From an uncultured Anaerolineales bacterium (lineage in GTDB: Bacteria; Chloroflexota; Anaerolineae; Anaerolineales; UBA11858): DNA of 64,000 bases. How positions within the stretch are numbered: the first letter of the stretch is position 1; each line of letters starts with the position of its first letter. Below the pieces are notes generated by a model that had not been told where the DNA came from, searched no databases, and was given only the letters and a program-made list of their open reading frames with translations. Of this stretch, positions 1 to 64,000 are shown piece after piece. Position numbers and translations under genes: made by a program. The stretch spans positions 46 to 64,045 of the forward strand of contig CAZXXW010000001.1 in NCBI GenBank assembly GCA_964644835.1, read 5' to 3'.

Positions 1-3000
1 GTTGGGTGGGCAAAGTGTGTTCCAAACCAGGCGCGAAGCCGGTATCGGGCAGCGGCGCGACGCCGAGGGCAAAACGGCTCAATTGCCAAACCTTGGCGCA
101 TACCTTGCCATCCTGTTCGTAGGTATTATAGATCGCTTCCCAGGGGCCGCCCGCGTGACTGTGGAACAGGGTCAGGTTGCCGTAGCTCCATCCGGCGGCC
201 TGCAACTCGGCATTGGTCGGGCGCAAGCAAACTTCGATGGGCGGGTCAAAGGTGGGAATCGCCTCCCCATCCGGGCCGATGATGGTGACATCGAACACAC
301 GGTCGCCAAGTTTGAAGTTTCCGCCGGATTTTTCTTTGATACGGATGTAGCTACCATCCAAAACTGTGTTCTCGAAAACCGTCGTTTTGACCATATTCTT
401 GAGCCTGCAAATCCCGCCGGGGACGCCCACGGGGCAATTGCGGGAGGATATGCCACTGCCATTATCGTCGCCATCCCCCCCGGCAACGGTCACGGTGACC
501 GTATCAGCACACTCATTGTCGCTTTCATCGTCTTCATCCACGTGATCATCCGGGTCTATCTGGCAAATTCCGTTGAGATCGGGATTGGTAAGATCCCCTT
601 CCACGTTTGGCGTCACTTCAATCGTTACGTCAAAAGAGCCTGTCACTGCCCCAAACGTGACATCGGCACCATTTGCCATACACGTAAGAGCCATTCCAAC
701 GATATTGCAATCGACATTGCCGCTATTGGTGATATCGGTGAAGTTCTGCGCTCTCGGCGTACCGTAGCTTGCCGCCGTGCTGGGCAAGTCATCTCTGAAC
801 ATGGTTTGTCCGTCGGCAAAGGTCGCATCGCTAGCACCCCCGTTAGAGAGCGTGATCGCCCATTCAAAAGCGGTGCCCACAACGCCTGTTCCCTCTGTGT
901 CGTTCGCCTTTGTCACTTGCAGATCGGGTTTATCTAACACGGTGACGGTATCTGTGCAAGCGTTATCACGTTCGTTGCGTTCGGCGATATGGTCATCCGG
1001 GTCTACCTGGCAAATTCCGTTGGGGTCAGGATTGGTTAGATCCCCTGTTGCACTGGGGGTGACGTCGAAGCCAACATCAAAGGAGCTCGTTTCCGCGCTC
1101 AGGGTGACATCGGCGCCATCCGGGACGCATCTCAGCGTCGTGCCGATAAGCTGGCAGTCGATGTCCCCACTGTTGGTCACATCGGTGACATTCTGGACGG
1201 TCGGCGTACCATAGGTCGCCCCGGCGGGCAGGTCATCCTGGAAGATGGTTTCACCCCCGTTGAAGACGGCATCACCCCCGCCCGTATTGCTGATCGTCAC
1301 TGTCCATTGGAAGGTGGTCCCCAGGGTGACAAAACCGCCGACGTCGTTGGCCTTAACGACTTCCAGATTGGGAAAGCTTTGCTGGATTTCATAAGCGCCG
1401 ATGTCACAATGCCCGCCAGTAGGATAGGGGCGTGGTTCGCCGCGCTGATCGGTGGTCAGGTCGTTGCCATCATCATCCTGGCAACCGGCGGGATTGCCGG
1501 CATCGATGGCCGGACTATTAGATTGCGGGGCGTGGGTTTCAGTCTCTCCGCCGTTGTCGGCCAGCGTCTCCAAGTGGGATTCTTGCCCGGTGATGTCCGT
1601 CGCCGTGAGACCACTGCAACCGGCAGTATCCTGGACAAGATTGTATCCACCAGAAGTGAGTGTGCCAGAGCAGTCAGGGTGAACGGTGTTTCCGGCACCA
1701 CTTTTATCCTGATTTCCGGCGACGATGCTGTTCTCAATATGGACACTACCATGGTTCATATAGATGCCGCCGCCATCGGTGGAACCATTAGACAAGCTAT
1801 CAGCGATATTCTTACTGATGGTGACATTATTCAAATTTGCGGTTGCATCGCTCCAGAGACCACTACAGATACCGCCCCCGTGACGGGCTGCCTGATTGCC
1901 CGAGATGGTGACATTAATCAGAGTCATCGTATTCTCGTTATGGATACCACCACCATCGTAGTTAGTCTTGTTGTTGTTGATGGTACTATCAGTCACCATC
2001 ATCATATCACTTTGGCTATAGATGCCGCCGCCCCGCTCGCCCCAATTACCGCTGATAGTGCTGTCGTTTAGCGTGAGCTTGCCAGCATTATTGTCAATAC
2101 CGCCGCCGAGACCTACAGCTATGTTGTCGCTGATGGTGCTACCACTTACCGCCAGATCACCAACGTTGTTGATCCCACCACCCCCACCGTCTTGGCCACT
2201 CAAAACCTCGTTATCCTTGATGATACTGTCGTTTATCTCCAGCGTGCCAGAATTGTTAATGCCGGCGCCTCGGCCGAAGACCAGGTTATCGCTGATGGTA
2301 CTGCCATTCATTGTCAAGGTACCTTTATTGTCTATGCCGCCACCCATGCTACCTATCATCATTCGACCAGCCTTATTGCTACTGACAGTGCTATCTTTCA
2401 GGGTCAAGGTATCAAAATTAACAATACCACCGCCATTCGCCAGAGCCCTGTTGTTGGTGACGGTGCTATTATCCAGTATCAAGATACCATCGTTACATAT
2501 GCCGCCGCCAGCGGTACTAGTACGATTACCAGAGATGACGCTATTTTCTACGGTCAGCGTGCTTTGATTCACAATCCCACCGCCGATTAATGCCCCTTGT
2601 CCATTTCCACCCTGAATAGTCAAACCCTTTATTGTGACAGTTCCAGAAAAAATATTGAAAACCCGGCTACTATCATCCCCGCTGATGGTTAGCTGGTCTG
2701 CCCCCAGCCCGGTAATAGTCAGGTTGCCAGCAATTCCGAGTTGCGCACCTCCCAGCGTAATGGTTTCACCGGCCATGGTGGCTGCAAAGGTAATCCTATC
2801 GTCTCCGGTGCCGGCAGCGCAATCTGTCGAACCAGACTGGTCATCGCTGTTGGCATTGATAATCGCTTCTCGCAGCGAACAAAGCCCGTTGGTATTCGTT
2901 TCATCCGCGGCAGTATCCACCTCGATGTTGGCAGCATGAGCTTCTGGCATCGGCTGGATGCCCAGAAGCAGGATTAGGAAAGACAAAATGGATAAAAGCC

Positions 3001-3061
3001 GGAAGTGTTTTCTCTTGCTTATTCCCCCCAGGTTGAGAGCGCGTGGGCGTTGATTTCGCAT
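1..3061 (-). CDS. Secreted CSLREA-motif / parallel beta-helix repeat protein with two DUF11/CARDB-like repeats and an LPDTG sorting-type motif (partial; 3' end beyond the window)
   Basis: Absent from the ORF track because it has no stop inside the window. The minus frame is open from ATG 3061..3059 (GGAGGAG SD just upstream) to the left edge, and all listed minus ORFs here lie in one other frame. My translation starts MRNQRPRALNLGG, then a hydrophobic signal, then ANIEVDTAADETNTNGLCSLREAIINAN. About 20 G/N-rich 22-24 aa turns follow (GGGIxNxGxLTLxxSTISxN), then TDQRGEPRP..CDIGAYE. After that come two 149 aa repeats and LPDTG encoded at 39..53. Confidence 0.85.
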   Translation of the reverse strand, partial: MRNQRPRALNLGGISKRKHFRLLSILSFLILLLGIQPMPEAHAANIEVDTAADETNTNGLCSLREAIINANSDDQSGSTDCAAGTGDDRITFAATMAGETITLGGAQLGIAGNLTITGLGADQLTISGDDSSRVFNIFSGTVTIKGLTIQGGNGQGALIGGGIVNQSTLTVENSVISGNRTSTAGGGICNDGILILDNSTVTNNRALANGGGIVNFDTLTLKDSTVSSNKAGRMMIGSMGGGIDNKGTLTMNGSTISDNLVFGRGAGINNSGTLEINDSIIKDNEVLSGQDGGGGGINNVGDLAVSGSTISDNIAVGLGGGIDNNAGKLTLNDSTISGNWGERGGGIYSQSDMMMVTDSTINNNKTNYDGGGIHNENTMTLINVTISGNQAARHGGGICSGLWSDATANLNNVTISKNIADSLSNGSTDGGGIYMNHGSVHIENSIVAGNQDKSGAGNTVHPDCSGTLTSGGYNLVQDTAGCSGLTATDITGQESHLETLADNGGETETHAPQSNSPAIDAGNPAGCQDDDGNDLTTDQRGEPRPYPTGGHCDIGAYEIQQSFPNLEVVKANDVGGFVTLGTTFQWTVTISNTGGGDAVFNGGETIFQDDLPAGATYGTPTVQNVTDVTNSGDIDCQLIGTTLRCVPDGADVTLSAETSSFDVGFDVTPSATGDLTNPDPNGICQVDPDDHIAERNERDNACTDTVTVLDKPDLQVTKANDTEGTGVVGTAFEWAITLSNGGASDATFADGQTMFRDDLPSTAASYGTPRAQNFTDITNSGNVDCNIVGMALTCMANGADVTFGAVTGSFDVTIEVTPNVEGDLTNPDLNGICQIDPDDHVDEDDESDNECADTVTVTVAGGDGDDNGSGISSRNCPVGVPGGICRLKNMVKTTVFENTVLDGSYIRIKEKSGGNFKLGDRVFDVTIIGPDGEAIPTFDPPIEVCLRPTNAELQAAGWSYGNLTLFHSHAGGPWEAIYNTYEQDGKVCAKVWQLSRFALGVAPLPDTGFAPGLEHTLPTQ
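490..1390 (-). repeat. Two tandem intragenic repeats, ~447 bp period (DUF11/CARDB-like Ig-type domains)
   Basis: Near-identical 30-mers tcatccgggtcta(t/c)ctggcaaattccgttg occur at 546..575 and 993..1022. The translated units share (V)TKANDxxG..F.W.(I)T(I/L)SN.G..DA.F..G...F.DDLP...TYGTP...N.TD(I/V)TNSG..DC......L.C...GADVT......SFDV...VTP...GDLTNPD.NGICQ(I/V)DPDDH. Confidence 0.7.
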
Positions 3062-3367
3062 CTTCTCCTCCTCGATAGAATCATGACGTTGCCGGCCAGG
3101 ATAACCTGAATGTTGAGATAAGCGACAAATATAGCGATCATTTGCAATTGTAGGGGAAGGCAAATCAGTCCACAAGGGTTCCGGGCGAAAATATAAGGCC
3201 CACTCGCCGAGCATTGAAACGCACGGCTCAAAGCGGCTGACGATGGGGCGTCAGCTTGAGCTGACTCGAAGTCAGCTTCCACTATTCACGGTGTGTGCCT
3301 TGCTTCGCATGCTTGCCCGTTGGACATCGGTGGCGGCAAGCCCGCAATGCATTCGCAGGTAAATACG

Positions 3368-3423
3368 AGACTTCCGAAGTCTTAAGCTGCAGACCTCCGA
3401 GGTTTTGAAGACCTCGGAGGTCT
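3368..3423. repeat. Palindromic repeat pair of the GAGAC(C/T)TCNGA(G/A)GTCTC family
   Basis: A palindrome agacttccgaagtct lies at 3368..3382. A perfect 13-bp hairpin follows: agacctccgaggt (3391..3403), a 7-nt loop, then acctcggaggtct (3411..3423). Related copies lie at 5747..5761, 5994..6010 and 51983..52011. Confidence 0.7.
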
Positions 3424-3435
3424 CAACGCTGCGTC

Positions 3436-3716
3436 CTGTCACATCTTGTCACTGGCTTTGCCCGCCTCGGCTGAACGAAAGCAAAAGGTCTCCCCAACAA
3501 CAAAACGCTTCCCCCCTTAGGGCTTGGGGATTCTTCGCCTGATGGCTCAGAATGACAAGATGTAGCCTTTTTTCGTTCCACGCCCCCGAACCTCTAACGC
3601 ATGTCACTCTGAGCGACCGAAGGAAGCAAAGAGTCTCATCCTTCTTTGGGCTGAAGGGATTCTTCGGTCGCACCAGCTCGGCGGAGCTGAGCCACCCTCA
3701 GAATGACAATGTGTGG
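3436..3716. repeat. Cluster of nested inverted copies of a TGTCA(C/T)TCTGAG...CGAAG(A/G)A(T/A)(C/G)C repeat
   Basis: Forward copies lie at ~3446 (tgtcactggc...cgaaagc) and ~3602 (tgtcactctgagcgaccgaaggaagc). Reverse copies lie at ~3527-3562 (ggggattcttcgcc..ctcagaatgacaagatgt) and ~3656-3712 (gggattcttcggtcgc..cctcagaatgacaatgtg). acatcttgtca (3441..) is inverted against tgacaagatgt (3553..). Confidence 0.6.
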
Positions 3717-3780
3717 CGTTTTTTCTCGTTCTGCTACGCCAGACTGCCCTATTGAGAATTGCTGACCTAAAGCAACACTA

Positions 3781-3945
3781 TTGACGCTACCAACCTGACC
3801 TTATAAAATAAAGAAAAGTCGGGCAGGTGCCGAATTTCGACAACCGGAAACGCATCCGCCCGGCGAGAGCCAACGCAGACGGGTTGCGTGGTAGTCTTCA
3901 TCGTACGATGACAAAGCCGCCCACGATTTGCGTGGGCAGTTTTTT
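3781..3945 (+). promoter_or_regulatory. Orphan promoter-to-terminator unit (candidate ~130 nt leader or small RNA upstream of the serine hydrolase gene)
   Basis: The promoter reads TTGACG (3781..3786), 17 nt, TAAAAT (3804..3809). A hairpin gcccacg/cgtgggc (3919..3937) is followed by TTTTTT (3940..3945). No ORF lies between, and the next ATG (4022) is 77 nt downstream. Confidence 0.35.
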
Positions 3946-4021
3946 CTTAAACGGGAGAGCATCAAGAGTGCACGACCGTTTTTGGTAGTTACAAAACGAT
4001 GAGTATGAGAAAGGGAGAAGC

Positions 4022-5098
4022 ATGAAAGCAACAACCATTCAGTCCAAGATCGAGTCTGCGTTTCGGAAACAGGCTCAAAACGATCCAAATGTTAGGAGTG
4101 CATACCTGTTGGTTCAATCAGACAAATGCCAAGTTGATTTGAACATTGCTGAAGGCGAGACAGGGAACATCCCGGCCAACCCGAAACAGCCCATTCATTT
4201 GGCAAGTGTGGGAAAGGTATTTACGGCAACCCTGATCAGCATCTTATACGAACAAGAGCAGTTAGATTTCGATGATAAGATCGAAAAATATCTCGACGCC
4301 GCCCTGATGGACAAGTTACATGTCTACAAAGGCCAAGATTATTCAGATGAGATTAAGATCAAGCACCTGCTCAAGCAAACATCAGGTTTGAATGATGTCT
4401 TCTATGATTTGTTGCAAAAGATGCTCGAAGACCCAACGTTCAAAATCACGCCTCGAGAGGCTGTCATCTGGGGCAAGGAGAATATGAAGCCTGTTGCTCC
4501 CCCCGGCAAAAAACATTTTTATACCGATACGAACTACTATCTTCTAGGATTGATCATAGAGAAGATTACCGGGAAACCGTTTCACGACGTGATGCATGAA
4601 CTGATTTTTCAACCGTTAGGGATGAGCCATGCCTATTTGCACGGCTTTTCAACACCTGAACAAGAGTCAGACTATCCAACCGCAGGATTATATTATAAGG
4701 GTATTGATCTTCGTTCGATTGGCGAGCTTCACAACATCGATTACGCCGGAGGCAGTGTAGCAGCGCCTCTCGAAGATTATCTCATTTTCATGAAGGCCTT
4801 GCTTAACGCTACGATCATCAAGAAAGAGACCCTGGACATTATGCTGCATGACGATGTCAAAATGGGGTTCCCCATGATGGGCTTTGACTATGGGTATGCT
4901 ATCTGGAAAACGAAAACAATCCCCGTGCTGAGTCCGAAAAAGTATGCTTGCTGGGGAGGTGTGGGGGTTACGGGTGCTTTCATGTTTTACCATCCTGCAA
5001 CCAAGTCCTATATCATCGGCACGTTCAATGACTTTTCATACCGAGCCAAAGCCTTGCAATTTATGATAAGTAAGGTGGTCAAAACGTTATTGCAATAG
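4022..5098 (+). CDS. Beta-lactamase-related serine hydrolase (class C/PBP4*-like fold)
   Basis: 358 aa. It has the SxxK motif (LASVGKVF) and a YxN-type motif (YTDTNYYLLG). An AAGGGAGAAG SD precedes the ATG. A hand-counted 100-nt sample has 47 G+C, lower than the core genes. Confidence 0.85.
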   Translation: MKATTIQSKIESAFRKQAQNDPNVRSAYLLVQSDKCQVDLNIAEGETGNIPANPKQPIHLASVGKVFTATLISILYEQEQLDFDDKIEKYLDAALMDKLHVYKGQDYSDEIKIKHLLKQTSGLNDVFYDLLQKMLEDPTFKITPREAVIWGKENMKPVAPPGKKHFYTDTNYYLLGLIIEKITGKPFHDVMHELIFQPLGMSHAYLHGFSTPEQESDYPTAGLYYKGIDLRSIGELHNIDYAGGSVAAPLEDYLIFMKALLNATIIKKETLDIMLHDDVKMGFPMMGFDYGYAIWKTKTIPVLSPKKYACWGGVGVTGAFMFYHPATKSYIIGTFNDFSYRAKALQFMISKVVKTLLQ

Positions 5099-5181
5099 CG
5101 CCAGCAAGGCATGTCGGGCCGCAAATCGTTTGTTTTAGCCGATTAACAAGTATTCTTGATCAGCAAAAAAGGAGAAGGAAC

Positions 5182-5703
5182 ATGGAGCAACTGCGCGATC
5201 TGTATCTAAACGCCGAGGTCAGCATAGTAAACTTCATGAAGCGTTACAGCATTCTATTGCTAAGAATCAGCCTGGGGATTGTGTTTTTCTGGTTTGGAAT
5301 TTTGAAGTTTTTTCCCGGCCTAAGTCCGGCGGACGAAATCGCAACCGTTACGATTGAGCAATTGACGTTTGGGTTGATACCACCCGGTGTTTCAATCATC
5401 ATCTTGGCTGCTTGGGAAACGCTAATTGGGATTGGATTTATTTCTGGAAAGTACTTGCGGATTACCTTGGTTTTATTATTCGCACAAATGGCGGGAACCA
5501 TGACACCGCTGTTGCTATTCCCCGCAGAAACATTCACAAGATTTCCCTATGCGCCTACGTTAGAGGGGCAGTACATCATAAAAAATCTAGTTCTGATCAG
5601 TGCAGGGCTTGTTATCGGGGCAACCGTTCGCGGCGGCCGTATCGTTGACGATGAAGACAAGGAAAGCAACAACGAGGACATCGGCCAACCGGCCAAAAGC
5701 TGA
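5182..5703 (+). CDS. DoxX/DUF417 (YkgB)-like integral membrane protein
   Basis: 173 aa with four hydrophobic helices. The LRISLGIVFFWFGILKF motif is typical of the DoxX-like superfamily. An AAAGGAGAAGG SD is present. The C-terminal tail is acidic. Confidence 0.6.
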   Translation: MEQLRDLYLNAEVSIVNFMKRYSILLLRISLGIVFFWFGILKFFPGLSPADEIATVTIEQLTFGLIPPGVSIIILAAWETLIGIGFISGKYLRITLVLLFAQMAGTMTPLLLFPAETFTRFPYAPTLEGQYIIKNLVLISAGLVIGATVRGGRIVDDEDKESNNEDIGQPAKS

Positions 5704-5987
5704 AGGGGCCCTCGCTCGTCGAGAGATTCCTGACCCCGACGAGGGCGAGACCGAAGGTCTCCATAGCGAGTGCGGTCAGGTACCCCTTAAAGTCACTAAG
5801 TTAAGGTACGATGCACTTCCGAGGGACCACTGATTTCAGATGCAACGCACGCTTTGGACGTGCATCGCACCTGAAATCAGCCTGCAAAAGAGCGTTGCAC
5901 CTACATGTGCTGGCTTAAGTTAATGGCATTGAGGTACCCCTTGAAGCACGCACAGCGAGCGACGGCATACTTCGCGAGGACCTGCAG

Positions 5988-6542
5988 CTATAAGAGACCT
6001 CCGAGGTCTCGAAGACAGCGATAAGCGTGATTGACAGAGTGGCACCGCCGTTGAGCCTTTTGGAAGTACATGTTGGCCCAAACGGATTGTTTCAGCGACG
6101 CTTTCGCCCACAAGTGGACAATACCGCGAAACTCTCGGTCGCAGGCTTTACGAAAGCGGACATATTTGCGTTTTCCGCTCTTTTTGGTGTAAGGGCTGGT
6201 GCCTGCTGTGGCCTGGAGCACTTGGGCGGCTGGAAAGCGTTGGCGATTGACCCCAAACTTAGCTAACAAAGCTGGGGCCAATTTGTCGCCTGCGCCTGGC
6301 AAAGATGAGAAAATCGAGAGCGACCTCGTGTTCGGCTAGTCCAAGAAAAGGGTATGATGCGTTTCAATGCCTACAAGACAAGCTTCGGGTTCAAAGCCTA
6401 ACTGTTCACGTTGTTGATCAAAACGCTCAAAACCTTCGGGGGAGTGTGGGATGGTCATGTGCAGGATCTGACCACCTTTTTCATTCATGAAACCAATGTC
6501 GTGTTTGTCTTTGCTCCAGTCGATTCCGATGTATCCTATCAT
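5988..6542 (-). pseudogene. IS110-family (DEDD) transposase remnant: N-terminal 68 aa, in-frame TAG, internal deletion, then a C-terminal Transposase_20-like fragment
   Basis: The N-terminal fragment is MIGYIGIDWSKDKHDIGFMNEKG...CLVGIETHHTLFLD (ATG 6542, GGAGG SD). TAG lies at 6338..6336. The same frame continues ...SLPGAGDKLAPALLAKFG..RFPAAQVLQATAGTSPYTKKSGKRKYVRFRKACDREFR. The total is ~184 codons, whereas IS110 transposases are, from memory, about twice that. The 3' end runs into the palindrome at 5994..6010. Confidence 0.75.
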
Positions 6543-6829
6543 TAGGACCTCCTGGAACCATCGTAGAGATCTATGGGCCGCCAACCCGGGTAGGTGTTTT
6601 CTAGTTAGGGTGCTCTTGGCACAACGTGTTTTTGACATTTTGCCGGGAGTAACCTGGGGGAGCGGTCTGAGATGGGCGCTCGCAGCGCTGAATGACATGG
6701 GCACTCGATCCCCAGGCAGGTGCCTTTGGGGTAGACAGATTGTGTCGTGTTTCCACTTCTGTTCTTCCCCATTTTGCCACCTTTTTCCAGTTATACGGTA
6801 ACTAGAATGACATCCCCCCTGAACGCTTG

Positions 6830-7618
6830 CTAATCTTTTTCCAGAAGCTTAAGGCTCAGGTTCGTAAGAAAGATAATGGTGACAATGGCCAGGCCCGGAA
6901 AGAGCATCAGGTAGGGATAAATCTGGAGGTGTTGTCGCGCTGCGTTGATCATCGCCCCCCATTCCGGGTTCGGGAGTTGAACCCCAAAGCCGAGAAAGCT
7001 CAAACTGGAGATGCTGAGGATGCTGCTGGCAAAGCTCAATCCAAACAGGGTGATGATCAAGGGCAGCATGTTGGGGATGATATGATACCAAATAAGAAAA
7101 AGGGGTTGAGCTCCCAAAGCCCGCGCTGCGGTCAGATACTCTGCGCCCAATAGCTTGATCACATCCCCTCGCAAAATCCGGGCGTACCCCGGCCAGCGGA
7201 CCAGCGTCAGAGCCAAGATCAAGCTGCGCATCCCGGGTTCCAAGATGGAAACCAGCAACAAAGCGAACAGCAACGATGGGAGAATCATCAAAATATCCAC
7301 AATCCGGGTCAGCAATTCATCCCAGATTCCGCCCAAGAAAGCGGAGATGGCTGCCCAAAAGACCGCAATGGCAATGGAGCCTGCCGCAATGATGAGGGAG
7401 GAGCCGATCGTCACCCGCCCCCCATACAGCAGACGGGCTAACAGATCTCGACCAAACGCATCCGTCCCCAGCGGATGGGCGCGGCTTGGCGGGGAGAACT
7501 TTTCCTCGAAGTTGATCGCGTTGGGATGGTAGGGCGTGATCATCTCTGGAAAGATACAGGCCAGCATGATCAGAATCAACACCACCAGACTGAGCACAGC
7601 AATGGATTGATGCTTCAC
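6830..7618 (-). CDS. ABC transporter permease (DppC/OppC/NikC type)
   Basis: 262 aa. It has the N-terminal motif HPLGTDAFGRDLLARLLYGGR and six hydrophobic segments. Its GTG start overlaps the upstream permease stop (GTGA). Confidence 0.9.
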   Translation of the reverse strand: MKHQSIAVLSLVVLILIMLACIFPEMITPYHPNAINFEEKFSPPSRAHPLGTDAFGRDLLARLLYGGRVTIGSSLIIAAGSIAIAVFWAAISAFLGGIWDELLTRIVDILMILPSLLFALLLVSILEPGMRSLILALTLVRWPGYARILRGDVIKLLGAEYLTAARALGAQPLFLIWYHIIPNMLPLIITLFGLSFASSILSISSLSFLGFGVQLPNPEWGAMINAARQHLQIYPYLMLFPGLAIVTIIFLTNLSLKLLEKD

Positions 7619-8571
7619 AGCGACCGCCTTCGCCCCAAAGTTTGAGCAGTGGAGGGATCGAGCAGCAAGTACAGGCTATCGATCAGGACGTTGATCACAG
7701 CAAAGATTCCCCCCACAAACAACAGAATCCCCTGAATGGTGGGGAAATCCCGCGCCATGATCGAATCGATCAACAACCGCCCCATCCCGTTCCAGGCGAA
7801 AATCGTCTCGATAATAAAAGATCCGCTGATCAAGTTCCCCAATTGAATGAGCTGCGCGGTGATGATGGGCAAGAGGGCCGGTTTCAGCGTATGGACCAAA
7901 GTGATCCGCCGCTGGCCTACGCCTTTGGCATGAGCAGCTTTGATGTAATGTTTTTTGGTAATCTCCCGCACGCTGGAACGGATGACCGGTGTGATCCAGC
8001 CGGAGATGGGAATGCTAAGAGAGAGAATGGGAAGCAGATAATGCCAGCTCGTTTCATCGCCAAGGACCGGCAAGACCCCCAACTCCACGGAAAATAACCA
8101 GATCAAAAGCACAGACAGCAGAAAGACAGGGATTGAATAGCTGGTCCAGGCCAAGCCCTGGATGAGCAGATCAAGGGATTTCTCATCCGTGACCCCGGCC
8201 AGCAGTCCAAGCGGGAAGGAGATCAGCAGGGTTACACCGAAAGTCGTCAGTCCTAAGCGTAATGAAGGCGGAAAACTAGCTTTGATTTCAGCAAGGACAG
8301 GACGCTTTGTGCGCGTGGAGTAGCCCAAATCCCCATCCAGCAGAACTCTGCCCAGCCACAAGCGGTATTGCTCGATGATTCCTTTATCGAAGCCGTACTC
8401 CTGGCGGACGCGTTCCACTAATTCAGGCGGCGCTTCGGACTCCCGGTCCTGATTGGCGATCAATACCGCCGGGTCGCCGGGCATCTGGCGAACCATCACG
8501 AAAGCGACCACAGAAATCACAAAAAGGTAAAAGAAGCCTAAAAGAAGCTTGCGAATGATCATAGGCAACAT
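7615..8571 (-). CDS. ABC transporter permease (DppB/OppB/NikB type)
   Basis: 318 aa. The N-terminus (IIRKLLLGFFYLFVISVVAFVMVRQMPGDP) and the binding-protein-dependent transport signature region are typical. Confidence 0.9.
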   Translation of the reverse strand: MLPMIIRKLLLGFFYLFVISVVAFVMVRQMPGDPAVLIANQDRESEAPPELVERVRQEYGFDKGIIEQYRLWLGRVLLDGDLGYSTRTKRPVLAEIKASFPPSLRLGLTTFGVTLLISFPLGLLAGVTDEKSLDLLIQGLAWTSYSIPVFLLSVLLIWLFSVELGVLPVLGDETSWHYLLPILSLSIPISGWITPVIRSSVREITKKHYIKAAHAKGVGQRRITLVHTLKPALLPIITAQLIQLGNLISGSFIIETIFAWNGMGRLLIDSIMARDFPTIQGILLFVGGIFAVINVLIDSLYLLLDPSTAQTLGRRRSL

Positions 8572-8633
8572 GAAGGAAAAACTGCTCCCTGACTTCTAGC
8601 AGCAAGGAGCAGTTTTTCCAAATCACAGAGACA

Positions 8634-10250
8634 TTATTTCTCCACAACCTTGTACATGGTATCCAGCGAGGGGCGGAAAACCGCATCCAAGGTCAGGTCG
8701 AAAACGGTGTCTTTGGTAGCATACAGAGTAACTTCGTGATAAATGGGAGTGAAAGGCGCATCTTCGATGAGCAGGGCCTGAATCTGATCGTAATACTCCT
8801 TGCGGGAATTCTGATCAACTTCAGAGACGGCCTCGTCAATCAGCCTTTGAAGCTGGTCATTTTTGTAGCTGATGCTGTACTTCTGATTGAAAACCCCTTC
8901 CGGGCGGGCCCAGTAGGTCATGAAGTCGTCCGGGTCTCCCGAGGACATCGTGTAAGGGCGCATGCTGATGTGATACTCGTCATTGGCCAGCATCTCGTTC
9001 CAGGTTCCACCCTCGACGGTTTTTATTGCGACATCGATCCCCAGGTCTTCCAATCTAAACTGGATGATTTGGGCGATCTCACCGTAAGGCCAGCGGTTCG
9101 CCAAACCACTGTTGACCACAAAATTCACCTGGACGCGTTCTTCTCCCAGCACAGATTGAGCCAGCTCTTTCGCTTTCTCCAAATCATGCGTCGGGGTGGC
9201 ATCAGGATTGACCCATTTCTCGGCGAGCTGGGTGGTCAAGCTTGTCCCCGGAATGCCGTAACCGTACACCGTTTCTTCCACGATCTGCTCCCGGTCGATG
9301 GCCAGCGAAACCGCCTGGCGCAGTTGCTGGTTGTCGAAGGGGGGCTTATCATTGTTGAAGAACAGGTAATGGGTGGTGAGCACATCAACGGTGAGCAGCT
9401 TCAGATCCGCGTCTGCTTCGATGATCTCCCCCTGGCTGGGGATGATGGAACCGACATCGGCGCGGCTCAGCATGGCGATCTGTTCACGGGTGAACTTGGG
9501 ATTGGTGTCGGCGATGGCGTCAATCTCCCCTGACTGGAGGGCCTGCAAGCGCGTGGTGGAATCGGGGATGTAGCGATAGACCACCCGCTTTACCTTTGGC
9601 GCTTCTCCCCAATAGTCGTCATTGCGTTCCAGGACAATCCGTTCGCCTTCCACATACTCCACAAATTTGAACGGCCCTGTGCCGTAGGGGACAGGTTGGT
9701 CTTCATCTGCCTGATCGTGCGTGGCCGGTGAGAGCATGGCAGACTGGAAGTATCCCAGCAGATCGGGGAGTGCCGGGGTGGATTCGGTCAGCTTGATCAC
9801 AAAGGACGACTCATCGAGAACTTCCATCGAATCCAACGTGGGCAGAGGGGTGTAGTTCTCATGGATGCCTTGCAAGTTGTCGACCGCCACCCCAGCGGTT
9901 AGCGGAGTGCCATCATGGAAGCTGATTCCATCTTGAAGATGAAAGGTCCACTCGGTCATGTCCTGATTATGTTCCCAGGATTCAGCCAGATACGGCTGGG
10001 GGCTCATGTTCTGGTCGGGATAGACCAACGGTTCCCAAACATGCAGCGAGCCATGGATCATGTGCCATTGGGTGTTTCCATAATACAGATCCCTACCAAT
10101 ACCGATCACAATTTCATCCGCGTACTCGATTGTGCTTTGCGGGGCTTCGGTGGGTTCTTCTGCCTCTTCCGTCGCCATGGGATTACAGCCCGACATCAGA
10201 AGCAAGGCCAGTAAAAGCAAGATAAGCGTGCGAAAACCAAATTTTTTCAT
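8634..10250 (-). CDS. ABC transporter substrate-binding lipoprotein, family 5 (peptide/nickel)
   Basis: 538 aa with a lipobox LLLMSGC. The family-5 SBP length and motifs are present (YGTGPFKFVEY..., DDYWGE). It is first in the SBP-permease-permease order. Confidence 0.9.
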   Translation of the reverse strand: MKKFGFRTLILLLLALLLMSGCNPMATEEAEEPTEAPQSTIEYADEIVIGIGRDLYYGNTQWHMIHGSLHVWEPLVYPDQNMSPQPYLAESWEHNQDMTEWTFHLQDGISFHDGTPLTAGVAVDNLQGIHENYTPLPTLDSMEVLDESSFVIKLTESTPALPDLLGYFQSAMLSPATHDQADEDQPVPYGTGPFKFVEYVEGERIVLERNDDYWGEAPKVKRVVYRYIPDSTTRLQALQSGEIDAIADTNPKFTREQIAMLSRADVGSIIPSQGEIIEADADLKLLTVDVLTTHYLFFNNDKPPFDNQQLRQAVSLAIDREQIVEETVYGYGIPGTSLTTQLAEKWVNPDATPTHDLEKAKELAQSVLGEERVQVNFVVNSGLANRWPYGEIAQIIQFRLEDLGIDVAIKTVEGGTWNEMLANDEYHISMRPYTMSSGDPDDFMTYWARPEGVFNQKYSISYKNDQLQRLIDEAVSEVDQNSRKEYYDQIQALLIEDAPFTPIYHEVTLYATKDTVFDLTLDAVFRPSLDTMYKVVEK

Positions 10251-10287
10251 GTTTATTCTCCTTCTTGTGCTACGACAGAATATTTTG

Positions 10288-11139
10288 TTAGGGATGAGAG
10301 AAAGAGCGTTTTTTAAACTTTGTCTGCTTGTCTCGATCCAGACAGACCAGGGCCATCAAGCGTTCTTGGAAAATACCAACGTGGCCATTCCGCTTCGTGA
10401 TCAGGGGCAGAAGCGCCTCACGAAGTTCCTCCCGCTGGTGCCCCTCAACTTGGAGCTTGTTCCGCCACCAGGAGATCAATCCATCCCAATCCGAGAACAC
10501 ATAATTTTGGCTGGTAGGGATGATGTCTACATCGGCGTAAAGCCCCATATCCAGCAGAACCGGATAGAGGAAATCCAACTGGGGCGGGATAACCCTACTC
10601 TCCCCGCGAAACCGCTGGTAGAGGGATTGCTTCCATGGAGAGACTGACCCGCTACCCAGCAAGATCGCCAGATAGTTGGTCAGGGGCAGCAGGGTTTCCA
10701 GGAGAACGTCAATCTGCTTCACGTTGTAGAGCGAAAACGAAGCAAAAATCAATTGGAAGGGGGCAGCTTCTCTTATGAGGGAAAGACAATCCTCAATTTT
10801 TTGCGGAAGGACCTGGCTGTTCTTGTGCCCTCCCCGTTTTCGCTTTTCGTTCAAAATTTCCCGCATGCCCGAGGAAGGTTCGACGGCAATGAGACGGTCT
10901 GCTTTCTGCGCCAGCGGGATGGTGAAAGCCCCTGTCCCCGCACCAATTTCCAAGACCTGTGCTCCCCTGCCGAGAAGCGGTTGAAGATAGGGAAGCCCAT
11001 TTTCTACGTAATCGTTTTCTCGAACCCAGGTTTGATACCAACCCGCAGCTTTTTTCCAGTGCTGCGCGTCGTGTTCAGATCGATCCTGTCGACAAAGCTC
11101 GATTTGATCTTTCCAGCGTTCAAGGGCTGTCGTCATCAA
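10288..11139 (-). CDS. Class I SAM-dependent methyltransferase
   Basis: 283 aa. Motif I is VLEIGAGTGAFTIPLA, followed by the acidic loop LIAVEPS. Confidence 0.8.
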   Translation of the reverse strand: MMTTALERWKDQIELCRQDRSEHDAQHWKKAAGWYQTWVRENDYVENGLPYLQPLLGRGAQVLEIGAGTGAFTIPLAQKADRLIAVEPSSGMREILNEKRKRGGHKNSQVLPQKIEDCLSLIREAAPFQLIFASFSLYNVKQIDVLLETLLPLTNYLAILLGSGSVSPWKQSLYQRFRGESRVIPPQLDFLYPVLLDMGLYADVDIIPTSQNYVFSDWDGLISWWRNKLQVEGHQREELREALLPLITKRNGHVGIFQERLMALVCLDRDKQTKFKKRSFSHP

Positions 11140-11357
11140 TTCACTCCTGCATACACGCCACTATTACCAAAGAATGTTATTGCAATTATATGCAACAGAT
11201 ATCAAACGCAAAAATTATATGTGATGATTAAAGTTTCCGCAAGACAAGCTGTTCAGCAATTTCATCTTCATCTTTGGTACAATTACGCCGTTCAAAGTAT
11301 AGAAAAGCATCGCGGTCGCAGTGACCAAACTCAACCCACAAGCAACCAGCGTAGATT

Positions 11358-12470
11358 ATGATTGACAAAAATAGAAAAACTGTCGTAGTAGCCATGTCCG
11401 GGGGTGTCGATTCCTCCGTTTGTGCCGCGCTCTTGAAAGAGCAAGGCTATGACGTCATTGGGATGATGCTGCGGCTGTGGAGCGTGCCGGGCAAAGAGGC
11501 CGAAAACCGCTGCTGCACGGTCGATGCGATGAATCAGGCCCGGCGCATCGCCGCCCAACTGGAAATCCCCTTTTACGCCATCGACGCAAAGGAGTCTTTC
11601 CGCGAGACCGTGGTGGATTATTTTATCAATGGCTATACGCAAGGAATCACGCCTAATCCCTGCCTGATCTGCAACCGCCACATCCGCTGGGGCCTGCTGC
11701 TCGATCGCGCCTTGGCGGCTGGTGCCGACTTGTTCGCAACGGGGCATTACGCCCGGTTGAAAGAAACGCCCAGCGGGCAGATCCAACTGCTGCGCGGCGT
11801 GGACAAACAAAAAGACCAATCGTACTTTTTGCATCTCCTCAACCAAGAGCAACTCACGCATACCCTGCTCCCCCTGGGCATTTACACCAAGCCGCAAGTG
11901 CGGGAAATGGCTCAACGTTTCAATCTACCGACCGCCAATCGCCCCGACAGCCAGGATCTTTGCTTTCTTGGCGACGACACGCTGGAAGCGTTTCTCATCC
12001 AGCAAGCGCCAGAAACGGTCAACCCCGGGCCGATTTTGAACCCCCAGGGAGAGGAGATCGGCCAGCACCGCGGCCTGGCTTTCTATACCATCGGCCAACG
12101 GCGCAGGCTCGGCATCGCTGCGCCGCGTCCCCTCTACGTGATCGAAAAAGTTATCAAAAACAACGCCCTGATCGTCGGGTACCGGGAAGAACTCGGCCGC
12201 GACGATTTGACCGCCCATGATGTCAACTGGATTCCGGGACAGCCGCCGGAGAAACCGATACGAGCCGAGATCAAAATCCGTTACAAAGCCCGCCCGGTCT
12301 GGGGGCTGGTCACGCCGCGTGGCGAGAGCAAGGTCCAGATTCAACTCGAAGAGGCCCTGCGCGACATCACCCCGGGGCAAGCGGCCGTCTTTTACGATGG
12401 AGACATCTGTCTCGGTGGCGGCACAATCGCATCAGCTTTCCCCCGATCAGACCGCGAGATGATATACTAG
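11358..12470 (+). CDS. mnmA: tRNA 2-thiouridine(34) synthase MnmA
   Basis: 370 aa. It has the PP-loop VVVAMSGGVDSSV, the catalytic Cys context (NPCLICNRHIRWG) and DQSYFL. Confidence 0.95.
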   Translation: MIDKNRKTVVVAMSGGVDSSVCAALLKEQGYDVIGMMLRLWSVPGKEAENRCCTVDAMNQARRIAAQLEIPFYAIDAKESFRETVVDYFINGYTQGITPNPCLICNRHIRWGLLLDRALAAGADLFATGHYARLKETPSGQIQLLRGVDKQKDQSYFLHLLNQEQLTHTLLPLGIYTKPQVREMAQRFNLPTANRPDSQDLCFLGDDTLEAFLIQQAPETVNPGPILNPQGEEIGQHRGLAFYTIGQRRRLGIAAPRPLYVIEKVIKNNALIVGYREELGRDDLTAHDVNWIPGQPPEKPIRAEIKIRYKARPVWGLVTPRGESKVQIQLEEALRDITPGQAAVFYDGDICLGGGTIASAFPRSDREMIY

Positions 12471-12474
12471 AATC

Positions 12475-12741
12475 ATGACCCTCCCGGCACTTTTGTTTGG
12501 CTTCCTGATCGCCAGCCTCTATGGCACTATCTTCCATTTGTGGCGAGGCGGTAGCCTGGGCCGGTTGCTGCTGTATCAATTTCTGTCCCAATTGGGCTTT
12601 TGGATTGGGCATCTTCTGGGCAAACGCTGGGGTTGGAACATTTTCAGCCTGGGTCCGCTGTGGCTGGGAACAGCCACACTCGGAGCGGTCGCCTGGTTGA
12701 TCCTGGGGCATTGGCTCAGTCTTGTTGATCAAAAAGAGTAA
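12475..12741 (+). CDS. Small hydrophobic protein (3 TM helices), function unknown
   Basis: 88 aa. The ATG lies 4 nt after the mnmA stop. Composition is consistently hydrophobic. I recognise no family. Confidence 0.5.
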   Translation: MTLPALLFGFLIASLYGTIFHLWRGGSLGRLLLYQFLSQLGFWIGHLLGKRWGWNIFSLGPLWLGTATLGAVAWLILGHWLSLVDQKE

Positions 12742-12763
12742 GCGAAATAACGAAGGAAAACGT

Positions 12764-13339
12764 ATGCCTAAAAGAAGACATTCCCGACGACGCCCCGGCC
12801 CCAGCAATCGAATCCAGGCCGCTAAAGTCCAGGCGATGAGGCAATTGCGCCAAGCTCACCGCCATATGGAAAAAGCCGAATTCGACAGCGCCGCGGCCAT
12901 CTTTGAGACGCTCGCCCGCAAAGCCCGCGACCGGGGGATGCTTCGGCAGGCGCCGAGGCTCTATCTCCAGGCAGGCAAGGCCCACGTTCTGGCCGGGCAC
13001 CAAGATCGGGGCCAAGACGCACTCCAACAGGGGTTGGACATCCTCGCTGAAACAGAACGCTGGCCCGCGCTCGATCAGGCCGGGCATCGGGTGATCGACG
13101 AATTGGAATCCTGGGGATATGATCAGATCGCTGAAGGATTCAAATCCTGGCTCAAAGATACCCTTCCCGATGACAAAGATGTCTATCAACGCCCGGCAAG
13201 AGCCCTGCGACGGCCAGCCTTGCCACTGAAATGTCCCTCCTGTGGCGGACCCTTGCGACCGGAAGAAGTTGAGTGGCTGGATCACGTCACCGCGGCGTGC
13301 CCCTATTGCGGTGGGAGCGTGCGGGCAGAAAGAGCTTGA
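12764..13339 (+). CDS. Hypothetical protein with a C-terminal CxxC...CxxC zinc ribbon
   Basis: I prefer ATG 12764 (GAAGGA SD) over the TTG at 12722. The body is helical and TPR-like. The C-terminus is KCPSCGGPLRPEEVEWLDHVTAACPYCGGSV. Confidence 0.6.
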   Translation: MPKRRHSRRRPGPSNRIQAAKVQAMRQLRQAHRHMEKAEFDSAAAIFETLARKARDRGMLRQAPRLYLQAGKAHVLAGHQDRGQDALQQGLDILAETERWPALDQAGHRVIDELESWGYDQIAEGFKSWLKDTLPDDKDVYQRPARALRRPALPLKCPSCGGPLRPEEVEWLDHVTAACPYCGGSVRAERA

Positions 13340-13347
13340 TCGCCTCG

Positions 13348-13971
13348 ATGCTGTTAACCGAGCGTGAAATCGTCCACCGGTTGGAGCGAGCCTACGACCC
13401 CAACCAGCCCCCCGAATGTCCCCATCCACCAGAAGAATCAAACAAACCGCCCAGATCCGCGGCGGTATTGATCCCTTTTCTCGAAATAGACGATCAATGG
13501 CATTTACTGTTGATCAAACGGAGTCTCAACCCCCACGATCCACATGGTGGACAGGTGGCCTTTCCCGGTGGGCGCCGAATACCATCAGATGAGAACATTC
13601 TAACCGCGGCCTTGCGCGAGGCGGAAGAGGAAATCGGTCTATCACCCGATGATGTCCATATCTGGGGGCGAATTCGCGACCTGATGACGATCACCAATTA
13701 TCGCGTCTCGCCCTTTGTCGGCAAGATGCCTTGGCCCTACCCTGTCGTCCCCCAAGAGGCCGAGGTCAGCCGTATTTTTCACGTCCCCCTAGCGTGGCTG
13801 GCCAGCAGAAAGAATCGCAAAACTCGCCAGCGATCGCTGCGCTTTCATGGCGAACCGATTCCGGTAATTTATTTTCAAATCTATCAGGGAGAAAAGCTCT
13901 GGGGAGCCAGTGCCCGGATGACGATGATGCTGCTCGAAGCCTTGGGGTTATCCCAGTCCGAGGAGCGCTAA
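13348..13971 (+). CDS. Nudix hydrolase, CoA pyrophosphatase-like
   Basis: The Nudix box is GGRRIPSDENILTAALREAEEEIGL. It is preceded by the CoA-type motif LLLIKRSLNPHDPHGGQVAFPGG. ATG 13348 follows the upstream stop. Confidence 0.85.
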   Translation: MLLTEREIVHRLERAYDPNQPPECPHPPEESNKPPRSAAVLIPFLEIDDQWHLLLIKRSLNPHDPHGGQVAFPGGRRIPSDENILTAALREAEEEIGLSPDDVHIWGRIRDLMTITNYRVSPFVGKMPWPYPVVPQEAEVSRIFHVPLAWLASRKNRKTRQRSLRFHGEPIPVIYFQIYQGEKLWGASARMTMMLLEALGLSQSEER

Positions 13972-14057
13972 CCATAAAAAAAGTGACAGCCCGTAGCGGG
14001 GAACAAAGGACTGTCACTCGAATCGTTCTAACTTTCGAATTTTTAACGCTGCAAGAA

Positions 14058-14741
14058 TCAACTGCTCTTTGTGGGCATGTAGCGGGCTAACTTGGCCGCC
14101 AGGTTGGAGAGCGGCAGGCTCTGCATCCATACTTTGCCCGGACCCTGGAGCGTGGCCAAGAAGAGGCCCTCGCCGGAGAAGAAGATATTCTTGAGGCCCT
14201 TGACGCGGGAAATATCATAATTGACGGTCGGCTCGAACATAGCAATATGGCCAGGGTCGACGCGCATGGTCTCTCCAGCAGACAATTCATATTCGCGCAA
14301 TTCACCGGGGATTTCGATGAAAGCGACGCCCGGCCCGGTGATCTTTTGCAAGATGAAGCCCTCACCACCGAAAAAGCCAGTGCCTAATTTTTTGCGGAAG
14401 TGCATTTCCAATTTGACAGAATCTTCAGCACACATGAAGGCATCTTTCTGACAGATCAGCGATTGGCCAGCAGCCAAATGGATGTCCAAAACCTTTCCGG
14501 GAACTTCCGGGGTGAAGGTGATCAAACCATCCGGGCTCTGGCAAGTGTAGGTGGTCATGAACAGCGACTCGCCCGAAAGCGCCCGCCCCAATCCGGCCAT
14601 GACACCGCCCCTGGTGTTGGTATCCATGGCAATTTTGCCCCGCATCCAGGCCATGCCGCCGGACTCGGTGTAAACCGCCTCGCCTTGTTTAAGGTGAATA
14701 TCGAGTGTTTGCATCACAGTGCCGTAAATTTTGTAGTCCAT
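14058..14741 (-). CDS. TIGR00266/AIM24 (DUF124) family protein
   Basis: It starts MDYKIYGTVMQTLDIHLKQGEAVYTESGGMAWM and ends ...GPGKVWMQSLP. ATG 14741 has an AAAGGAGAA SD. Confidence 0.8.
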   Translation of the reverse strand: MDYKIYGTVMQTLDIHLKQGEAVYTESGGMAWMRGKIAMDTNTRGGVMAGLGRALSGESLFMTTYTCQSPDGLITFTPEVPGKVLDIHLAAGQSLICQKDAFMCAEDSVKLEMHFRKKLGTGFFGGEGFILQKITGPGVAFIEIPGELREYELSAGETMRVDPGHIAMFEPTVNYDISRVKGLKNIFFSGEGLFLATLQGPGKVWMQSLPLSNLAAKLARYMPTKSS

Positions 14742-14813
14742 AGAAGTTCTCCTTTGAAACACGAGATCAGATGAGATTTAGAGAATAGCACAATTCGAGT
14801 CGCTGTCAATGGT

Positions 14814-15473
14814 TTATTCGGCGACGCCAACCAACTCGACAGCGTCGATTTCGTTCCAACCCAACCCAAGGGAAGATTGATCCACCGTAACCCGAACGGT
14901 ATCGTAGCGTTGTTTGGTTCGTTCAATCTCGATGGAAAGGATGTAGGGACAGGGCTGATCAACCGGAACCGGGGGTTGGTCGTAAATAACGAGCGAATCT
15001 CCAAAATCGTCGACCAGTTCAACCTTGACAACCTGGTTGGGGTTGAAGGTCTGGTGAATGTTTACGCCGGTGACATAAACGGCTTCTTCATACCGGAGCA
15101 GCAACCATTCGACGGAATCTGGGCCGGCGGAGGCCCAGGCTGTTTGCAAGTCGCCGCAACGGCGGGTGTCGGGTTGGCCCGTCGCTTGCCGGGGGGACCA
15201 CTCTCGCTCGTCGTCGTCGGAGAAGGAAGAACTGGCTTCGGCTTCCTGAGCCCACTGGGAAATGGTATCGGCATCGGGTTCGGCGGGGGGCAGATCGGCA
15301 GCGGGTGGCTGCGTTGCCGTTGGGGTGGGGGTTTCATCGGCGGTTTGGGGCAGGGAAACGGCACAAGCACTCAACAACGGAACCAGGCTGCAAAACAGGC
15401 CGAGGCGCCAGATGGCCCACGCAAACTTTCTAGGTTCTGACATCAAAGTACACATCCTATTGACTATTTTCAT
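14814..15473 (-). CDS. Lipoprotein, function unknown (Pro/Thr/Ala linker plus a ~130 aa beta-rich domain)
   Basis: The lipobox is LLSAC. The linker is low-complexity PTPTATQPPAADLPPAEPD. The domain reads ...WASAGPDSVEWLLLRYEEAVYVTGVNIHQTFNPNQVVKVELVD...WNEIDAVELVG. The start could instead be the internal Met at 15443. Confidence 0.65.
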   Translation of the reverse strand: MKIVNRMCTLMSEPRKFAWAIWRLGLFCSLVPLLSACAVSLPQTADETPTPTATQPPAADLPPAEPDADTISQWAQEAEASSSFSDDDEREWSPRQATGQPDTRRCGDLQTAWASAGPDSVEWLLLRYEEAVYVTGVNIHQTFNPNQVVKVELVDDFGDSLVIYDQPPVPVDQPCPYILSIEIERTKQRYDTVRVTVDQSSLGLGWNEIDAVELVGVAE

Positions 15474-15485
15474 GCTGTTAATAAG

Positions 15486-15521
15486 AAAAAATCCCGCCCG
15501 AAGTGCTCGGCGGGATTTTTG
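15486..15521. terminator. Bidirectional intrinsic terminator-like hairpin downstream of rplY
   Basis: The stem is aaaatcccgcc / ggcgggatttt with a 10-nt loop. It is flanked by an A-run on one side and a T-run on the other. Confidence 0.6.
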
Positions 15522-15527
15522 ATTTGA

Positions 15528-16217
15528 TTACTCGGTTTCTTCTGGTTCGAATTCTTCTTCCTCTTCGGTCTTGCCTTTCTCGATGACCTCCGGCTCCTCC
15601 AGGCCAAGCTCCAGATCGAGGAGTTCTTCTTCCTCTTCGGTTTCCTCGACCAAAATTTCGGACGGTGGGGTAGCGACTACGAGCATAGTGCTGGGATCGT
15701 CGAGGATGTTGATCCCCTCGGGGAGATCAAGATCACGCACCAGAACGGTGTCACCAATTTTCTTCAAAGCAGAGACATCAACAACAATTTGCTCCGGCAG
15801 CTCGCGGGGCATGCATTCGATTTCGAGTGCGTCCAGACCGGCGACGAGCAAAGCGCCATGCTCTTCTACAGCAGTTGATTCGTCGTCGCTGAGGACCAAT
15901 TCGACAAAAGCGCGCACTTTTTCGTCAAGCGCAAGCGCTTGAAAATCGACATGGAGCAACTCACGGAGCAAAATGCTCTTTTGTTGGTCCCGAGCCAAGA
16001 CGACATATTCTTCGCCGTCAACAAACAAGGTTATCAATGTTGACGAACTGGCATCTCGGAGAACATCAGCGGCTTTCCGCTGATCCAGCGTAATGGGGGT
16101 CGGCTCTACACCATAGCCATAAACCACGGCGGGGAGTTTACCATCCTTACGGAGATGTTTTACTTTTTTGCCAACCACTTCGCGGTGGGTGGCTTCCAAT
16201 ACAAATTTTTCAGCCAT
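15528..16217 (-). CDS. rplY: 50S ribosomal protein L25 / general stress protein Ctc
   Basis: 229 aa. It starts MAEKFVLEATHREVVGKKVKHLRKDGKLPAVVYGYG and has an acidic C-terminal tail. Confidence 0.95.
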   Translation of the reverse strand: MAEKFVLEATHREVVGKKVKHLRKDGKLPAVVYGYGVEPTPITLDQRKAADVLRDASSSTLITLFVDGEEYVVLARDQQKSILLRELLHVDFQALALDEKVRAFVELVLSDDESTAVEEHGALLVAGLDALEIECMPRELPEQIVVDVSALKKIGDTVLVRDLDLPEGINILDDPSTMLVVATPPSEILVEETEEEEELLDLELGLEEPEVIEKGKTEEEEEFEPEETE

Positions 16218-16280
16218 ATAAATCCTTCCTCGGAACGCCTCTCACCCATCATCGCGATGGATTACCCTCGCTCCTCCAAG

Positions 16281-16844
16281 CTAATATTCTTCTCTGCGGC
16301 CAGTGATCAATTTGCCGAGCCAAAGAACCAACCCGATGGCCACTCCGGCGGTCAATCCGGCCAGCATGGCACGGGGCGTATCCAGCGTGGTTTCTACTTC
16401 ACCTTCGACTTGACCGGCCAGCAGCACGGTTGTTTTTATCTTGTCACCCCTGACCTGGCGTCCAACAAGAACACCGGACAGCGAGTCCTGGGACATGATT
16501 GTGTCGGCAAAGGCAACGCCAATGCCACTATCTACAATGGTCAGTGTTTTAGCACGGATCGTGCCAACACCCCCATCGTTTAGGTGGACGGTTTCGCCGT
16601 TGACAACCAGGGCGCCGCCCTGCGAGATGTTGACGTCTTGGGCATTGACTTGAACTGCGCCCCCCTGCTGGAGTTCTACCTCATTGGCCTGGATCGTCTC
16701 AACACCACTTTGCTGCATCCGGACGATATCAGCATCAATTTTGCCAATCGGTGTTTTCGTCAAGTTGATCACATCTGCGCTGACATCTTGAGACTCCACA
16801 TCGCCTGAAACAAACTCTTGTGGTGCTTCTTGTTCTGGGCTCAT
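16281..16844 (-). CDS. Membrane-anchored protein with beta-helix-like G/V/N-rich repeats (function unknown)
   Basis: 187 aa. Short repeats are present (QQGGAVQVNAQDVNISQGGALVVNGETVHLNDGGVGTI). A C-terminal TM helix is present (LAGLTAGVAIGLVLWLGKLI). A GGAGG SD is present. Confidence 0.6.
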   Translation of the reverse strand: MSPEQEAPQEFVSGDVESQDVSADVINLTKTPIGKIDADIVRMQQSGVETIQANEVELQQGGAVQVNAQDVNISQGGALVVNGETVHLNDGGVGTIRAKTLTIVDSGIGVAFADTIMSQDSLSGVLVGRQVRGDKIKTTVLLAGQVEGEVETTLDTPRAMLAGLTAGVAIGLVLWLGKLITGRREEY

Positions 16845-16856
16845 GACTACCTCCGC

Positions 16857-16935
16857 AAAAAAACGTCGTCACCGCGTTGCTGGCGACGACATCGTAACTG
16901 ATCGAGATTCTAACGGGGTTGTGCTTATTCGTCAA
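16857..16935 (-). promoter_or_regulatory. Promoter plus terminator-like hairpin in the 5' leader of 16281..16844
   Basis: On the minus strand the promoter reads TTGACG (16935..16930), 17 nt, TAGAAT (16912..16907). A hairpin GTCGTCGCC..GGTGACGAC (16890..16865) is followed by TTTTTTT (16863..16857). GGAGG and ATG 16844 follow. Confidence 0.45.
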
Positions 16936-17071
16936 TAGTCGGTTTCTTTCACAAATCAAAGAAAGCGCTTCCGAAACCGGTCGAATGTTTCACCCAAGAA
17001 CAGCGGAATGCGTGTAAAATACGAAGCGAGTTCAAAGGCTCTCCGATTAGAGAACACAGAAAGGATGCTTC

Positions 17072-17971
17072 GTGGAAACAAAACTGGCTCATCAAAAACC
17101 ACCCGCTGGCTTGGTTATCTACCTAATTTTGGCATTCGGCATCACCTGGTTAGGCTGGATTCCTGCGCTAGTGATCGCCGATTCTCAAGGGTATACGCTG
17201 CCAACCATCGCGAATTTCAGCCAAGTCCTTCAAGCGGGTTTCGTCAATTTGCAGCATGTGCTCCTTTCGATCATGTTCAGCCTGGCGGTCTATGGTCCGC
17301 TGGTTGGCGGGCTCGTGGCTACACGCATCGAATCGGGCAAAAAAGGGCTCACTGGTCTCTTCAAGCGTACTATCAAGTGGCGGGTAGGAATCAAGTGGTA
17401 CGTCTTTGCCCTTGGTATTGCTATCGTCATGCCCATCTTGCCCCGGCTGATTGCAGAAATGACCGGCCAAATGGACCCCCAAGCAGGGGACGCTCACGTC
17501 TGGTCGCTGCCGCTCCTGGCAGGGGTGTTCCTGTGGCAACTCATCACCAGCGGTCTGGGCGAGGAGCCGGGGTGGCGGGGTTACTTGCTGCCTCGCTTTC
17601 AATCTCGGCATGGCGAACAGAAAGCGATATGGCTTCTTGGACTTGTCTGGGCTGTTTGGCATTATCCCTTCACGATTTATGATACAGTGACAAACATGGG
17701 CGCTGTGCCGTTCATCGGCGTAGTGATTACGCTCCTGATGGCACTCTTGGGCCAAACCCTGTCCCTGATCGGCATGACCCATTTGTATGTCTGGCTCTAC
17801 GACAACACACAAAGCGTCTTTCTGGCGATCATGTTTCATGCCTTGACGAATGTTCTCCCCAGAATCTTGCTCGCAGGTGTGAGCCCATCGCTGAGCCTGC
17901 TCGTCGCGGTGATGCCCTGGGGCGTGGTCTTCGCTCTGGAGCGAGGAAACGTGCTATCAAAAGAGAATTAG
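17072..17971 (+). CDS. CPBP family intramembrane glutamic endopeptidase (CAAX protease-like)
   Basis: 299 aa and polytopic. Motif 1 is GEEPGWRGYLLPR. Motif 2 is FHALTN. WAVWH is also present. Confidence 0.85.
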   Translation: METKLAHQKPPAGLVIYLILAFGITWLGWIPALVIADSQGYTLPTIANFSQVLQAGFVNLQHVLLSIMFSLAVYGPLVGGLVATRIESGKKGLTGLFKRTIKWRVGIKWYVFALGIAIVMPILPRLIAEMTGQMDPQAGDAHVWSLPLLAGVFLWQLITSGLGEEPGWRGYLLPRFQSRHGEQKAIWLLGLVWAVWHYPFTIYDTVTNMGAVPFIGVVITLLMALLGQTLSLIGMTHLYVWLYDNTQSVFLAIMFHALTNVLPRILLAGVSPSLSLLVAVMPWGVVFALERGNVLSKEN

Positions 17972-18070
17972 GTTCTTAATCCAATTAAGCAGGCATGTTG
18001 CTGCTCACAACACGCCTGCTTGACGCGTTAAAGCTTGCTTTTCGCCGCGACTGGTCTCAGGATAGCGATA

Positions 18071-18346
18071 TTAGCCTAATTTGACCGGCTTATCCTGCTC
18101 ACCCTCATACCAATCCAGCTCGATCTCCAGGTCTCGCTTAACTCGATTCCCTTTTTTGGTTTTCTTTGTCGCTTTGATCTCAAATTCAACAAATTCGGGA
18201 ATCTCGATTCTGGTTTCCTCGGTACCCTGTAAAAGTACCACCTCGCCCTCGGCGATCTTGTCAGCAAACTGATGTAAAAAGTCTGCCACGCTTTGGCGGT
18301 CTTTCTTTTCTTCGCTTCGGAACAAGACTCTTTTCCTTCCAGACAT
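18071..18346 (-). CDS. Amphi-Trp domain-containing small protein
   Basis: I chose ATG 18346 (AAGGAG SD) because the longer ORF would overlap the upstream gene. The sequence is ...SVADFLHQFADKIAEGEVVLLQGTEETRIEIPEFVEFEIKATKKTKKGNRVKRDLEIELDW. Confidence 0.7.
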   Translation of the reverse strand: MSGRKRVLFRSEEKKDRQSVADFLHQFADKIAEGEVVLLQGTEETRIEIPEFVEFEIKATKKTKKGNRVKRDLEIELDWYEGEQDKPVKLG

Positions 18347-18374
18347 TATCCAGCATCTCCTTCGTGCAAGAAAC

Positions 18375-18746
18375 TCAACTATCCAATAAATTGGCCTTGC
18401 GCAACGCTGATTCAAGCGCATCAACGGTAGCAGGCTTGATGATCACATCCACGGCGCCCAATTCTTGGGCCCGGGCTGTGGTTTCAGGTTGATCGTCCGA
18501 CGTAATTACAATAACGGGCGTCTCCAAAAATTCAGGGACGCGTTTGAAATAAGAAAATACTTCGAAGCCATCAACGCCGGGCATGTTGATGTCCAAAAAA
18601 ACGACATCGGGCTTCTTATCTTGCAAGGCCATCATCCCGGCTCTGGAGCCATAAGCCGCTCGCGACGAAACATCAAACAGCAACAACAGTTTTCGCAACC
18701 CATCGACCAGATGGCGATTATCATCGATAATCAAAGCATCTATCAT
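18375..18746 (-). CDS. Single-domain response regulator (CheY-like receiver)
   Basis: 123 aa. It has IIDDN, the phospho-acceptor context VVFLDINMPGVDG, TPVIVITS and IIKP. Confidence 0.85.
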   Translation of the reverse strand: MIDALIIDDNRHLVDGLRKLLLLFDVSSRAAYGSRAGMMALQDKKPDVVFLDINMPGVDGFEVFSYFKRVPEFLETPVIVITSDDQPETTARAQELGAVDVIIKPATVDALESALRKANLLDS

Positions 18747-18749
18747 CGT

Positions 18750-20711
18750 TCACTCCATTTCGGCTACAACTTGGCCCATCGGTGTCAGATCATACCCCGG
18801 CAAGGATGCCACCATTGCTCGAAAATCAGGATCGTCCAACACATCCATCAACGGGGCTAGCAATTTTTGATCGGCATACTCTTTAGGGATAATTAAATCA
18901 TACCTTTCCTGAAACAAGGGGAGGAAATCCAAATCGAGCGCATCCGCGGCAGCGGCAATCCCCAAAGCACAATCTGCCCGCTCGGAAGAGACAGCGGCGG
19001 CGACATTCAAATGGGTATATTCTTCCTGTCCATAGCCCTGAATAGCATCCCTGGAAATGCTTTCTTGTTCAAGATGATAATCCAGCAAGATGCGGGTACC
19101 GGCCCCCCGTTGCCGATTCACGAATCTCACATCAGGCTTGGTCAGGTCTTCCAGGCTTTGGATTCCCTTGGGGTTTCCCCGAGGCACCATCAGACCCTGA
19201 TCGCGCCCCACCAGCGAGATCACTCGAACAGGGGTGTCGGGCAAATACTTGCGAATATAAGGGAGATTGTATTCGCCCGTCTCGGGATCCAAGAGATGGG
19301 CCCCAGCCAGGTGAGCTTCACCCCGGCGCAGGGCGACCAGACCACCGATGCTGCCAACGTTAGCGGAAGCGACGCGGCGGTCACGGGTGGCCAAGAACTG
19401 CATGATCACATCGAGGGTGATATCGTGCGAGCCAATCATAAAGATCGTCCGCTCAAGCTCTTTGGGCGAGCGATACAAGCGCACCGTGACGCGTTCTCCC
19501 GCAGGCATGCCCTGGGAGCCGCGCGGTACGACCAGCAAGCCATCCGCCCGGACCAGCGAGGTGATCACCCCGGAGCCGCGCGATAGCGGAGCTGCCAAGG
19601 TCCGCTCACCAACTTTGCCAACCGCCACGCGAATATAGTCATCATCCCCGGCCGGAGAAACCAGCTTGCGGGTGAGCGTGGCCTCGACTTCGACCGGTTC
19701 CATCGGTCTGCGGCCCAGCCAGCGGGCGAGAAGCGGCTCGACAAAAATCTCGCCTGTCAAGGCCGTCGAGACCGGATACCCCGGCACGCCGATGATCGGC
19801 GTCGGCGAGGAACCCTCGCCGATGATGCCCAAAATGACCGGGTGACCCGGGCGGACGGCAACCCCATGTACCAGCAAGGTACCCAGCGCTTCGACGACGC
19901 TGGCCGAGAAATCTTCCGACCCCGCCGAGGAACCGGCATTGAGCAAGACAAGATCATGGTCACCGGCTGCATCGGCAACGCGATCGCGAATCGCTTCGAA
20001 TTCATCGGGGACGATATCGAAGCGCGTCGCCCGACCGCCCCACTGATCCACCTGAGCAGCAAGCATGATCGAGTTGTACTCGATGATGTCGCCCCGCTCG
20101 ACATCCTCGCCGACAGAGACCAACTCGGAGCCCGTGGGGATCACCGCCACCTGGGGGCGGCGAGCCACCTTGACGTGATCGTGGCCGCATCCGGCAATCG
20201 CGCCCAGATCCGGAGGGCGTAGTGTGTGCCCGCCCGGAAGGACGAGTTGGGTAGCGACCATATCCTCACCCATCGGTCGGATGTGCTGCCAGGGGGCGGC
20301 CGCGGCTCGGATGCGAATCGCATCCGGTTGACGGGAATTCGTCGAAATTTCGCCGGCGTCATCCAAGGGTTCCACATTCTCAATCGGGATCACCGCGTTG
20401 GCCCAGGATGGCAACGGGTCGCCGGTGTCTACATACACGGTCTCCGTCTCGTAAGAGAGCACGATCGGCGCGGTTGGCAGGGCGCCCTCTGTATCGACAG
20501 CGCGAACGGCAAAGCCGTCCATCGCCGAGGCGTGATAATGGGGGGATGAAATCTTCGCCCAAATCGGCTCGGCCAGAACGCGGCCGAGGGCGTGTTCGTC
20601 CAAAGGAATCTCTTCGATGCCTAACACGTCGCTCAATCCCGCTTCTTCAAGAGCGGTGTTGAGGCGTTTTTTTGCTTCGGATAAAGGAATATCGTGAAGG
20701 TATACGGTCAT
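18750..20711 (-). CDS. moeA: Molybdopterin molybdotransferase MoeA fused to a C-terminal periplasmic-binding-protein-like (PBP_like) domain
   Basis: 653 aa. The MoeA N, MoCF and C domains are present (SPHYHASAMDGFAV..., LVLLNAGSSAGSEDF, GVPGYPVS). A ~240 aa PBP-like domain follows (MIGSHDITLDV...RQRGAGTRILLD...). Confidence 0.9.
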   Translation of the reverse strand: MTVYLHDIPLSEAKKRLNTALEEAGLSDVLGIEEIPLDEHALGRVLAEPIWAKISSPHYHASAMDGFAVRAVDTEGALPTAPIVLSYETETVYVDTGDPLPSWANAVIPIENVEPLDDAGEISTNSRQPDAIRIRAAAAPWQHIRPMGEDMVATQLVLPGGHTLRPPDLGAIAGCGHDHVKVARRPQVAVIPTGSELVSVGEDVERGDIIEYNSIMLAAQVDQWGGRATRFDIVPDEFEAIRDRVADAAGDHDLVLLNAGSSAGSEDFSASVVEALGTLLVHGVAVRPGHPVILGIIGEGSSPTPIIGVPGYPVSTALTGEIFVEPLLARWLGRRPMEPVEVEATLTRKLVSPAGDDDYIRVAVGKVGERTLAAPLSRGSGVITSLVRADGLLVVPRGSQGMPAGERVTVRLYRSPKELERTIFMIGSHDITLDVIMQFLATRDRRVASANVGSIGGLVALRRGEAHLAGAHLLDPETGEYNLPYIRKYLPDTPVRVISLVGRDQGLMVPRGNPKGIQSLEDLTKPDVRFVNRQRGAGTRILLDYHLEQESISRDAIQGYGQEEYTHLNVAAAVSSERADCALGIAAAADALDLDFLPLFQERYDLIIPKEYADQKLLAPLMDVLDDPDFRAMVASLPGYDLTPMGQVVAEME

Positions 20712-20765
20712 AAGTGTGAAGTTTTATGTGCGAGGTGCAGTGTGCGAATTATCAACGGGATTGTA

Positions 20766-21158
20766 TCACGAGCTTGGCGAATCAATCTGATGGCCTGCTT
20801 GTTCCAACGCGTCGAGAGCGGTAGGCAGATCGGCAGATTTAACCAGCAAATAATCGGTGTCGAAGGTCGAGAGGGCGAAAATACTCACGCCCGCCTGGGC
20901 CAACGTTCCGGCCAAATTGGCGAGCACACCGACAAGAGAGAAACCCAAAGGGCCGCGCACTTTCAGGGCTCGCCAATCACCTTCGACGCGGATGTCGTCA
21001 GGAAGCTGGTCCGTCTCTTCGCAGACAATCGAAAGTTCGTCGACGGTGCGAATCAAAGCGAGTAAATTCTCCCCGCGGGCCCAAGCGGGAAACGGTGCCT
21101 CAGCGGGCAACCGGCAGATCATAAAACTGGCGGGGAGCAACGCGAGCGCAAAAGGCAT
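20766..21158 (-). CDS. ACT domain-containing protein (ACT_7-like)
   Basis: 130 aa. The sequence is ...FMICRL...LALIRTVDELSIVCEE...WRALKVRGPLGFSLVGVLANLAGTLAQAGVSIFALSTFDTDYLLVK. Confidence 0.7.
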   Translation of the reverse strand: MPFALALLPASFMICRLPAEAPFPAWARGENLLALIRTVDELSIVCEETDQLPDDIRVEGDWRALKVRGPLGFSLVGVLANLAGTLAQAGVSIFALSTFDTDYLLVKSADLPTALDALEQAGHQIDSPSS

Positions 21159-21164
21159 CGACGT

Positions 21165-22394
21165 TCAGGTTAAAACGACGTCAACACGCTCGCCGGCCGA
21201 GAGGCCGGTCGCATCGGCGGGGATGCGCACCAAACCGTCGGCACGGGCGAGGATGAAAATCAGATTGCTTTTCCCAAATATCGGCTCGGCCTGATAGCCA
21301 TCTTCCGTCTGCCGCAAGATCACCGGGACCCAATCTTCCCGACCGGCCTGGGAGGCAAGGTTGACGGTCAATTGCGCCGGGATGGTCGCCTGGAGACGAG
21401 GCTGCTCGCCGAGCAGGGCGCGGATCACGGGGACGACAAACAAGCGGATGTTGACCAACGCGCTGACCGGGTTGCCCGGCAGTCCAATCATGGCCACCCC
21501 ATCGCAAACGGCCAAAATCGTCGGTTTGCCGGGACGAGTGTTGACGCCATGGACCAAAACACCCGGCTCTCCCAGTTGATCCAAAATCTCGGCGGTCAAG
21601 TCACGGGCGCTGGCCGACGACCCGGCGGTGACGACGACCAGGTCGCATTCCCTTTGAGCCTGGGAGGCAGCTTGGTACATGGCTTCACGCGTGTCGGCAA
21701 CAATGCCGTAAAGCCGCACTTGACCACCGGCGGCCTCTACCGCGGCGCTGAGGGTGTAGGAGTTAATGTCACGAACCTGTCCGGGTTTGGGGCGCTGCTC
21801 CGGGGGAATGACTTCATCGCCGCTGGAGATGATCCCAACGCGCGGCTTGCAGGCGACATCCACCTGCATGACGCCCAACGCCATCAAGCCCCCAATTTCA
21901 GCAGGGCGCAATTTTCGTCCCGCGGGGATCACTTCGGCCCCTTGTTGGACATCTTCGCCCACTTCGATCACATTTTCGCCCACGGCCACGGCCCGGAGCA
22001 CTTCGATCTCGCCGGAGCGGGCTTGCTGAGTGTATTCCAGCATCACGGCGGCATCGGCACCATTGGGCAGCATCCCGCCGGTGTGAATCAGGGCACACTC
22101 TCCGCTCGCCAGAGTCAGATCTGGGGCGGCGCCCATGGGCACTTCGCCGACCAGTTCCAAATAGGCAGGCAGGCTTTCGCTGGCGCCATGGGTATCGGCG
22201 GCGCGGACGGCATAGCCATCGACGGTCGTGCGGGGGAATTCTGGCAAGGGGTGAGGGGCCAAAACCGGCCCGGCGGTCACCCGTCCCAGGGCAGCTTGGC
22301 TGGCGATTTGCTCGGCATTTATTTTTATGGGCAGGTGAGCAAGCAGTTTCGCCAGGGCTTCTTGGGGGGGGAGTAAGTTGAGAAATTCAGGCAT
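21165..22394 (-). CDS. moeA: Molybdopterin molybdotransferase MoeA
   Basis: 409 aa. It has PEFPRTTVDGYAV, LVVVTAGSSASARD, GLPGNPVSA and a C-terminal beta-barrel. Confidence 0.9.
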   Translation of the reverse strand: MPEFLNLLPPQEALAKLLAHLPIKINAEQIASQAALGRVTAGPVLAPHPLPEFPRTTVDGYAVRAADTHGASESLPAYLELVGEVPMGAAPDLTLASGECALIHTGGMLPNGADAAVMLEYTQQARSGEIEVLRAVAVGENVIEVGEDVQQGAEVIPAGRKLRPAEIGGLMALGVMQVDVACKPRVGIISSGDEVIPPEQRPKPGQVRDINSYTLSAAVEAAGGQVRLYGIVADTREAMYQAASQAQRECDLVVVTAGSSASARDLTAEILDQLGEPGVLVHGVNTRPGKPTILAVCDGVAMIGLPGNPVSALVNIRLFVVPVIRALLGEQPRLQATIPAQLTVNLASQAGREDWVPVILRQTEDGYQAEPIFGKSNLIFILARADGLVRIPADATGLSAGERVDVVLT

Positions 22395-22448
22395 AGGTGC
22401 AAGTTACAAGTGGCAAGTTAAAAGTGGGCAGGTTAGAAGTGGCTCGGA

Positions 22449-23333
22449 TTAGCGGATCCAGAAGGTCAAGGTGAGCAAATAGGCCGTCAGGCCAAATAAG
22501 GAGATCGAGAGCCAGCGGAGCAGTTTCCAGTTCGGTTTAGCACCCGCCGCAATCCGAGATAAATACCAGATTTCGAGCAAGCCTAAAGGCAAAGTCAGAA
22601 ACGCGGGCATGGCAATGATGGTGGGCAAGCCCATCAGCATGGCGACGGCAAAGAAAAAATACGCCGCCAAAATGGCGATATTGATCCATCTCATCGCTTG
22701 TTCCCAGCCGAGATGGACTGCCAGGCTGGGGATTTTCGCTTTTTGATCGCGGGCATAGCTGGGAAAACGCATTGCCAGCAAGATGGCAAAATGAAGCCAG
22801 GTCAGAGGAAAGGTGCTCATCGACACGAGGCGGTGCAAGCCACCGGCCTGGAGTGAAAAAGCGAGCGCAGGAATCAAGCTGACATACCCTATGGACAAGA
22901 TCAGTTCGCGGAAGGAACTGCGGGCGAACTGCAGCGGAGGGACAGCGCTGGTCAACGCACCGATCAGCAACAAGATCATCAGCACCCAGGAGGCAACGTT
23001 CAGGCTGCCTGCAGCGATCAACGCAATGGTCATCGAGGCGAGAACAGCTAAAAAGGTGAGGCCAACCCACAAGGGAGTCTGCTCAACCAGATTCTGGCCT
23101 AGATTCCTGGGACTAAAGCGATCATCCTGATCTTGAAAATAATCGAAAAGATAACCGGCCCCAATTTGCAAAGAGAAAATCCAGACAAAGCCCAAAAGGG
23201 CTGTATCCCAATCAATGATCGTGCCCAAATAATCAGCAATCCCCACCCCAAGGGCATACACCAAAATAATATCTATCAGCAGCAGGGGGTGCAGGGGGTG
23301 GAGCAGTCGTTCTCTGATTTCGCTTTGATTCAT
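22449..23333 (-). CDS. Polytopic membrane protein, UbiA-prenyltransferase-like with weak Asp-rich motifs
   Basis: It has about 8-9 TM helices. FDYFQDQDD sits where the first NDxxDxxxD motif would be. RDQKAKIPSLAVHLG resembles the second motif (D..D..G..TLAV.LG). I prefer the start at ATG 23333. Confidence 0.5.
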   Translation of the reverse strand: MNQSEIRERLLHPLHPLLLIDIILVYALGVGIADYLGTIIDWDTALLGFVWIFSLQIGAGYLFDYFQDQDDRFSPRNLGQNLVEQTPLWVGLTFLAVLASMTIALIAAGSLNVASWVLMILLLIGALTSAVPPLQFARSSFRELILSIGYVSLIPALAFSLQAGGLHRLVSMSTFPLTWLHFAILLAMRFPSYARDQKAKIPSLAVHLGWEQAMRWINIAILAAYFFFAVAMLMGLPTIIAMPAFLTLPLGLLEIWYLSRIAAGAKPNWKLLRWLSISLFGLTAYLLTLTFWIR

Positions 23334-23499
23334 GAAAGCAGTGATCCTAGCGGATTTTAGTTTAACGAATGTAAGCACGGATAGTATACCCGATTTCGTG
23401 TTATAATCGGCTCATTGAATATAAGATCGATATTAACCCTTGAGCAAAGAAAGCCAAGCGGTTTGTTTTTCTGGATAATCAGATCAAGAGGAGCGCCAC

Positions 23500-24603
23500 A
23501 TGGCCGATCTTCGTTTAACGAAACTTGCTGACCTGCTGGTCAATTATTCCGTTGCCATCCAACCGGGGGATTGGGTTGTCGTGCGTGGTGACGTGATCTC
23601 GGAGCCCCTGGTCACCGAGGTGGTTCGCCGCGTTGTCAGGGCAGGAGGCAAACCAACCATCCTGGTCAGCAGCGACGGAATCACCGAGGCATTTATGAGC
23701 GAGGCCGGTGACAAACAACTAAAATGGGTCTCTCCAGTCAGCAAGATGCTCTACGACGACGCCGACGTGTTCATCAACATCCGGGCGACGAGCAATACCC
23801 GTTCCTTGACGGGGATTGACCCCGAAAAAGAGCGTATTCGGGCCGTTGCCCAACGTGAATTGACCGAAACGTTCATGCAGCGTTCGGCGACTAAAGACCT
23901 TCGCTGGGTGCTGACCCAATACCCCTGCCCGGCCTATGCCCAGGAAGCAGACATGAGTTTGCGTGAATTCGAGGATTTCGTCTACGGTGCCGTGTTTGCC
24001 GATAAGGACGATCCCATCGCCGAATGGCAAAAAATCCATGATCAGCAAGCAAAAATCATCGAGTGGCTAAAAGGGAAAAAGATCGTTACCGTCAAGAGCC
24101 CCAATGCCGACTTGAGCCTTTCGATCGAGGGGCGAACGTTTGTCAACTCGGACGGCAAGAACAACATGCCCAGCGGAGAAATCTTCACCGGACCGGTTGA
24201 GGATTCCGCCAATGGATGGGTCGAATTTACCTACCCAGCCATCCGTGGCGGACGCGAGGTCGACGGCGTCCGGCTCGAATTCGAAGACGGCAAAGTGGTC
24301 AAGGCCAGCGCCGAGAAAAACGAGGACTATTTGATCAGCCAGTTGGACAGCGACGAAGGCTCCCGCTATCTGGGAGAATTCGCCATTGGCACCAATTACG
24401 GCATCCAACAATTCACCAAGAGCATCCTCTTCGATGAGAAAATCGGCGGCTCGTTCCACATGGCCGTCGGAGCAGGCTACCCCGAAACCGGCAGCAAGAA
24501 CAAATCCAGCATCCACTGGGACTTCATCTGCGACATCAAAGAAGACAGTGAAGTCCGCGCGGATGGTGAATTGCTTTACAAAGACGGCGAATTCCAGATC
24601 TAA
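23500..24603 (+). CDS. Aminopeptidase, M29 (AmpS/PepS/aminopeptidase T) family
   Basis: 367 aa. The N-terminus LTKLADLLVNYSVAIQPGDWVVV is typical. GEIFTGP, EFAIGTN and HWDFI are present. Confidence 0.9.
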   Translation: MADLRLTKLADLLVNYSVAIQPGDWVVVRGDVISEPLVTEVVRRVVRAGGKPTILVSSDGITEAFMSEAGDKQLKWVSPVSKMLYDDADVFINIRATSNTRSLTGIDPEKERIRAVAQRELTETFMQRSATKDLRWVLTQYPCPAYAQEADMSLREFEDFVYGAVFADKDDPIAEWQKIHDQQAKIIEWLKGKKIVTVKSPNADLSLSIEGRTFVNSDGKNNMPSGEIFTGPVEDSANGWVEFTYPAIRGGREVDGVRLEFEDGKVVKASAEKNEDYLISQLDSDEGSRYLGEFAIGTNYGIQQFTKSILFDEKIGGSFHMAVGAGYPETGSKNKSSIHWDFICDIKEDSEVRADGELLYKDGEFQI

Positions 24604-24611
24604 AAAATTGC

Positions 24612-24641
24612 TTGTACATCTTCAAATTACCCTGGTATAAT
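24612..24641 (+). promoter_or_regulatory. Sigma-70-type promoter for tRNA-Thr
   Basis: The promoter reads TTGTAC (24612..24617), 18 nt, extended -10 TGgTATAAT (24633..24641). The tRNA 5' end lies 10 nt downstream. Confidence 0.6.
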
Positions 24642-24650
24642 TTCGCCCGC

Positions 24651-24722
24651 GCCACCGTAGCTCAATGGTAGAGCAATCGCTTCGTAAGCGATAGGTTATG
24701 GGTTCGATTCCCATCGGTGGCT
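24651..24722 (+). tRNA. tRNA-Thr (anticodon CGU)
   Basis: Hand-folded cloverleaf: acceptor GCCACCG/CGGTGGC, D arm GCTC-AATGGTA-GAGC, anticodon arm ATCGC-TTCGTAA-GCGAT, variable loop AGGTT, T arm ATGGG-TTCGATT-CCCAT, discriminator T. No CCA is encoded. Confidence 0.9.
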
Positions 24723-24766
24723 CTTTTCGCGTCGAAAAGTTCATCAACTTCCAGTATAATTCTTCT

Positions 24767-25426
24767 ATGCCTGCACCGAAAACTCCCCCTCCCATTGTGA
24801 TTGGTATTGCTGGCGGCACCGGCTCGGGAAAAACGACCGTCGCCGACGTGATCCTCGACAAGGTTGGTAGAGAGAAAATCGCCTACCTGCCTCATGACGC
24901 CTATTACCGCGATTTGAGCCACCTTCCGGAAGACAAACGCATCAAGATCAATTTCGACCATCCCGACTCGCTGGAAACATCCTTGCTGATCGAACACATC
25001 GATCAGTTGAAGCAATGGCAGCCGATCAATCTGCCCATCTACGATTTCAAAACCCATACGCGCACATCCAAAAGCGAACAGATCGAACCGCGCAGCGTCA
25101 TCTTCGTTGAAGGAATCCTCATTTTCGCCGAGCCCAAACTTCGCGAAATGTTCGATGTCAAAATCTACGTGGATACCGATGCCGACATTCGCTTCATCAG
25201 ACGGCTGCAACGGGATATATCCGAGCGCGGTCGCACCACCCAGTCGGTGATCAAGCAATATCTGACCACCGTTCGACCGATGCACCTTGAATTTGTCGAG
25301 CCCTCCAAGCGATATGCCGACATCATCATCCCTGAGGGAGGCTTCAACACCGTCGCGATGGACATCATCATCGCCCGGATTGAAGGTTTGCTCCCCACAA
25401 CCGACAACCAGGAAGGCTGTCCATGA
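24767..25426 (+). CDS. udk: Uridine kinase
   Basis: The P-loop is IGIAGGTGSGKTT. It is followed by DHPDS, DFKTHTR and IFVEGIL. ATG 24767 was chosen because the longer ORF overlaps the tRNA. Confidence 0.95.
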   Translation: MPAPKTPPPIVIGIAGGTGSGKTTVADVILDKVGREKIAYLPHDAYYRDLSHLPEDKRIKINFDHPDSLETSLLIEHIDQLKQWQPINLPIYDFKTHTRTSKSEQIEPRSVIFVEGILIFAEPKLREMFDVKIYVDTDADIRFIRRLQRDISERGRTTQSVIKQYLTTVRPMHLEFVEPSKRYADIIIPEGGFNTVAMDIIIARIEGLLPTTDNQEGCP

Positions 25427-25968
25427 AAATAGAAGGCCGCTGGCTGACCTTAACCCGCCTGCTCGCCCTGATCATCGTCATTGCCATCACGGTCTTCGTT
25501 TACACAATTAGAGATCGCGCTGAAGAATTAGCCGTCTACGGATACCCGGGCATTTTTCTGATTGCCCTGCTGACCAACGCGACCGTCTTTCTGCCAGCAC
25601 CGGGGGTCGCCGTCGTCTTCGCCATGGGCACCGTTTTCAACCCCGTCTTCGTGGGTATCGCCGCCGGTGCGGGCGGCGCGCTGGGAGAGATTTCCGGCTA
25701 TCTGGCCGGTTTCAGCGGCCAGGCGATCATCGAACGGGCCAAATTGTACAAACGCTTGACCCGCTGGGTCGAAAAGAACGGTTTTCTGACCATCCTCCTT
25801 TTGGCGGCGATCCCCAACCCGACCTTCGACGTCGCTGGTGTCGCTGCCGGGGCACTCAAAATGGCCATGCCCAAGTTTATGCTCGCCGTGTGGATTGGCG
25901 TGACCATCAAAATGATCATCTTCGCCTATGCGGGCGCTTACTCGATCACTTGGCTAATAAGAGAATGA
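25423..25968 (+). CDS. VTT-domain (DedA/YqaA-like) membrane protein
   Basis: 181 aa. It has LPAPG, GGALGEISGYLAGFSG and PNPTFDVAGVAAGALKM. The ATGA overlap with udk indicates coupling. Confidence 0.7.
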   Translation: MKIEGRWLTLTRLLALIIVIAITVFVYTIRDRAEELAVYGYPGIFLIALLTNATVFLPAPGVAVVFAMGTVFNPVFVGIAAGAGGALGEISGYLAGFSGQAIIERAKLYKRLTRWVEKNGFLTILLLAAIPNPTFDVAGVAAGALKMAMPKFMLAVWIGVTIKMIIFAYAGAYSITWLIRE

Positions 25969-26043
25969 TCGACACAAGCACCCCAGGGGGGAAGTCATCA
26001 CAGGCAACACATCCAACCAGAAATGAGAATACCAGGAGAATCG

Positions 26044-27405
26044 ATGACCGACTATACATCTTTGGATCATTACGTTGAAAACAATCTGGACGCGAGCATC
26101 GCCGAGCTTTCTCGATTTTGCGCCCAACCGAGCGTCGCCGCGCAGGATTGGGGCATGGAAGAAACCGCCCAACTTGTCACCGAGATGCTCACCCGCCGCG
26201 GCTTCGACGCTCAAATCCACCCCACGGAAGGTGCTCCCGTTGTTGTCGCCAAACGGGCCGGGAAACAGACCAACAAAACCCTGCTCTTCTACAACCATTA
26301 TGACGTTCAGCCCCCAGAACCTCTGGAGCTGTGGGAGAGTCCCCCATTTGAGCCCACGCTCCGGGATGGCAAACTCTACGCCCGCGGCGTCAGCGATGAC
26401 AAAGGCCACATCACCAGCCGCCTGATGGCGGTCGACGCCCTGCTCGACCGGGAGGGTGACCTGCCCTGCAACGTCAAATTCGTCATCGAAGGCGAGGAGG
26501 AAGTCGGCAGTGTTCATCTGCCCGACTTCATCGAGAATAACCAAGAACTGCTCGCCGCCGATGCCTGCGTGTGGGAATTCGGCCATCTCGACCACCGCGG
26601 CGTGCCGATGCAATACGTCGGCCTGCGGGGGATCTGCTACGTAGAACTCTCGGTCAAGACCGCCGACATCGACGTGCACTCCGGGATTGGCGGCTCGATC
26701 TTCCCCAACGCGGCCTGGCGGCTGGTTTGGGCCTTGAACACGCTCAAAGACGAGGACGAGCAGATCCAACTGCCCGGATTCTACGACCCGGTGCAACCAC
26801 CCAGCGAGCAAGACCGAGCGTTGATGGCAGCCCTACCCGACGTCGCCGATGAATATAAGGAGCGATACGGCATCGAACGCTTCCTCAAAGGGATGACCGG
26901 CGTCGATTTGCGCATCGGCGAAGTGTTCAAACCGACCTGCACGATCTGCGGCCTGACCTCGGGATACCAGGGCAAAGGTTCCAAAACCGTGCTCCCGGCC
27001 GAAGCATCCGCCAAGGTCGATTTCCGCCTGGTACCGGATCAGACTCCGGAACAGGTGCTGGAGCAATTACGCGCGCACCTGGACGCGGGCGGATTCTCCG
27101 ATGTGGAGATCACCTACCTGGGTGGAGGCCCCGCCGCCAGAACAGACCCTGACGACCCCTTCATCCAGCTTACTTGCGAGACCGCCGAAGATGTCTACGG
27201 CGTCCCGATGCAAATCGTCCCGATGGTCGGCGGATCCGGACCTAACTACCCCTTCGTGCACGTGCTCGGGCAACCTGTGGCCACCGTCGGCATCGGCTAT
27301 CCGGGCACGAAAAGTCACGCTCCCAACGAAAATGTTCGCCTGGACCTTTATCTCAAAGGTGCCAAGCACATCGTTCGGATTCTCAAGGCGTTTGCCCAGG
27401 GATAA
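26044..27405 (+). CDS. M20 family metallopeptidase (dipeptidase/ArgE-DapE-like)
   Basis: It has LLFYNHYDVQP, YARGVSDDKGH and GEEEVGS. ATG 26044 has an AGGAGA SD. Confidence 0.9.
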   Translation: MTDYTSLDHYVENNLDASIAELSRFCAQPSVAAQDWGMEETAQLVTEMLTRRGFDAQIHPTEGAPVVVAKRAGKQTNKTLLFYNHYDVQPPEPLELWESPPFEPTLRDGKLYARGVSDDKGHITSRLMAVDALLDREGDLPCNVKFVIEGEEEVGSVHLPDFIENNQELLAADACVWEFGHLDHRGVPMQYVGLRGICYVELSVKTADIDVHSGIGGSIFPNAAWRLVWALNTLKDEDEQIQLPGFYDPVQPPSEQDRALMAALPDVADEYKERYGIERFLKGMTGVDLRIGEVFKPTCTICGLTSGYQGKGSKTVLPAEASAKVDFRLVPDQTPEQVLEQLRAHLDAGGFSDVEITYLGGGPAARTDPDDPFIQLTCETAEDVYGVPMQIVPMVGGSGPNYPFVHVLGQPVATVGIGYPGTKSHAPNENVRLDLYLKGAKHIVRILKAFAQG

Positions 27406-27536
27406 CAAATGGCGCATGAACAACCGGCCACGAAAATATTTCGCGTGGCTTCTTGACCAATGATAAAAACTGATCAAAGGAGATGAAGACAAACCGTTAA
27501 TTCATCGGCTAACTCTCATCATTACTGGTATGTTTT

Positions 27537-30233
27537 ATGAAATCAAACCTGCTCAAGAATGACCTCGGCCTGACGTTAATGGCCCTGTATATTCTCTTCA
27601 TGGGCCCTCTCATCCTTGCCATCGTGGTCATCGCTTACAACACCCAAGCACGCCTGGAAGAAAACATCAAAGCAGCAGATTTTGCTCTGGCCCGATCAAT
27701 CGCCCAGGCGACCGACCTGTCGATGCGCAATGCGATGAAAACGACTCGCGGGTTAAAATCTTATTCTGCGGTGATGGATGCAGACGTCGATGAAATGGAG
27801 ATTCTCTTTAGCACGGTGATGCAGTCCCGACCCGAAACCGATCTGGTCTACCGCCTGGACGAGAACGGCTTGATGGAATTTCATTATCCCATCGGGCCGC
27901 CAAGGACAATCGGAGCAGATTTCTCCTCGACAGTTTTTTTTCAACGCGCCCAAGTGACCACCAAGCCGCTGATCTCCAAGGGCTACATCTCACCAACGAC
28001 GGCCCACCCCGTAGCAACAGCGGCGATGCCTCTACGAGATCAATACGGCAATTTCACCGGCGTTGTCGCCTTAGATATCGAACTGAACGCCTTTAGCCAA
28101 AACCTAGTCAGAATTTCTCAAGAATACAAAGCGTCGGAGGGATTCGAGGTCGCCATCATTGATTCCGGTAATCAAATTGTCGCCCACCCCAACGGAGATC
28201 AATTGCTTGCCGATTTCCCCCAAACGTTGGACGCGATCACGGAACCCGTCCTTCTCGGGATTGCAAATACGGGAATCAGCGTCGATCAAAACGGCACCGA
28301 GAGGCTCTACAGTTACGTGCCGATTTCCAGTGCCGGATGGGGCGTCATCGTCAGCCGCCCGACGGCAAAAGCGTTTGCAACGCCGCGCACGTTCTTCCGG
28401 GGCGCATTGGTCGCATCGGTTCTTGTTCTGGCCGCAGGGATTTTCTTCTGGCTTCGGCTAACCCAACTCGTCATCCGTCCGCTGGGATTAATGACCAAGT
28501 ACAGCCAAGCGATCGGCCAAACAGAAGTGGGAATCGCCGAACAAAAGGGAGCGGTAACAACATTAGCTGCACGGAGCGATCAAATGGGCCACCTCGCCCG
28601 CAGCCTGTTACGCATGGAAGAGGCGATCCAGGCGAGGCTGAAAGAACAATCGACTTTGCTGCATACCAGCGCCTCGGTCGTCTCCACGCTGGATCGCGAA
28701 ACGGTGCTCAATCGCATCTTGGAGCAAGTCGAGCACCTACTTGATGTCAAGATGAGCGCCATCGTTGTTTTGAACGAACGAGAGGGCTTCTTTTACGCTC
28801 AGGCAAGCCGGGGCTTACCTCAGGATTATGTCGATGAAATCGCTATCGATGCCGGAGAACCCTATTCGGTCACCACGCAGGCGATCCATAGCGGGGGGCC
28901 CTTCCAAATCAGCGATGTCCAAAAAAGGCAAGACTTCAAGCGACTGCGCTCGCGAGCTCAAATCGCCGGCTATCGCTCCATCCTCGCCATTCCGCTGAAA
29001 ACGCTCTACGCCCCTCCTTCAGCGCTGTTGATCTTCCATCCCGAACCACGCTTCTTCAACGAGCATGAGATCACCCTGCTCTCGAATTTTGCCAATCACG
29101 CCACGATGGCCATCGAAAACGCAGCCCTCTACAGCCGCAGCGATATGCGCTTACAGGAACAGACCCGCCGTCTCGAGGCGTTGATTCAATCGATCAACGA
29201 CGGAATCATCCTGGAGGGGCCCGATGGTCATGTCATCTATGCCAACCGGCGGATCAACGAACTGACAGGCTTAAGCCATCGCCAGATCAGCGGTGCGACA
29301 ATCGAGACGATCTTCGACCACATCATCGCGATGACCAAGGAGCCCGAAAAAGAAGCGGGGAAAATTTACGCCGCCCTAAAAGAAGATGCCGAACGCGAAA
29401 TAGAGATGTCATTGGAATTTCAAGGTCGTTCTATCCAGCTTCGCCTGCGTACTTTCAAGGTCACAGATGCCAAAGGCGTGATCATGGGTAGGGGTCAGCT
29501 TCTTCAGGATATAACCGCTTATCACGAACTCGATCGGATGAAGTCGAATCTGATCGCCACAGTTTCTCACGAGTTGCGCACCCCGCTGGCATCGATCAAA
29601 GGCTATGCTACCACGCTTCTGGCCGACGATGTCGAGTGGGACCCCCAATCCCAACAAGAATTTCTCCAAATCATCTCGGATGAATCCACACAGTTGAGCA
29701 AGCTGGTCAGCGATTTGCTTGACCTATCACGCATTGAGGCGGGCAGTCTGGAAGTTAAACGACAAACCTGCCAACTGGAAGACCTGATCGATAATGCTAT
29801 CCGCAGGGTCAATCCGAAACCGGCGGAGCAAAACATCCATGTCGAAATTCCTGCCGATTTCCCCTCCCTGCAAGTCGATCCCAGACGTATGGAGGTCGTC
29901 CTGCGCAACTTGATCGAAAACGCGTCCAAATATGCGGGCGACGAATCGTCCATTTACATCAACGCGACATACAACCCGGAAAATGTGATCATCAAGGTGG
30001 AAGACACCGGCCCCGGTATTCCAGAAAGCGAACGCAAAAACATCTTCAACAGTTTTTACCAGCTCGACAATACCAGTATCAACCAGTCAGTCTCGGGGTC
30101 TGGCTTGGGCCTGACCATCTGCCAGGGCTTCGTCCAGGCTCACGGCGGCGACATATGGGTTGAACCCAAGGAACAAGGCGCCTGCTTCGTCATCGCCTTA
30201 CCGAATCAACCCGAAGAGGAGATATCCAAATGA
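27537..30233 (+). CDS. Sensor histidine kinase (TM - Cache-like extracytoplasmic domain - TM/HAMP - GAF - PAS - HisKA - HATPase)
   Basis: 898 aa with two TM segments flanking a ~270 aa domain. The H-box is SHELRTPL. The N box is NLIENASKY. G boxes are DTGPGI and GSGLGLTI. Confidence 0.9.
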   Translation: MKSNLLKNDLGLTLMALYILFMGPLILAIVVIAYNTQARLEENIKAADFALARSIAQATDLSMRNAMKTTRGLKSYSAVMDADVDEMEILFSTVMQSRPETDLVYRLDENGLMEFHYPIGPPRTIGADFSSTVFFQRAQVTTKPLISKGYISPTTAHPVATAAMPLRDQYGNFTGVVALDIELNAFSQNLVRISQEYKASEGFEVAIIDSGNQIVAHPNGDQLLADFPQTLDAITEPVLLGIANTGISVDQNGTERLYSYVPISSAGWGVIVSRPTAKAFATPRTFFRGALVASVLVLAAGIFFWLRLTQLVIRPLGLMTKYSQAIGQTEVGIAEQKGAVTTLAARSDQMGHLARSLLRMEEAIQARLKEQSTLLHTSASVVSTLDRETVLNRILEQVEHLLDVKMSAIVVLNEREGFFYAQASRGLPQDYVDEIAIDAGEPYSVTTQAIHSGGPFQISDVQKRQDFKRLRSRAQIAGYRSILAIPLKTLYAPPSALLIFHPEPRFFNEHEITLLSNFANHATMAIENAALYSRSDMRLQEQTRRLEALIQSINDGIILEGPDGHVIYANRRINELTGLSHRQISGATIETIFDHIIAMTKEPEKEAGKIYAALKEDAEREIEMSLEFQGRSIQLRLRTFKVTDAKGVIMGRGQLLQDITAYHELDRMKSNLIATVSHELRTPLASIKGYATTLLADDVEWDPQSQQEFLQIISDESTQLSKLVSDLLDLSRIEAGSLEVKRQTCQLEDLIDNAIRRVNPKPAEQNIHVEIPADFPSLQVDPRRMEVVLRNLIENASKYAGDESSIYINATYNPENVIIKVEDTGPGIPESERKNIFNSFYQLDNTSINQSVSGSGLGLTICQGFVQAHGGDIWVEPKEQGACFVIALPNQPEEEISK

Positions 30234-30928
30234 GCAACCCAATCGTTCTAGTTGTAGACGACGAAAAAACGATCCGTGATTTCGTGCGCCGGAACTTAGA
30301 GGTGCGCAATTTTGGCGTTGTCACTGCCGATAACGGCATCGACGCCCTGATGATCTTCAATTCTCAGAATATCGACCTGGTTATCCTCGACCTGATGATG
30401 CCGCGCCTCGACGGTCTCGAAACCACCCGCCGCATCCGCCAGCACTCCACCGTGCCGATCATCATTCTCACCGCCCTGGACGATGAAAGCGACAAGATCC
30501 GCGCCTTCGAGCTTGGCGCCGACGATTATCTGACCAAGCCTTTTGGTGTCGGAGAATTATTGGCTCGCGTCAAGGCGGTCCTCCGCCGAACAACGTGGAC
30601 CCAGACTCCCCTGCGGCAGGGGCACATCGTCCATGGGAATATCCGCGTTGATCTGGCCCGGCATGAGGTCCTCGTTCGGGGTCAAAAGGTAGAGTTGACC
30701 CCAACAGAATTTGACCTCCTTGTCTATCTGATGGAACACGCCGGAAAAGTTCTCCCTCACGAAGCGATTCTCAAAAAGGTGTGGGGGCCGGAATACGGCG
30801 AGGAGACCGAATACCTGCGCGTCTACATGGGGCATTTGCGCCAAAAAATCGAAAAAGAGCCCACCAAGCCCGAATATTTGCTCACCGAAAGGGGCATAGG
30901 CTACCGCTTCGAGCCGCCATCATCCTAA
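30230..30928 (+). CDS. OmpR/PhoB-family (KdpE-like) response regulator
   Basis: 232 aa. The receiver has VVDDE, LVILDLMMP and the Lys context YLTKPF. The winged helix is LTPTEFDLLVYL...YLRVYMGHLRQKIE...GIGYRF. It overlaps the kinase gene by 4 nt. Confidence 0.9.
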   Translation: MSNPIVLVVDDEKTIRDFVRRNLEVRNFGVVTADNGIDALMIFNSQNIDLVILDLMMPRLDGLETTRRIRQHSTVPIIILTALDDESDKIRAFELGADDYLTKPFGVGELLARVKAVLRRTTWTQTPLRQGHIVHGNIRVDLARHEVLVRGQKVELTPTEFDLLVYLMEHAGKVLPHEAILKKVWGPEYGEETEYLRVYMGHLRQKIEKEPTKPEYLLTERGIGYRFEPPSS

Positions 30929-30976
30929 ACCGACCGATTGATTTGTGCGTTCAACCTGTTTATACTGATAGATAGG

Positions 30977-33214
30977 ATGAACGCCAAAACGCAATCACCC
31001 GCCTTTCTTCTCGGAGATTCCGGCCGTACCGCCAAACCGCTGGAAAGATATTTACCTCCCATCCCGGAGGGGGGTGCTGCTTCCTGGCTGGAGAAAAACA
31101 TCCCCCGGGGAGGGTTGATTCTGGACCCCTTTGGGGCTGCACCATCCCTGGCCCTGGAGAGCGCCCGCAGCGGCTATCGTTTCCTGGTGGCCGTCAACAA
31201 CCCGGTGCTCGCCTTCCTGCTCAAAACGACCGCTTCAGCCCCAGGCGAAGAAGACCTCAAAGCCACTCTGGCGGCGCTCAGCTCGACGCGCCTCCGGGAT
31301 ACGCGCATCGAGCCCTATATCCGCTCTCTGTACAGAACCCAATGCCGCCACTGCCAACGCAAGACGATGGCCGAAGCCTTCCTGTGGGAAAAAGAGGCCA
31401 GCGTCCCCTACGCGGTGATCTACACCTGCAAGCACTGCCAGGACGCGGGGGAATATCCCGCCAGTGAGGCCGACAAAAAGCTCGCCCAACGCTTCGGTCA
31501 AAGCGGCCTGCATCGTTCCCGCGCCCTCGAGCGGGTCGCGCCTCTCAACGACCCCGATCGCGTCCACGTCGAAGAAGCTCTAGAGACCTATCCCAACCGC
31601 GCTTTGCACATTCTCAGCACGCTGATCAACAAACTCGAGGGCTTGGATCTCTCCGATCAGAATGAGGATCTCCTCGCCGCGCTTCTCTTGACCGCCTTCG
31701 ACCGGGCGAACACATTATGGGCCCATCCGATTGAACGCGAACGTCCCAAACAACTAACCATTCCGCCAAAATACCGCGAGAACAACATCTGGTTTGCCCT
31801 GGAAGCGGCGGTGGACCAATGGCGTTCGTCTCGTTCACCCGTCCCGGTGCGCCAGCACGATGGCAGCCTGCCCCGGGAAGGTAGCGTCGCCTTGTTCAAA
31901 GGCCGGGCCAAAGAGTTGGCGCAGTTGCTGGAGGGTCTTTCCATCGACGCAGTGCTGACCATCTTGCCGCGCCCCAATCAGGCCTTCTGGACTCTCTCGG
32001 CGCTGTGGACAGGCTGGCTCTGGGGTGCGGACGCCGTCCAACCGATCAAAGCCGTACTGCGGCGGGCGCGCTACAATTGGCGCTGGCACACGGCCGCACT
32101 TCATGGTGTTCTCACCCATGTGGCTGCAACGCTCCCACCTGAAACCCCGATGTTCAGCCTAATCGGCGAAACCGAGCCCGGCTTTCTCTCCGCGGGGATG
32201 ATCGCGGCCCATCAGGCCGGATTCATCTGCCAGGGAATCGCGCTGCGTCCCGAGCAAGGTCACGCCCAAATCACCTGGACGTTCAACGATGAAAAGCAAG
32301 CTCAAGAGAAGATTATCGAGCAAACCATTCAAGAGGGAGCCGAAGACTATTTGCTCCGGCGCGGTGAACCAAGCCCTTATTTGACCCTGTTGGCCGCCGG
32401 GTTGAGCGATCACACCCGGTTCAAGCCCCTTGATCAAGAACCAAGCGAGGCCTTTCAGACTTTACAAGCGACCATCGAAACAACGATCTCATACCGGGGC
32501 AGATTCCTGCGTCTGGGCGCGACGGGAAAATCGGCCCAAAGCGGATATTGGTGGCGACAAACCGATGATCAAGCAGAACATCCCCTCCCGCTGGCCGATC
32601 GGGTCGAGATGGCCTTGGTCCGTCATTTACTTCAACATCCCGGCAGCACAACGGACTCCATCGACCAAGCCGTTTGCGAAGCCTTGCCCGGGCTGATGAC
32701 GCCGTCGCGAGAGATAGTCCAAGTTTGTCTTCAATCGTATGGCACCAGCGAAGATGGCTGCTGGCAGATCCGAGAGGAAGATCAGCCCGGCGCCCGGCGC
32801 GAGGATTTGGAGACGATGGGCAAGCACATCGACGAACTCGGCGCCAAGGTCGGCTTTGCCACCGTCAAGATGTCCGACGACCCGCTCCGCTTCCAATGGT
32901 ATAACACCGATGGGGAGATCGAATACCTGCTCTATCTGACTGCATCGGCAGTGCTCGGCAAGCTGATCCCCTACGGCCAGCCCCCCTTGAGCAAGGCGAT
33001 CATCTTCCTGCCGGGAGGGCGGGCCAACCTTGTTGCTTGCAAATTGGAGCATAACCCGGCCTTGAAAGAACAAGCCGAGGGACACTATCGATTTGTCAAG
33101 TACCGTCACCTGCGCCATCTGCTCGCCAGTCCGATGCTGACCCGGGAGAATTTAGACGATCAACTGGCCCTTGATCCGCTCACCTATACGGAACCACAAT
33201 TGCGCTTGTTCTAG
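30977..33214 (+). CDS. Zn-ribbon DNA-methyltransferase-like protein (COG1743-like) with degenerate SAM and catalytic motifs
   Basis: 745 codons from ATG 30977. LILDPFGAAPSLALESARSGYRFLVAVNNPVLAFLLK resembles the DPFaGGGsIPlEA.RLG...a.DLNPVA motif. Two CxxC pairs are present (CRHC 31343.., CKHC 31427..). DAVLTILPRPNQAFWTLSALWTGWLW sits where DAVvTDPPYyd...LSDFFYvWL is expected. Confidence 0.7.
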   Translation: MNAKTQSPAFLLGDSGRTAKPLERYLPPIPEGGAASWLEKNIPRGGLILDPFGAAPSLALESARSGYRFLVAVNNPVLAFLLKTTASAPGEEDLKATLAALSSTRLRDTRIEPYIRSLYRTQCRHCQRKTMAEAFLWEKEASVPYAVIYTCKHCQDAGEYPASEADKKLAQRFGQSGLHRSRALERVAPLNDPDRVHVEEALETYPNRALHILSTLINKLEGLDLSDQNEDLLAALLLTAFDRANTLWAHPIERERPKQLTIPPKYRENNIWFALEAAVDQWRSSRSPVPVRQHDGSLPREGSVALFKGRAKELAQLLEGLSIDAVLTILPRPNQAFWTLSALWTGWLWGADAVQPIKAVLRRARYNWRWHTAALHGVLTHVAATLPPETPMFSLIGETEPGFLSAGMIAAHQAGFICQGIALRPEQGHAQITWTFNDEKQAQEKIIEQTIQEGAEDYLLRRGEPSPYLTLLAAGLSDHTRFKPLDQEPSEAFQTLQATIETTISYRGRFLRLGATGKSAQSGYWWRQTDDQAEHPLPLADRVEMALVRHLLQHPGSTTDSIDQAVCEALPGLMTPSREIVQVCLQSYGTSEDGCWQIREEDQPGARREDLETMGKHIDELGAKVGFATVKMSDDPLRFQWYNTDGEIEYLLYLTASAVLGKLIPYGQPPLSKAIIFLPGGRANLVACKLEHNPALKEQAEGHYRFVKYRHLRHLLASPMLTRENLDDQLALDPLTYTEPQLRLF

Positions 33215-33234
33215 CGAAAATTTGAACGTAGTTC

Positions 33235-33263
33235 TTGACTCGCATCTGTATCATCGGTATAAT
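33235..33263 (+). promoter_or_regulatory. Consensus sigma-70 promoter for the T-box leader
   Basis: The promoter reads TTGACT (33235..33240), 17 nt, TATAAT (33258..33263). Confidence 0.7.
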
Positions 33264-33285
33264 CTCAATCAACAAGTGAAAACCA

Positions 33286-33565
33286 CGCTCCCGGGAGGAG
33301 TAGGCGGAATTGGCGCCGCTAGAGAAGGAATGGCCATAGGCTGAAAGCCACCCTCGGTCGCCCTCCACCGAAAGTCGCCCGGATTGTTCACCGAAGAAAT
33401 CCATTTTGGAGAGTAGACCGGTACGGGTAAGCCCGTTACAGCGTAACTTTGATCGGCCCAGCGCCCGTCAAAGGTCAAGAGCGCCAGCAGAAAACGTTGG
33501 CGAAGCGAGGTGGTACCGCGGAAGATCGATCCTTTCGTCCTCAGGTGGACGGAAGGATTTTTTAT
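33286..33565 (+). promoter_or_regulatory. T-box riboswitch leader, probable valine (GUC) specifier, with intrinsic terminator
   Basis: The T-box sequence is GGUGGUACCGCG (33509..33520). An F-box-like CCGUUA lies at 33433..33438. The Stem I base is CCGGG (33291..95) paired with CCCGG (33378..82). The 5' loop is AGGAGUA and the 3' loop is GAAA-GUC-G. AGAGA lies at 33321..25 and GGCUGAAAGCC at 33339..49. The terminator stem is auccuuucgucc/ggacggaaggau (33529..33558) followed by a U-run. Confidence 0.8.
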
Positions 33566-33586
33566 TTCCGCAGAGGAGTTGGAACC

Positions 33587-34954
33587 ATGCGCAGAATGAT
33601 TCTGATCACGAGCATTCTTGTTCTTCTCGCCGTAAGTTGCAGCCTGATCACGGGAGAGGGTCTCAGCGCGCAGCCACAAGGTGAGACATCCACAGCCACA
33701 GAGCAGCCCACCCGCCAGCCAGCGACCGCTACCCAACCAACACCGACGATTGTGCCCACATCCACGCGGGAACCAACGCCAAGCCCGAGCCCGGAACCGG
33801 AACTAAGTGCCACCCCAACACCCACCATCGAGGGCGCGCCGAGTGTCACCGTCCCACCGCTGAGGGCGGGACAAGATGTGACCATCACCGAGATCAAGAT
33901 GATCGACTCCGGCACCGGCTGGGGCATCGGGCATCAGGGTGGTCCCATCGATCATATCCTTACCACGAACGATGGCGGCGAGACCTGGGAAGATCGCTCA
34001 CCCCCTACCGCGCCACTGGGATCAGAAGAACAGAGCAAACGGGCCTGGGGACATTTCGCCGACGCCCAAACTGCCTGGGTCATCTTTAGCGCGGAGGGAC
34101 CGCCTCCGCTTGAACCGAAGCTGGTCTGGCGCAGTGATGATGGCGGCGAAACCTGGCGGGCCAGCAAGCCGCTGCAGCTTAGCGGCGATGAACCTTTCTT
34201 CACCCCCGAGGAACTCACCTTTGTGGATCGGGAACATGGCTGGTTGCTCGTCCACGTCGACGCGGGGATGAGCCATGATTACAGCTATCTCTACGCCACG
34301 CAGGACGGCGGCGTGAGCTGGGAACGGATCGTTGACCCTTACAAGGATGGGCTCCAAAGTCTGCTCAATACCGGGATGGCCTTTGCCGACACACAACTCG
34401 GCTGGGTGACCAAGGATAATCTCGGCGTGTTGCCGGGTGCCTTTTTCGAAGCGAGCCGCGACGGCGGCGCCACCTGGGAGGACTCTTTTTTACCCGCACC
34501 TCAGGAACTGGATTGGTTCAACGAGATCAGCCAATGCGTCACCACCGCGCCGGCATTTTTGACCTCGCGTCGGGCCGCGTTGATCGTCAAGTGCAAAACG
34601 CCGGATGAAACCGATCCGGCTGAATGGACGCATACCTATATCTACACAACCGGCGATCGCGGCGAAACCTGGGAACACGATAAGCTCCCCTCTCCGGTGG
34701 ACGATTTGATTTTCATCGATGCCCAAACAGGGTGGGCCCTGGGCCGCGATATTTACACGACCACCGATGGCGGTTTGAGCTGGGTTAAGATCAAACACGT
34801 CAACTGGGACGGGCAGTTCAGCTTCGTCGATGAGCAAACCGGCTGGGCTGTTGCCCGCGATGATGACGAAATCGCTCTGGTCACGACCACGGACGGCGGC
34901 GAGACGTGGCAACTCGTCGAGCCGAAGATGGCAAGGCGGGAAGCTGAGAATTAA
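33587..34954 (+). CDS. Lipoprotein with seven Asp-box (BNR) repeats, Ycf48/sialidase-like beta-propeller
   Basis: ATG 33587 has a GAGGAG SD. The lipobox is LLAVSC, followed by a Pro/Thr linker. Seven (S/T)xDGGxTW-type boxes are present (NDGGETW, DDGGETW, QDGGVSW, RDGGATW, GDRGETW, TDGGLSW, TDGGETW). Confidence 0.85.
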   Translation: MRRMILITSILVLLAVSCSLITGEGLSAQPQGETSTATEQPTRQPATATQPTPTIVPTSTREPTPSPSPEPELSATPTPTIEGAPSVTVPPLRAGQDVTITEIKMIDSGTGWGIGHQGGPIDHILTTNDGGETWEDRSPPTAPLGSEEQSKRAWGHFADAQTAWVIFSAEGPPPLEPKLVWRSDDGGETWRASKPLQLSGDEPFFTPEELTFVDREHGWLLVHVDAGMSHDYSYLYATQDGGVSWERIVDPYKDGLQSLLNTGMAFADTQLGWVTKDNLGVLPGAFFEASRDGGATWEDSFLPAPQELDWFNEISQCVTTAPAFLTSRRAALIVKCKTPDETDPAEWTHTYIYTTGDRGETWEHDKLPSPVDDLIFIDAQTGWALGRDIYTTTDGGLSWVKIKHVNWDGQFSFVDEQTGWAVARDDDEIALVTTTDGGETWQLVEPKMARREAEN

Positions 34955-35165
34955 ATAGGAGTTACGAAGTTCATATAGAAATCCACCGCTGAGACTCGGA
35001 GTGCGCAGAGATTTGATTAAAAAGGGACAGAAACAGCGTTTTTCTCGGCGTTTACCGAGGGTACGCAAGGCGTCTGTGTCTCGGCGGTAGATTTAGCTTC
35101 ATCTGCTTAAGTAAATCAAAATCAATCTACCTTCAATCTGACACCAATACAAACGGAGAAACGCA

Positions 35166-37877
<2,712 letters not shown>

Positions 37878-37884
37878 ATCAAAT

Positions 37885-37909
37885 GAGCCCCACTTCTGAA
37901 GTGGGGCTC
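37885..37909. terminator. Hairpin between convergent valS and 37919..38998
   Basis: The stem is gagccccactt (37885..95) paired with aagtggggctc (37899..909), with a 3-nt loop. Confidence 0.55.
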
Positions 37910-37918
37910 TCCTCATAT

Positions 37919-38998
37919 TTATTGACGTCTCAAACGCGAGTACGTCCGGGCCACGATCTGCTTGCGCAATGCCACCAGTTCGGGAAAATCGTAAAAAAAG
38001 AGTACTTTCTGCTCGGCGATGGTATCCCCATCGGGCTTGGGTTGGAGGACGAAGTACGTCCAGGATTCGGCGATATCCTCACCAGGGTTGGTGACAGCAT
38101 AATCGGTTACAAATTGGTCTTGATAACTCCAGTAGAATTCATCTAAGGCTTGATAATACGCCTCGTCATCTTCGATGTAAGTGATCTCTTCCCACTCGTC
38201 GAGAAGATCAGCCCAAAACCGCTGGACGAACAAATTGATATAAGAATTTGGCAAACTGCACCCTTCCCCGGGGAAGTATTGCGGGCAGGCAGCGAGGGCC
38301 TGCTCGTAAAGCAGATCATTCTCCGGTTCCTCGAACAATGCCAGATCAATTTCAACTTGCTCGCTATTAAGGGTCAGGAGGTGGCCAAATTCATGGATCA
38401 AGGTATAAGTCAGTTCTTCAGGATTCTGAGCGTCGACGATGTCAATCGCCAAAATCCATTTCTCCGGATCTGTGAAGTCTTGTTCGACAGCGGCCATGAC
38501 CTCATCGACACCATCGGTGAAAACGACAAAGCTCGCCAGGTCGGTGCGGTACGCTAGAGGGATCAGTTGGGTGTAATAAGCCCAAATTTTTTGGTGGGTA
38601 TCTGTATCATCTTGATAGCTCAAGAGATCATCACTAACGGTAACCTCTTCTGGGTTGACAAGCAGATCGCCGTCGATCTGATAGGTGACCAGCGTGCTTT
38701 CTGCTGTCGAGTAAAAATCTTCAGTATCCCCCTCCATTGGAACGAAAATTTCCTCGACCAGATCAAGAAATTGGGGGGCAAGGCTATCGTCGAAATCCTC
38801 GTCGAGATAACACAACTTGTCTTCGTCGTCATAGTATTCATCTTCGTAACAGTCTTCGGGAAGTTCGTAGTAACCCAATTCTTCGGTGTAATATTCTTCC
38901 CCGTACCACCAATAAGCAATATCTGGCCAATACCAATAGACGGCTATTCCCCCCAGGAGCAACGAAACGATCAAGAAAGCAAGGAATAGTTTTTTCAT
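37919..38998 (-). CDS. Membrane-anchored, highly acidic putative zinc metallopeptidase (HExxH)
   Basis: 359 aa with an N-terminal TM helix. A Tyr/Glu/Asp-rich segment follows. LIHEFGHLLT (HExxH) has a downstream NPGEDIAES, a possible third ligand. I recognise no family. Confidence 0.65.
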   Translation of the reverse strand: MKKLFLAFLIVSLLLGGIAVYWYWPDIAYWWYGEEYYTEELGYYELPEDCYEDEYYDDEDKLCYLDEDFDDSLAPQFLDLVEEIFVPMEGDTEDFYSTAESTLVTYQIDGDLLVNPEEVTVSDDLLSYQDDTDTHQKIWAYYTQLIPLAYRTDLASFVVFTDGVDEVMAAVEQDFTDPEKWILAIDIVDAQNPEELTYTLIHEFGHLLTLNSEQVEIDLALFEEPENDLLYEQALAACPQYFPGEGCSLPNSYINLFVQRFWADLLDEWEEITYIEDDEAYYQALDEFYWSYQDQFVTDYAVTNPGEDIAESWTYFVLQPKPDGDTIAEQKVLFFYDFPELVALRKQIVARTYSRLRRQ

Positions 38999-39086
38999 CT
39001 TTCACCTCTTTGTAAAAACGCGTTGAACAATGGATTTTCTTACGACCAGGAAACCCTGAATTTTCTTTCGTCAGGTGGGCTTCACC

Positions 39087-39956
39087 TTAATTCCTAATCC
39101 AACTAATTGAATACTCCGTATGCTCATCGAGCAACGCGATGCCGGGGTCGTCCACGGCCCATTTTCCCTTCAAGCCGAGGTGCTTGGCGGTCAAATCAAA
39201 ATGGCACATGGCAATACCGATATCGACGCGCTGGAGATCGGCCAAACTCAGCAAAAGATTGAAAATGGGTGAGGGATAGCCCGGCGTGCGGCGGAGGTAG
39301 AAATGCCAGGCATCATCAATCTTGACGATACGCCAGGGCTGTTTATTGGATGCCGATGGTCCGATGCGCACCATCTTGAGAGGGAGGGCGAACTCGCCCG
39401 CCGCTTGCTGCTCAAGGGACTGGCCAAAGCTTCTTTTAAAGAACAATTCGCTCCAGGCCATACGCCGGTCGGAGTCGGCCGTGTTGCGGATGGTCTGATC
39501 GACTCGCCGTGGATCCTCGGCAATGTAGCCCAAAGAGGTCACCGCGGGGATGATCTCATCGTCGCCCAGGTCGATCTCCCGGGCGAAGCGGCTGCGGTTG
39601 AAGGTGCCTCCCAGCCAGCAGGTGCCCAGCCCCAGGTCGGTGGCCCGCAGAATGATCGCCTCCATCAGATAGCCGTAATCTTCCAGGCTCATCTTCTCGT
39701 CGCGGCACGCTCCGATGATGAATCCGGTCGGGTTTTTGATGAAGCCATAGGTACCCATCCCCCTCAGATTGCCGGCATCTCCATCCTTAGCGGCGACCAG
39801 CTTGAAACGGGCATGATTGCCCATCGGTTTCACACGGGTAGCCTCAAAAAAATCGGTCAAACGCTCACGGGTCTCAGAATCGATCGGCTCAGGCCGATAG
39901 GTGCGGCAAGAGAAGCGCTGCTCGATCAGGTCGGTGACAGGTTGGTCAAATTGCAT
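39087..39956 (-). CDS. Nitroreductase family protein
   Basis: I prefer ATG 39956 (GAAGGA SD). It has IEQRFSCRTYRPEPI, GLGTCWLGG and GPSASNKQPWR. Confidence 0.85.
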   Translation of the reverse strand: MQFDQPVTDLIEQRFSCRTYRPEPIDSETRERLTDFFEATRVKPMGNHARFKLVAAKDGDAGNLRGMGTYGFIKNPTGFIIGACRDEKMSLEDYGYLMEAIILRATDLGLGTCWLGGTFNRSRFAREIDLGDDEIIPAVTSLGYIAEDPRRVDQTIRNTADSDRRMAWSELFFKRSFGQSLEQQAAGEFALPLKMVRIGPSASNKQPWRIVKIDDAWHFYLRRTPGYPSPIFNLLLSLADLQRVDIGIAMCHFDLTAKHLGLKGKWAVDDPGIALLDEHTEYSISWIRN

Positions 39957-40131
39957 CAAGAAATCCTTCTCTGATTGTTTACGTTTCCAGGTTTCAACAG
40001 CAGAGCCTATTCGAGGAGCCGGCTCACCGCAAAAGTCTAGCACAAACACAACGATTAAGACAGGGAAAAATAAAAGATGCCCACATTTTGTGAGCATCTT
40101 TTGATATCTGGTTGCTTCAACTATTTTTGAT

Positions 40132-41640
40132 CTAGTTCAACTCTTCAAGGGGAACATTAGCAGCGTCTAACAAATCTCGGAAACCATCATAAAAGGTATC
40201 ATCACAGGGGGACAGATCCTCCCAAGCAAAGATGTAATCAAATAATTCTTTGCCAGCACCGGTATCGGCAATTTCCAACAATGTGTCCATGAGCAAGCTG
40301 CGCAGATCTTCATCCAGGCCAGGATGAAGTTGGACACCATCGTTGGGAATATCCGGCGATACAGAAATCACCCTGACAACATCCATCACGTCCGGCAACT
40401 CTTGCTGCACAGCTTCACGCGCATCGACATAGGTTGCACCAGCGACACACTCATAACCATACACGGCTGAGACAACCGCATTATGGGAACCGGTATCATC
40501 GATGGCATAAAAGTCTATCTCTGCATCAATCCCCGCAGCTCTCAAGCCAAGATTCGGTATGATCCAGCCGGTCGGGCTGGCAGGATCAGGACGACAAAAG
40601 AATTCTCCTTTTAACTCGGATAAGGTTTGTATTCCGCTCTCATCGTTCACGAAGATCTGACTGTTAAACGCGATGTCCCCAAAACGCGTAGCCACCAAAT
40701 CTGCTTGAGCGCAGCCATGTTTCGAAGCTAGAAGATAAGGAATCGCTTGCAAGGAAGTAATCTGCCCCTCACCCGCGCACATCAACTCGATCGCGACATC
40801 ACTGTTTGGGATGAGATAAGGCTCAACAAACAAGCCGGAGTATTCATAGATCAAGGCGGCAAGTTCTTCAAACCCTGCATAGGTGCTGTCTTGATCGACG
40901 ATGGGGGTAAAAACCCATTGAAGCGGATTCTCAGTTGTTCCAAGATCCTGTTGAGCATTGGGCTGATCATCTTCCAGCGTAAACATACCGTACTTCAACA
41001 AAATATCAATTGCCGATGCCCCACTATCTCCAAAGTCTTGATATTGATCCAGCGTGAAAGGAATCTCAAATTGATCACTAGGTGGTTGAGCGGCTGGAAT
41101 AACAACATATTTACCGGGCTCAATAGATGTTTGCTCACCGCCAGCATCAACATGAACAGTTCCATCAAAATTCCCCACGGTTGTTAATTCGGTGATTGGG
41201 TCATATACCATGAACATCCATGTACCCATTACCGTGACTTTTTTTCTATCTACAGGTGTCGTAAGGATAAGCTCTGACTTTCGAGCTTCATTATTACAAA
41301 TTAAACCACCAAATCTTAATAATACATGGACTAATGCAGGAGTTTGTGGATCGCCTTCCGTATGGAGAGAGTCGACTTCCGTCTCACTCATAGCAATTAT
41401 CTTTATGTTACCAAATGTTAATTGAGCTTCTCCACCATCCTTGACCCGGATAATATCATCACCTAAAAGTTCTTCCGTTTCATTAACATGATGAATATCT
41501 TCACCTGACAGGGCATGACCAACATAATCATTAAGATTGGTTACATACCCAATAACATCTTCTTTATCCTTAAATAACAGCCATATTACTAGGATCAGAA
41601 GAATAATGGTAACGATAATAAAAAACGCTTTATTATTCAT
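40132..41640 (-). CDS. Membrane-anchored extracytoplasmic protein: N-terminal TM, FecR-like beta-sandwich (tentative), C-terminal PhnD-type periplasmic-binding fold
   Basis: ATG 41640 has an AAGGAGGG SD and overlaps the stop of the TIR gene (TGATG). Only 6 residues precede the TM helix FFIIVTIILLILVIWLLF. The PhnD-like region is ...FNSQIFVNDESGIQTLSELKGEFFCRPDPASPTGWIIPNLGLRAAGID...GSHNAVVSAVYGYECVAGATY...VISVSPDIPNDGV. Confidence 0.75.
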   Translation of the reverse strand: MNNKAFFIIVTIILLILVIWLLFKDKEDVIGYVTNLNDYVGHALSGEDIHHVNETEELLGDDIIRVKDGGEAQLTFGNIKIIAMSETEVDSLHTEGDPQTPALVHVLLRFGGLICNNEARKSELILTTPVDRKKVTVMGTWMFMVYDPITELTTVGNFDGTVHVDAGGEQTSIEPGKYVVIPAAQPPSDQFEIPFTLDQYQDFGDSGASAIDILLKYGMFTLEDDQPNAQQDLGTTENPLQWVFTPIVDQDSTYAGFEELAALIYEYSGLFVEPYLIPNSDVAIELMCAGEGQITSLQAIPYLLASKHGCAQADLVATRFGDIAFNSQIFVNDESGIQTLSELKGEFFCRPDPASPTGWIIPNLGLRAAGIDAEIDFYAIDDTGSHNAVVSAVYGYECVAGATYVDAREAVQQELPDVMDVVRVISVSPDIPNDGVQLHPGLDEDLRSLLMDTLLEIADTGAGKELFDYIFAWEDLSPCDDTFYDGFRDLLDAANVPLEELN

Positions 41641-42776
41641 CACTCCCTCCTTGGAGATTCAAGCAACAATGCTAAAATCATCAATATGGGCAACAAAGCC
41701 CCGGTCAAAAGTAATTTCCAGGTAACAGCACCATTACCTAAGCTTTGTATCCAGGCATCTAATCCCCAGAAAGACACAGCACAGAGGATAAGAGTAATTG
41801 GTAGGGTAACTTTAGAGGATACATCTGAATAAGACGCCCAAAAAACTCCCATACCAACTATCAACCCCCACAAAGCACCTTCCAACCCTTGGTATAGATA
41901 TACTTTCAGGTTGCTAAATGGCGAGATGAATAATCCATACACAACGAACATTAATCCAAATGAGCGAGCAGCCAATATACCACATCGAAGTAATCTTTTA
42001 TAAAACGCTCTTTCGGGTATCGTTTTCAGAGACATTATGGTGGAAAATACAAACCATGCACCTGCCCCACCACCGGGTAACATGCTGGCAAGTAACATAA
42101 TATAAAATTCCAAGCTTTTATAATCTTGATTAAGCGATATAGTTAAGAAAAAGAAAAAGGCCAACCACAAACCACCCCCAATTGCTCCGGCCAACACTCG
42201 TAAATAGAGAGTTTTCCGGAGTCGCTCGAGATGATCTCGACTCTCTCTAATCAAAACATCAGCAGTTTTACTTATTAATAACTCTTTTCGGTTATTATCA
42301 ATTAGACGAAGATCATCTTCGCTTAATAGAGCTTTTGCCTTATTGTAAGCTTTTTCCCGGTCATCAAGCAGCTCCTGAACAGGGTCCGGTTTTCCTAAAG
42401 CTGCGCACAACTCTGCTAAAGCCGTGAGATACTCTTTCGTGTAGAAATCGTGGTGTTGAATGCCACGGGCCCAAATCGGATACGCTTCTACATCAAAAGA
42501 TTGAATGATCACAGGATGAACGGCGGTATCTTCCTTCGCTTTGGCCGTCGTTGCCTCGAAATTAACCCATTTTGACTCCGCCGAGGCGGGCGTGAGGATC
42601 ACGATCACATCCGTTGCCCAATCCAAAGCCTGTTTTAGAGCATCTTCCCATTCATCGCCCCCTTTGATGAGCTGATCAAGCCATACAGCATAATCACGCT
42701 CCTTGAGGAGATCAGCTAATTGTTGGGCATCTGCACTGTTTTCTCTGGCATAGCTAATGAATATTTTTCTCCCCAT
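41640..42776 (-). CDS. TIR domain protein fused to a C-terminal multi-pass (about six TM) membrane domain
   Basis: 378 aa. The TIR region is MGRKIFISYARENSADAQQLADLLKERDYAVWLDQ...VIVILTPASAESKWVNFE. A helical linker follows. The last ~190 aa are hydrophobic helices. A hand-counted 100-nt sample has 38 G+C, against 63 in the S41 peptidase gene. Confidence 0.8.
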   Translation of the reverse strand: MGRKIFISYARENSADAQQLADLLKERDYAVWLDQLIKGGDEWEDALKQALDWATDVIVILTPASAESKWVNFEATTAKAKEDTAVHPVIIQSFDVEAYPIWARGIQHHDFYTKEYLTALAELCAALGKPDPVQELLDDREKAYNKAKALLSEDDLRLIDNNRKELLISKTADVLIRESRDHLERLRKTLYLRVLAGAIGGGLWLAFFFFLTISLNQDYKSLEFYIMLLASMLPGGGAGAWFVFSTIMSLKTIPERAFYKRLLRCGILAARSFGLMFVVYGLFISPFSNLKVYLYQGLEGALWGLIVGMGVFWASYSDVSSKVTLPITLILCAVSFWGLDAWIQSLGNGAVTWKLLLTGALLPILMILALLLESPRRE

Positions 42777-42873
42777 ACTTGTTCATCCTTTACTGGAAGT
42801 TAGTCCAATCTAACTTAACTATATAGTCAAACACTACAAAACTCAAGACGTTTACTCACAACAGTAAAGATGG

Positions 42874-43524
42874 CTAGAGATAGCCCAACTGGCGCATTTC
42901 TTCCCGCAAGAAACGAGTAAAGACACGCTGCTGACGGACGGGCATCTCATCCTGGTAGCGGCTGGCAGATTTGTCATGAATCGTTTTGGTGTCTTGTAGT
43001 TTTGGATCGCCCCCGGCAGGCAACAGGTGAAATTCACTAAAGGGATAGATTCGCTCGTAAGGAAGTTCGAGATAATCGAACAAGGCCCGCAGTGTTGGTT
43101 TCGGATTGGCAACCAGGTCTTCATAACGCAACAAGTGCCAGTCCTGCTGATGCTCGAAATAGTGTTTGTAGATCAACTGCCAGCGCCGCAGCAGGCCGAC
43201 ATCGATGCCCCGAATTTTGGGACCCCGCATCCAGAAATTATAAGCATAATTGACCTCGAGAGCGGACAGGTACGAATCGCGCGGGTCGCGGGCCAACCAG
43301 AGGAATTTGTCAAAACGGCGGTAGAAAGACCTGCTCTTGAAATTGTAAAAAATATCCAAGGGTTTGACGCAAACATGGCCTTGGGGTTGGTACCCAAACA
43401 GAATTGCCGGGAGAACAAACAGAGAGCTAATATCGCTATAGGAGCGGATATGGGAATGCTCGTTGAGGATGTGCTGCAAAAGTGTGCTGCCGCTACGCTG
43501 ATAATAACCGATCAAAATTTTCAC
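42874..43524 (-). CDS. Sulfotransferase family protein
   Basis: 216 aa. The 5'-PSB-like motif is YYQRSGSTLLQHIL. The 3'-PB-like motif is LARDPRDSYLS. Confidence 0.8.
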   Translation of the reverse strand: MKILIGYYQRSGSTLLQHILNEHSHIRSYSDISSLFVLPAILFGYQPQGHVCVKPLDIFYNFKSRSFYRRFDKFLWLARDPRDSYLSALEVNYAYNFWMRGPKIRGIDVGLLRRWQLIYKHYFEHQQDWHLLRYEDLVANPKPTLRALFDYLELPYERIYPFSEFHLLPAGGDPKLQDTKTIHDKSASRYQDEMPVRQQRVFTRFLREEMRQLGYL

Positions 43525-43690
43525 GTTTGCTTGCCTCCTTGTTAATTTTTGGGGGAGAAATGCAACAATGACGAACGATCTTCCATTGGAATTATACTCC
43601 CGGCTACAAGCCGTTGATCATCATTCGAGCGCTGGGATTCATGTTAAAATCGGCCTACATGGCAAAAAGCGAAACAATCAAGGAGAAAAT

Positions 43691-46258
43691 ATGTCGAAAC
43701 TGAAATACACTGCTATCGGAATCCTGCTTGCCGGCCTGTTCCTGGCCTGTTCACTCACGTCGCTTCCCACCATCAAGGGGGAGCCAACAACAACGCCGGT
43801 CGCTATCAAGGCGACTCCCCTGGCGACAACAACGGAAGCACCTAGCGAGGTAACCACCGAGGCTCCCGAATCAAGGGAAATCCAACCAGATGAACCGGTT
43901 CAACTGACCGGCCCGATCGAAGTTTCCAACGCGCTGATCATGGAAGTCTATTTCTTCGAGCGCTTCGCCATGCTCGAAGACCTGACCGGATTTGTACAGC
44001 GCGATTACGAGTACGAGCAGCCGCTGGAGCCGCAAATCTTGGGGCCGGTGACGGTCAGCGAAGAGGGTGAATTCAGCTACACGCTGAACCTGCCGGCCCG
44101 GCCTGTCAGCCCGTTCAATGATGTCGACTTGGATGGGCAAGAAGACCAGGGCGTCCAGATTTGGCAAGTCGTGATGGGGGCCAACTATTTCGACGATCCC
44201 TTCCTAAGCGAGGATGAAACCGGCGGTTGGAGCGCCAACTACACCTCGGCGCGGATCGATTCGGAGAATAAAAACGAGATCATCGGCGGCATTCTCCTGG
44301 CCTGGGCGCCGGACGACGAGCAAGAGTTCCCCACCGGCTTTGGCGAAGACGGCCTGCTCTTCACGGAAGATGATCCCGTTGGGGCGCTCCCGGCCGGGTA
44401 CACGCTGATTGACCTGGACGCCGAGCCGTTCGAATTCTACAAAGAAGCAACGGCCACGGTGCCCCTCTACGAGGGCGAACTGACCGTCAACGATCTCAGC
44501 GAAATGAGCTGGACCGAGGCCTTCGAAGCGCTGCATACCAAGGTCTCGATGGAATATCCCTTCACCGAGATGAAGGACATCGATTGGGATACGCTTTACG
44601 AAGAATTTGCTCCCCGTGTGGAGGAAGCCCAACAGACCGACGACGAAAAGGCGTATTACCTGGCCTTGCGCGACTATAGCTGGTCGATCCCTGACGGGCA
44701 TGTCGGCTTAAGCTTTGGCGAGATTGCGAATGCAATGTTCCAAGAGCAAACTGAGGGAGGCTATGGATTCGCGATCATCGGGCTGGACGATGGAAGGGGG
44801 ATCACCCACATCTTGCTCGAAGAGGGTCCCGCGGCTGAGGCCGGGATGGCGTGGGGCGCGGAAATCCTGGCATGGAACGGCAAACCGATCGAGGATGCTC
44901 TGGCCGAGGTCGAACCCTGGTCAAAGCCCTTCTCGCGAGAAGAGGTGCTCCGCTTGCAGCAATACCGCTATTTGTTGCGCGCACCCGTCGGCACGGAGGC
45001 CGAGGTGACCTTCCAGAATCCGGACGCGGATGAGCCCACCACGGTGACCTTGACAACCGTGCCAGAAAACGAGACCTTCTCCCAAACCAGCTTCTTCGCC
45101 GGGTACGATTACAACAGTCTGCCGGTGACCTATGAGATTCTGCCCAGCGGTTACGGCTACATCAAGATTTCGTCGCTCTCGGAGGACATCAACCTGATCA
45201 TCCGGTTGTGGGAATACGCCATCGAGCGGATGATCGAAAATCAGGTACCGGGCCTGATCATCGATATGCGCCAAAACAGCGGCGGCAGCCCCCTGGGAAC
45301 GCTCTTCGCCAGCTACTTCGTCGAGGAGCGCATCGACATCAGCCGCTCGTATTACTACAGCGAAAAGAGCGGCGAGTTCGAGACCTACGGCCCGCCCGAT
45401 TACACCGAGCCCGACGATGAACTCTACTACGACGGTCCGCTGGGCGTGCTGGTCGGCCCGGCCTGTGCCAGCGCCTGCGAAGATGTCTCCTATGTCTTGG
45501 GCCAATTGGAGCAGACGCGGGTCTTTGGCTACTACGCCACCAACGGAATCTACGGCGAGGTGGCCCGCGGCCAGTACCTGCTGCCGGGCGGCTACAGTTT
45601 CCAGGCCCCCACGGGGATGACCAAGGACATGGAGGGGGACATCATCATCGAAGGGACGGGCGTCGTTCCCGACGTGGATGTGCCCCTGACCGAAGAGACC
45701 GTCCAACGAGAATTTGTCGAGGGGGAGGATGTCATTCTGGAGCAGGCGATCGAAACCCTCAGCCAGCCGTTGGGAGCGGGCGTGACCCCCGAACACTCCC
45801 CCACAGTGGGTACCAAGGCCGAGGCGGAATCCGCCTTCCAGGCGCAGACGGAGTGGCTGGAAGACTTTGCTCAAGAAAACTACGAAGAGGAATCCCTCTC
45901 CCAAGCGGGAGAGACCTATACCTTCACGGTGCCGTTGAACACGTCTCGTAAGGTAATGTGGGTTTACGCCTGGTGCACGGCAGACCAGGAAAGCTTCGAA
46001 GACAACTGGTCAAAAATCGAACTGGACTTCAGCTTGAACGGCGAAAACATCCCCCTGGAAGATTTTGCCAAGTTAGAAGGCGTCTTCAACGACAGTCATT
46101 GCCGCGCTTACTACACCGTGCTCAGCGATTGGGCCGTGGGCGAGCATATCGTCAAGACGGAAATCACGTTCACAGAGTCGCTCAATGACGGCATCGAGGA
46201 AGAGGACTTCCCTGCCGGCTCCCACGTATTCGAGTATCACGTCTACGTAGGGCGTTAA
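43691..46258 (+). CDS. S41 family peptidase (PDZ-containing, tricorn/CTP-like) lipoprotein
   Basis: ATG 43691 has an AAGGAGAAAA SD. The lipobox is LFLACS. The PDZ-like region is GLDDGRGITHILLEEGPAAEAGMAWGAEILAWNGKPI. The S41 motif is IIDMRQNSGGS. Confidence 0.85.
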   Translation: MSKLKYTAIGILLAGLFLACSLTSLPTIKGEPTTTPVAIKATPLATTTEAPSEVTTEAPESREIQPDEPVQLTGPIEVSNALIMEVYFFERFAMLEDLTGFVQRDYEYEQPLEPQILGPVTVSEEGEFSYTLNLPARPVSPFNDVDLDGQEDQGVQIWQVVMGANYFDDPFLSEDETGGWSANYTSARIDSENKNEIIGGILLAWAPDDEQEFPTGFGEDGLLFTEDDPVGALPAGYTLIDLDAEPFEFYKEATATVPLYEGELTVNDLSEMSWTEAFEALHTKVSMEYPFTEMKDIDWDTLYEEFAPRVEEAQQTDDEKAYYLALRDYSWSIPDGHVGLSFGEIANAMFQEQTEGGYGFAIIGLDDGRGITHILLEEGPAAEAGMAWGAEILAWNGKPIEDALAEVEPWSKPFSREEVLRLQQYRYLLRAPVGTEAEVTFQNPDADEPTTVTLTTVPENETFSQTSFFAGYDYNSLPVTYEILPSGYGYIKISSLSEDINLIIRLWEYAIERMIENQVPGLIIDMRQNSGGSPLGTLFASYFVEERIDISRSYYYSEKSGEFETYGPPDYTEPDDELYYDGPLGVLVGPACASACEDVSYVLGQLEQTRVFGYYATNGIYGEVARGQYLLPGGYSFQAPTGMTKDMEGDIIIEGTGVVPDVDVPLTEETVQREFVEGEDVILEQAIETLSQPLGAGVTPEHSPTVGTKAEAESAFQAQTEWLEDFAQENYEEESLSQAGETYTFTVPLNTSRKVMWVYAWCTADQESFEDNWSKIELDFSLNGENIPLEDFAKLEGVFNDSHCRAYYTVLSDWAVGEHIVKTEITFTESLNDGIEEEDFPAGSHVFEYHVYVGR

Positions 46259-46341
46259 CTGCTTAACACAGAGCCGCAAAGTGGGCGTAGAAGAGCACGC
46301 CGGGCGAATAAATCACGTTGAGAGTAAGAATCACACCTGGA

Positions 46342-46377
46342 GAGACGCAGAGATTTTTAGGTTTTTCTCTGCGTCTC
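46342..46377. repeat. Perfect 12-bp hairpin repeat (GAGACGCAGAGA / TCTCTGCGTCTC) between convergent genes
   Basis: The arms lie at 46342..46353 and 46366..46377 with a 12-nt T-rich loop. Degenerate relatives lie at 34990..35100. Confidence 0.6.
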
Positions 46378-46422
46378 GGCGATTCAGCATTATTTTTCGC
46401 CAGCAGAGAACAAGATTTGCGT

Positions 46423-47391
46423 TCAATACCCCGCTTGCAGATCAACGGCGTTGGGAATCGGCTCACCGCGAGCAGCCGCATTGAGCGATTCGGCCAGATG
46501 AATCATGCGCAAGGATCCGGTCTCCTTGGTGTGACCGCCCCGGTGCGGGCTCATCGCCACGTTGTCCAACTGGTGGAAGGGGAAATCCGCCGGGGACGTG
46601 TCAGACTTCGATTCATCATCAGGGGGATAGTTGTACCAGACATCCACCCCGGCGCCGTGAAGTTTGCCTGATTCCAAAGCATGGTAGAGAGCACCCTGAT
46701 CGACGATGGGGCCACGCCCGACGTTGACGAGGATCGCTCCCTGGGGAAGGAGGTCCAGTTCCGCTGCGCCGATCAAGCCGCGAGTCTGTTCGGTGAGTGG
46801 CAGGGTCAGAAAGAGAACGTCGGCCTGGGGCAGCAGGTCATGGAGCGCCTCCGGGGGATGAACAGAGTTGCCCGTGGAATCAGAGTCCGGATTTCGACGG
46901 ATGGCCAACACCTGCATCCCTAACGCGTCCAGTGTCCGCCCAACCCGCTGGCCGATCTGGCCGTAACCAAGGATCAAGGCCGTCTTGCCATCCAGCAGCA
47001 GCGACATCTCCATGCGGCTGCGGTAACGCCAGTCTCTCTGGCGGAGGGCCTGGTCCATCGGCACTAGGCGTTTAGCAGCGGCAAACATCAACGTCAGGGC
47101 CATCTCGGCCGTGGAAGCGGCGTTGTGATGCAAATTGTGTACGGCGATCTTGGGGAATTCAGCCATCAGCGCCCGCGTGCTTGCCGGGATTCCTGCCCAG
47201 GGGATGATTAAAACGTCCAAGCAACGGCTGGCCTCGATCAATTCGCGGCCCGGTCGTCCCGCCACCAGGACGCGGTAATCTGCCGGGGTGGGCGGCTCGG
47301 CCCCAAAGGTTAGTTCCACCTTCGGGTCCAAGCGATCCTCCAAAATTTTGAGTTGTTCGTCATCAAGTTCTCTTTTGATATGTATGCGCAT
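46423..47391 (-). CDS. D-isomer-specific 2-hydroxyacid dehydrogenase family protein
   Basis: It has GKTALILGYGQIGQRVG (NAD binding), NVGRGPIVD and MSPH. I prefer ATG 47391 over the longer ORF. Confidence 0.9.
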   Translation of the reverse strand: MRIHIKRELDDEQLKILEDRLDPKVELTFGAEPPTPADYRVLVAGRPGRELIEASRCLDVLIIPWAGIPASTRALMAEFPKIAVHNLHHNAASTAEMALTLMFAAAKRLVPMDQALRQRDWRYRSRMEMSLLLDGKTALILGYGQIGQRVGRTLDALGMQVLAIRRNPDSDSTGNSVHPPEALHDLLPQADVLFLTLPLTEQTRGLIGAAELDLLPQGAILVNVGRGPIVDQGALYHALESGKLHGAGVDVWYNYPPDDESKSDTSPADFPFHQLDNVAMSPHRGGHTKETGSLRMIHLAESLNAAARGEPIPNAVDLQAGY

Positions 47392-47473
47392 GCCGATGAT
47401 TGTACCTGATTTTGGATAATCTCTCCGGTATAATAATGATAATCCCCCAACTACCTCTGAGAGGAGACCCAAG

Positions 47474-48628
47474 ATGAATCAAAGCTTTCTCCAGGGTTAC
47501 GACATTACCCGAAACGATTACGTTGAAGCTAATCAGATGGGCACCGTCCACCCCGATCAGCAGGCGATTCTGACGCATCCCTTGACCAATTTCATCGGGC
47601 TGCTTCAGCCAGGCAGGCGTTCTTCACTTAAATTATTTATCCTGATCCCTTTCCTGGTCATCTTTGGCATCTTTGCTCTCTTTGCCCTTGACATCCCCAC
47701 GAATTACAAGCTGGGAGCAGGTTTGATCTTGCTGGCGGCCTTTGTCGTGGCGATACTCTATGGAATCTGGCGAGTCTTTCGCATCTTTTGGAACAAGCCC
47801 AAAAAGAGAGAACTCGAGCGAGGCGAGATTCGCGACGCCACCGGTGAGGTTGTTTACGGGCGCCGCGGCTATGAGATCAAGCTGCCCGATCGGCGCCTGA
47901 AGCTACCCTTCGGCGGGTTGGGCGCGCTCTCACCCGGGATCGAATACCGCTTTTACTATCTGCCCGAATCCAACACGGTGCTCTCGGCGGAACCACTCTC
48001 TACGATGGGCATGGATCGCGCTGAGGAAAGCTTGACCAAGATTCTGGCCCAAGCGAACCGTTTCAAACTGGACGCTCTGCCCCAAAACAGGCAAGGCCGG
48101 CTGGCGATGAGTCAGATCGCCCATCTGATCCCCACCCTGTTGATCGCCCTGCTTTTCGTCGTCATCGCCAGTGTGGCGCTCAACCAAATCCTGTTGCCCT
48201 CCATCAGCGAACAAGCCTGGGGAGAGATGCGCCCGATTGTCATCATTTCAAGCGTCATCTTTGCTGGTTTGGGTCTCTTTGCCATCTACCTGCTGATCAA
48301 GTCGTTTCTCGATATTCTGACGGGTCGCGTCTTGAGCATCGAAGGGCAAGGGCATGCCTTCACACGTACATCCAGCAGCGATAGCGACGGCAGCAGCTCG
48401 ACGAATTACTATTACCGCATCGGGGAGCAGCGCTTCAAGGTGACCCGCAAAGCCTACTATGCCCTGATCGAGGGGCTCACCTATCGAGCTTACTACACCC
48501 CATACCGGAAAACGCTGGTCAACATCGAGGCGCTGGAATCGCCATCCGAAGGCAGTGTCACCGCCGGCGCAGCCTGGTCACACATCAAGGACGGGTTCAA
48601 ATTAAGAAGAAAGCAAAAACGCAGCTAA
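47474..48628 (+). CDS. Membrane protein with an internal duplication (2 TM plus a soluble beta-rich module, twice), function unknown
   Basis: 384 aa with a GAGGAG SD. Module 1 ends ...GIEYRFYYLPESNTVLSAEPL. Module 2 ends ...GLTYRAYYTPYRKTLVNIEAL. Confidence 0.6.
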   Translation: MNQSFLQGYDITRNDYVEANQMGTVHPDQQAILTHPLTNFIGLLQPGRRSSLKLFILIPFLVIFGIFALFALDIPTNYKLGAGLILLAAFVVAILYGIWRVFRIFWNKPKKRELERGEIRDATGEVVYGRRGYEIKLPDRRLKLPFGGLGALSPGIEYRFYYLPESNTVLSAEPLSTMGMDRAEESLTKILAQANRFKLDALPQNRQGRLAMSQIAHLIPTLLIALLFVVIASVALNQILLPSISEQAWGEMRPIVIISSVIFAGLGLFAIYLLIKSFLDILTGRVLSIEGQGHAFTRTSSSDSDGSSSTNYYYRIGEQRFKVTRKAYYALIEGLTYRAYYTPYRKTLVNIEALESPSEGSVTAGAAWSHIKDGFKLRRKQKRS

Positions 48629-48642
48629 CGCCCAAAGGATAG

Positions 48643-49089
48643 ATGAACCCACGCCAACTTCACACCTTCGACTATTTGCACATCGAAAAGGAAATCATCC
48701 AACTGCACCAATTCTTTCAGGATTGGTTCAACGGTGATATTTCCGCTGACGACACTGCCTTTGACCGCCTAGAAACCGCCTTGGCCCCCGATTTCAAGAT
48801 CATTACACCAGATGGTCAGATCGTCCGGCGGGAGGCTCTTCTCCAGCGGCTGCAGCAAATGCATCAGGATCAAAAGGGAATCCGCATCTAGATTGAAGAG
48901 GTGCGCGTCTTGCAATGGCTGCCCCAACACGTTCTCGTCGCTTATCAGGAATGGCAAGAAAGCAAAAATCAAGTTACGGTTCGACAGAGCAGCGCCCTGG
49001 TTCAAGAAGCGGATAACACCCCTAATGGCTGGCTCTGGCTGTATGTTCACGAAACGTGGCACCCAGAATCAGCGCAGGCAGCCACATAA
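48643..49089 (+). pseudogene. DUF4440/SnoaL-like (NTF2 fold) gene interrupted by one in-frame TAG
   Basis: ORFs 48643..48891 and 48901..49089 are in the same frame. The junction reads ...QKGIRI-TAG-IEEVRVLQWLPQHVLVAYQEWQE... Confidence 0.6.
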
Positions 49090-49344
49090 CGTGACTGCCT
49101 ACGACAAGGAGAAGAGAAATGAATAAACGTGAAAAAAGTTTCGTCATTGCCCATTCGAAAAGGCGACGAGATGTCTCTGTTTCACATCCAACCCTATTAT
49201 AGGGACGGATGTTAAGAAAAGTTTAAGCACAAATTATGAGATGGTTAGCATTGGGTCAATTCTCTCTTTGAACGATGAAAAACAGACTCCCTCGCGGGTT
49301 GTCTGCTGCCCTGAAACTTAATCTTGTCGAGAAAGCAAATCCCT

Positions 49345-50256
49345 ATGCCCACAACTCCCCCCGTTTACACCCTTGACCTTCACTTTCAAGACCTTTCCAA
49401 CGCCATCGCCGCCTACCTGATTCCCCACCGCCGCGGCGCGGTGCTGGTCGAATGCGGCCCGAGCACCACCCTCCCGGCGCTGAAAGAGGCCTTGGTCAGA
49501 CACGACCTCACCCCCGGCGACATCACCGACGTGCTGGTCACCCACATCCACCTGGATCACGCCGGATCGTCCGGATGGTGGGCCCGCCAGGGCGCCCGCA
49601 TCCACGTGCACAATTTCGGTGCCCCCCATATGATTGATCCAACCCGCTTGTTGAACAGCGCCGAGCGCATCTACGGCGACGAGATGGATACCCTCTGGGG
49701 AGACGTGCTCCCTGTTCCGGAAGAGCAGATCAACGTACTTTACGATAACGACAAGATCATCATCGAAGAGCTCAGCTTCCGAGCCCTGGACATGCCCGGG
49801 CACGCCCGCCATCACATAGTCTACCACTTCGAAGACATTTGCTTCACCGGCGACGTCGGCGGCATCCGCATCCCCAGGCCGGGCAAAGAGCCCCACGTGC
49901 GCATCCCCGCCGTGCCGCCAGAATTTTACCTTGAATCCTGGCGCGAGAGCATGGAGCGGCTCTCCAAGGTCGATTTTCAACGCATCGCCCCGACTCACTT
50001 CGGCATCTACGACGACGTCGACGCGCACATCGCCGCGGTGATAGAGGGGCTTGATGACCTCGAAACCTGGATGGAGCGCGTCCTGACCCAAGAGCTCAGC
50101 CGCGACGAAGTCCGGGAGAAATTTTTCGACTGGATCGAGGCCCAGTCCGAAGAAACCGAACTAGATGATGATCGGGTTGCCTCGTATGAAGCGGCGATTC
50201 CTTCGTTCATGTCTGTTGATGCCATGCAGCGATATTGGGATAAGTTCCGGCGTTGA
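49345..50256 (+). CDS. MBL-fold metallo-hydrolase
   Basis: It has THIHLDHAGSSG (HxHxDH), a downstream GH, and a His/Asp ligand context. The start could be ATG 49345 or TTG 49324. Confidence 0.85.
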   Translation: MPTTPPVYTLDLHFQDLSNAIAAYLIPHRRGAVLVECGPSTTLPALKEALVRHDLTPGDITDVLVTHIHLDHAGSSGWWARQGARIHVHNFGAPHMIDPTRLLNSAERIYGDEMDTLWGDVLPVPEEQINVLYDNDKIIIEELSFRALDMPGHARHHIVYHFEDICFTGDVGGIRIPRPGKEPHVRIPAVPPEFYLESWRESMERLSKVDFQRIAPTHFGIYDDVDAHIAAVIEGLDDLETWMERVLTQELSRDEVREKFFDWIEAQSEETELDDDRVASYEAAIPSFMSVDAMQRYWDKFRR

Positions 50257-50258
50257 GC

Positions 50259-50578
50259 CATCGGATAGAATTCGAGGCCAAGTTACAAAATCCACACTTC
50301 GACCGGCTCAGCGCAAGCCTTCGTGGATTAGCAATTGATGAAGGACAACTAGCGAAGGCCGGTTTCGCAAGATAGGGTCGAATTTATTCGATTTGGATGA
50401 GATCGATTTAATCCTTTGAGTGAGAGAAATTCATTGAACATCGGCCATCGAATGGAATTCGAGGCCAGGTTACCAAATCCACCTTCGTGAATTAGCAAAT
50501 GAGAAACGACAACCAGCGGAGGCCGGTTTCGCAAACGAGGGTTGAATTTATTCGACTTCGACGGGGTTGATTTGAAAC
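50259..50578. repeat. Two tandem REP-like units upstream of the Y1 transposase gene
   Basis: Unit 1 spans ~50259..50415 and unit 2 ~50439..50578. They share catcgg..gaattcgaggcca(a/g)gttac(a/c)aaatccac..cttcgtg(g/a)attagcaa(t/a)tga..gacaac.agcg.aggccggtttcgcaa...g.(t/c)(c/t)gaatttattcga(t/c)tt. Unit 1 carries a ~21-nt insertion. Confidence 0.7.
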
Positions 50579-50595
50579 TTGCTGGGAGCAAACCG

Positions 50596-51021
50596 ATGAA
50601 GAAATTCACGGCGCACACGGAATTATACGTTCACATCGTCTGGGCTACATGGGATCGCCTGCCGCTCATCTCGGACATCATCGAACCTCAAGTCTACGCC
50701 TGCATCGCGGCCAAATGTCACGAATCAAAGTGTACGCCTCTGGCCATCGGCGGGATTGATGATCATGTCCATTTGCTGGTTCGGCTTCATGCGCCGGTCT
50801 CGGTTTCAACCCTGGTCAAGGGCGTCAAAGGATCATCATCGCATCTGGTGACACACGAGATCACCCCCGGAGAGTTCTTCAAATGGCAAGGCAGTTACAG
50901 CGCCTTTTCCATTGGACCAGAGTCGCTGAATCGCCTGAAGACGTATATCGAAAACCAGAAGGAGCATCACGCCAAAGCCATGCTCGTCTCCCAATGGGAA
51001 CAGGTTAACAAAGGAGAATGA
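50596..51021 (+). CDS. IS200-like Y1 (HUH) transposase, REP-associated (RAYT-like) architecture
   Basis: 141 aa. It has YVHIVWATWDRLPLI, the HUH motif DHVHLLV and the Tyr region WQGSYSAFSI. It is flanked on both sides by the same ~95-nt repeat. Confidence 0.85.
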   Translation: MKKFTAHTELYVHIVWATWDRLPLISDIIEPQVYACIAAKCHESKCTPLAIGGIDDHVHLLVRLHAPVSVSTLVKGVKGSSSHLVTHEITPGEFFKWQGSYSAFSIGPESLNRLKTYIENQKEHHAKAMLVSQWEQVNKGE

Positions 51022-51053
51022 GTCTTTCAGCGAGCAGAAATCAAAAATTGCCG

Positions 51054-51148
51054 AAAAAATCCACCTTCGTGAATTGGCAAATGATGAACGACAACCGGCG
51101 AAGGCCGGTTTCGTAAGTAAGCCAGAATCGAATTGATTCGATTTAGCC
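51054..51148. repeat. Third REP-like unit, downstream of the Y1 transposase gene
   Basis: The sequence is aaaaaatccaccttcgtgaattggcaaatgatgaacgacaaccggcgaaggccggtttcgtaag..gaatcgaattgattcgattt. It is in the same orientation as units 1 and 2. Confidence 0.7.
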
Positions 51149-51176
51149 TCAAAGCTTTACATAACACTCCACAGCT

Positions 51177-51923
51177 ATGAAGACCAACATCCCATCCCAA
51201 CTGATCGATGCCCTGCGCACAGCCAAACACGTCGCCGTGCTGACCGGTGCGGGAGTCTCCGCCGAGAGCGGGGTGCCCACCTTTCGGGAGGCGCAAACCG
51301 GCTTGTGGGCGAAATATCGCCCTGAAGAGCTGGCTACCCCGCGAGCTTTTCGCGCCGCCCCGCAAAAGGTGTGGGCCTGGTACCAATGGCGGCGCGAGCT
51401 GATCGCCGGGGTCGAACCCAACTCCAGCCACGAGGCCCTGGCAGCGATGGAAACGAAGCTGCGTTCGCAGGGGGCAACCTTCACTCTAATCACCCAAAAC
51501 GTGGACGGTTTGCACCAGCAGGCTGGGAGCGAGAACATCATCGAGTTGCACGGAGACATCACCCGGACGAAATGCTCGCAATGTGGCGCCGCGGTGGAAC
51601 GTTGGGAGCAACCGGAGACTCCCCCACCCCATTGCCCCCACTGTGACGGCCTGCTGCGTCCCGACGTGGTCTGGTTCGGCGAGAATCTGCCGCCGGGCGC
51701 GTTGGAGGCAGCTCTCGAAGCTACCCGAGAGAGCGACGTCTTCCTCTCGATCGGTACCTCGGCGGTGGTACAACCGGCCGCGTCGTTGCCCCTCCTGGCG
51801 CTCGAGGCGGGCGCGCTGGTGGTGGAGATCAACCCCAACCGGACACCGATCAGCGACCGCGTCCAGATTCGCTTTGAAGAGGCTTCCGGCGTGATTCTGC
51901 CCAAGTTGGTGGAAGTTGTTTGA
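51177..51923 (+). CDS. cobB: NAD-dependent protein deacylase (Sir2/CobB family)
   Basis: 248 aa. It has GAGVSAESGVPTFR, QNVDGLH and ELHG. The Zn ribbon is CSQCG...CPHCDG. GTSAVVQPA is also present. Confidence 0.92.
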   Translation: MKTNIPSQLIDALRTAKHVAVLTGAGVSAESGVPTFREAQTGLWAKYRPEELATPRAFRAAPQKVWAWYQWRRELIAGVEPNSSHEALAAMETKLRSQGATFTLITQNVDGLHQQAGSENIIELHGDITRTKCSQCGAAVERWEQPETPPPHCPHCDGLLRPDVVWFGENLPPGALEAALEATRESDVFLSIGTSAVVQPAASLPLLALEAGALVVEINPNRTPISDRVQIRFEEASGVILPKLVEVV

Positions 51924-51982
51924 AAATGAGCATGTTAGGGGTGAAAAGATTGTTGTAAAGGCAAATTTTTTCATCGCTCCAG

Positions 51983-52021
51983 AATTCGGAAGTCTTGTAG
52001 ACTTCCGAATTTTCATTTTTT
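51983..52021 (+). terminator. Intrinsic terminator after cobB, built from a GAAGTCT palindromic repeat
   Basis: The 13-bp stem is aattcggaagtct / agacttccgaatt with loop tgt, followed by ttcatttttt. Confidence 0.65.
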
Positions 52022-52142
52022 GAGAGAATTACGATAAGCAGCAACTGGCTCTTGACAAATCAGAACATAGATCGCCCGTCTGTCCACCCCGGAACAAGGT
52101 CAGGACGAACCCGCCGAAGTATGGTATCTCTTCAGCGCCTGG

Positions 52143-52580
52143 ATGCTGGCTGCCCTGATGAACGCGATCCAGACCTGGTGGGGCGTCTTGATCGCCATTC
52201 TCAACCACCAATCGTTGGGCAACGCCGTGATCGCTCGCGAAACCCTGCTCAAAGTGGTGCCCGTCTTTGTGGCCATCATGGTCTGGTTAATCCGCGTCTT
52301 GATCATCGGGAACATCTCCGTGGCCGGGGACCGCATCTTCAGCCAAGATCGCCTCGCTACTGCCAAGCGCAGCAGCCGGAGCAGACGCAGCTCCAGCCGC
52401 CGGCGGACATCCACGTCCCGACGGGCGGCGCGGGCCAATTCGTTCACGCCCGCTCCCAAGACGTCGAACAGCCGGGATCAACATCAAAGCCAGCGGCGCG
52501 AGCCAACCTATCATCCGATCTCGTTTGGGAGCAGCCAGAACAGCTATAACAAGGATCGTTCACAACGAACCCAATTTTGA
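52143..52580 (+). CDS. Doubtful ORF: two hydrophobic helices followed by an Arg/Ser-rich basic tail
   Basis: 145 aa with no SD. Three other ORFs overlap it in other frames. The N-terminal ~65 aa are hydrophobic and the tail reads RSSRSRRSSSRRRTSTSRR. Coding status is uncertain. Confidence 0.3.
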   Translation: MLAALMNAIQTWWGVLIAILNHQSLGNAVIARETLLKVVPVFVAIMVWLIRVLIIGNISVAGDRIFSQDRLATAKRSSRSRRSSSRRRTSTSRRAARANSFTPAPKTSNSRDQHQSQRREPTYHPISFGSSQNSYNKDRSQRTQF

Positions 52581-52598
52581 AAGCATCGCCCTCACGTT

Positions 52599-52646
52599 GA
52601 ATCAAACTAGGCAACCAACACGCAGCCAGGTTGCCTAGTTTGATTC
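52599..52646. repeat. Perfect 18-bp inverted repeat with a 12-nt spacer
   Basis: gaatcaaactaggcaacc (52599..52616) is inverted against ggttgcctagtttgattc (52629..52646). No flanking U-run is present. Confidence 0.85.
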
Positions 52647-52767
52647 TAATCTGCTCAGGAATCCAGGAAGTTATGAAAACGAAAGATAAACCACCAATCA
52701 ATAGGATAAACGCAGATTGTTTCCTAAGTATCATCCGCGTTCATCCTATTCATCTGTGGCTGTCGAA

Positions 52768-53646
52768 TCAGATTTGCTTCACCCGGGTAAGCTGCGAGAC
52801 CCACATGCCCGCCAGCATCAAGACACAGCCGAGAATCCGCCGCGGGGTGAGAGTCTCTCCCAGGAGCAGCCAGCCACCGACGAGGGCGAAAACGGATTCC
52901 AGGCTCAAAATGATCGCCGCGTGGGCTGAGGGCGCGTCTTTCTGGGCGACGACCTGCAAGGTATAGCCAATCCCCACGGACAAGCCTCCGGCGTAGAGAA
53001 TCGGAATCAGGGCGCCTCGCCAGGCCAAGACATTGACATCTTCAAAAAGAAAAGCTATCACCAGGCTGAGTACGGCAGTCGTCGCAAATTGAATCAAGGA
53101 TAAACGCAGCGCGCCAATCCGCCGGGTATAGGCACCGATGGTACGGACATGAAAGCCCCACACCAGGGCGCTGAGCAAAACGAAGAAATCTCCCCGGGCG
53201 ATGGCGAACTTGCCCGTGACGCTGAGAAAATAGAGCCCCAGGACGGCGAGAACAGCGCCAAGCCAGGTACCCCACTGAACCCGTTCACTGACGAATAAAC
53301 CTAAGATTGGCACCAGGATGACGTACAACCCGGTGATGAAACCGGCTTTGCCCGCCTCAGTGGAGACCATCCCAATTTGCTGAAAGGTGGCGCCGAGAAA
53401 CAACAAAAAGCTCGTCAGTGTGGCGCCGAGGTAGAGTGTCTTGGGAGGGCAGGCGGGAATCGTGTTTTTGCGCCACTGGCGAACCATCAAGGGGAGCAAG
53501 ACCAGGCTGCCGAGCGCAAAACGAGCGCCGTTGAAGGCAAACGGCCCCATGTGATCCATACCGACTCGCTGGGCCACAAAGGCAAAGCCCCAGATAGCCG
53601 AAGCAAGCAAGAGCAAAATATCGGCGCGCAGAGCTTTCGGTTTCAT
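52768..53646 (-). CDS. DMT superfamily (EamA-type) transporter
   Basis: It has ten hydrophobic helices in two EamA halves (ASAIWGFAFVAQRVG...). ATG 53646 overlaps the GH57 stop (TGATG). Confidence 0.85.
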   Translation of the reverse strand: MKPKALRADILLLLASAIWGFAFVAQRVGMDHMGPFAFNGARFALGSLVLLPLMVRQWRKNTIPACPPKTLYLGATLTSFLLFLGATFQQIGMVSTEAGKAGFITGLYVILVPILGLFVSERVQWGTWLGAVLAVLGLYFLSVTGKFAIARGDFFVLLSALVWGFHVRTIGAYTRRIGALRLSLIQFATTAVLSLVIAFLFEDVNVLAWRGALIPILYAGGLSVGIGYTLQVVAQKDAPSAHAAIILSLESVFALVGGWLLLGETLTPRRILGCVLMLAGMWVSQLTRVKQI

Positions 53647-55112
53647 CAGGAAATCAAACTGTCGGGGTGACGAATGCAATCAGGACACAAAAAAGAATCC
53701 AAGACCTGATCGCCGCGTAAATCCCCCCTATCGTCTCTCACCTTACGGAGATGCTCCGCTGCAGCAACGGATAAATCTTCACCCGTAGCCTGAGCGGCCA
53801 ATTGAATCGCCCGAGCAGCATAGGCAATGTTGTTGCGCGGTTCGATCCGCTTGAAGGATTCGAAAAACCAGCCACAGGAGGTAAACATGCGCTGACGCTC
53901 ACGCTGCGCTTCCAAAAGCAGACGGACTCGCTCGCGTTCATCGGCAGAGAGCGCCACCGGGAGCAGATCTGCCAATGACCGTTTCCCCAGAATCACATCG
54001 ATGTATGCATCCCGCAGTTGCCAGGGGTCAAGTCCCAGGGCAGCGACCTCATCCGCATAGATTTGATCAAGCGCCTCGGCCAAACGGTTCAGGGCCAGAC
54101 GCAAATGCCCCTTCCACTTGCTCTCACCAAGGGTACAGGCACAGCCTTCTTCCCAGCGGGCGACGCCGTGATGGCAGCTCCAGGAGGTGTTTTCCCGAAT
54201 CTGAATCGTCTCCCTGGGCGGATGCTGGTGCAGCCAAAGGGCCGGATAGGTCAGGCGCATTCCGGCGCGAGCCCCGGCCCCATTGACCAGATAGGCCAAA
54301 AACCAATCACGGAAGCGCTGATGGTGGCCGTACAACTCCCCATCGGAGGCGAGCAAGAGCAACTGCGCTTCCGGGTTATCGTCATCGAAATGGGTGCTGA
54401 GATACTTGGAGGCAAAATCATGGGCATTGGAGGTCATCCCCTGGTCGAAACTGACCCCGCTGCTCAAAGCGCCATGATAGAAGAAAACCGCAATCCGAGC
54501 GCCGGATGGCAACGCCACCCAATAAGGCTGGGAGGGGTCCAGGTCATCGACAGCGGCCTGCCATGGTGCCAGGATGGTAAACTCGATGCCCTGCTCGGCC
54601 AACACTTCCAGGGTTTCCAGGTCGACGGCAGTTTCGGGCAGCCAGATTCCCTCCGGGCTGCGGCCAAAGCGATGCTCGAAATCGGCGATGCCCCAGGCCA
54701 CCTGGGTGACCTTGTCGCGGCGCGGCGCCAAGGGCAAAATGGTGTGATGATAGCCTTGCGCCATGGCATTGCCAACGCCAAAACGTTCCACGTTGGCGCG
54801 ATCCTGGGCGATGATCCGATTGTAGGTTATCGGGTCATAGCGTTCCATCCAACGGAACAACGTCGGGCCAACATTGAAACTGATCCGCTCAAAATTGCCC
54901 AGTTTGGCATTGGGACGGTAACAAGTATCGTGAATCCGCTCGTTCCAATTGTTGTAGGGCGCTGCCCCCTTCTCCACCGGAATGCCCCCCGTAAACGGAT
55001 TCTCGCGAGAAGGTTGATAGAAATGAGCATGAACACACAGAGAACGCACCGGCTGAGAATCGCCAATTTGGCGATCTTCTGATAGTTCGAGTTTGGGATC
55101 GATTTTGAGCAT
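53646..55112 (-). CDS. Glycoside hydrolase family 57-like protein (DUF3536-type)
   Basis: 488 aa. It has CVHAHFYQPSRENPFTG...WNERIHDTCYRPN, SDGELYGHH and a C-terminal helical domain. Confidence 0.8.
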   Translation of the reverse strand: MLKIDPKLELSEDRQIGDSQPVRSLCVHAHFYQPSRENPFTGGIPVEKGAAPYNNWNERIHDTCYRPNAKLGNFERISFNVGPTLFRWMERYDPITYNRIIAQDRANVERFGVGNAMAQGYHHTILPLAPRRDKVTQVAWGIADFEHRFGRSPEGIWLPETAVDLETLEVLAEQGIEFTILAPWQAAVDDLDPSQPYWVALPSGARIAVFFYHGALSSGVSFDQGMTSNAHDFASKYLSTHFDDDNPEAQLLLLASDGELYGHHQRFRDWFLAYLVNGAGARAGMRLTYPALWLHQHPPRETIQIRENTSWSCHHGVARWEEGCACTLGESKWKGHLRLALNRLAEALDQIYADEVAALGLDPWQLRDAYIDVILGKRSLADLLPVALSADERERVRLLLEAQRERQRMFTSCGWFFESFKRIEPRNNIAYAARAIQLAAQATGEDLSVAAAEHLRKVRDDRGDLRGDQVLDSFLCPDCIRHPDSLIS

Positions 55113-55193
55113 ATTTGCCTTTGCACGATGACGACGATCGGTTTATACTAAAATCAACGCAACAAGTTTATCAGAAATCTGCGGCTATAACCA

Positions 55194-56426
55194 ATGAGTT
55201 CCCTATCCGAAAAATTACAATCCCTGGGCGTAACATTAGGCACTGAACAGATCTCCAAGCCAAAGCCAAAACGGCGGGTAGATTTCCCCATTGGCCGCGT
55301 TCTCGATGGAGAATGGCGATCCACGCCCCATGGAGATACCTTTGTGGTCGAACGGCGATACGAATCCGGGTTCGAGGTGGGTACCGTTCCCCTGCGGGGT
55401 GCCCGGCCCCCGGCCCTGCTGGCCGCCTGGGCGGGAGACCCCGCGATAGCGGAAACCGACCTGGAGCGGTTTGTCTTTCTCGACACCGAGACAACCGGCC
55501 TGGTCGGCGGCACGGGGACGTATACCTTTCTCGTCGGCCTGGGACGCTTTGAGGGCGATCAATTTCGCCTGGCGCAATTCTTCTTGCGCGATCCCGCCGA
55601 AGAGACCGCCCAACTGGCCGCCCTGGAGCGCTTTCTGGCCCCCTGCGACGTGATCGTCAGCTACAATGGCAAATCTTTCGACATGCCACTGCTCAACACC
55701 CGATTCACTCTGAACGGTTGGCCTCCTCCCCTACAAGAAAGCGGCCACATTGACCTGCTCCATCTGGCCCGGCGCATGTGGGGCAATCGCCTGCCCGGCT
55801 GCACCCTCGGCGAGGTGGAGGCCAACATCCTCGGCCTGCGCCGCTCCGACAAAGATGTCTCCGGGCGGATGGTCGCCGATCTCTTTTTCGATTATCTCCA
55901 TACCCAAGACGCCCGCCCGTTGGAGAGCGTCTTCTACCATAACGAGATGGACGTGATCTCGCTGGCAGCCCTGCTAAACCTCGCCTCCGCGATGGTCGCC
56001 GATCCACTGGACGGCGCCGTTCCACACGATGATGATCTCTTCGCAATCGGCAAGTTCTACGCCGACATGGGCTGCCCCAAAATGGCTATGCGCATTCTAC
56101 AAAGGGGATTGGCGCAAAAACGGCGCGGGGGGAAAGCATATTGGAGCGGGGTCAAGCAGCTCTCTTTTCTCCATAAACGCGGCGAGGACATCCCCGCCGC
56201 GATGAGGCTGTGGAAACAGGCCGCCGAGCGCGGGCATGTCTATGCTCATGTCGAGTTAGCCAAAGTCTACGAGCACCGCCGCGGCGATTTCGTCGAGGCT
56301 GCCCGCTGGACTCAGGCGGCCATCGAAATCGTCACCGCCGCGACGACGCCGCGCCCCGAGCGGATCCGCTGGCTGCCCGAGCTGCAACATCGCCTCGAGC
56401 GGCTGGAGCGGCGAATTGGTTCTTGA
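55194..56426 (+). CDS. RNase H-like (YprB-type 3'-5' exonuclease fold) protein with C-terminal Sel1/TPR-like repeats
   Basis: It has FLDTETTGL, VSYNGKSFDMPLL and HNEMDV. The tail is AERGHVYAHVELAKVYEHRRGDFVEAARW. Confidence 0.8.
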   Translation: MSSLSEKLQSLGVTLGTEQISKPKPKRRVDFPIGRVLDGEWRSTPHGDTFVVERRYESGFEVGTVPLRGARPPALLAAWAGDPAIAETDLERFVFLDTETTGLVGGTGTYTFLVGLGRFEGDQFRLAQFFLRDPAEETAQLAALERFLAPCDVIVSYNGKSFDMPLLNTRFTLNGWPPPLQESGHIDLLHLARRMWGNRLPGCTLGEVEANILGLRRSDKDVSGRMVADLFFDYLHTQDARPLESVFYHNEMDVISLAALLNLASAMVADPLDGAVPHDDDLFAIGKFYADMGCPKMAMRILQRGLAQKRRGGKAYWSGVKQLSFLHKRGEDIPAAMRLWKQAAERGHVYAHVELAKVYEHRRGDFVEAARWTQAAIEIVTAATTPRPERIRWLPELQHRLERLERRIGS

Positions 56427-56478
56427 TTTGCGAAGGTCTCCTGACCGAGCGAGTTTAGCGACATCAACGAGGTCTACG

Positions 56479-57243
56479 ATGAACAAAAATATCCATTTGG
56501 TCAAACCACATCTACCGGGCAAATCTTTCTTTTGGGAGGCTGGGCCGACAGGCATCTTGCTGATCCACGGCCTGAAGGCGACCACGGCGGAAGTGCGTCC
56601 CCTGGCCCACACCCTGCACGACCGCGGCTATACCGTAGCCGGGCCACTCCTGCCCGGGCACGGTACCAACCCCAAAGACGCCAACCAACATTCGTGGCGA
56701 GAATGGCTGGACAGAGTTACAAAGGACTATCAAAGCCTCACGACAAGGTGCGAACGCGTCTTCGTCGGCGGCGAGTCCACCGGCGCTTTGCTGGCGCTCC
56801 ATCTTGCCAGTGAATACGCCATGATCGCCGGGGTCTTGGTCTACGCGCCAGCGCTGAAATTGATGCTCAGCAGAATCGACCGGATCAAACTGAGTTTGCT
56901 GGCTCCCTTCGTCACTGCCGTCCCCAGCGAAAGCGGTGGTCGCGACTTGGCCTGGCAAGGGTACAACGTCAACCCGCTGCGCGCCACCCAGCAATTACTC
57001 CGGCTGCAGAGACAGGTCCGAAAGCGGTTGCCGGCGATTGACTGTCCGGTGCTGATCGTCCAGGGGCGCCATGACCATCTCGTCGATCCCCGCGTCCCCG
57101 AGATCATCGCGGACGAAGTCAGCTCGGAAGTCACCGAAATCCACTGGATGGACGATTCCGGCCACTGTGTCGCTCTGGATTATGAGAAAGATCAAGTTGC
57201 CAGGATCACGCTCGACTTCATCGAGCGGTGTTCACCAGCCTGA
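56479..57243 (+). CDS. Alpha/beta hydrolase (carboxylesterase/lipase-like)
   Basis: It has GILLIHGL. The nucleophile elbow is GGESTGA. A D...H pair is present (QGRHDHLV, DSGHC). I prefer ATG 56479. Confidence 0.85.
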   Translation: MNKNIHLVKPHLPGKSFFWEAGPTGILLIHGLKATTAEVRPLAHTLHDRGYTVAGPLLPGHGTNPKDANQHSWREWLDRVTKDYQSLTTRCERVFVGGESTGALLALHLASEYAMIAGVLVYAPALKLMLSRIDRIKLSLLAPFVTAVPSESGGRDLAWQGYNVNPLRATQQLLRLQRQVRKRLPAIDCPVLIVQGRHDHLVDPRVPEIIADEVSSEVTEIHWMDDSGHCVALDYEKDQVARITLDFIERCSPA

Positions 57244-57327
57244 TCGAATACCGGAAACAACCTCCATTTTGGTACAATTAGAAAACCCCAAACCGTTCAA
57301 TTCTGAAGTCAAAAAAGGACTGTGAAG

Positions 57328-58836
57328 ATGAAATATATTGCCACCATCGACCAAGGAACCAGCAGCACCCGCTGCATAATCTTCAATCACAGCGGGGGGA
57401 TCGTCAGTGTCGCCCAGAAAGAGCATGAGCAAATCTATCCCCGGCCGGGCTGGGTGGAGCACGACCCCCTCGAAATTTGGGAACGCACTCAAGAAGTATG
57501 CCGGGGTGCGATTCAAAAAGCAAGAATCACCCCGGGTGAAATCGGAGCCGTGGGGATTACCAACCAACGCGAAACCACCCTGGTCTGGGATCGCAACACC
57601 GGGAAACCCTATTACAACGCGATTGTCTGGCAAGACACCCGCACCAAAGAACTTTGCGACGCGCTGGCCAAAGATGGCGGGCAAGACCGCTTTCGCCCCC
57701 AAACCGGCCTGCCCTTGGCAACTTATTTCTCCGGCCCCAAACTGCAATGGATGCTCGAAAACGTGGACGGCCTCGAAGAAGCAGCGCAGCGCGGCGACGC
57801 CGTTTTTGGCAACATCGACACCTGGTTGATCTGGTGGCTGACCGGTGGGCCGGAAGGCGGCTCTCACGTCACCGATGTGACCAACGCCAGCCGCACGCTG
57901 ATGATGAACCTAGAAACTCTCGACTGGGACGAGGACATCCTGGCTGTCCTGAACATTCCCCGCCAGATGTTGCCAGAAATCGTCCCTTCCAGTGACCCGA
58001 ACACCTGGGGCAAGACCGAAGCGAGTGGTCCCTTTGGGGCTGCCATTCCCGTGTGCGGCGATCTGGGCGATCAGCAGGCCGCGCTGGTCGGACAGACTTG
58101 CTTCGAAGTTGGTGAGGCCAAGAACACCTACGGCACCGGCTGTTTCATGGTTTTGAACACCGGCACCGAAATCGTCGCCTCTGAAAATGGCCTGCTCACC
58201 ACAATGGGATATAAGTTCGGCGACCGGCCGGCGGTCTACGCCCTGGAGGGCTCCATCGCCATCACCGGCGCGTTGGTGCAATGGCTGCGCGACAATTTGG
58301 GCATCATCGACGAATCCCCTCAGGTGGAAGATTTGGCCCGTTCCGTCGAGGACAACGGCGGCATCTATTTTGTGCCCGCCTTTTCAGGGCTTTACGCCCC
58401 TTACTGGCGCTCCGATGCCCGCGGCGTCATCGTGGGGATGACTCGCTACATCAACAAAGGACACATCGCCCGAGCCGCCTTGGAGGCGACCGCCTACCAA
58501 ACCCGCGAGGTGCTTGATGCCATGCAGCAGGATTCAGGCGTCGAACTGCAAACCCTCAACGTGGATGGCGGGATGGTCGTGAACGAATTATTGATGCAAT
58601 TCCAGGCCGATATCGTCGGCGTCCCGGTGGTGCGCCCGCAAGTATCCGAGACGACGGCGTTGGGCGCGGCCTATGCCGCCGGCCTCGCCGTTGGCTACTG
58701 GGATAACACAAACGATCTGCGCGCCAACTGGCAAGTCGACAAAACCTGGGAGCCTCAAATGGATGCAAAACTCTGTGAAGAGCTCTATGCCGGGTGGAAG
58801 AAAGCCGTCAGGAGAACGTTTGATTGGGTCGATTGA
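57328..58836 (+). CDS. glpK: Glycerol kinase
   Basis: It starts [19 protein letters not shown]. It has [16 protein letters not shown] and YGTGCF. The start is ATG 57328 (or GTG 57322). Confidence 0.95.
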
Positions 58837-58860
58837 CGATCACCTTCAAAAAAGAAAGCA

Positions 58861-58897
58861 AAATCGGGTCTGATCTGTTACGGATCAGACCCGATTT
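58861..58897 (+). terminator. Strong hairpin after glpK
   Basis: The 15-bp stem is aaatcgggtctgatc / gatcagacccgattt with a 7-nt loop, followed by gttt. Confidence 0.6.
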
Positions 58898-59120
58898 GTT
58901 TAACCGACCAAACGATTTAGGCTCTTCGGTGGCGAAATACGATTTCCTACCACCCGGCGGTAGCTCTGTAGTTCAATTGCGGCTAATGCAGGGCTCAATT
59001 ATACTAAGAAAAATGTTTCTCTGTTCGATCGGTCAGCCTACATTTAATGCGGTGAGGGAAAGTCTCGACGGAATCTCGATGGTTATCCAAAGAACTCCGT
59101 TCAAATAGGCGAGCAATACC

Positions 59121-62100
59121 ATGCAATTCGGTTTGATTTCTATCTTGTTGTTCTGTTCGGCTGCTTTTGCCGTCGTAATCGCGTCCATCGCCTGGACACG
59201 ACGATCGATCCCTGAGAGCAAAACGATTGCCGTGCTAATGGTGGCACTGGCCGTTTGGTCGATTGCCAATGCTTTTGAGGCGGCAGCGACCGAACTGAAC
59301 ACAAAAGTATTCTGGTCAAAAGTTTCCTATCTGGGAACCCACAGCACACCCCCGCTTTATCTCGTCCTGGCCTTACAATACAACCGCCGCGATGATTGGT
59401 TAAAGCCAAAAAGGCTCTTCTTGCTTTGGATCATCCCGCTGATCACCATTGGCCTGGCGATCACCAATCAATGGCACCATTTGATCTGGCGCAGCTTCCG
59501 GTGGGCAGAGAACTTTCCCAACACATTGATCTATCACTATGGAACCGGATTCTGGATAGGAGCCGGTTACGCTTATCTTCTCTCGACCATTGCGACGGGA
59601 TTTCTGATCTCAGCAGCCAGAAGCCTTCCCAACCCCTACAAAAAACAGGCCATCTCGATCATTATCGCGGCTGTGATCCCCATCATGGGAAGTCTCATCT
59701 ACATTGCCAAAATCAACCCCGTGACGCCGCAAGATATATCGCCGATCCATTTTCTATTGTCAAGCACAGTCGTCACCTGGGCCATCTACCGGCAGAAATT
59801 GCTCAATCTCTCTCCGATTGCACGCAGCAAATTGATCGATACGATCGGCGATGTCGTCATCGTGGCCAATAATCAATTGGTAGTTAGCGACCTCAATCCG
59901 ACTGCCTGCGCCGCGATTGGAAAAGAGAGCAAAGAACTCATCGGGGAGAGCATTGAAGAAGCCCTCTCACGATGGCCCCTACTGGTAGAACTACTTTCCG
60001 ATAAAATTGATCCGCCAACAAACCCAAAAATCATTCCCGATCGCGACGAAAATTGGTACGAATTAAAAATATCTCCTTTGAAGGACAGACGCGAGATCAT
60101 TCAGGGGTGGCTGATTGTGCTCCATGACATCACCGAACGTCGGGAGCTTGAATCCGCTTTGCGCACCAAAGAAGCACTTTATCGGAGCGTGATCGAAAAC
60201 TCCAACGACGGAATCGCCATCGTCCAGGATGAGATCATCAAATATAGCAATCCCCAGCTTGCCGCCATGTTGGGATACACCGTCGAGGAGATGAAAGGCC
60301 AGCACTTTTATCATTTCCTGGCCCCCAGCGAAGCGAAAACCGTTCAAGAGCGCCATCGGCGAAGATTGCGAGGGGTGGGGGTGCCGAGCCATTACGAGAC
60401 CATGCTCATGCATGTCTCAGGGGAACCAATCCCGGTAGAGTTCAACATCAGCACGATGAAATTGGACCATCACACCGCTGTCCTGGCGATGATCCGTGAT
60501 ATTCGCGATCGGTTGAACGCCCGAGATCAAATCAACCGCCTGGCTGCCGTCGCCCAACAAGCCCAAGAAGCGATCATCATCACAGATCTGCAAGGGCACA
60601 TCGAGTACACCAATCCTCAATTCGAAAAGATGACCGGTTATAGCGCCGAGGAGGTCAAGGGAAAAAATCCCAGCATCTTGAAGAGCGGACATCACAACGA
60701 CACTTTCTACAAAAACCTATGGGACACAATCAAGTCTGGCGAGACCTGGATGGGCAAATTCATCAACAAGCGAAAAGATGGCAGTCTCTATCACGAAACG
60801 GCGACGATCTTCCCGATCAAGAATCGCTTCGGTGCGATCACCCATTATGCCGGCGTGAAGCGCGACATCACGCAGCAAATCCGGACCGAAAAAGAACTAC
60901 TCAAATACGCCCACCAACAAGAGTTACTCAACAAAATCACCCGTGCGACCGTCGAAGCAACCGACATCGACGAGGCCCTGCCGCATCTGGCAAATTACCT
61001 GGAAGATTTAACCGATGCTGACGGTTGTTCGATTCGCTTGTGGCATGCCAAAGCTGAAGAACTCTCCGATTTCGAAGGCGCCCTGAACAAAGCTGCCATG
61101 GAATTAGGTCGCCCTCTCATCATTGAAGACATCTCCAAAAGCAGATATTATCCCTCCGAGGAGGTCGATGATCTTCCTTATCGCTCGATTTGGGTCCTTC
61201 CGCTGACAGTCAACGGAGAAAAGCTGGGGGCAGCAAATATCTATTTGAAACAGCCGGAACAGTCCACAGACGCAACCCTGGCCTTGGCCAGGCAGGCCAG
61301 CTACCAAATCGCCCTGGCGCTCTTCAAAACACATTTACTCGAAACAGCCCGAAAGCGGGCCACAGAAGCCGAAACCCTGCAACAAGCCGGCATCGCTATC
61401 TCGGCAACGCTAGAATTAGATGAAACCATCCGGATCATCCTGGAGCAATTGAATCGCGTTGTCCCCTACGACAGCGCCTCGGTACAATTGATGAGCGAGA
61501 ACAAACTCGAAATCGTGGGGCAACGCGGCTTCGAAGAGCCCGAAGCGATCCTGGGGATGACCTTTTCGCTCAAATCCAAAAACGCCCCCAATCACATCGT
61601 GCTGGACCGCCGCGCCCCGCTGATTCTCAAAGACGCCCAAGCTAACTATGAAGCCTTTCGAGAACCACCCAACAATCACATCCGAGGGTGGCTGGGTGTG
61701 CCCCTCATCTTCCAAGACCGAATCATCGGCCTGATCGCCCTGGACAGCACCGAGCCGGATCGATTCACCGAAAATCATGCTCGTTTAGCCTCGGCCTTCG
61801 CCTCACAAGTGGCCGCGGCACTGGAAAACGCCCGTCTCTACGAAGAAACGCGCCGACTTTCGATCACCGACCCGCTCACCGGAATCGGGAATCGGCGTCA
61901 CTTCATCGAACTCGCTCAACGCGAATTCCAACGCTCCCACCGTTATCAACGCCCGCTATCCCTGATCATGCTAGATCTCGATCACTTCAAAGTCGTCAAC
62001 GACACCTATGGGCACCTGGTCGGCGACAAGGTGCTTCGAGCGATTGCCAAACTTTGTGAAAATAATTTGCGCGAATCAGACATCATTGGACGGTATGGCG

Positions 62101-62384
62101 GCGAAGAATTTTTGATCTTGCTCCCTGAAACGCCCGGCTTTGAATCTGCCCCCAACAAGAGCGACGAGCACACAGCCAAAGCAGTAGCAGAAAGGCTGCG
62201 TAAAATGGTAGAATCAACGCCGACACAAACAGCCCAAGGTGAAATTCCAATCACAATCAGCCTGGGTATCGCCGAACTGACCGGCGATATTGACGATCTA
62301 GATACGTTGATCGACCGCGCCGACCAGGCCCTGTACCAAGCCAAGCAAGGTGGGCGCAATCAAAGCGTCGTCTGGCAAGGATAA
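59121..62384 (+). CDS. Diguanylate cyclase with an N-terminal 7TM sensor domain, PAS and GAF domains (7TM-PAS-PAS-PAS-GAF-GAF-GGDEF)
   Basis: 1087 aa with seven N-terminal helices of the HisKA_7TM type. The active site is RYGGEEF, with an RxxD I-site (RESD) 5 residues upstream. Confidence 0.9.
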   Translation: MQFGLISILLFCSAAFAVVIASIAWTRRSIPESKTIAVLMVALAVWSIANAFEAAATELNTKVFWSKVSYLGTHSTPPLYLVLALQYNRRDDWLKPKRLFLLWIIPLITIGLAITNQWHHLIWRSFRWAENFPNTLIYHYGTGFWIGAGYAYLLSTIATGFLISAARSLPNPYKKQAISIIIAAVIPIMGSLIYIAKINPVTPQDISPIHFLLSSTVVTWAIYRQKLLNLSPIARSKLIDTIGDVVIVANNQLVVSDLNPTACAAIGKESKELIGESIEEALSRWPLLVELLSDKIDPPTNPKIIPDRDENWYELKISPLKDRREIIQGWLIVLHDITERRELESALRTKEALYRSVIENSNDGIAIVQDEIIKYSNPQLAAMLGYTVEEMKGQHFYHFLAPSEAKTVQERHRRRLRGVGVPSHYETMLMHVSGEPIPVEFNISTMKLDHHTAVLAMIRDIRDRLNARDQINRLAAVAQQAQEAIIITDLQGHIEYTNPQFEKMTGYSAEEVKGKNPSILKSGHHNDTFYKNLWDTIKSGETWMGKFINKRKDGSLYHETATIFPIKNRFGAITHYAGVKRDITQQIRTEKELLKYAHQQELLNKITRATVEATDIDEALPHLANYLEDLTDADGCSIRLWHAKAEELSDFEGALNKAAMELGRPLIIEDISKSRYYPSEEVDDLPYRSIWVLPLTVNGEKLGAANIYLKQPEQSTDATLALARQASYQIALALFKTHLLETARKRATEAETLQQAGIAISATLELDETIRIILEQLNRVVPYDSASVQLMSENKLEIVGQRGFEEPEAILGMTFSLKSKNAPNHIVLDRRAPLILKDAQANYEAFREPPNNHIRGWLGVPLIFQDRIIGLIALDSTEPDRFTENHARLASAFASQVAAALENARLYEETRRLSITDPLTGIGNRRHFIELAQREFQRSHRYQRPLSLIMLDLDHFKVVNDTYGHLVGDKVLRAIAKLCENNLRESDIIGRYGGEEFLILLPETPGFESAPNKSDEHTAKAVAERLRKMVESTPTQTAQGEIPITISLGIAELTGDIDDLDTLIDRADQALYQAKQGGRNQSVVWQG

Positions 62385-62408
62385 AATACCACACCAAAAA
62401 GAGGCTTT

Positions 62409-64000
62409 ATGCGAAATTTGCAAACCGAAATACTCGTCATCGGCGGAGGTGCCACCGGGACAGGTGTTCTGCGCGATGTAGCCATGCGCGGATTCAAAGC
62501 CATCCTGGTGGAAGCCCGCGATCTATCCCACGGGACCACCGGCCGGTTTCATGGCTTGCTTCACAGCGGGGGGCGCTACGCTGTCAAAGACATCGAAGCA
62601 GCCCAAGATTGTATCCGCGAAAACAACATTCTCCGCAAGATCATGCCCCATTGTATCGAAGAGACGGGGGGCTTCTTCGTCGTCACCCCCTGGGACGATC
62701 CCGGATTCGCGGACTCATTCGTGGCTGGCTGCCAGCAAGCAGGGATTCCTGTCGAGGAGCTATCCATCGCCCAGATGCTGGAAGAAGAGCCTTTGCTCAA
62801 CCCGGAGATCAGCCGTTGTTTCCGCGTCCCCGACGGTTCCGCCGACTCTTTTGCAGCCTCTCACGCCAATGTCGCTTCGGCCCGGGAACATGATGCCCGC
62901 GTGTTGACATACCACAACGTTCAAAGGTTATTGACCACCGAAAAGGACGGGCAAAAGAATGTTATCGGCGCGCTTTGCCATGATTTGGTCAAAGATGAAG
63001 ACGTGACCATCCACGCCGACCTGGTCATCAACGCGGCCGGGCCGTGGTGCGGCAAAATCGGCGCCACCGCCGGCTTGACGATCAAAATGCGCCCGGGCAA
63101 AGGCACGATGATCGCCGTCGGCCAGCGAATCGTCAACACGGTGATCAACCGCTGCCGCGTCCCCTCGGATGGGGACATCCTCGTTCCCGCCCACACCGTC
63201 TCGATCATAGGAACCACCGACGAGCAAGTTCCCGATCCCGATGAATTCGGCATCGAGCCCTGGGAAGTCCAGCTGATGCTCGAGGAGGGCGAAAAAATCA
63301 TCCCCGGCTTCAAGCAGATGCGCATGCTCCGGGCCTGGGCCGGTGTCCGTCCGCTCTACGAAGAACATCTCAGCAGTGAGAGCGACAAGAGCCGCGAGAT
63401 CACCCGCTCCTTCACCCTGCTCGATCATGACGAACGCGACGGCGTCCCCGGCCTGATCACGATCACAGGCGGCAAATGGACCACCTACCGCCAGATGGCC
63501 GAGGAGACCGTTGATCTCGTTTGCGAAAAACTGAACACCGAGCGGGCATGCCGGACGCATCTCGAAGTGCTTCCCGGCGCAGAGAAAATAGACTACAAAC
63601 ACACTTACCTCGGCCACCCGCTCGCACACGTCGAAGACGAGAAAGCCTACGGCGATCTGATCTGCGAATGCGAGATGGTTACCCGCGCCGAGTTGGAAGA
63701 ATCGATCCGCAGCGGGGATATTTTCACCATCGACGATGTGCGCAGAGATGTACGCATCGGGATGGGACCCTGCCAGGGCTGCTTCTGCACCCTGCGCGCC
63801 GCGGGGATGATTCACGCTGCCGAAACGGAAAAGCCCGTCTCACTGGAAGATAGCAACGTCGCTTTACGCGATTTCCTAGAGGAACGCTGGAAGGGCGTTC
63901 TGCCGATTTTGTGGGGCAAGCAATTGCAACAAGAACGTCTCAACGAACTGATCTACGTAAATGTGCTCAACCTGAACGCTTTGCCCGGGCCGGATTCTTC
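62409..64000 (+). CDS. glpA: Anaerobic glycerol-3-phosphate dehydrogenase subunit A (partial; runs off the window)
   Basis: Absent from the ORF track because it has no stop in the window. My translation starts MRNLQTEILVIGGGATGTGVLRDVAMRGFKAILVEARDLSHGTTGRFHGLLHSGGRY. It continues to a BFD-like Cys cluster, LICECEMVTRAE...GMGPCQGCFC. Confidence 0.9.
   Translation, partial: MRNLQTEILVIGGGATGTGVLRDVAMRGFKAILVEARDLSHGTTGRFHGLLHSGGRYAVKDIEAAQDCIRENNILRKIMPHCIEETGGFFVVTPWDDPGFADSFVAGCQQAGIPVEELSIAQMLEEEPLLNPEISRCFRVPDGSADSFAASHANVASAREHDARVLTYHNVQRLLTTEKDGQKNVIGALCHDLVKDEDVTIHADLVINAAGPWCGKIGATAGLTIKMRPGKGTMIAVGQRIVNTVINRCRVPSDGDILVPAHTVSIIGTTDEQVPDPDEFGIEPWEVQLMLEEGEKIIPGFKQMRMLRAWAGVRPLYEEHLSSESDKSREITRSFTLLDHDERDGVPGLITITGGKWTTYRQMAEETVDLVCEKLNTERACRTHLEVLPGAEKIDYKHTYLGHPLAHVEDEKAYGDLICECEMVTRAELEESIRSGDIFTIDDVRRDVRIGMGPCQGCFCTLRAAGMIHAAETEKPVSLEDSNVALRDFLEERWKGVLPILWGKQLQQERLNELIYVNVLNLNALPGPDS

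Follow-up and report, generated by a model that had tools for sequence, protein, structure and literature searches.

T-box leaders canonically regulate genes for aminoacyl-tRNA synthetases, amino acid biosynthesis, and amino acid transport. A T-box is defined by AGAGA and GGCUGAAAGCC, the AGUA/GAA motif, the F-box, a Stem III with purines on either side, the UGGUACC bulge, and, at the foot of helix A2, a G-U pair (PMC7583486). In the survey of Wels et al. (2008), 8% of T-boxes stand before genes whose function is unknown or unrelated, including the "Val-tRNA ligase related hypothetical" genes spr0489 and str0474 of streptococci.

Here we describe a T-box locus in a 64,000-nt stretch of DNA (the window) from an uncultured Anaerolineales bacterium. 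The first gene after the leader encodes a BNR propeller lipoprotein, which falls outside the canonical regulon classes, and the second is the canonical target valS, as the sequence-only reading had proposed (Table 1). The leader has the RNA architecture of a T-box and carries a valine specifier, and the order of the genes behind it recurs throughout a clade. We consider it quite probable that a classical transcription-attenuation tRNA-Val T-box controls the two genes as an operon, propeller lipoprotein first and valS second.

TABLE 1 Features of the T-box, propeller, and valS locus (window coordinates)
Feature	Position	Strand	Evidence
Sigma-70-type promoter, TTGACT-17-TATAAT	33235..33263	+	11/12 consensus matches (near-consensus)
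T-box leader RNA: Stem I, Stem II, IIA/B region with F-box, Stem III, antiterminator/terminator	33279..33568	+	RF00230 and covariation
Specifier GUC (valine); purine G33377; closing helix CCCG(G) 33378..33382	33374..33376	+	Covariance model alignment
T-box sequence GGUGGUACCGCG	33509..33520	+	Invariant across 21-leader alignment A3
Intrinsic terminator: 13-bp stem, 6-nt loop, U-run	33528..33568	+	Terminator scan and covariation
455-aa lipoprotein gene: lipobox LAVSC signal peptide, Pro/Thr-rich linker, seven-bladed BNR/Asp-box propeller	33587..34954	+
Spacer, 211 nt, with long imperfect hairpin (about 34981..35092), no U-run	34955..35165	+	Fold
valS, valyl-tRNA synthetase, 903 aa	35166..37877	+	Pfam tRNA-synt_1, Anticodon_1, Val_tRNA-synt_C
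GC-rich palindromic hairpin between valS and convergent gene 37919..38998	37885..37909	.	Terminator-like hits on both strands

Architecture of the leader

Every leader element named in the sequence-only reading was found, with an offset of at most 1 nt from the position given there. These were the consensus promoter, the canonical T-box (GGTGGTACCGCG), an F-box-like element (CCGUUA; CCGTTA in the DNA, 33432..33437), an S-turn-type specifier loop (AGGAGTA at 33296..33302, then GAA-A-GTC-G-CCCGG at 33370..33382), and a terminator whose stem spans 33528..33559 with TTTTTTATTT right after it. Comparable 11/12 promoters lie immediately 5' of the T-box in three related loci (L085, L090, and L094). 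Terminator and antiterminator are competing structures, the 5' arm of the former sharing sequence with the 3' strand of the latter.

The covariance scan that had been proposed as a check returned a significant full-length match to RF00230, though under Rfam's curated threshold: in a local scan of 2.1 kb run in E-value mode, 33279..33545 matched model positions 1-219 with 65.2 bits (E = 2.3e-13), the gathering score of the family being 93 bits. A scan of the whole window at the default gathering threshold reported no T-box. Related leaders scored 61 to 131 bits overall; those of a clade with a methyltransferase gene reached 104 to 131 bits (except L062, at 89 bits), and those of the propeller clade 61 to 84 bits. 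This whole Anaerolineae clade of valine T-boxes scores under the gathering score and is therefore overlooked by default annotation. The low score is a matter of the threshold rather than of a missing T-box element. Matches to PyrR, mir-999, FMR1-AS1, and IRES_Bip in the region all had E values above 1 and were dismissed as chance, that to mir-999 merely reflecting the hairpin in the spacer before valS.

We aligned 21 Chloroflexota valine leaders, each one upstream of valS, with MAFFT (alignment A3). In this alignment, 76.7% of cells were paired, versus at most 51% when the partners were slid, and 30 pairs varied on both sides; none of 500 shuffles reached the observed values. The leaders thus match the T-box structure well above chance, with covariation in the helices of Stems I and III and in those of the antiterminator and the terminator. 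The helix closing the specifier loop was 100% paired, with covariation in all four of its pairs, and antiterminator helices A1 and A2 were 98 to 99% paired. Pairing reached 90.6% in the terminator helix, where six pairs changed on both sides, and 85.5% in the Stem III helix, where six of the seven pairs did so; Stem II was just 47.6% paired in the MAFFT alignment.

All of the defining elements listed in PMC7583486 were present. The T-box bulge, UGGNACC, sits between A1 and A2; at the foot of A2, 16 leaders have a G-U pair and 4 have an A-U pair. Stem III reads AAGAG-CGCCAGC...GUUGGCG-AA and is purine flanked (RRRxG-stem-AA). GAAGAAA...AGUAGA and CGGG...CCCGUUA, candidate sequences for a Stem II with an S-turn and for a IIA/B pseudoknot with the F-box, can be read as well, and the IIA hairpin does not vary. 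In the window leader, additional sequence separates the F-box from Stem III. At the AG bulge and distal loop of Stem I, AGAGA and GGCUGAAAGCC are conserved, and columns A38, G39, A40, G57, T59, G60, and A63 are invariant; in T-boxes, these two elements fold into interdigitated T-loops and touch the elbow of the tRNA.

On this architecture, RNA polymerase would begin at the promoter in Table 1, and the GUC codon in Stem I would pair with the anticodon of tRNA-Val(GAC), the putative ligand. The 7-nt bulge UGGUACC in GGUGGUACCGCG would offer UGGU to the 3'-ACCA end of an uncharged tRNA, and this pairing would stabilize the antiterminator and allow read-through of the terminator into the lipoprotein gene and then valS. 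A charged tRNA would be unable to pair, the terminator would form, and both genes would remain low.

Gene order and transcription of the propeller gene and valS

Ten further loci had readable context and a propeller homologue of at least 49% identity (L081, L082, L084, L085/86, L087/88, L089, L090, L094, L083, and the P0043 locus; 49 to 87% identity). The propeller gene lay upstream of valS in all ten. A T-box preceded it in all eight loci with readable upstream DNA, a count that excludes L083 and the P0043 locus, which have none. GUC was found in 7/7 complete leaders; the contig of L081 begins 3' of the specifier. Each locus had exactly one T-box, and none lay between the propeller gene and valS. 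A PhzF-like gene often stood between the two, and the order of T-box, propeller, (PhzF), and valS was kept even in relatives whose propeller is only 49 to 60% identical to that of the window. In contrast to these loci, homologues of 45% identity or less were unlinked to valS (4/4 loci). The window valS is 72 to 85% identical to that of related propeller loci, and the divergences of propeller and valS correlate (r = 0.79; L084 was left out of this test because its propeller gene carries a frameshift). The propeller gene is under purifying selection, with a dN/dS of 0.17 relative to L081.

The comparison of valS loci that the sequence-only reading had called for gave two answers: the propeller gene was present in the ten related loci and absent near valS in 80 valS loci from GTDB species representatives (0/80). 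The closest valS relative among the latter, L001, has neither T-box nor propeller. The linkage is visible only via the contexts of propeller homologues, not in the GTDB representatives. In these sequences, the pairing of propeller and valS is conserved across an Anaerolineae clade rather than being a one-off insertion.

Transcription of both genes from the leader promoter would yield a single transcript. The alternative that the T-box governs the propeller gene alone, with valS served by a promoter of its own within the spacer or the 3' part of the propeller gene, draws on the length of the spacer, which at 211 nt far exceeds the gaps of 24 to 110 nt between genes in relatives, and on the conservation of the spacer hairpin arms in L081. 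The L094 propeller gene also holds a weak 9/12 promoter-like site, and our promoter scan recognizes near-consensus sigma-70 sites alone. Within that scope, however, 33600-35165 contained neither a promoter of at least 9/12 nor a plus-strand terminator, and the same was true between propeller and valS in L085 and L090. The spacer hairpin lacks a U-run, and the next hairpin terminator beyond the spacer is downstream of valS, where the palindrome at 37885..37909 is likely the 3' end of the operon. No second T-box was found in the spacer with RF00230 in the local scan, or in any other locus. These results agree with the earlier claim that the spacer holds neither a second T-box nor an obvious terminator, and the separate valS promoter that would have spoken against that reading did not appear in the spacer as a site of 9/12 or better in the near-consensus sigma-70 scan. 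Moreover, the specifier is a valine codon and valS is the sole valine-related gene, a leader of the same type directly abuts valS in seven Chloroflexota loci, and the distance from the propeller gene to the next gene is only 36 nt in L094 and 24 nt in L089. We therefore regard independent expression of valS as distinctly unlikely.

With its length and conserved hairpin, the spacer might still conceal a promoter that departs from consensus or a site of processing. We rejected three other explanations of it. Its fold is unexceptional (z-score, -0.9), which speaks against a special structure. It does not represent a repeat family or MITE, as copies were found neither elsewhere in the window nor in the 80 valS loci. 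Nor is it a remnant of a lost PhzF gene: there was no translated similarity, and PhzF is absent from the entire window.

The sequence-only reading had offered two options, co-regulation of the propeller gene by uncharged tRNA-Val or its insertion between leader and valS. The comparative data favor stable co-regulation, because the gene order recurs at 49 to 60% propeller identity and the propeller gene is under purifying selection; insertion survives solely as an ancient event. Such an event would be part of a wider Anaerolineae pattern in which various genes lie between the valine T-box and valS. In other Anaerolineae, this slot holds a SAM methyltransferase, PhzF, an amylase-family protein, a 156-aa open reading frame (ORF), or a second valS; across the Anaerolineae, its occupants come from at least five gene families. 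These unrelated genes would also fit hitch-hiking without functional meaning. Our working view is that the propeller is a stably co-regulated member of the operon and that its biochemical link to valine, if any, is indirect.

A recent accidental insertion confined to the window genome, without evolutionary stability, would account for the 0/80 result, for the other genes (or none) in the slot of other lineages, and for the genes 5' of the window leader (a histidine kinase, a response regulator, and a 758-aa ORF), which are not the miaA, PlsY, and lactamase_B context seen in relatives, but it is already contradicted by the ten loci that keep propeller and valS together at 49 to 87% identity with a T-box in 8/8 readable cases, by the dN/dS of 0.17, and by the correlated divergences, and we give it almost no credence.

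Identity of the specifier codon

In the covariance model alignment, GAAAGUCG forms the 3' strand of the specifier loop and abuts the closing helix. GTC is invariant in 21/21 related leaders, and the assignment of GUC, valine, made in the sequence-only reading is borne out by both the model placement and this invariance. The base that precedes GTC varies (A, G, or U, or is absent), and a conserved AGU reading, the alternative that had been named as damaging to the valine assignment, is therefore ruled out. UGGU is invariant in the leaders and fits an A73 discriminator base. The only tRNA gene in the window is that for tRNA-Thr(CGU).

If the specifier were read in another frame, a different tRNA would be sensed: the -1 frame of the window leader is AGU, and the +1 frame is UCG, UCA, or UCC, so that every leader offers a serine codon. 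tRNA-Val has A73, with which the invariant UGGU pairs, whereas bacterial tRNA-Ser has G73. GUC followed by one purine right before the closing helix is the canonical geometry (covariance model; PMC7583486), the -1 base is variable, and all 21 leaders sit upstream of valS. The +1 serine frame is set aside on three grounds only, namely its geometry, the gene that follows, and the discriminator base; a specifier for an amino acid other than valine seems to us very improbable.

The propeller lipoprotein and comparison with known systems

The sequence-only reading had described the first gene as a 455-aa ORF with seven Asp-boxes, and both points hold, at residues 127, 183, 238, 290, 355, 392, and 434; its start had been placed 1 nt too far downstream, the ATG being at 33587 rather than 33588. 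A ribosome-binding site, AGAGGAG, lies 8 nt upstream of this ATG. The lipobox cysteine is nearly invariant among homologues. The protein matches the Pfam families BNR, PSII_BNR, Sortilin-Vps10, and BNR_2, and its AlphaFold model has a pLDDT of 93.5. The closest solved structure is Ycf48 (TM score of about 0.6; 16% identity), and the other nearest structures are GH74 enzymes and sortilin. A low-valine composition as a signature of starvation was dismissed, as the valine content of 5.3% is ordinary. Judging from valine content and nearest structures, the propeller has no apparent connection to valine.

Ycf48/HCF136 is a photosystem II assembly factor. Like the window protein, it is a seven-bladed Asp-box propeller and, in bacteria, a lipoprotein (PDB 2xbg and 5ojp), and it is the best match in both fold and sequence. 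The window protein differs in scoring only 46.4 bits against the NCBIfam equivalog PRK13684, whose cutoff is 326 bits, with residues 96-249 alone covered, and in its two invariant cysteines and additional Pro/Thr-rich linker. Neither the window nor the related loci examined showed any photosystem context.

Uncharged tRNA-Val might control this Ycf48-like propeller, often together with the PhzF isomerase, because the protein helps to acquire valine or branched-chain amino acids. We put this forward tentatively and think it rather doubtful. By analogy, it could act in extracellular peptide capture, as the Ycf48 and sortilin propellers bind peptides. If the idea is true, T-box regulons would gain a new functional class, and a large uncharacterized protein family would have its first lead as to function. 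The retention of the propeller as the first gene of a putatively tRNA-Val-controlled operon through roughly 50% divergence is in any case a testable physiological clue, and T-box control leads one to expect induction of the propeller by valine limitation. On a broader reading, the gap between the valine T-box and valS may be a recurrent landing site that draws unrelated genes into tRNA-charging control; the unrelated genes found there illustrate how a T-box regulon can expand through insertion 3' of the terminator.

In the literature searched, we found no description of a propeller, with or without PhzF, as the cargo of a valine T-box, and no mention of T-boxes in Anaerolineae or of Ycf48-like proteins in Chloroflexi. 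The window leader shares with the transcriptional T-boxes of RF00230, such as those of Bacillus subtilis tyrS and Firmicute valS, a long Stem I with a K-turn region, the S-turn specifier loop (AGUA/GAA), a purine after the codon, and an AG bulge and loop at the distal end. It differs from them in the scores of its clade (61 to 84 bits), in the extra sequence between F-box and Stem III, and in its Anaerolineae (Chloroflexota) host; unlike in the tyrS and valS leaders, the first regulated gene encodes an exported propeller lipoprotein and not a synthetase. With the cases of Wels et al. (2008), it shares a valine T-box followed by a gene without an obvious role in amino acid metabolism. Compared by description with spr0489 and str0474, its cargo is distinct in being a 455-aa secreted Asp-box propeller that is conserved in a clade and often accompanied by PhzF. 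The mechanism is that of an ordinary textbook T-box; what is new is the cargo.

The valine T-box leader and its Rfam score

When the window was scanned with Rfam at the gathering threshold, only a tRNA was returned and no T-box. In a local E-value scan, RF00230 matched along its whole length (model positions 1-219) at 33279..33545, with 65.2 bits (E 2.3e-13), a significant score yet one under the curated 93 bits of RF00230. This low score is a property of a clade: the Val T-boxes of the window and of L082-L094, L002-L006 and L023 (L numbers denote loci of compared relatives) scored 61-84 bits against the gathering 93, with nine related same-group leaders at 61-79 bits and those of L004, L006 and L023 at 69-84 bits. 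Leaders in a more distant Anaerolineae group scored 89-131 bits; those of the methyltransferase-linked clade reached 104-131 bits, except L062 at 89 bits. Rfam annotation at default settings would overlook the Val T-boxes of the former Anaerolineae clade, since these lie under the gathering score.

The Rfam consensus structure was mapped onto an alignment of 21 Chloroflexota leaders upstream of valS (A3), and pairs were counted. Paired cells made up 76.7%, versus 35-51% with the 3' partners slid 1-3 columns; both sides changed in 30 of 47 pairs, and the observed pairing or covariation score was reached in 0 of 500 shuffles. The helix closing the specifier loop was 100% paired with all 4 of its 4 pairs covarying, Stem III was 85.5% paired (6 covarying pairs), and the antiterminator helices were 98-99% paired. 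Stem II paired poorly (47.6%) in this MAFFT alignment, and the terminator, tested separately, was 90.6% paired with 6 covarying pairs. The window leader, which also carries AGAGA and then GGCUGAAAGCC downstream of AGGAGUA, has all of the defining elements listed in PMC7583486: the S-turn, codon plus stacking purine, distal T-loops, purine-flanked Stem III, 7-nt UGGNACC bulge and basal G-U pair of helix A2. The RF00230 match, the covarying helices and these elements bear out the T-box call of the sequence-only reading, whose description of the region also agrees with the elements we read; its lipoprotein ORF is present, although the ATG lies at 33587 and not at the implied 33588.

Features of the T-box-valS region and of compared loci
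Locus	Feature	Position	Strand	Source or remark
Window	tRNA-Thr(CGU)	24651..24723	+	
Window	Histidine kinase	27537..30233		
Window	Response regulator	30230..30928		
Window	758-aa ORF	30938..33214	+	
Window	Near-consensus promoter TTGACT-17-TATAAT	33235..33263	+	promoter scan
Window	AGGAGUA in leader	33296..33302	+	sequence reading
Window	GAA-A-GUC-G-CCCGG	33370..33382	+	sequence reading
Window	CCGUUA	33432..33437	+	sequence reading
Window	T-box sequence GGUGGUACCGCG	33509..33520	+	sequence reading
Window	Terminator	33528..33568	+	terminator scan; 13-bp hairpin + U-run
Window	Propeller gene	33587..34954		AGAGGAG ribosome-binding site; ATG 19 bases past terminator; open 455-codon ORF
Window	Spacer hairpin, long, imperfect	~34981..35092	+	no U-run; within 211-nt spacer
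Window	valS	35166..37877		
Window	GC-rich palindromic hairpin	37885..37909		between valS and convergent gene
L005	tRNA-Thr(CGU)	4653..4725		
L015	tRNA-Thr(CGU)	4076..4147		
L018	tRNA-Thr(CGU)	5594..5667		
L027	tRNA-Thr(CGU)	4030..4102		
L062	tRNA-Thr(CGU)	4058..4130		
L091	Cytochrome c oxidase operon (COX2, COX1, COX3, CtaG)	6535..10872		

The covariance model assigns GAAAGUCG to the 3' side of the specifier loop, immediately ahead of the closing helix, giving GUC plus a purine, the valine specifier and geometry already proposed. GTC is invariant in 21 of 21 leaders, all with valS downstream; the base before it is A, G, U or absent, and the base after it G, A or C. Since the preceding base varies, AGU is ruled out as a conserved codon, and a +1 frame, which would specify serine throughout the leaders, violates the canonical geometry. 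UGGU is also invariant among the leaders, which suits an A73 discriminator base by the general rules of tRNA identity.

The propeller lipoprotein

The product of the first gene consists, in order, of a signal peptide (lipobox LAVSC), ~70 residues of Pro/Thr-rich linker and a domain with seven Asp-boxes, across which Pfam BNR, PSII_BNR, Sortilin-Vps10 and BNR_2 match. AlphaFold, given a 44-sequence alignment, returned a confident all-beta model (pLDDT 93.5, pTM 0.91). Ycf48 (TM ~0.6, 16% identity), GH74 xyloglucanases and the Vps10 domain of sortilin are the nearest solved structures; identity as a Ycf48 equivalog was rejected (46 bits versus a cut-off of 326). Given that the lipobox cysteine is near-invariant in homologues and two cysteines within the propeller are invariant, the conserved cysteines suggest that the protein is extracytoplasmic. 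Its valine content is ordinary (5.3%). The protein might act in acquiring valine or peptides, with low probability; that its gene hitch-hikes neutrally under a convenient promoter is no less likely. In L091, a 42%-identical homologue (5001..6326), unlinked to valS, lies directly 5' of a cytochrome c oxidase operon, a position reminiscent of the part that Ycf48 plays in assembling membrane complexes.

Gene order and the T-box-valS slot

Matches of valS at up to 76-85% identity place the window in Anaerolineae (Chloroflexota). The propeller gene was absent from all 80 valS loci taken from GTDB species representatives; the surroundings of its own homologues, by contrast, show the propeller-valS order in relatives with propellers 49-87% identical. 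L081 (87%) retains the T-box 3' half and terminator, propeller, spacer and valS start. The order T-box(GUC), propeller, PhzF-family gene, valS is found in L082, L084, L085/86 and L087/88 (50-59%), and propeller, PhzF, valS, with upstream DNA absent, in L083 and the locus of homologue P0043 (49-60%). L090 and L094 (49-52%) have T-box(GUC), propeller and valS, the gaps being 90 and 36 nt, and L089 (53%) has T-box(GUC), propeller, a second, PRK13208-type valS, a V4R protein, PhzF and a bacterial-type valS. Neither a T-box nor valS was found near the 38-45% homologues (L091, L092, L093 and L095; 4 of 4 loci).

Between the window and L081, the propeller gene has a dN/dS of 0.17 (dS 0.38), and the 3' part of the leader is 96.6% identical, more conserved than synonymous sites. 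Propeller and valS pairwise identities correlate (r = 0.79; five loci, 10 non-independent pairs). The linked homologue contexts, dN/dS and co-divergence argue that the propeller gene is a long-standing, selected member of the valS operon. The sequence-only reading had left open whether the propeller gene is co-regulated or was inserted between leader and valS; the order T-box, propeller, (PhzF), valS kept in relatives and the low dN/dS speak against a recent insertion, and co-regulation of propeller and valS is favoured. Its reading of a valine T-box with the propeller lipoprotein as first regulated gene is likewise supported by the specifier, gene order and conservation.

Several relatives depart in detail. 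L089 has two valS genes under one Val T-box (6353..8821 and 10513..11329), the PRK13208-type ValRS (822 aa) adjoining the propeller; the L087 valS (7308..10400; 1030 aa) carries an inserted DUF559/MTES_1575 (endonuclease-like) domain; and the L084 propeller gene is split over two reading frames at ~5590, either as a pseudogene or through misassembly of this metagenome contig.

As the sequence-only reading had noted, the spacer holds no second T-box or obvious terminator: exactly one T-box, ahead of the first gene, was found per locus in the window and related loci, and the + strand of the window spacer has no promoter-like site with at least 9 of 12 matches and no terminator-like site. Given this, we infer with good support that the propeller gene and valS are co-transcribed. 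In L085, L090 and L094, an 11-of-12 promoter stands right before the leader, and the T-box terminator is the only + strand terminator there. The spacer hairpin may serve in RNA processing or stability; its fold is statistically ordinary (z = -0.9), its arms are conserved in L081, where a 19-nt inner piece is missing, and no repeat copies were found elsewhere in the window or in the 80 valS loci. PhzF is absent from L081 and the window, with nothing PhzF-like anywhere in the latter, and the spacer as a PhzF remnant was rejected for want of detectable similarity.

Among the other Chloroflexota valS loci with a Val T-box, the leader directly adjoins valS in seven (L004, L007, L008, L011, L014, L018 and L023), and a class I SAM-methyltransferase gene intervenes in six (L005, L009, L012, L015, L027 and L062). 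PhzF alone (L002), an alpha-amylase-family gene (L003) and a 156-aa ORF (L006) also occur between them. Most inserted genes lie <=60 nt from valS or overlap it. These varied genes indicate that the slot repeatedly holds unrelated genes in Anaerolineae. L001, from a Suakin Deep MAG and the closest GTDB valS relative (76% identity), has ~690 nt of non-coding DNA upstream of valS (5314..6000) with no T-box; the divergent gene upstream is glucan phosphorylase-like. In L023, an FMN riboswitch (8760..8899; 91.8 bits) lies immediately 3' of valS.

Five distant Anaerolineae loci carry tRNA-Thr(CGU) 0.07-1 kb 5' of their Val T-box. In the window it is the sole tRNA, on the same strand and 8.6 kb upstream, with the histidine kinase, response regulator and 758-aa ORF in between; this arrangement has the look of residual shared synteny interrupted by an insertion. 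The 758-aa ORF is leucine-rich (13% Leu), ends 20 nt short of the T-box promoter and gave zero Pfam or NCBIfam matches.

Comparison with known T-box systems

A literature search found no paper on T-boxes in Anaerolineae or on a T-box/propeller association. The T-box mechanism here is a known one, and what is new is confined to the sub-threshold leader clade, an operon member that is non-canonical yet conserved, and a slot permissive for insertions. Wels et al. (PMC2494555) reported genes of unknown or unrelated function downstream of 8% of T-boxes, streptococcal "Val-tRNA ligase related hypothetical" genes among them, so unusual T-box cargo as such is not new.
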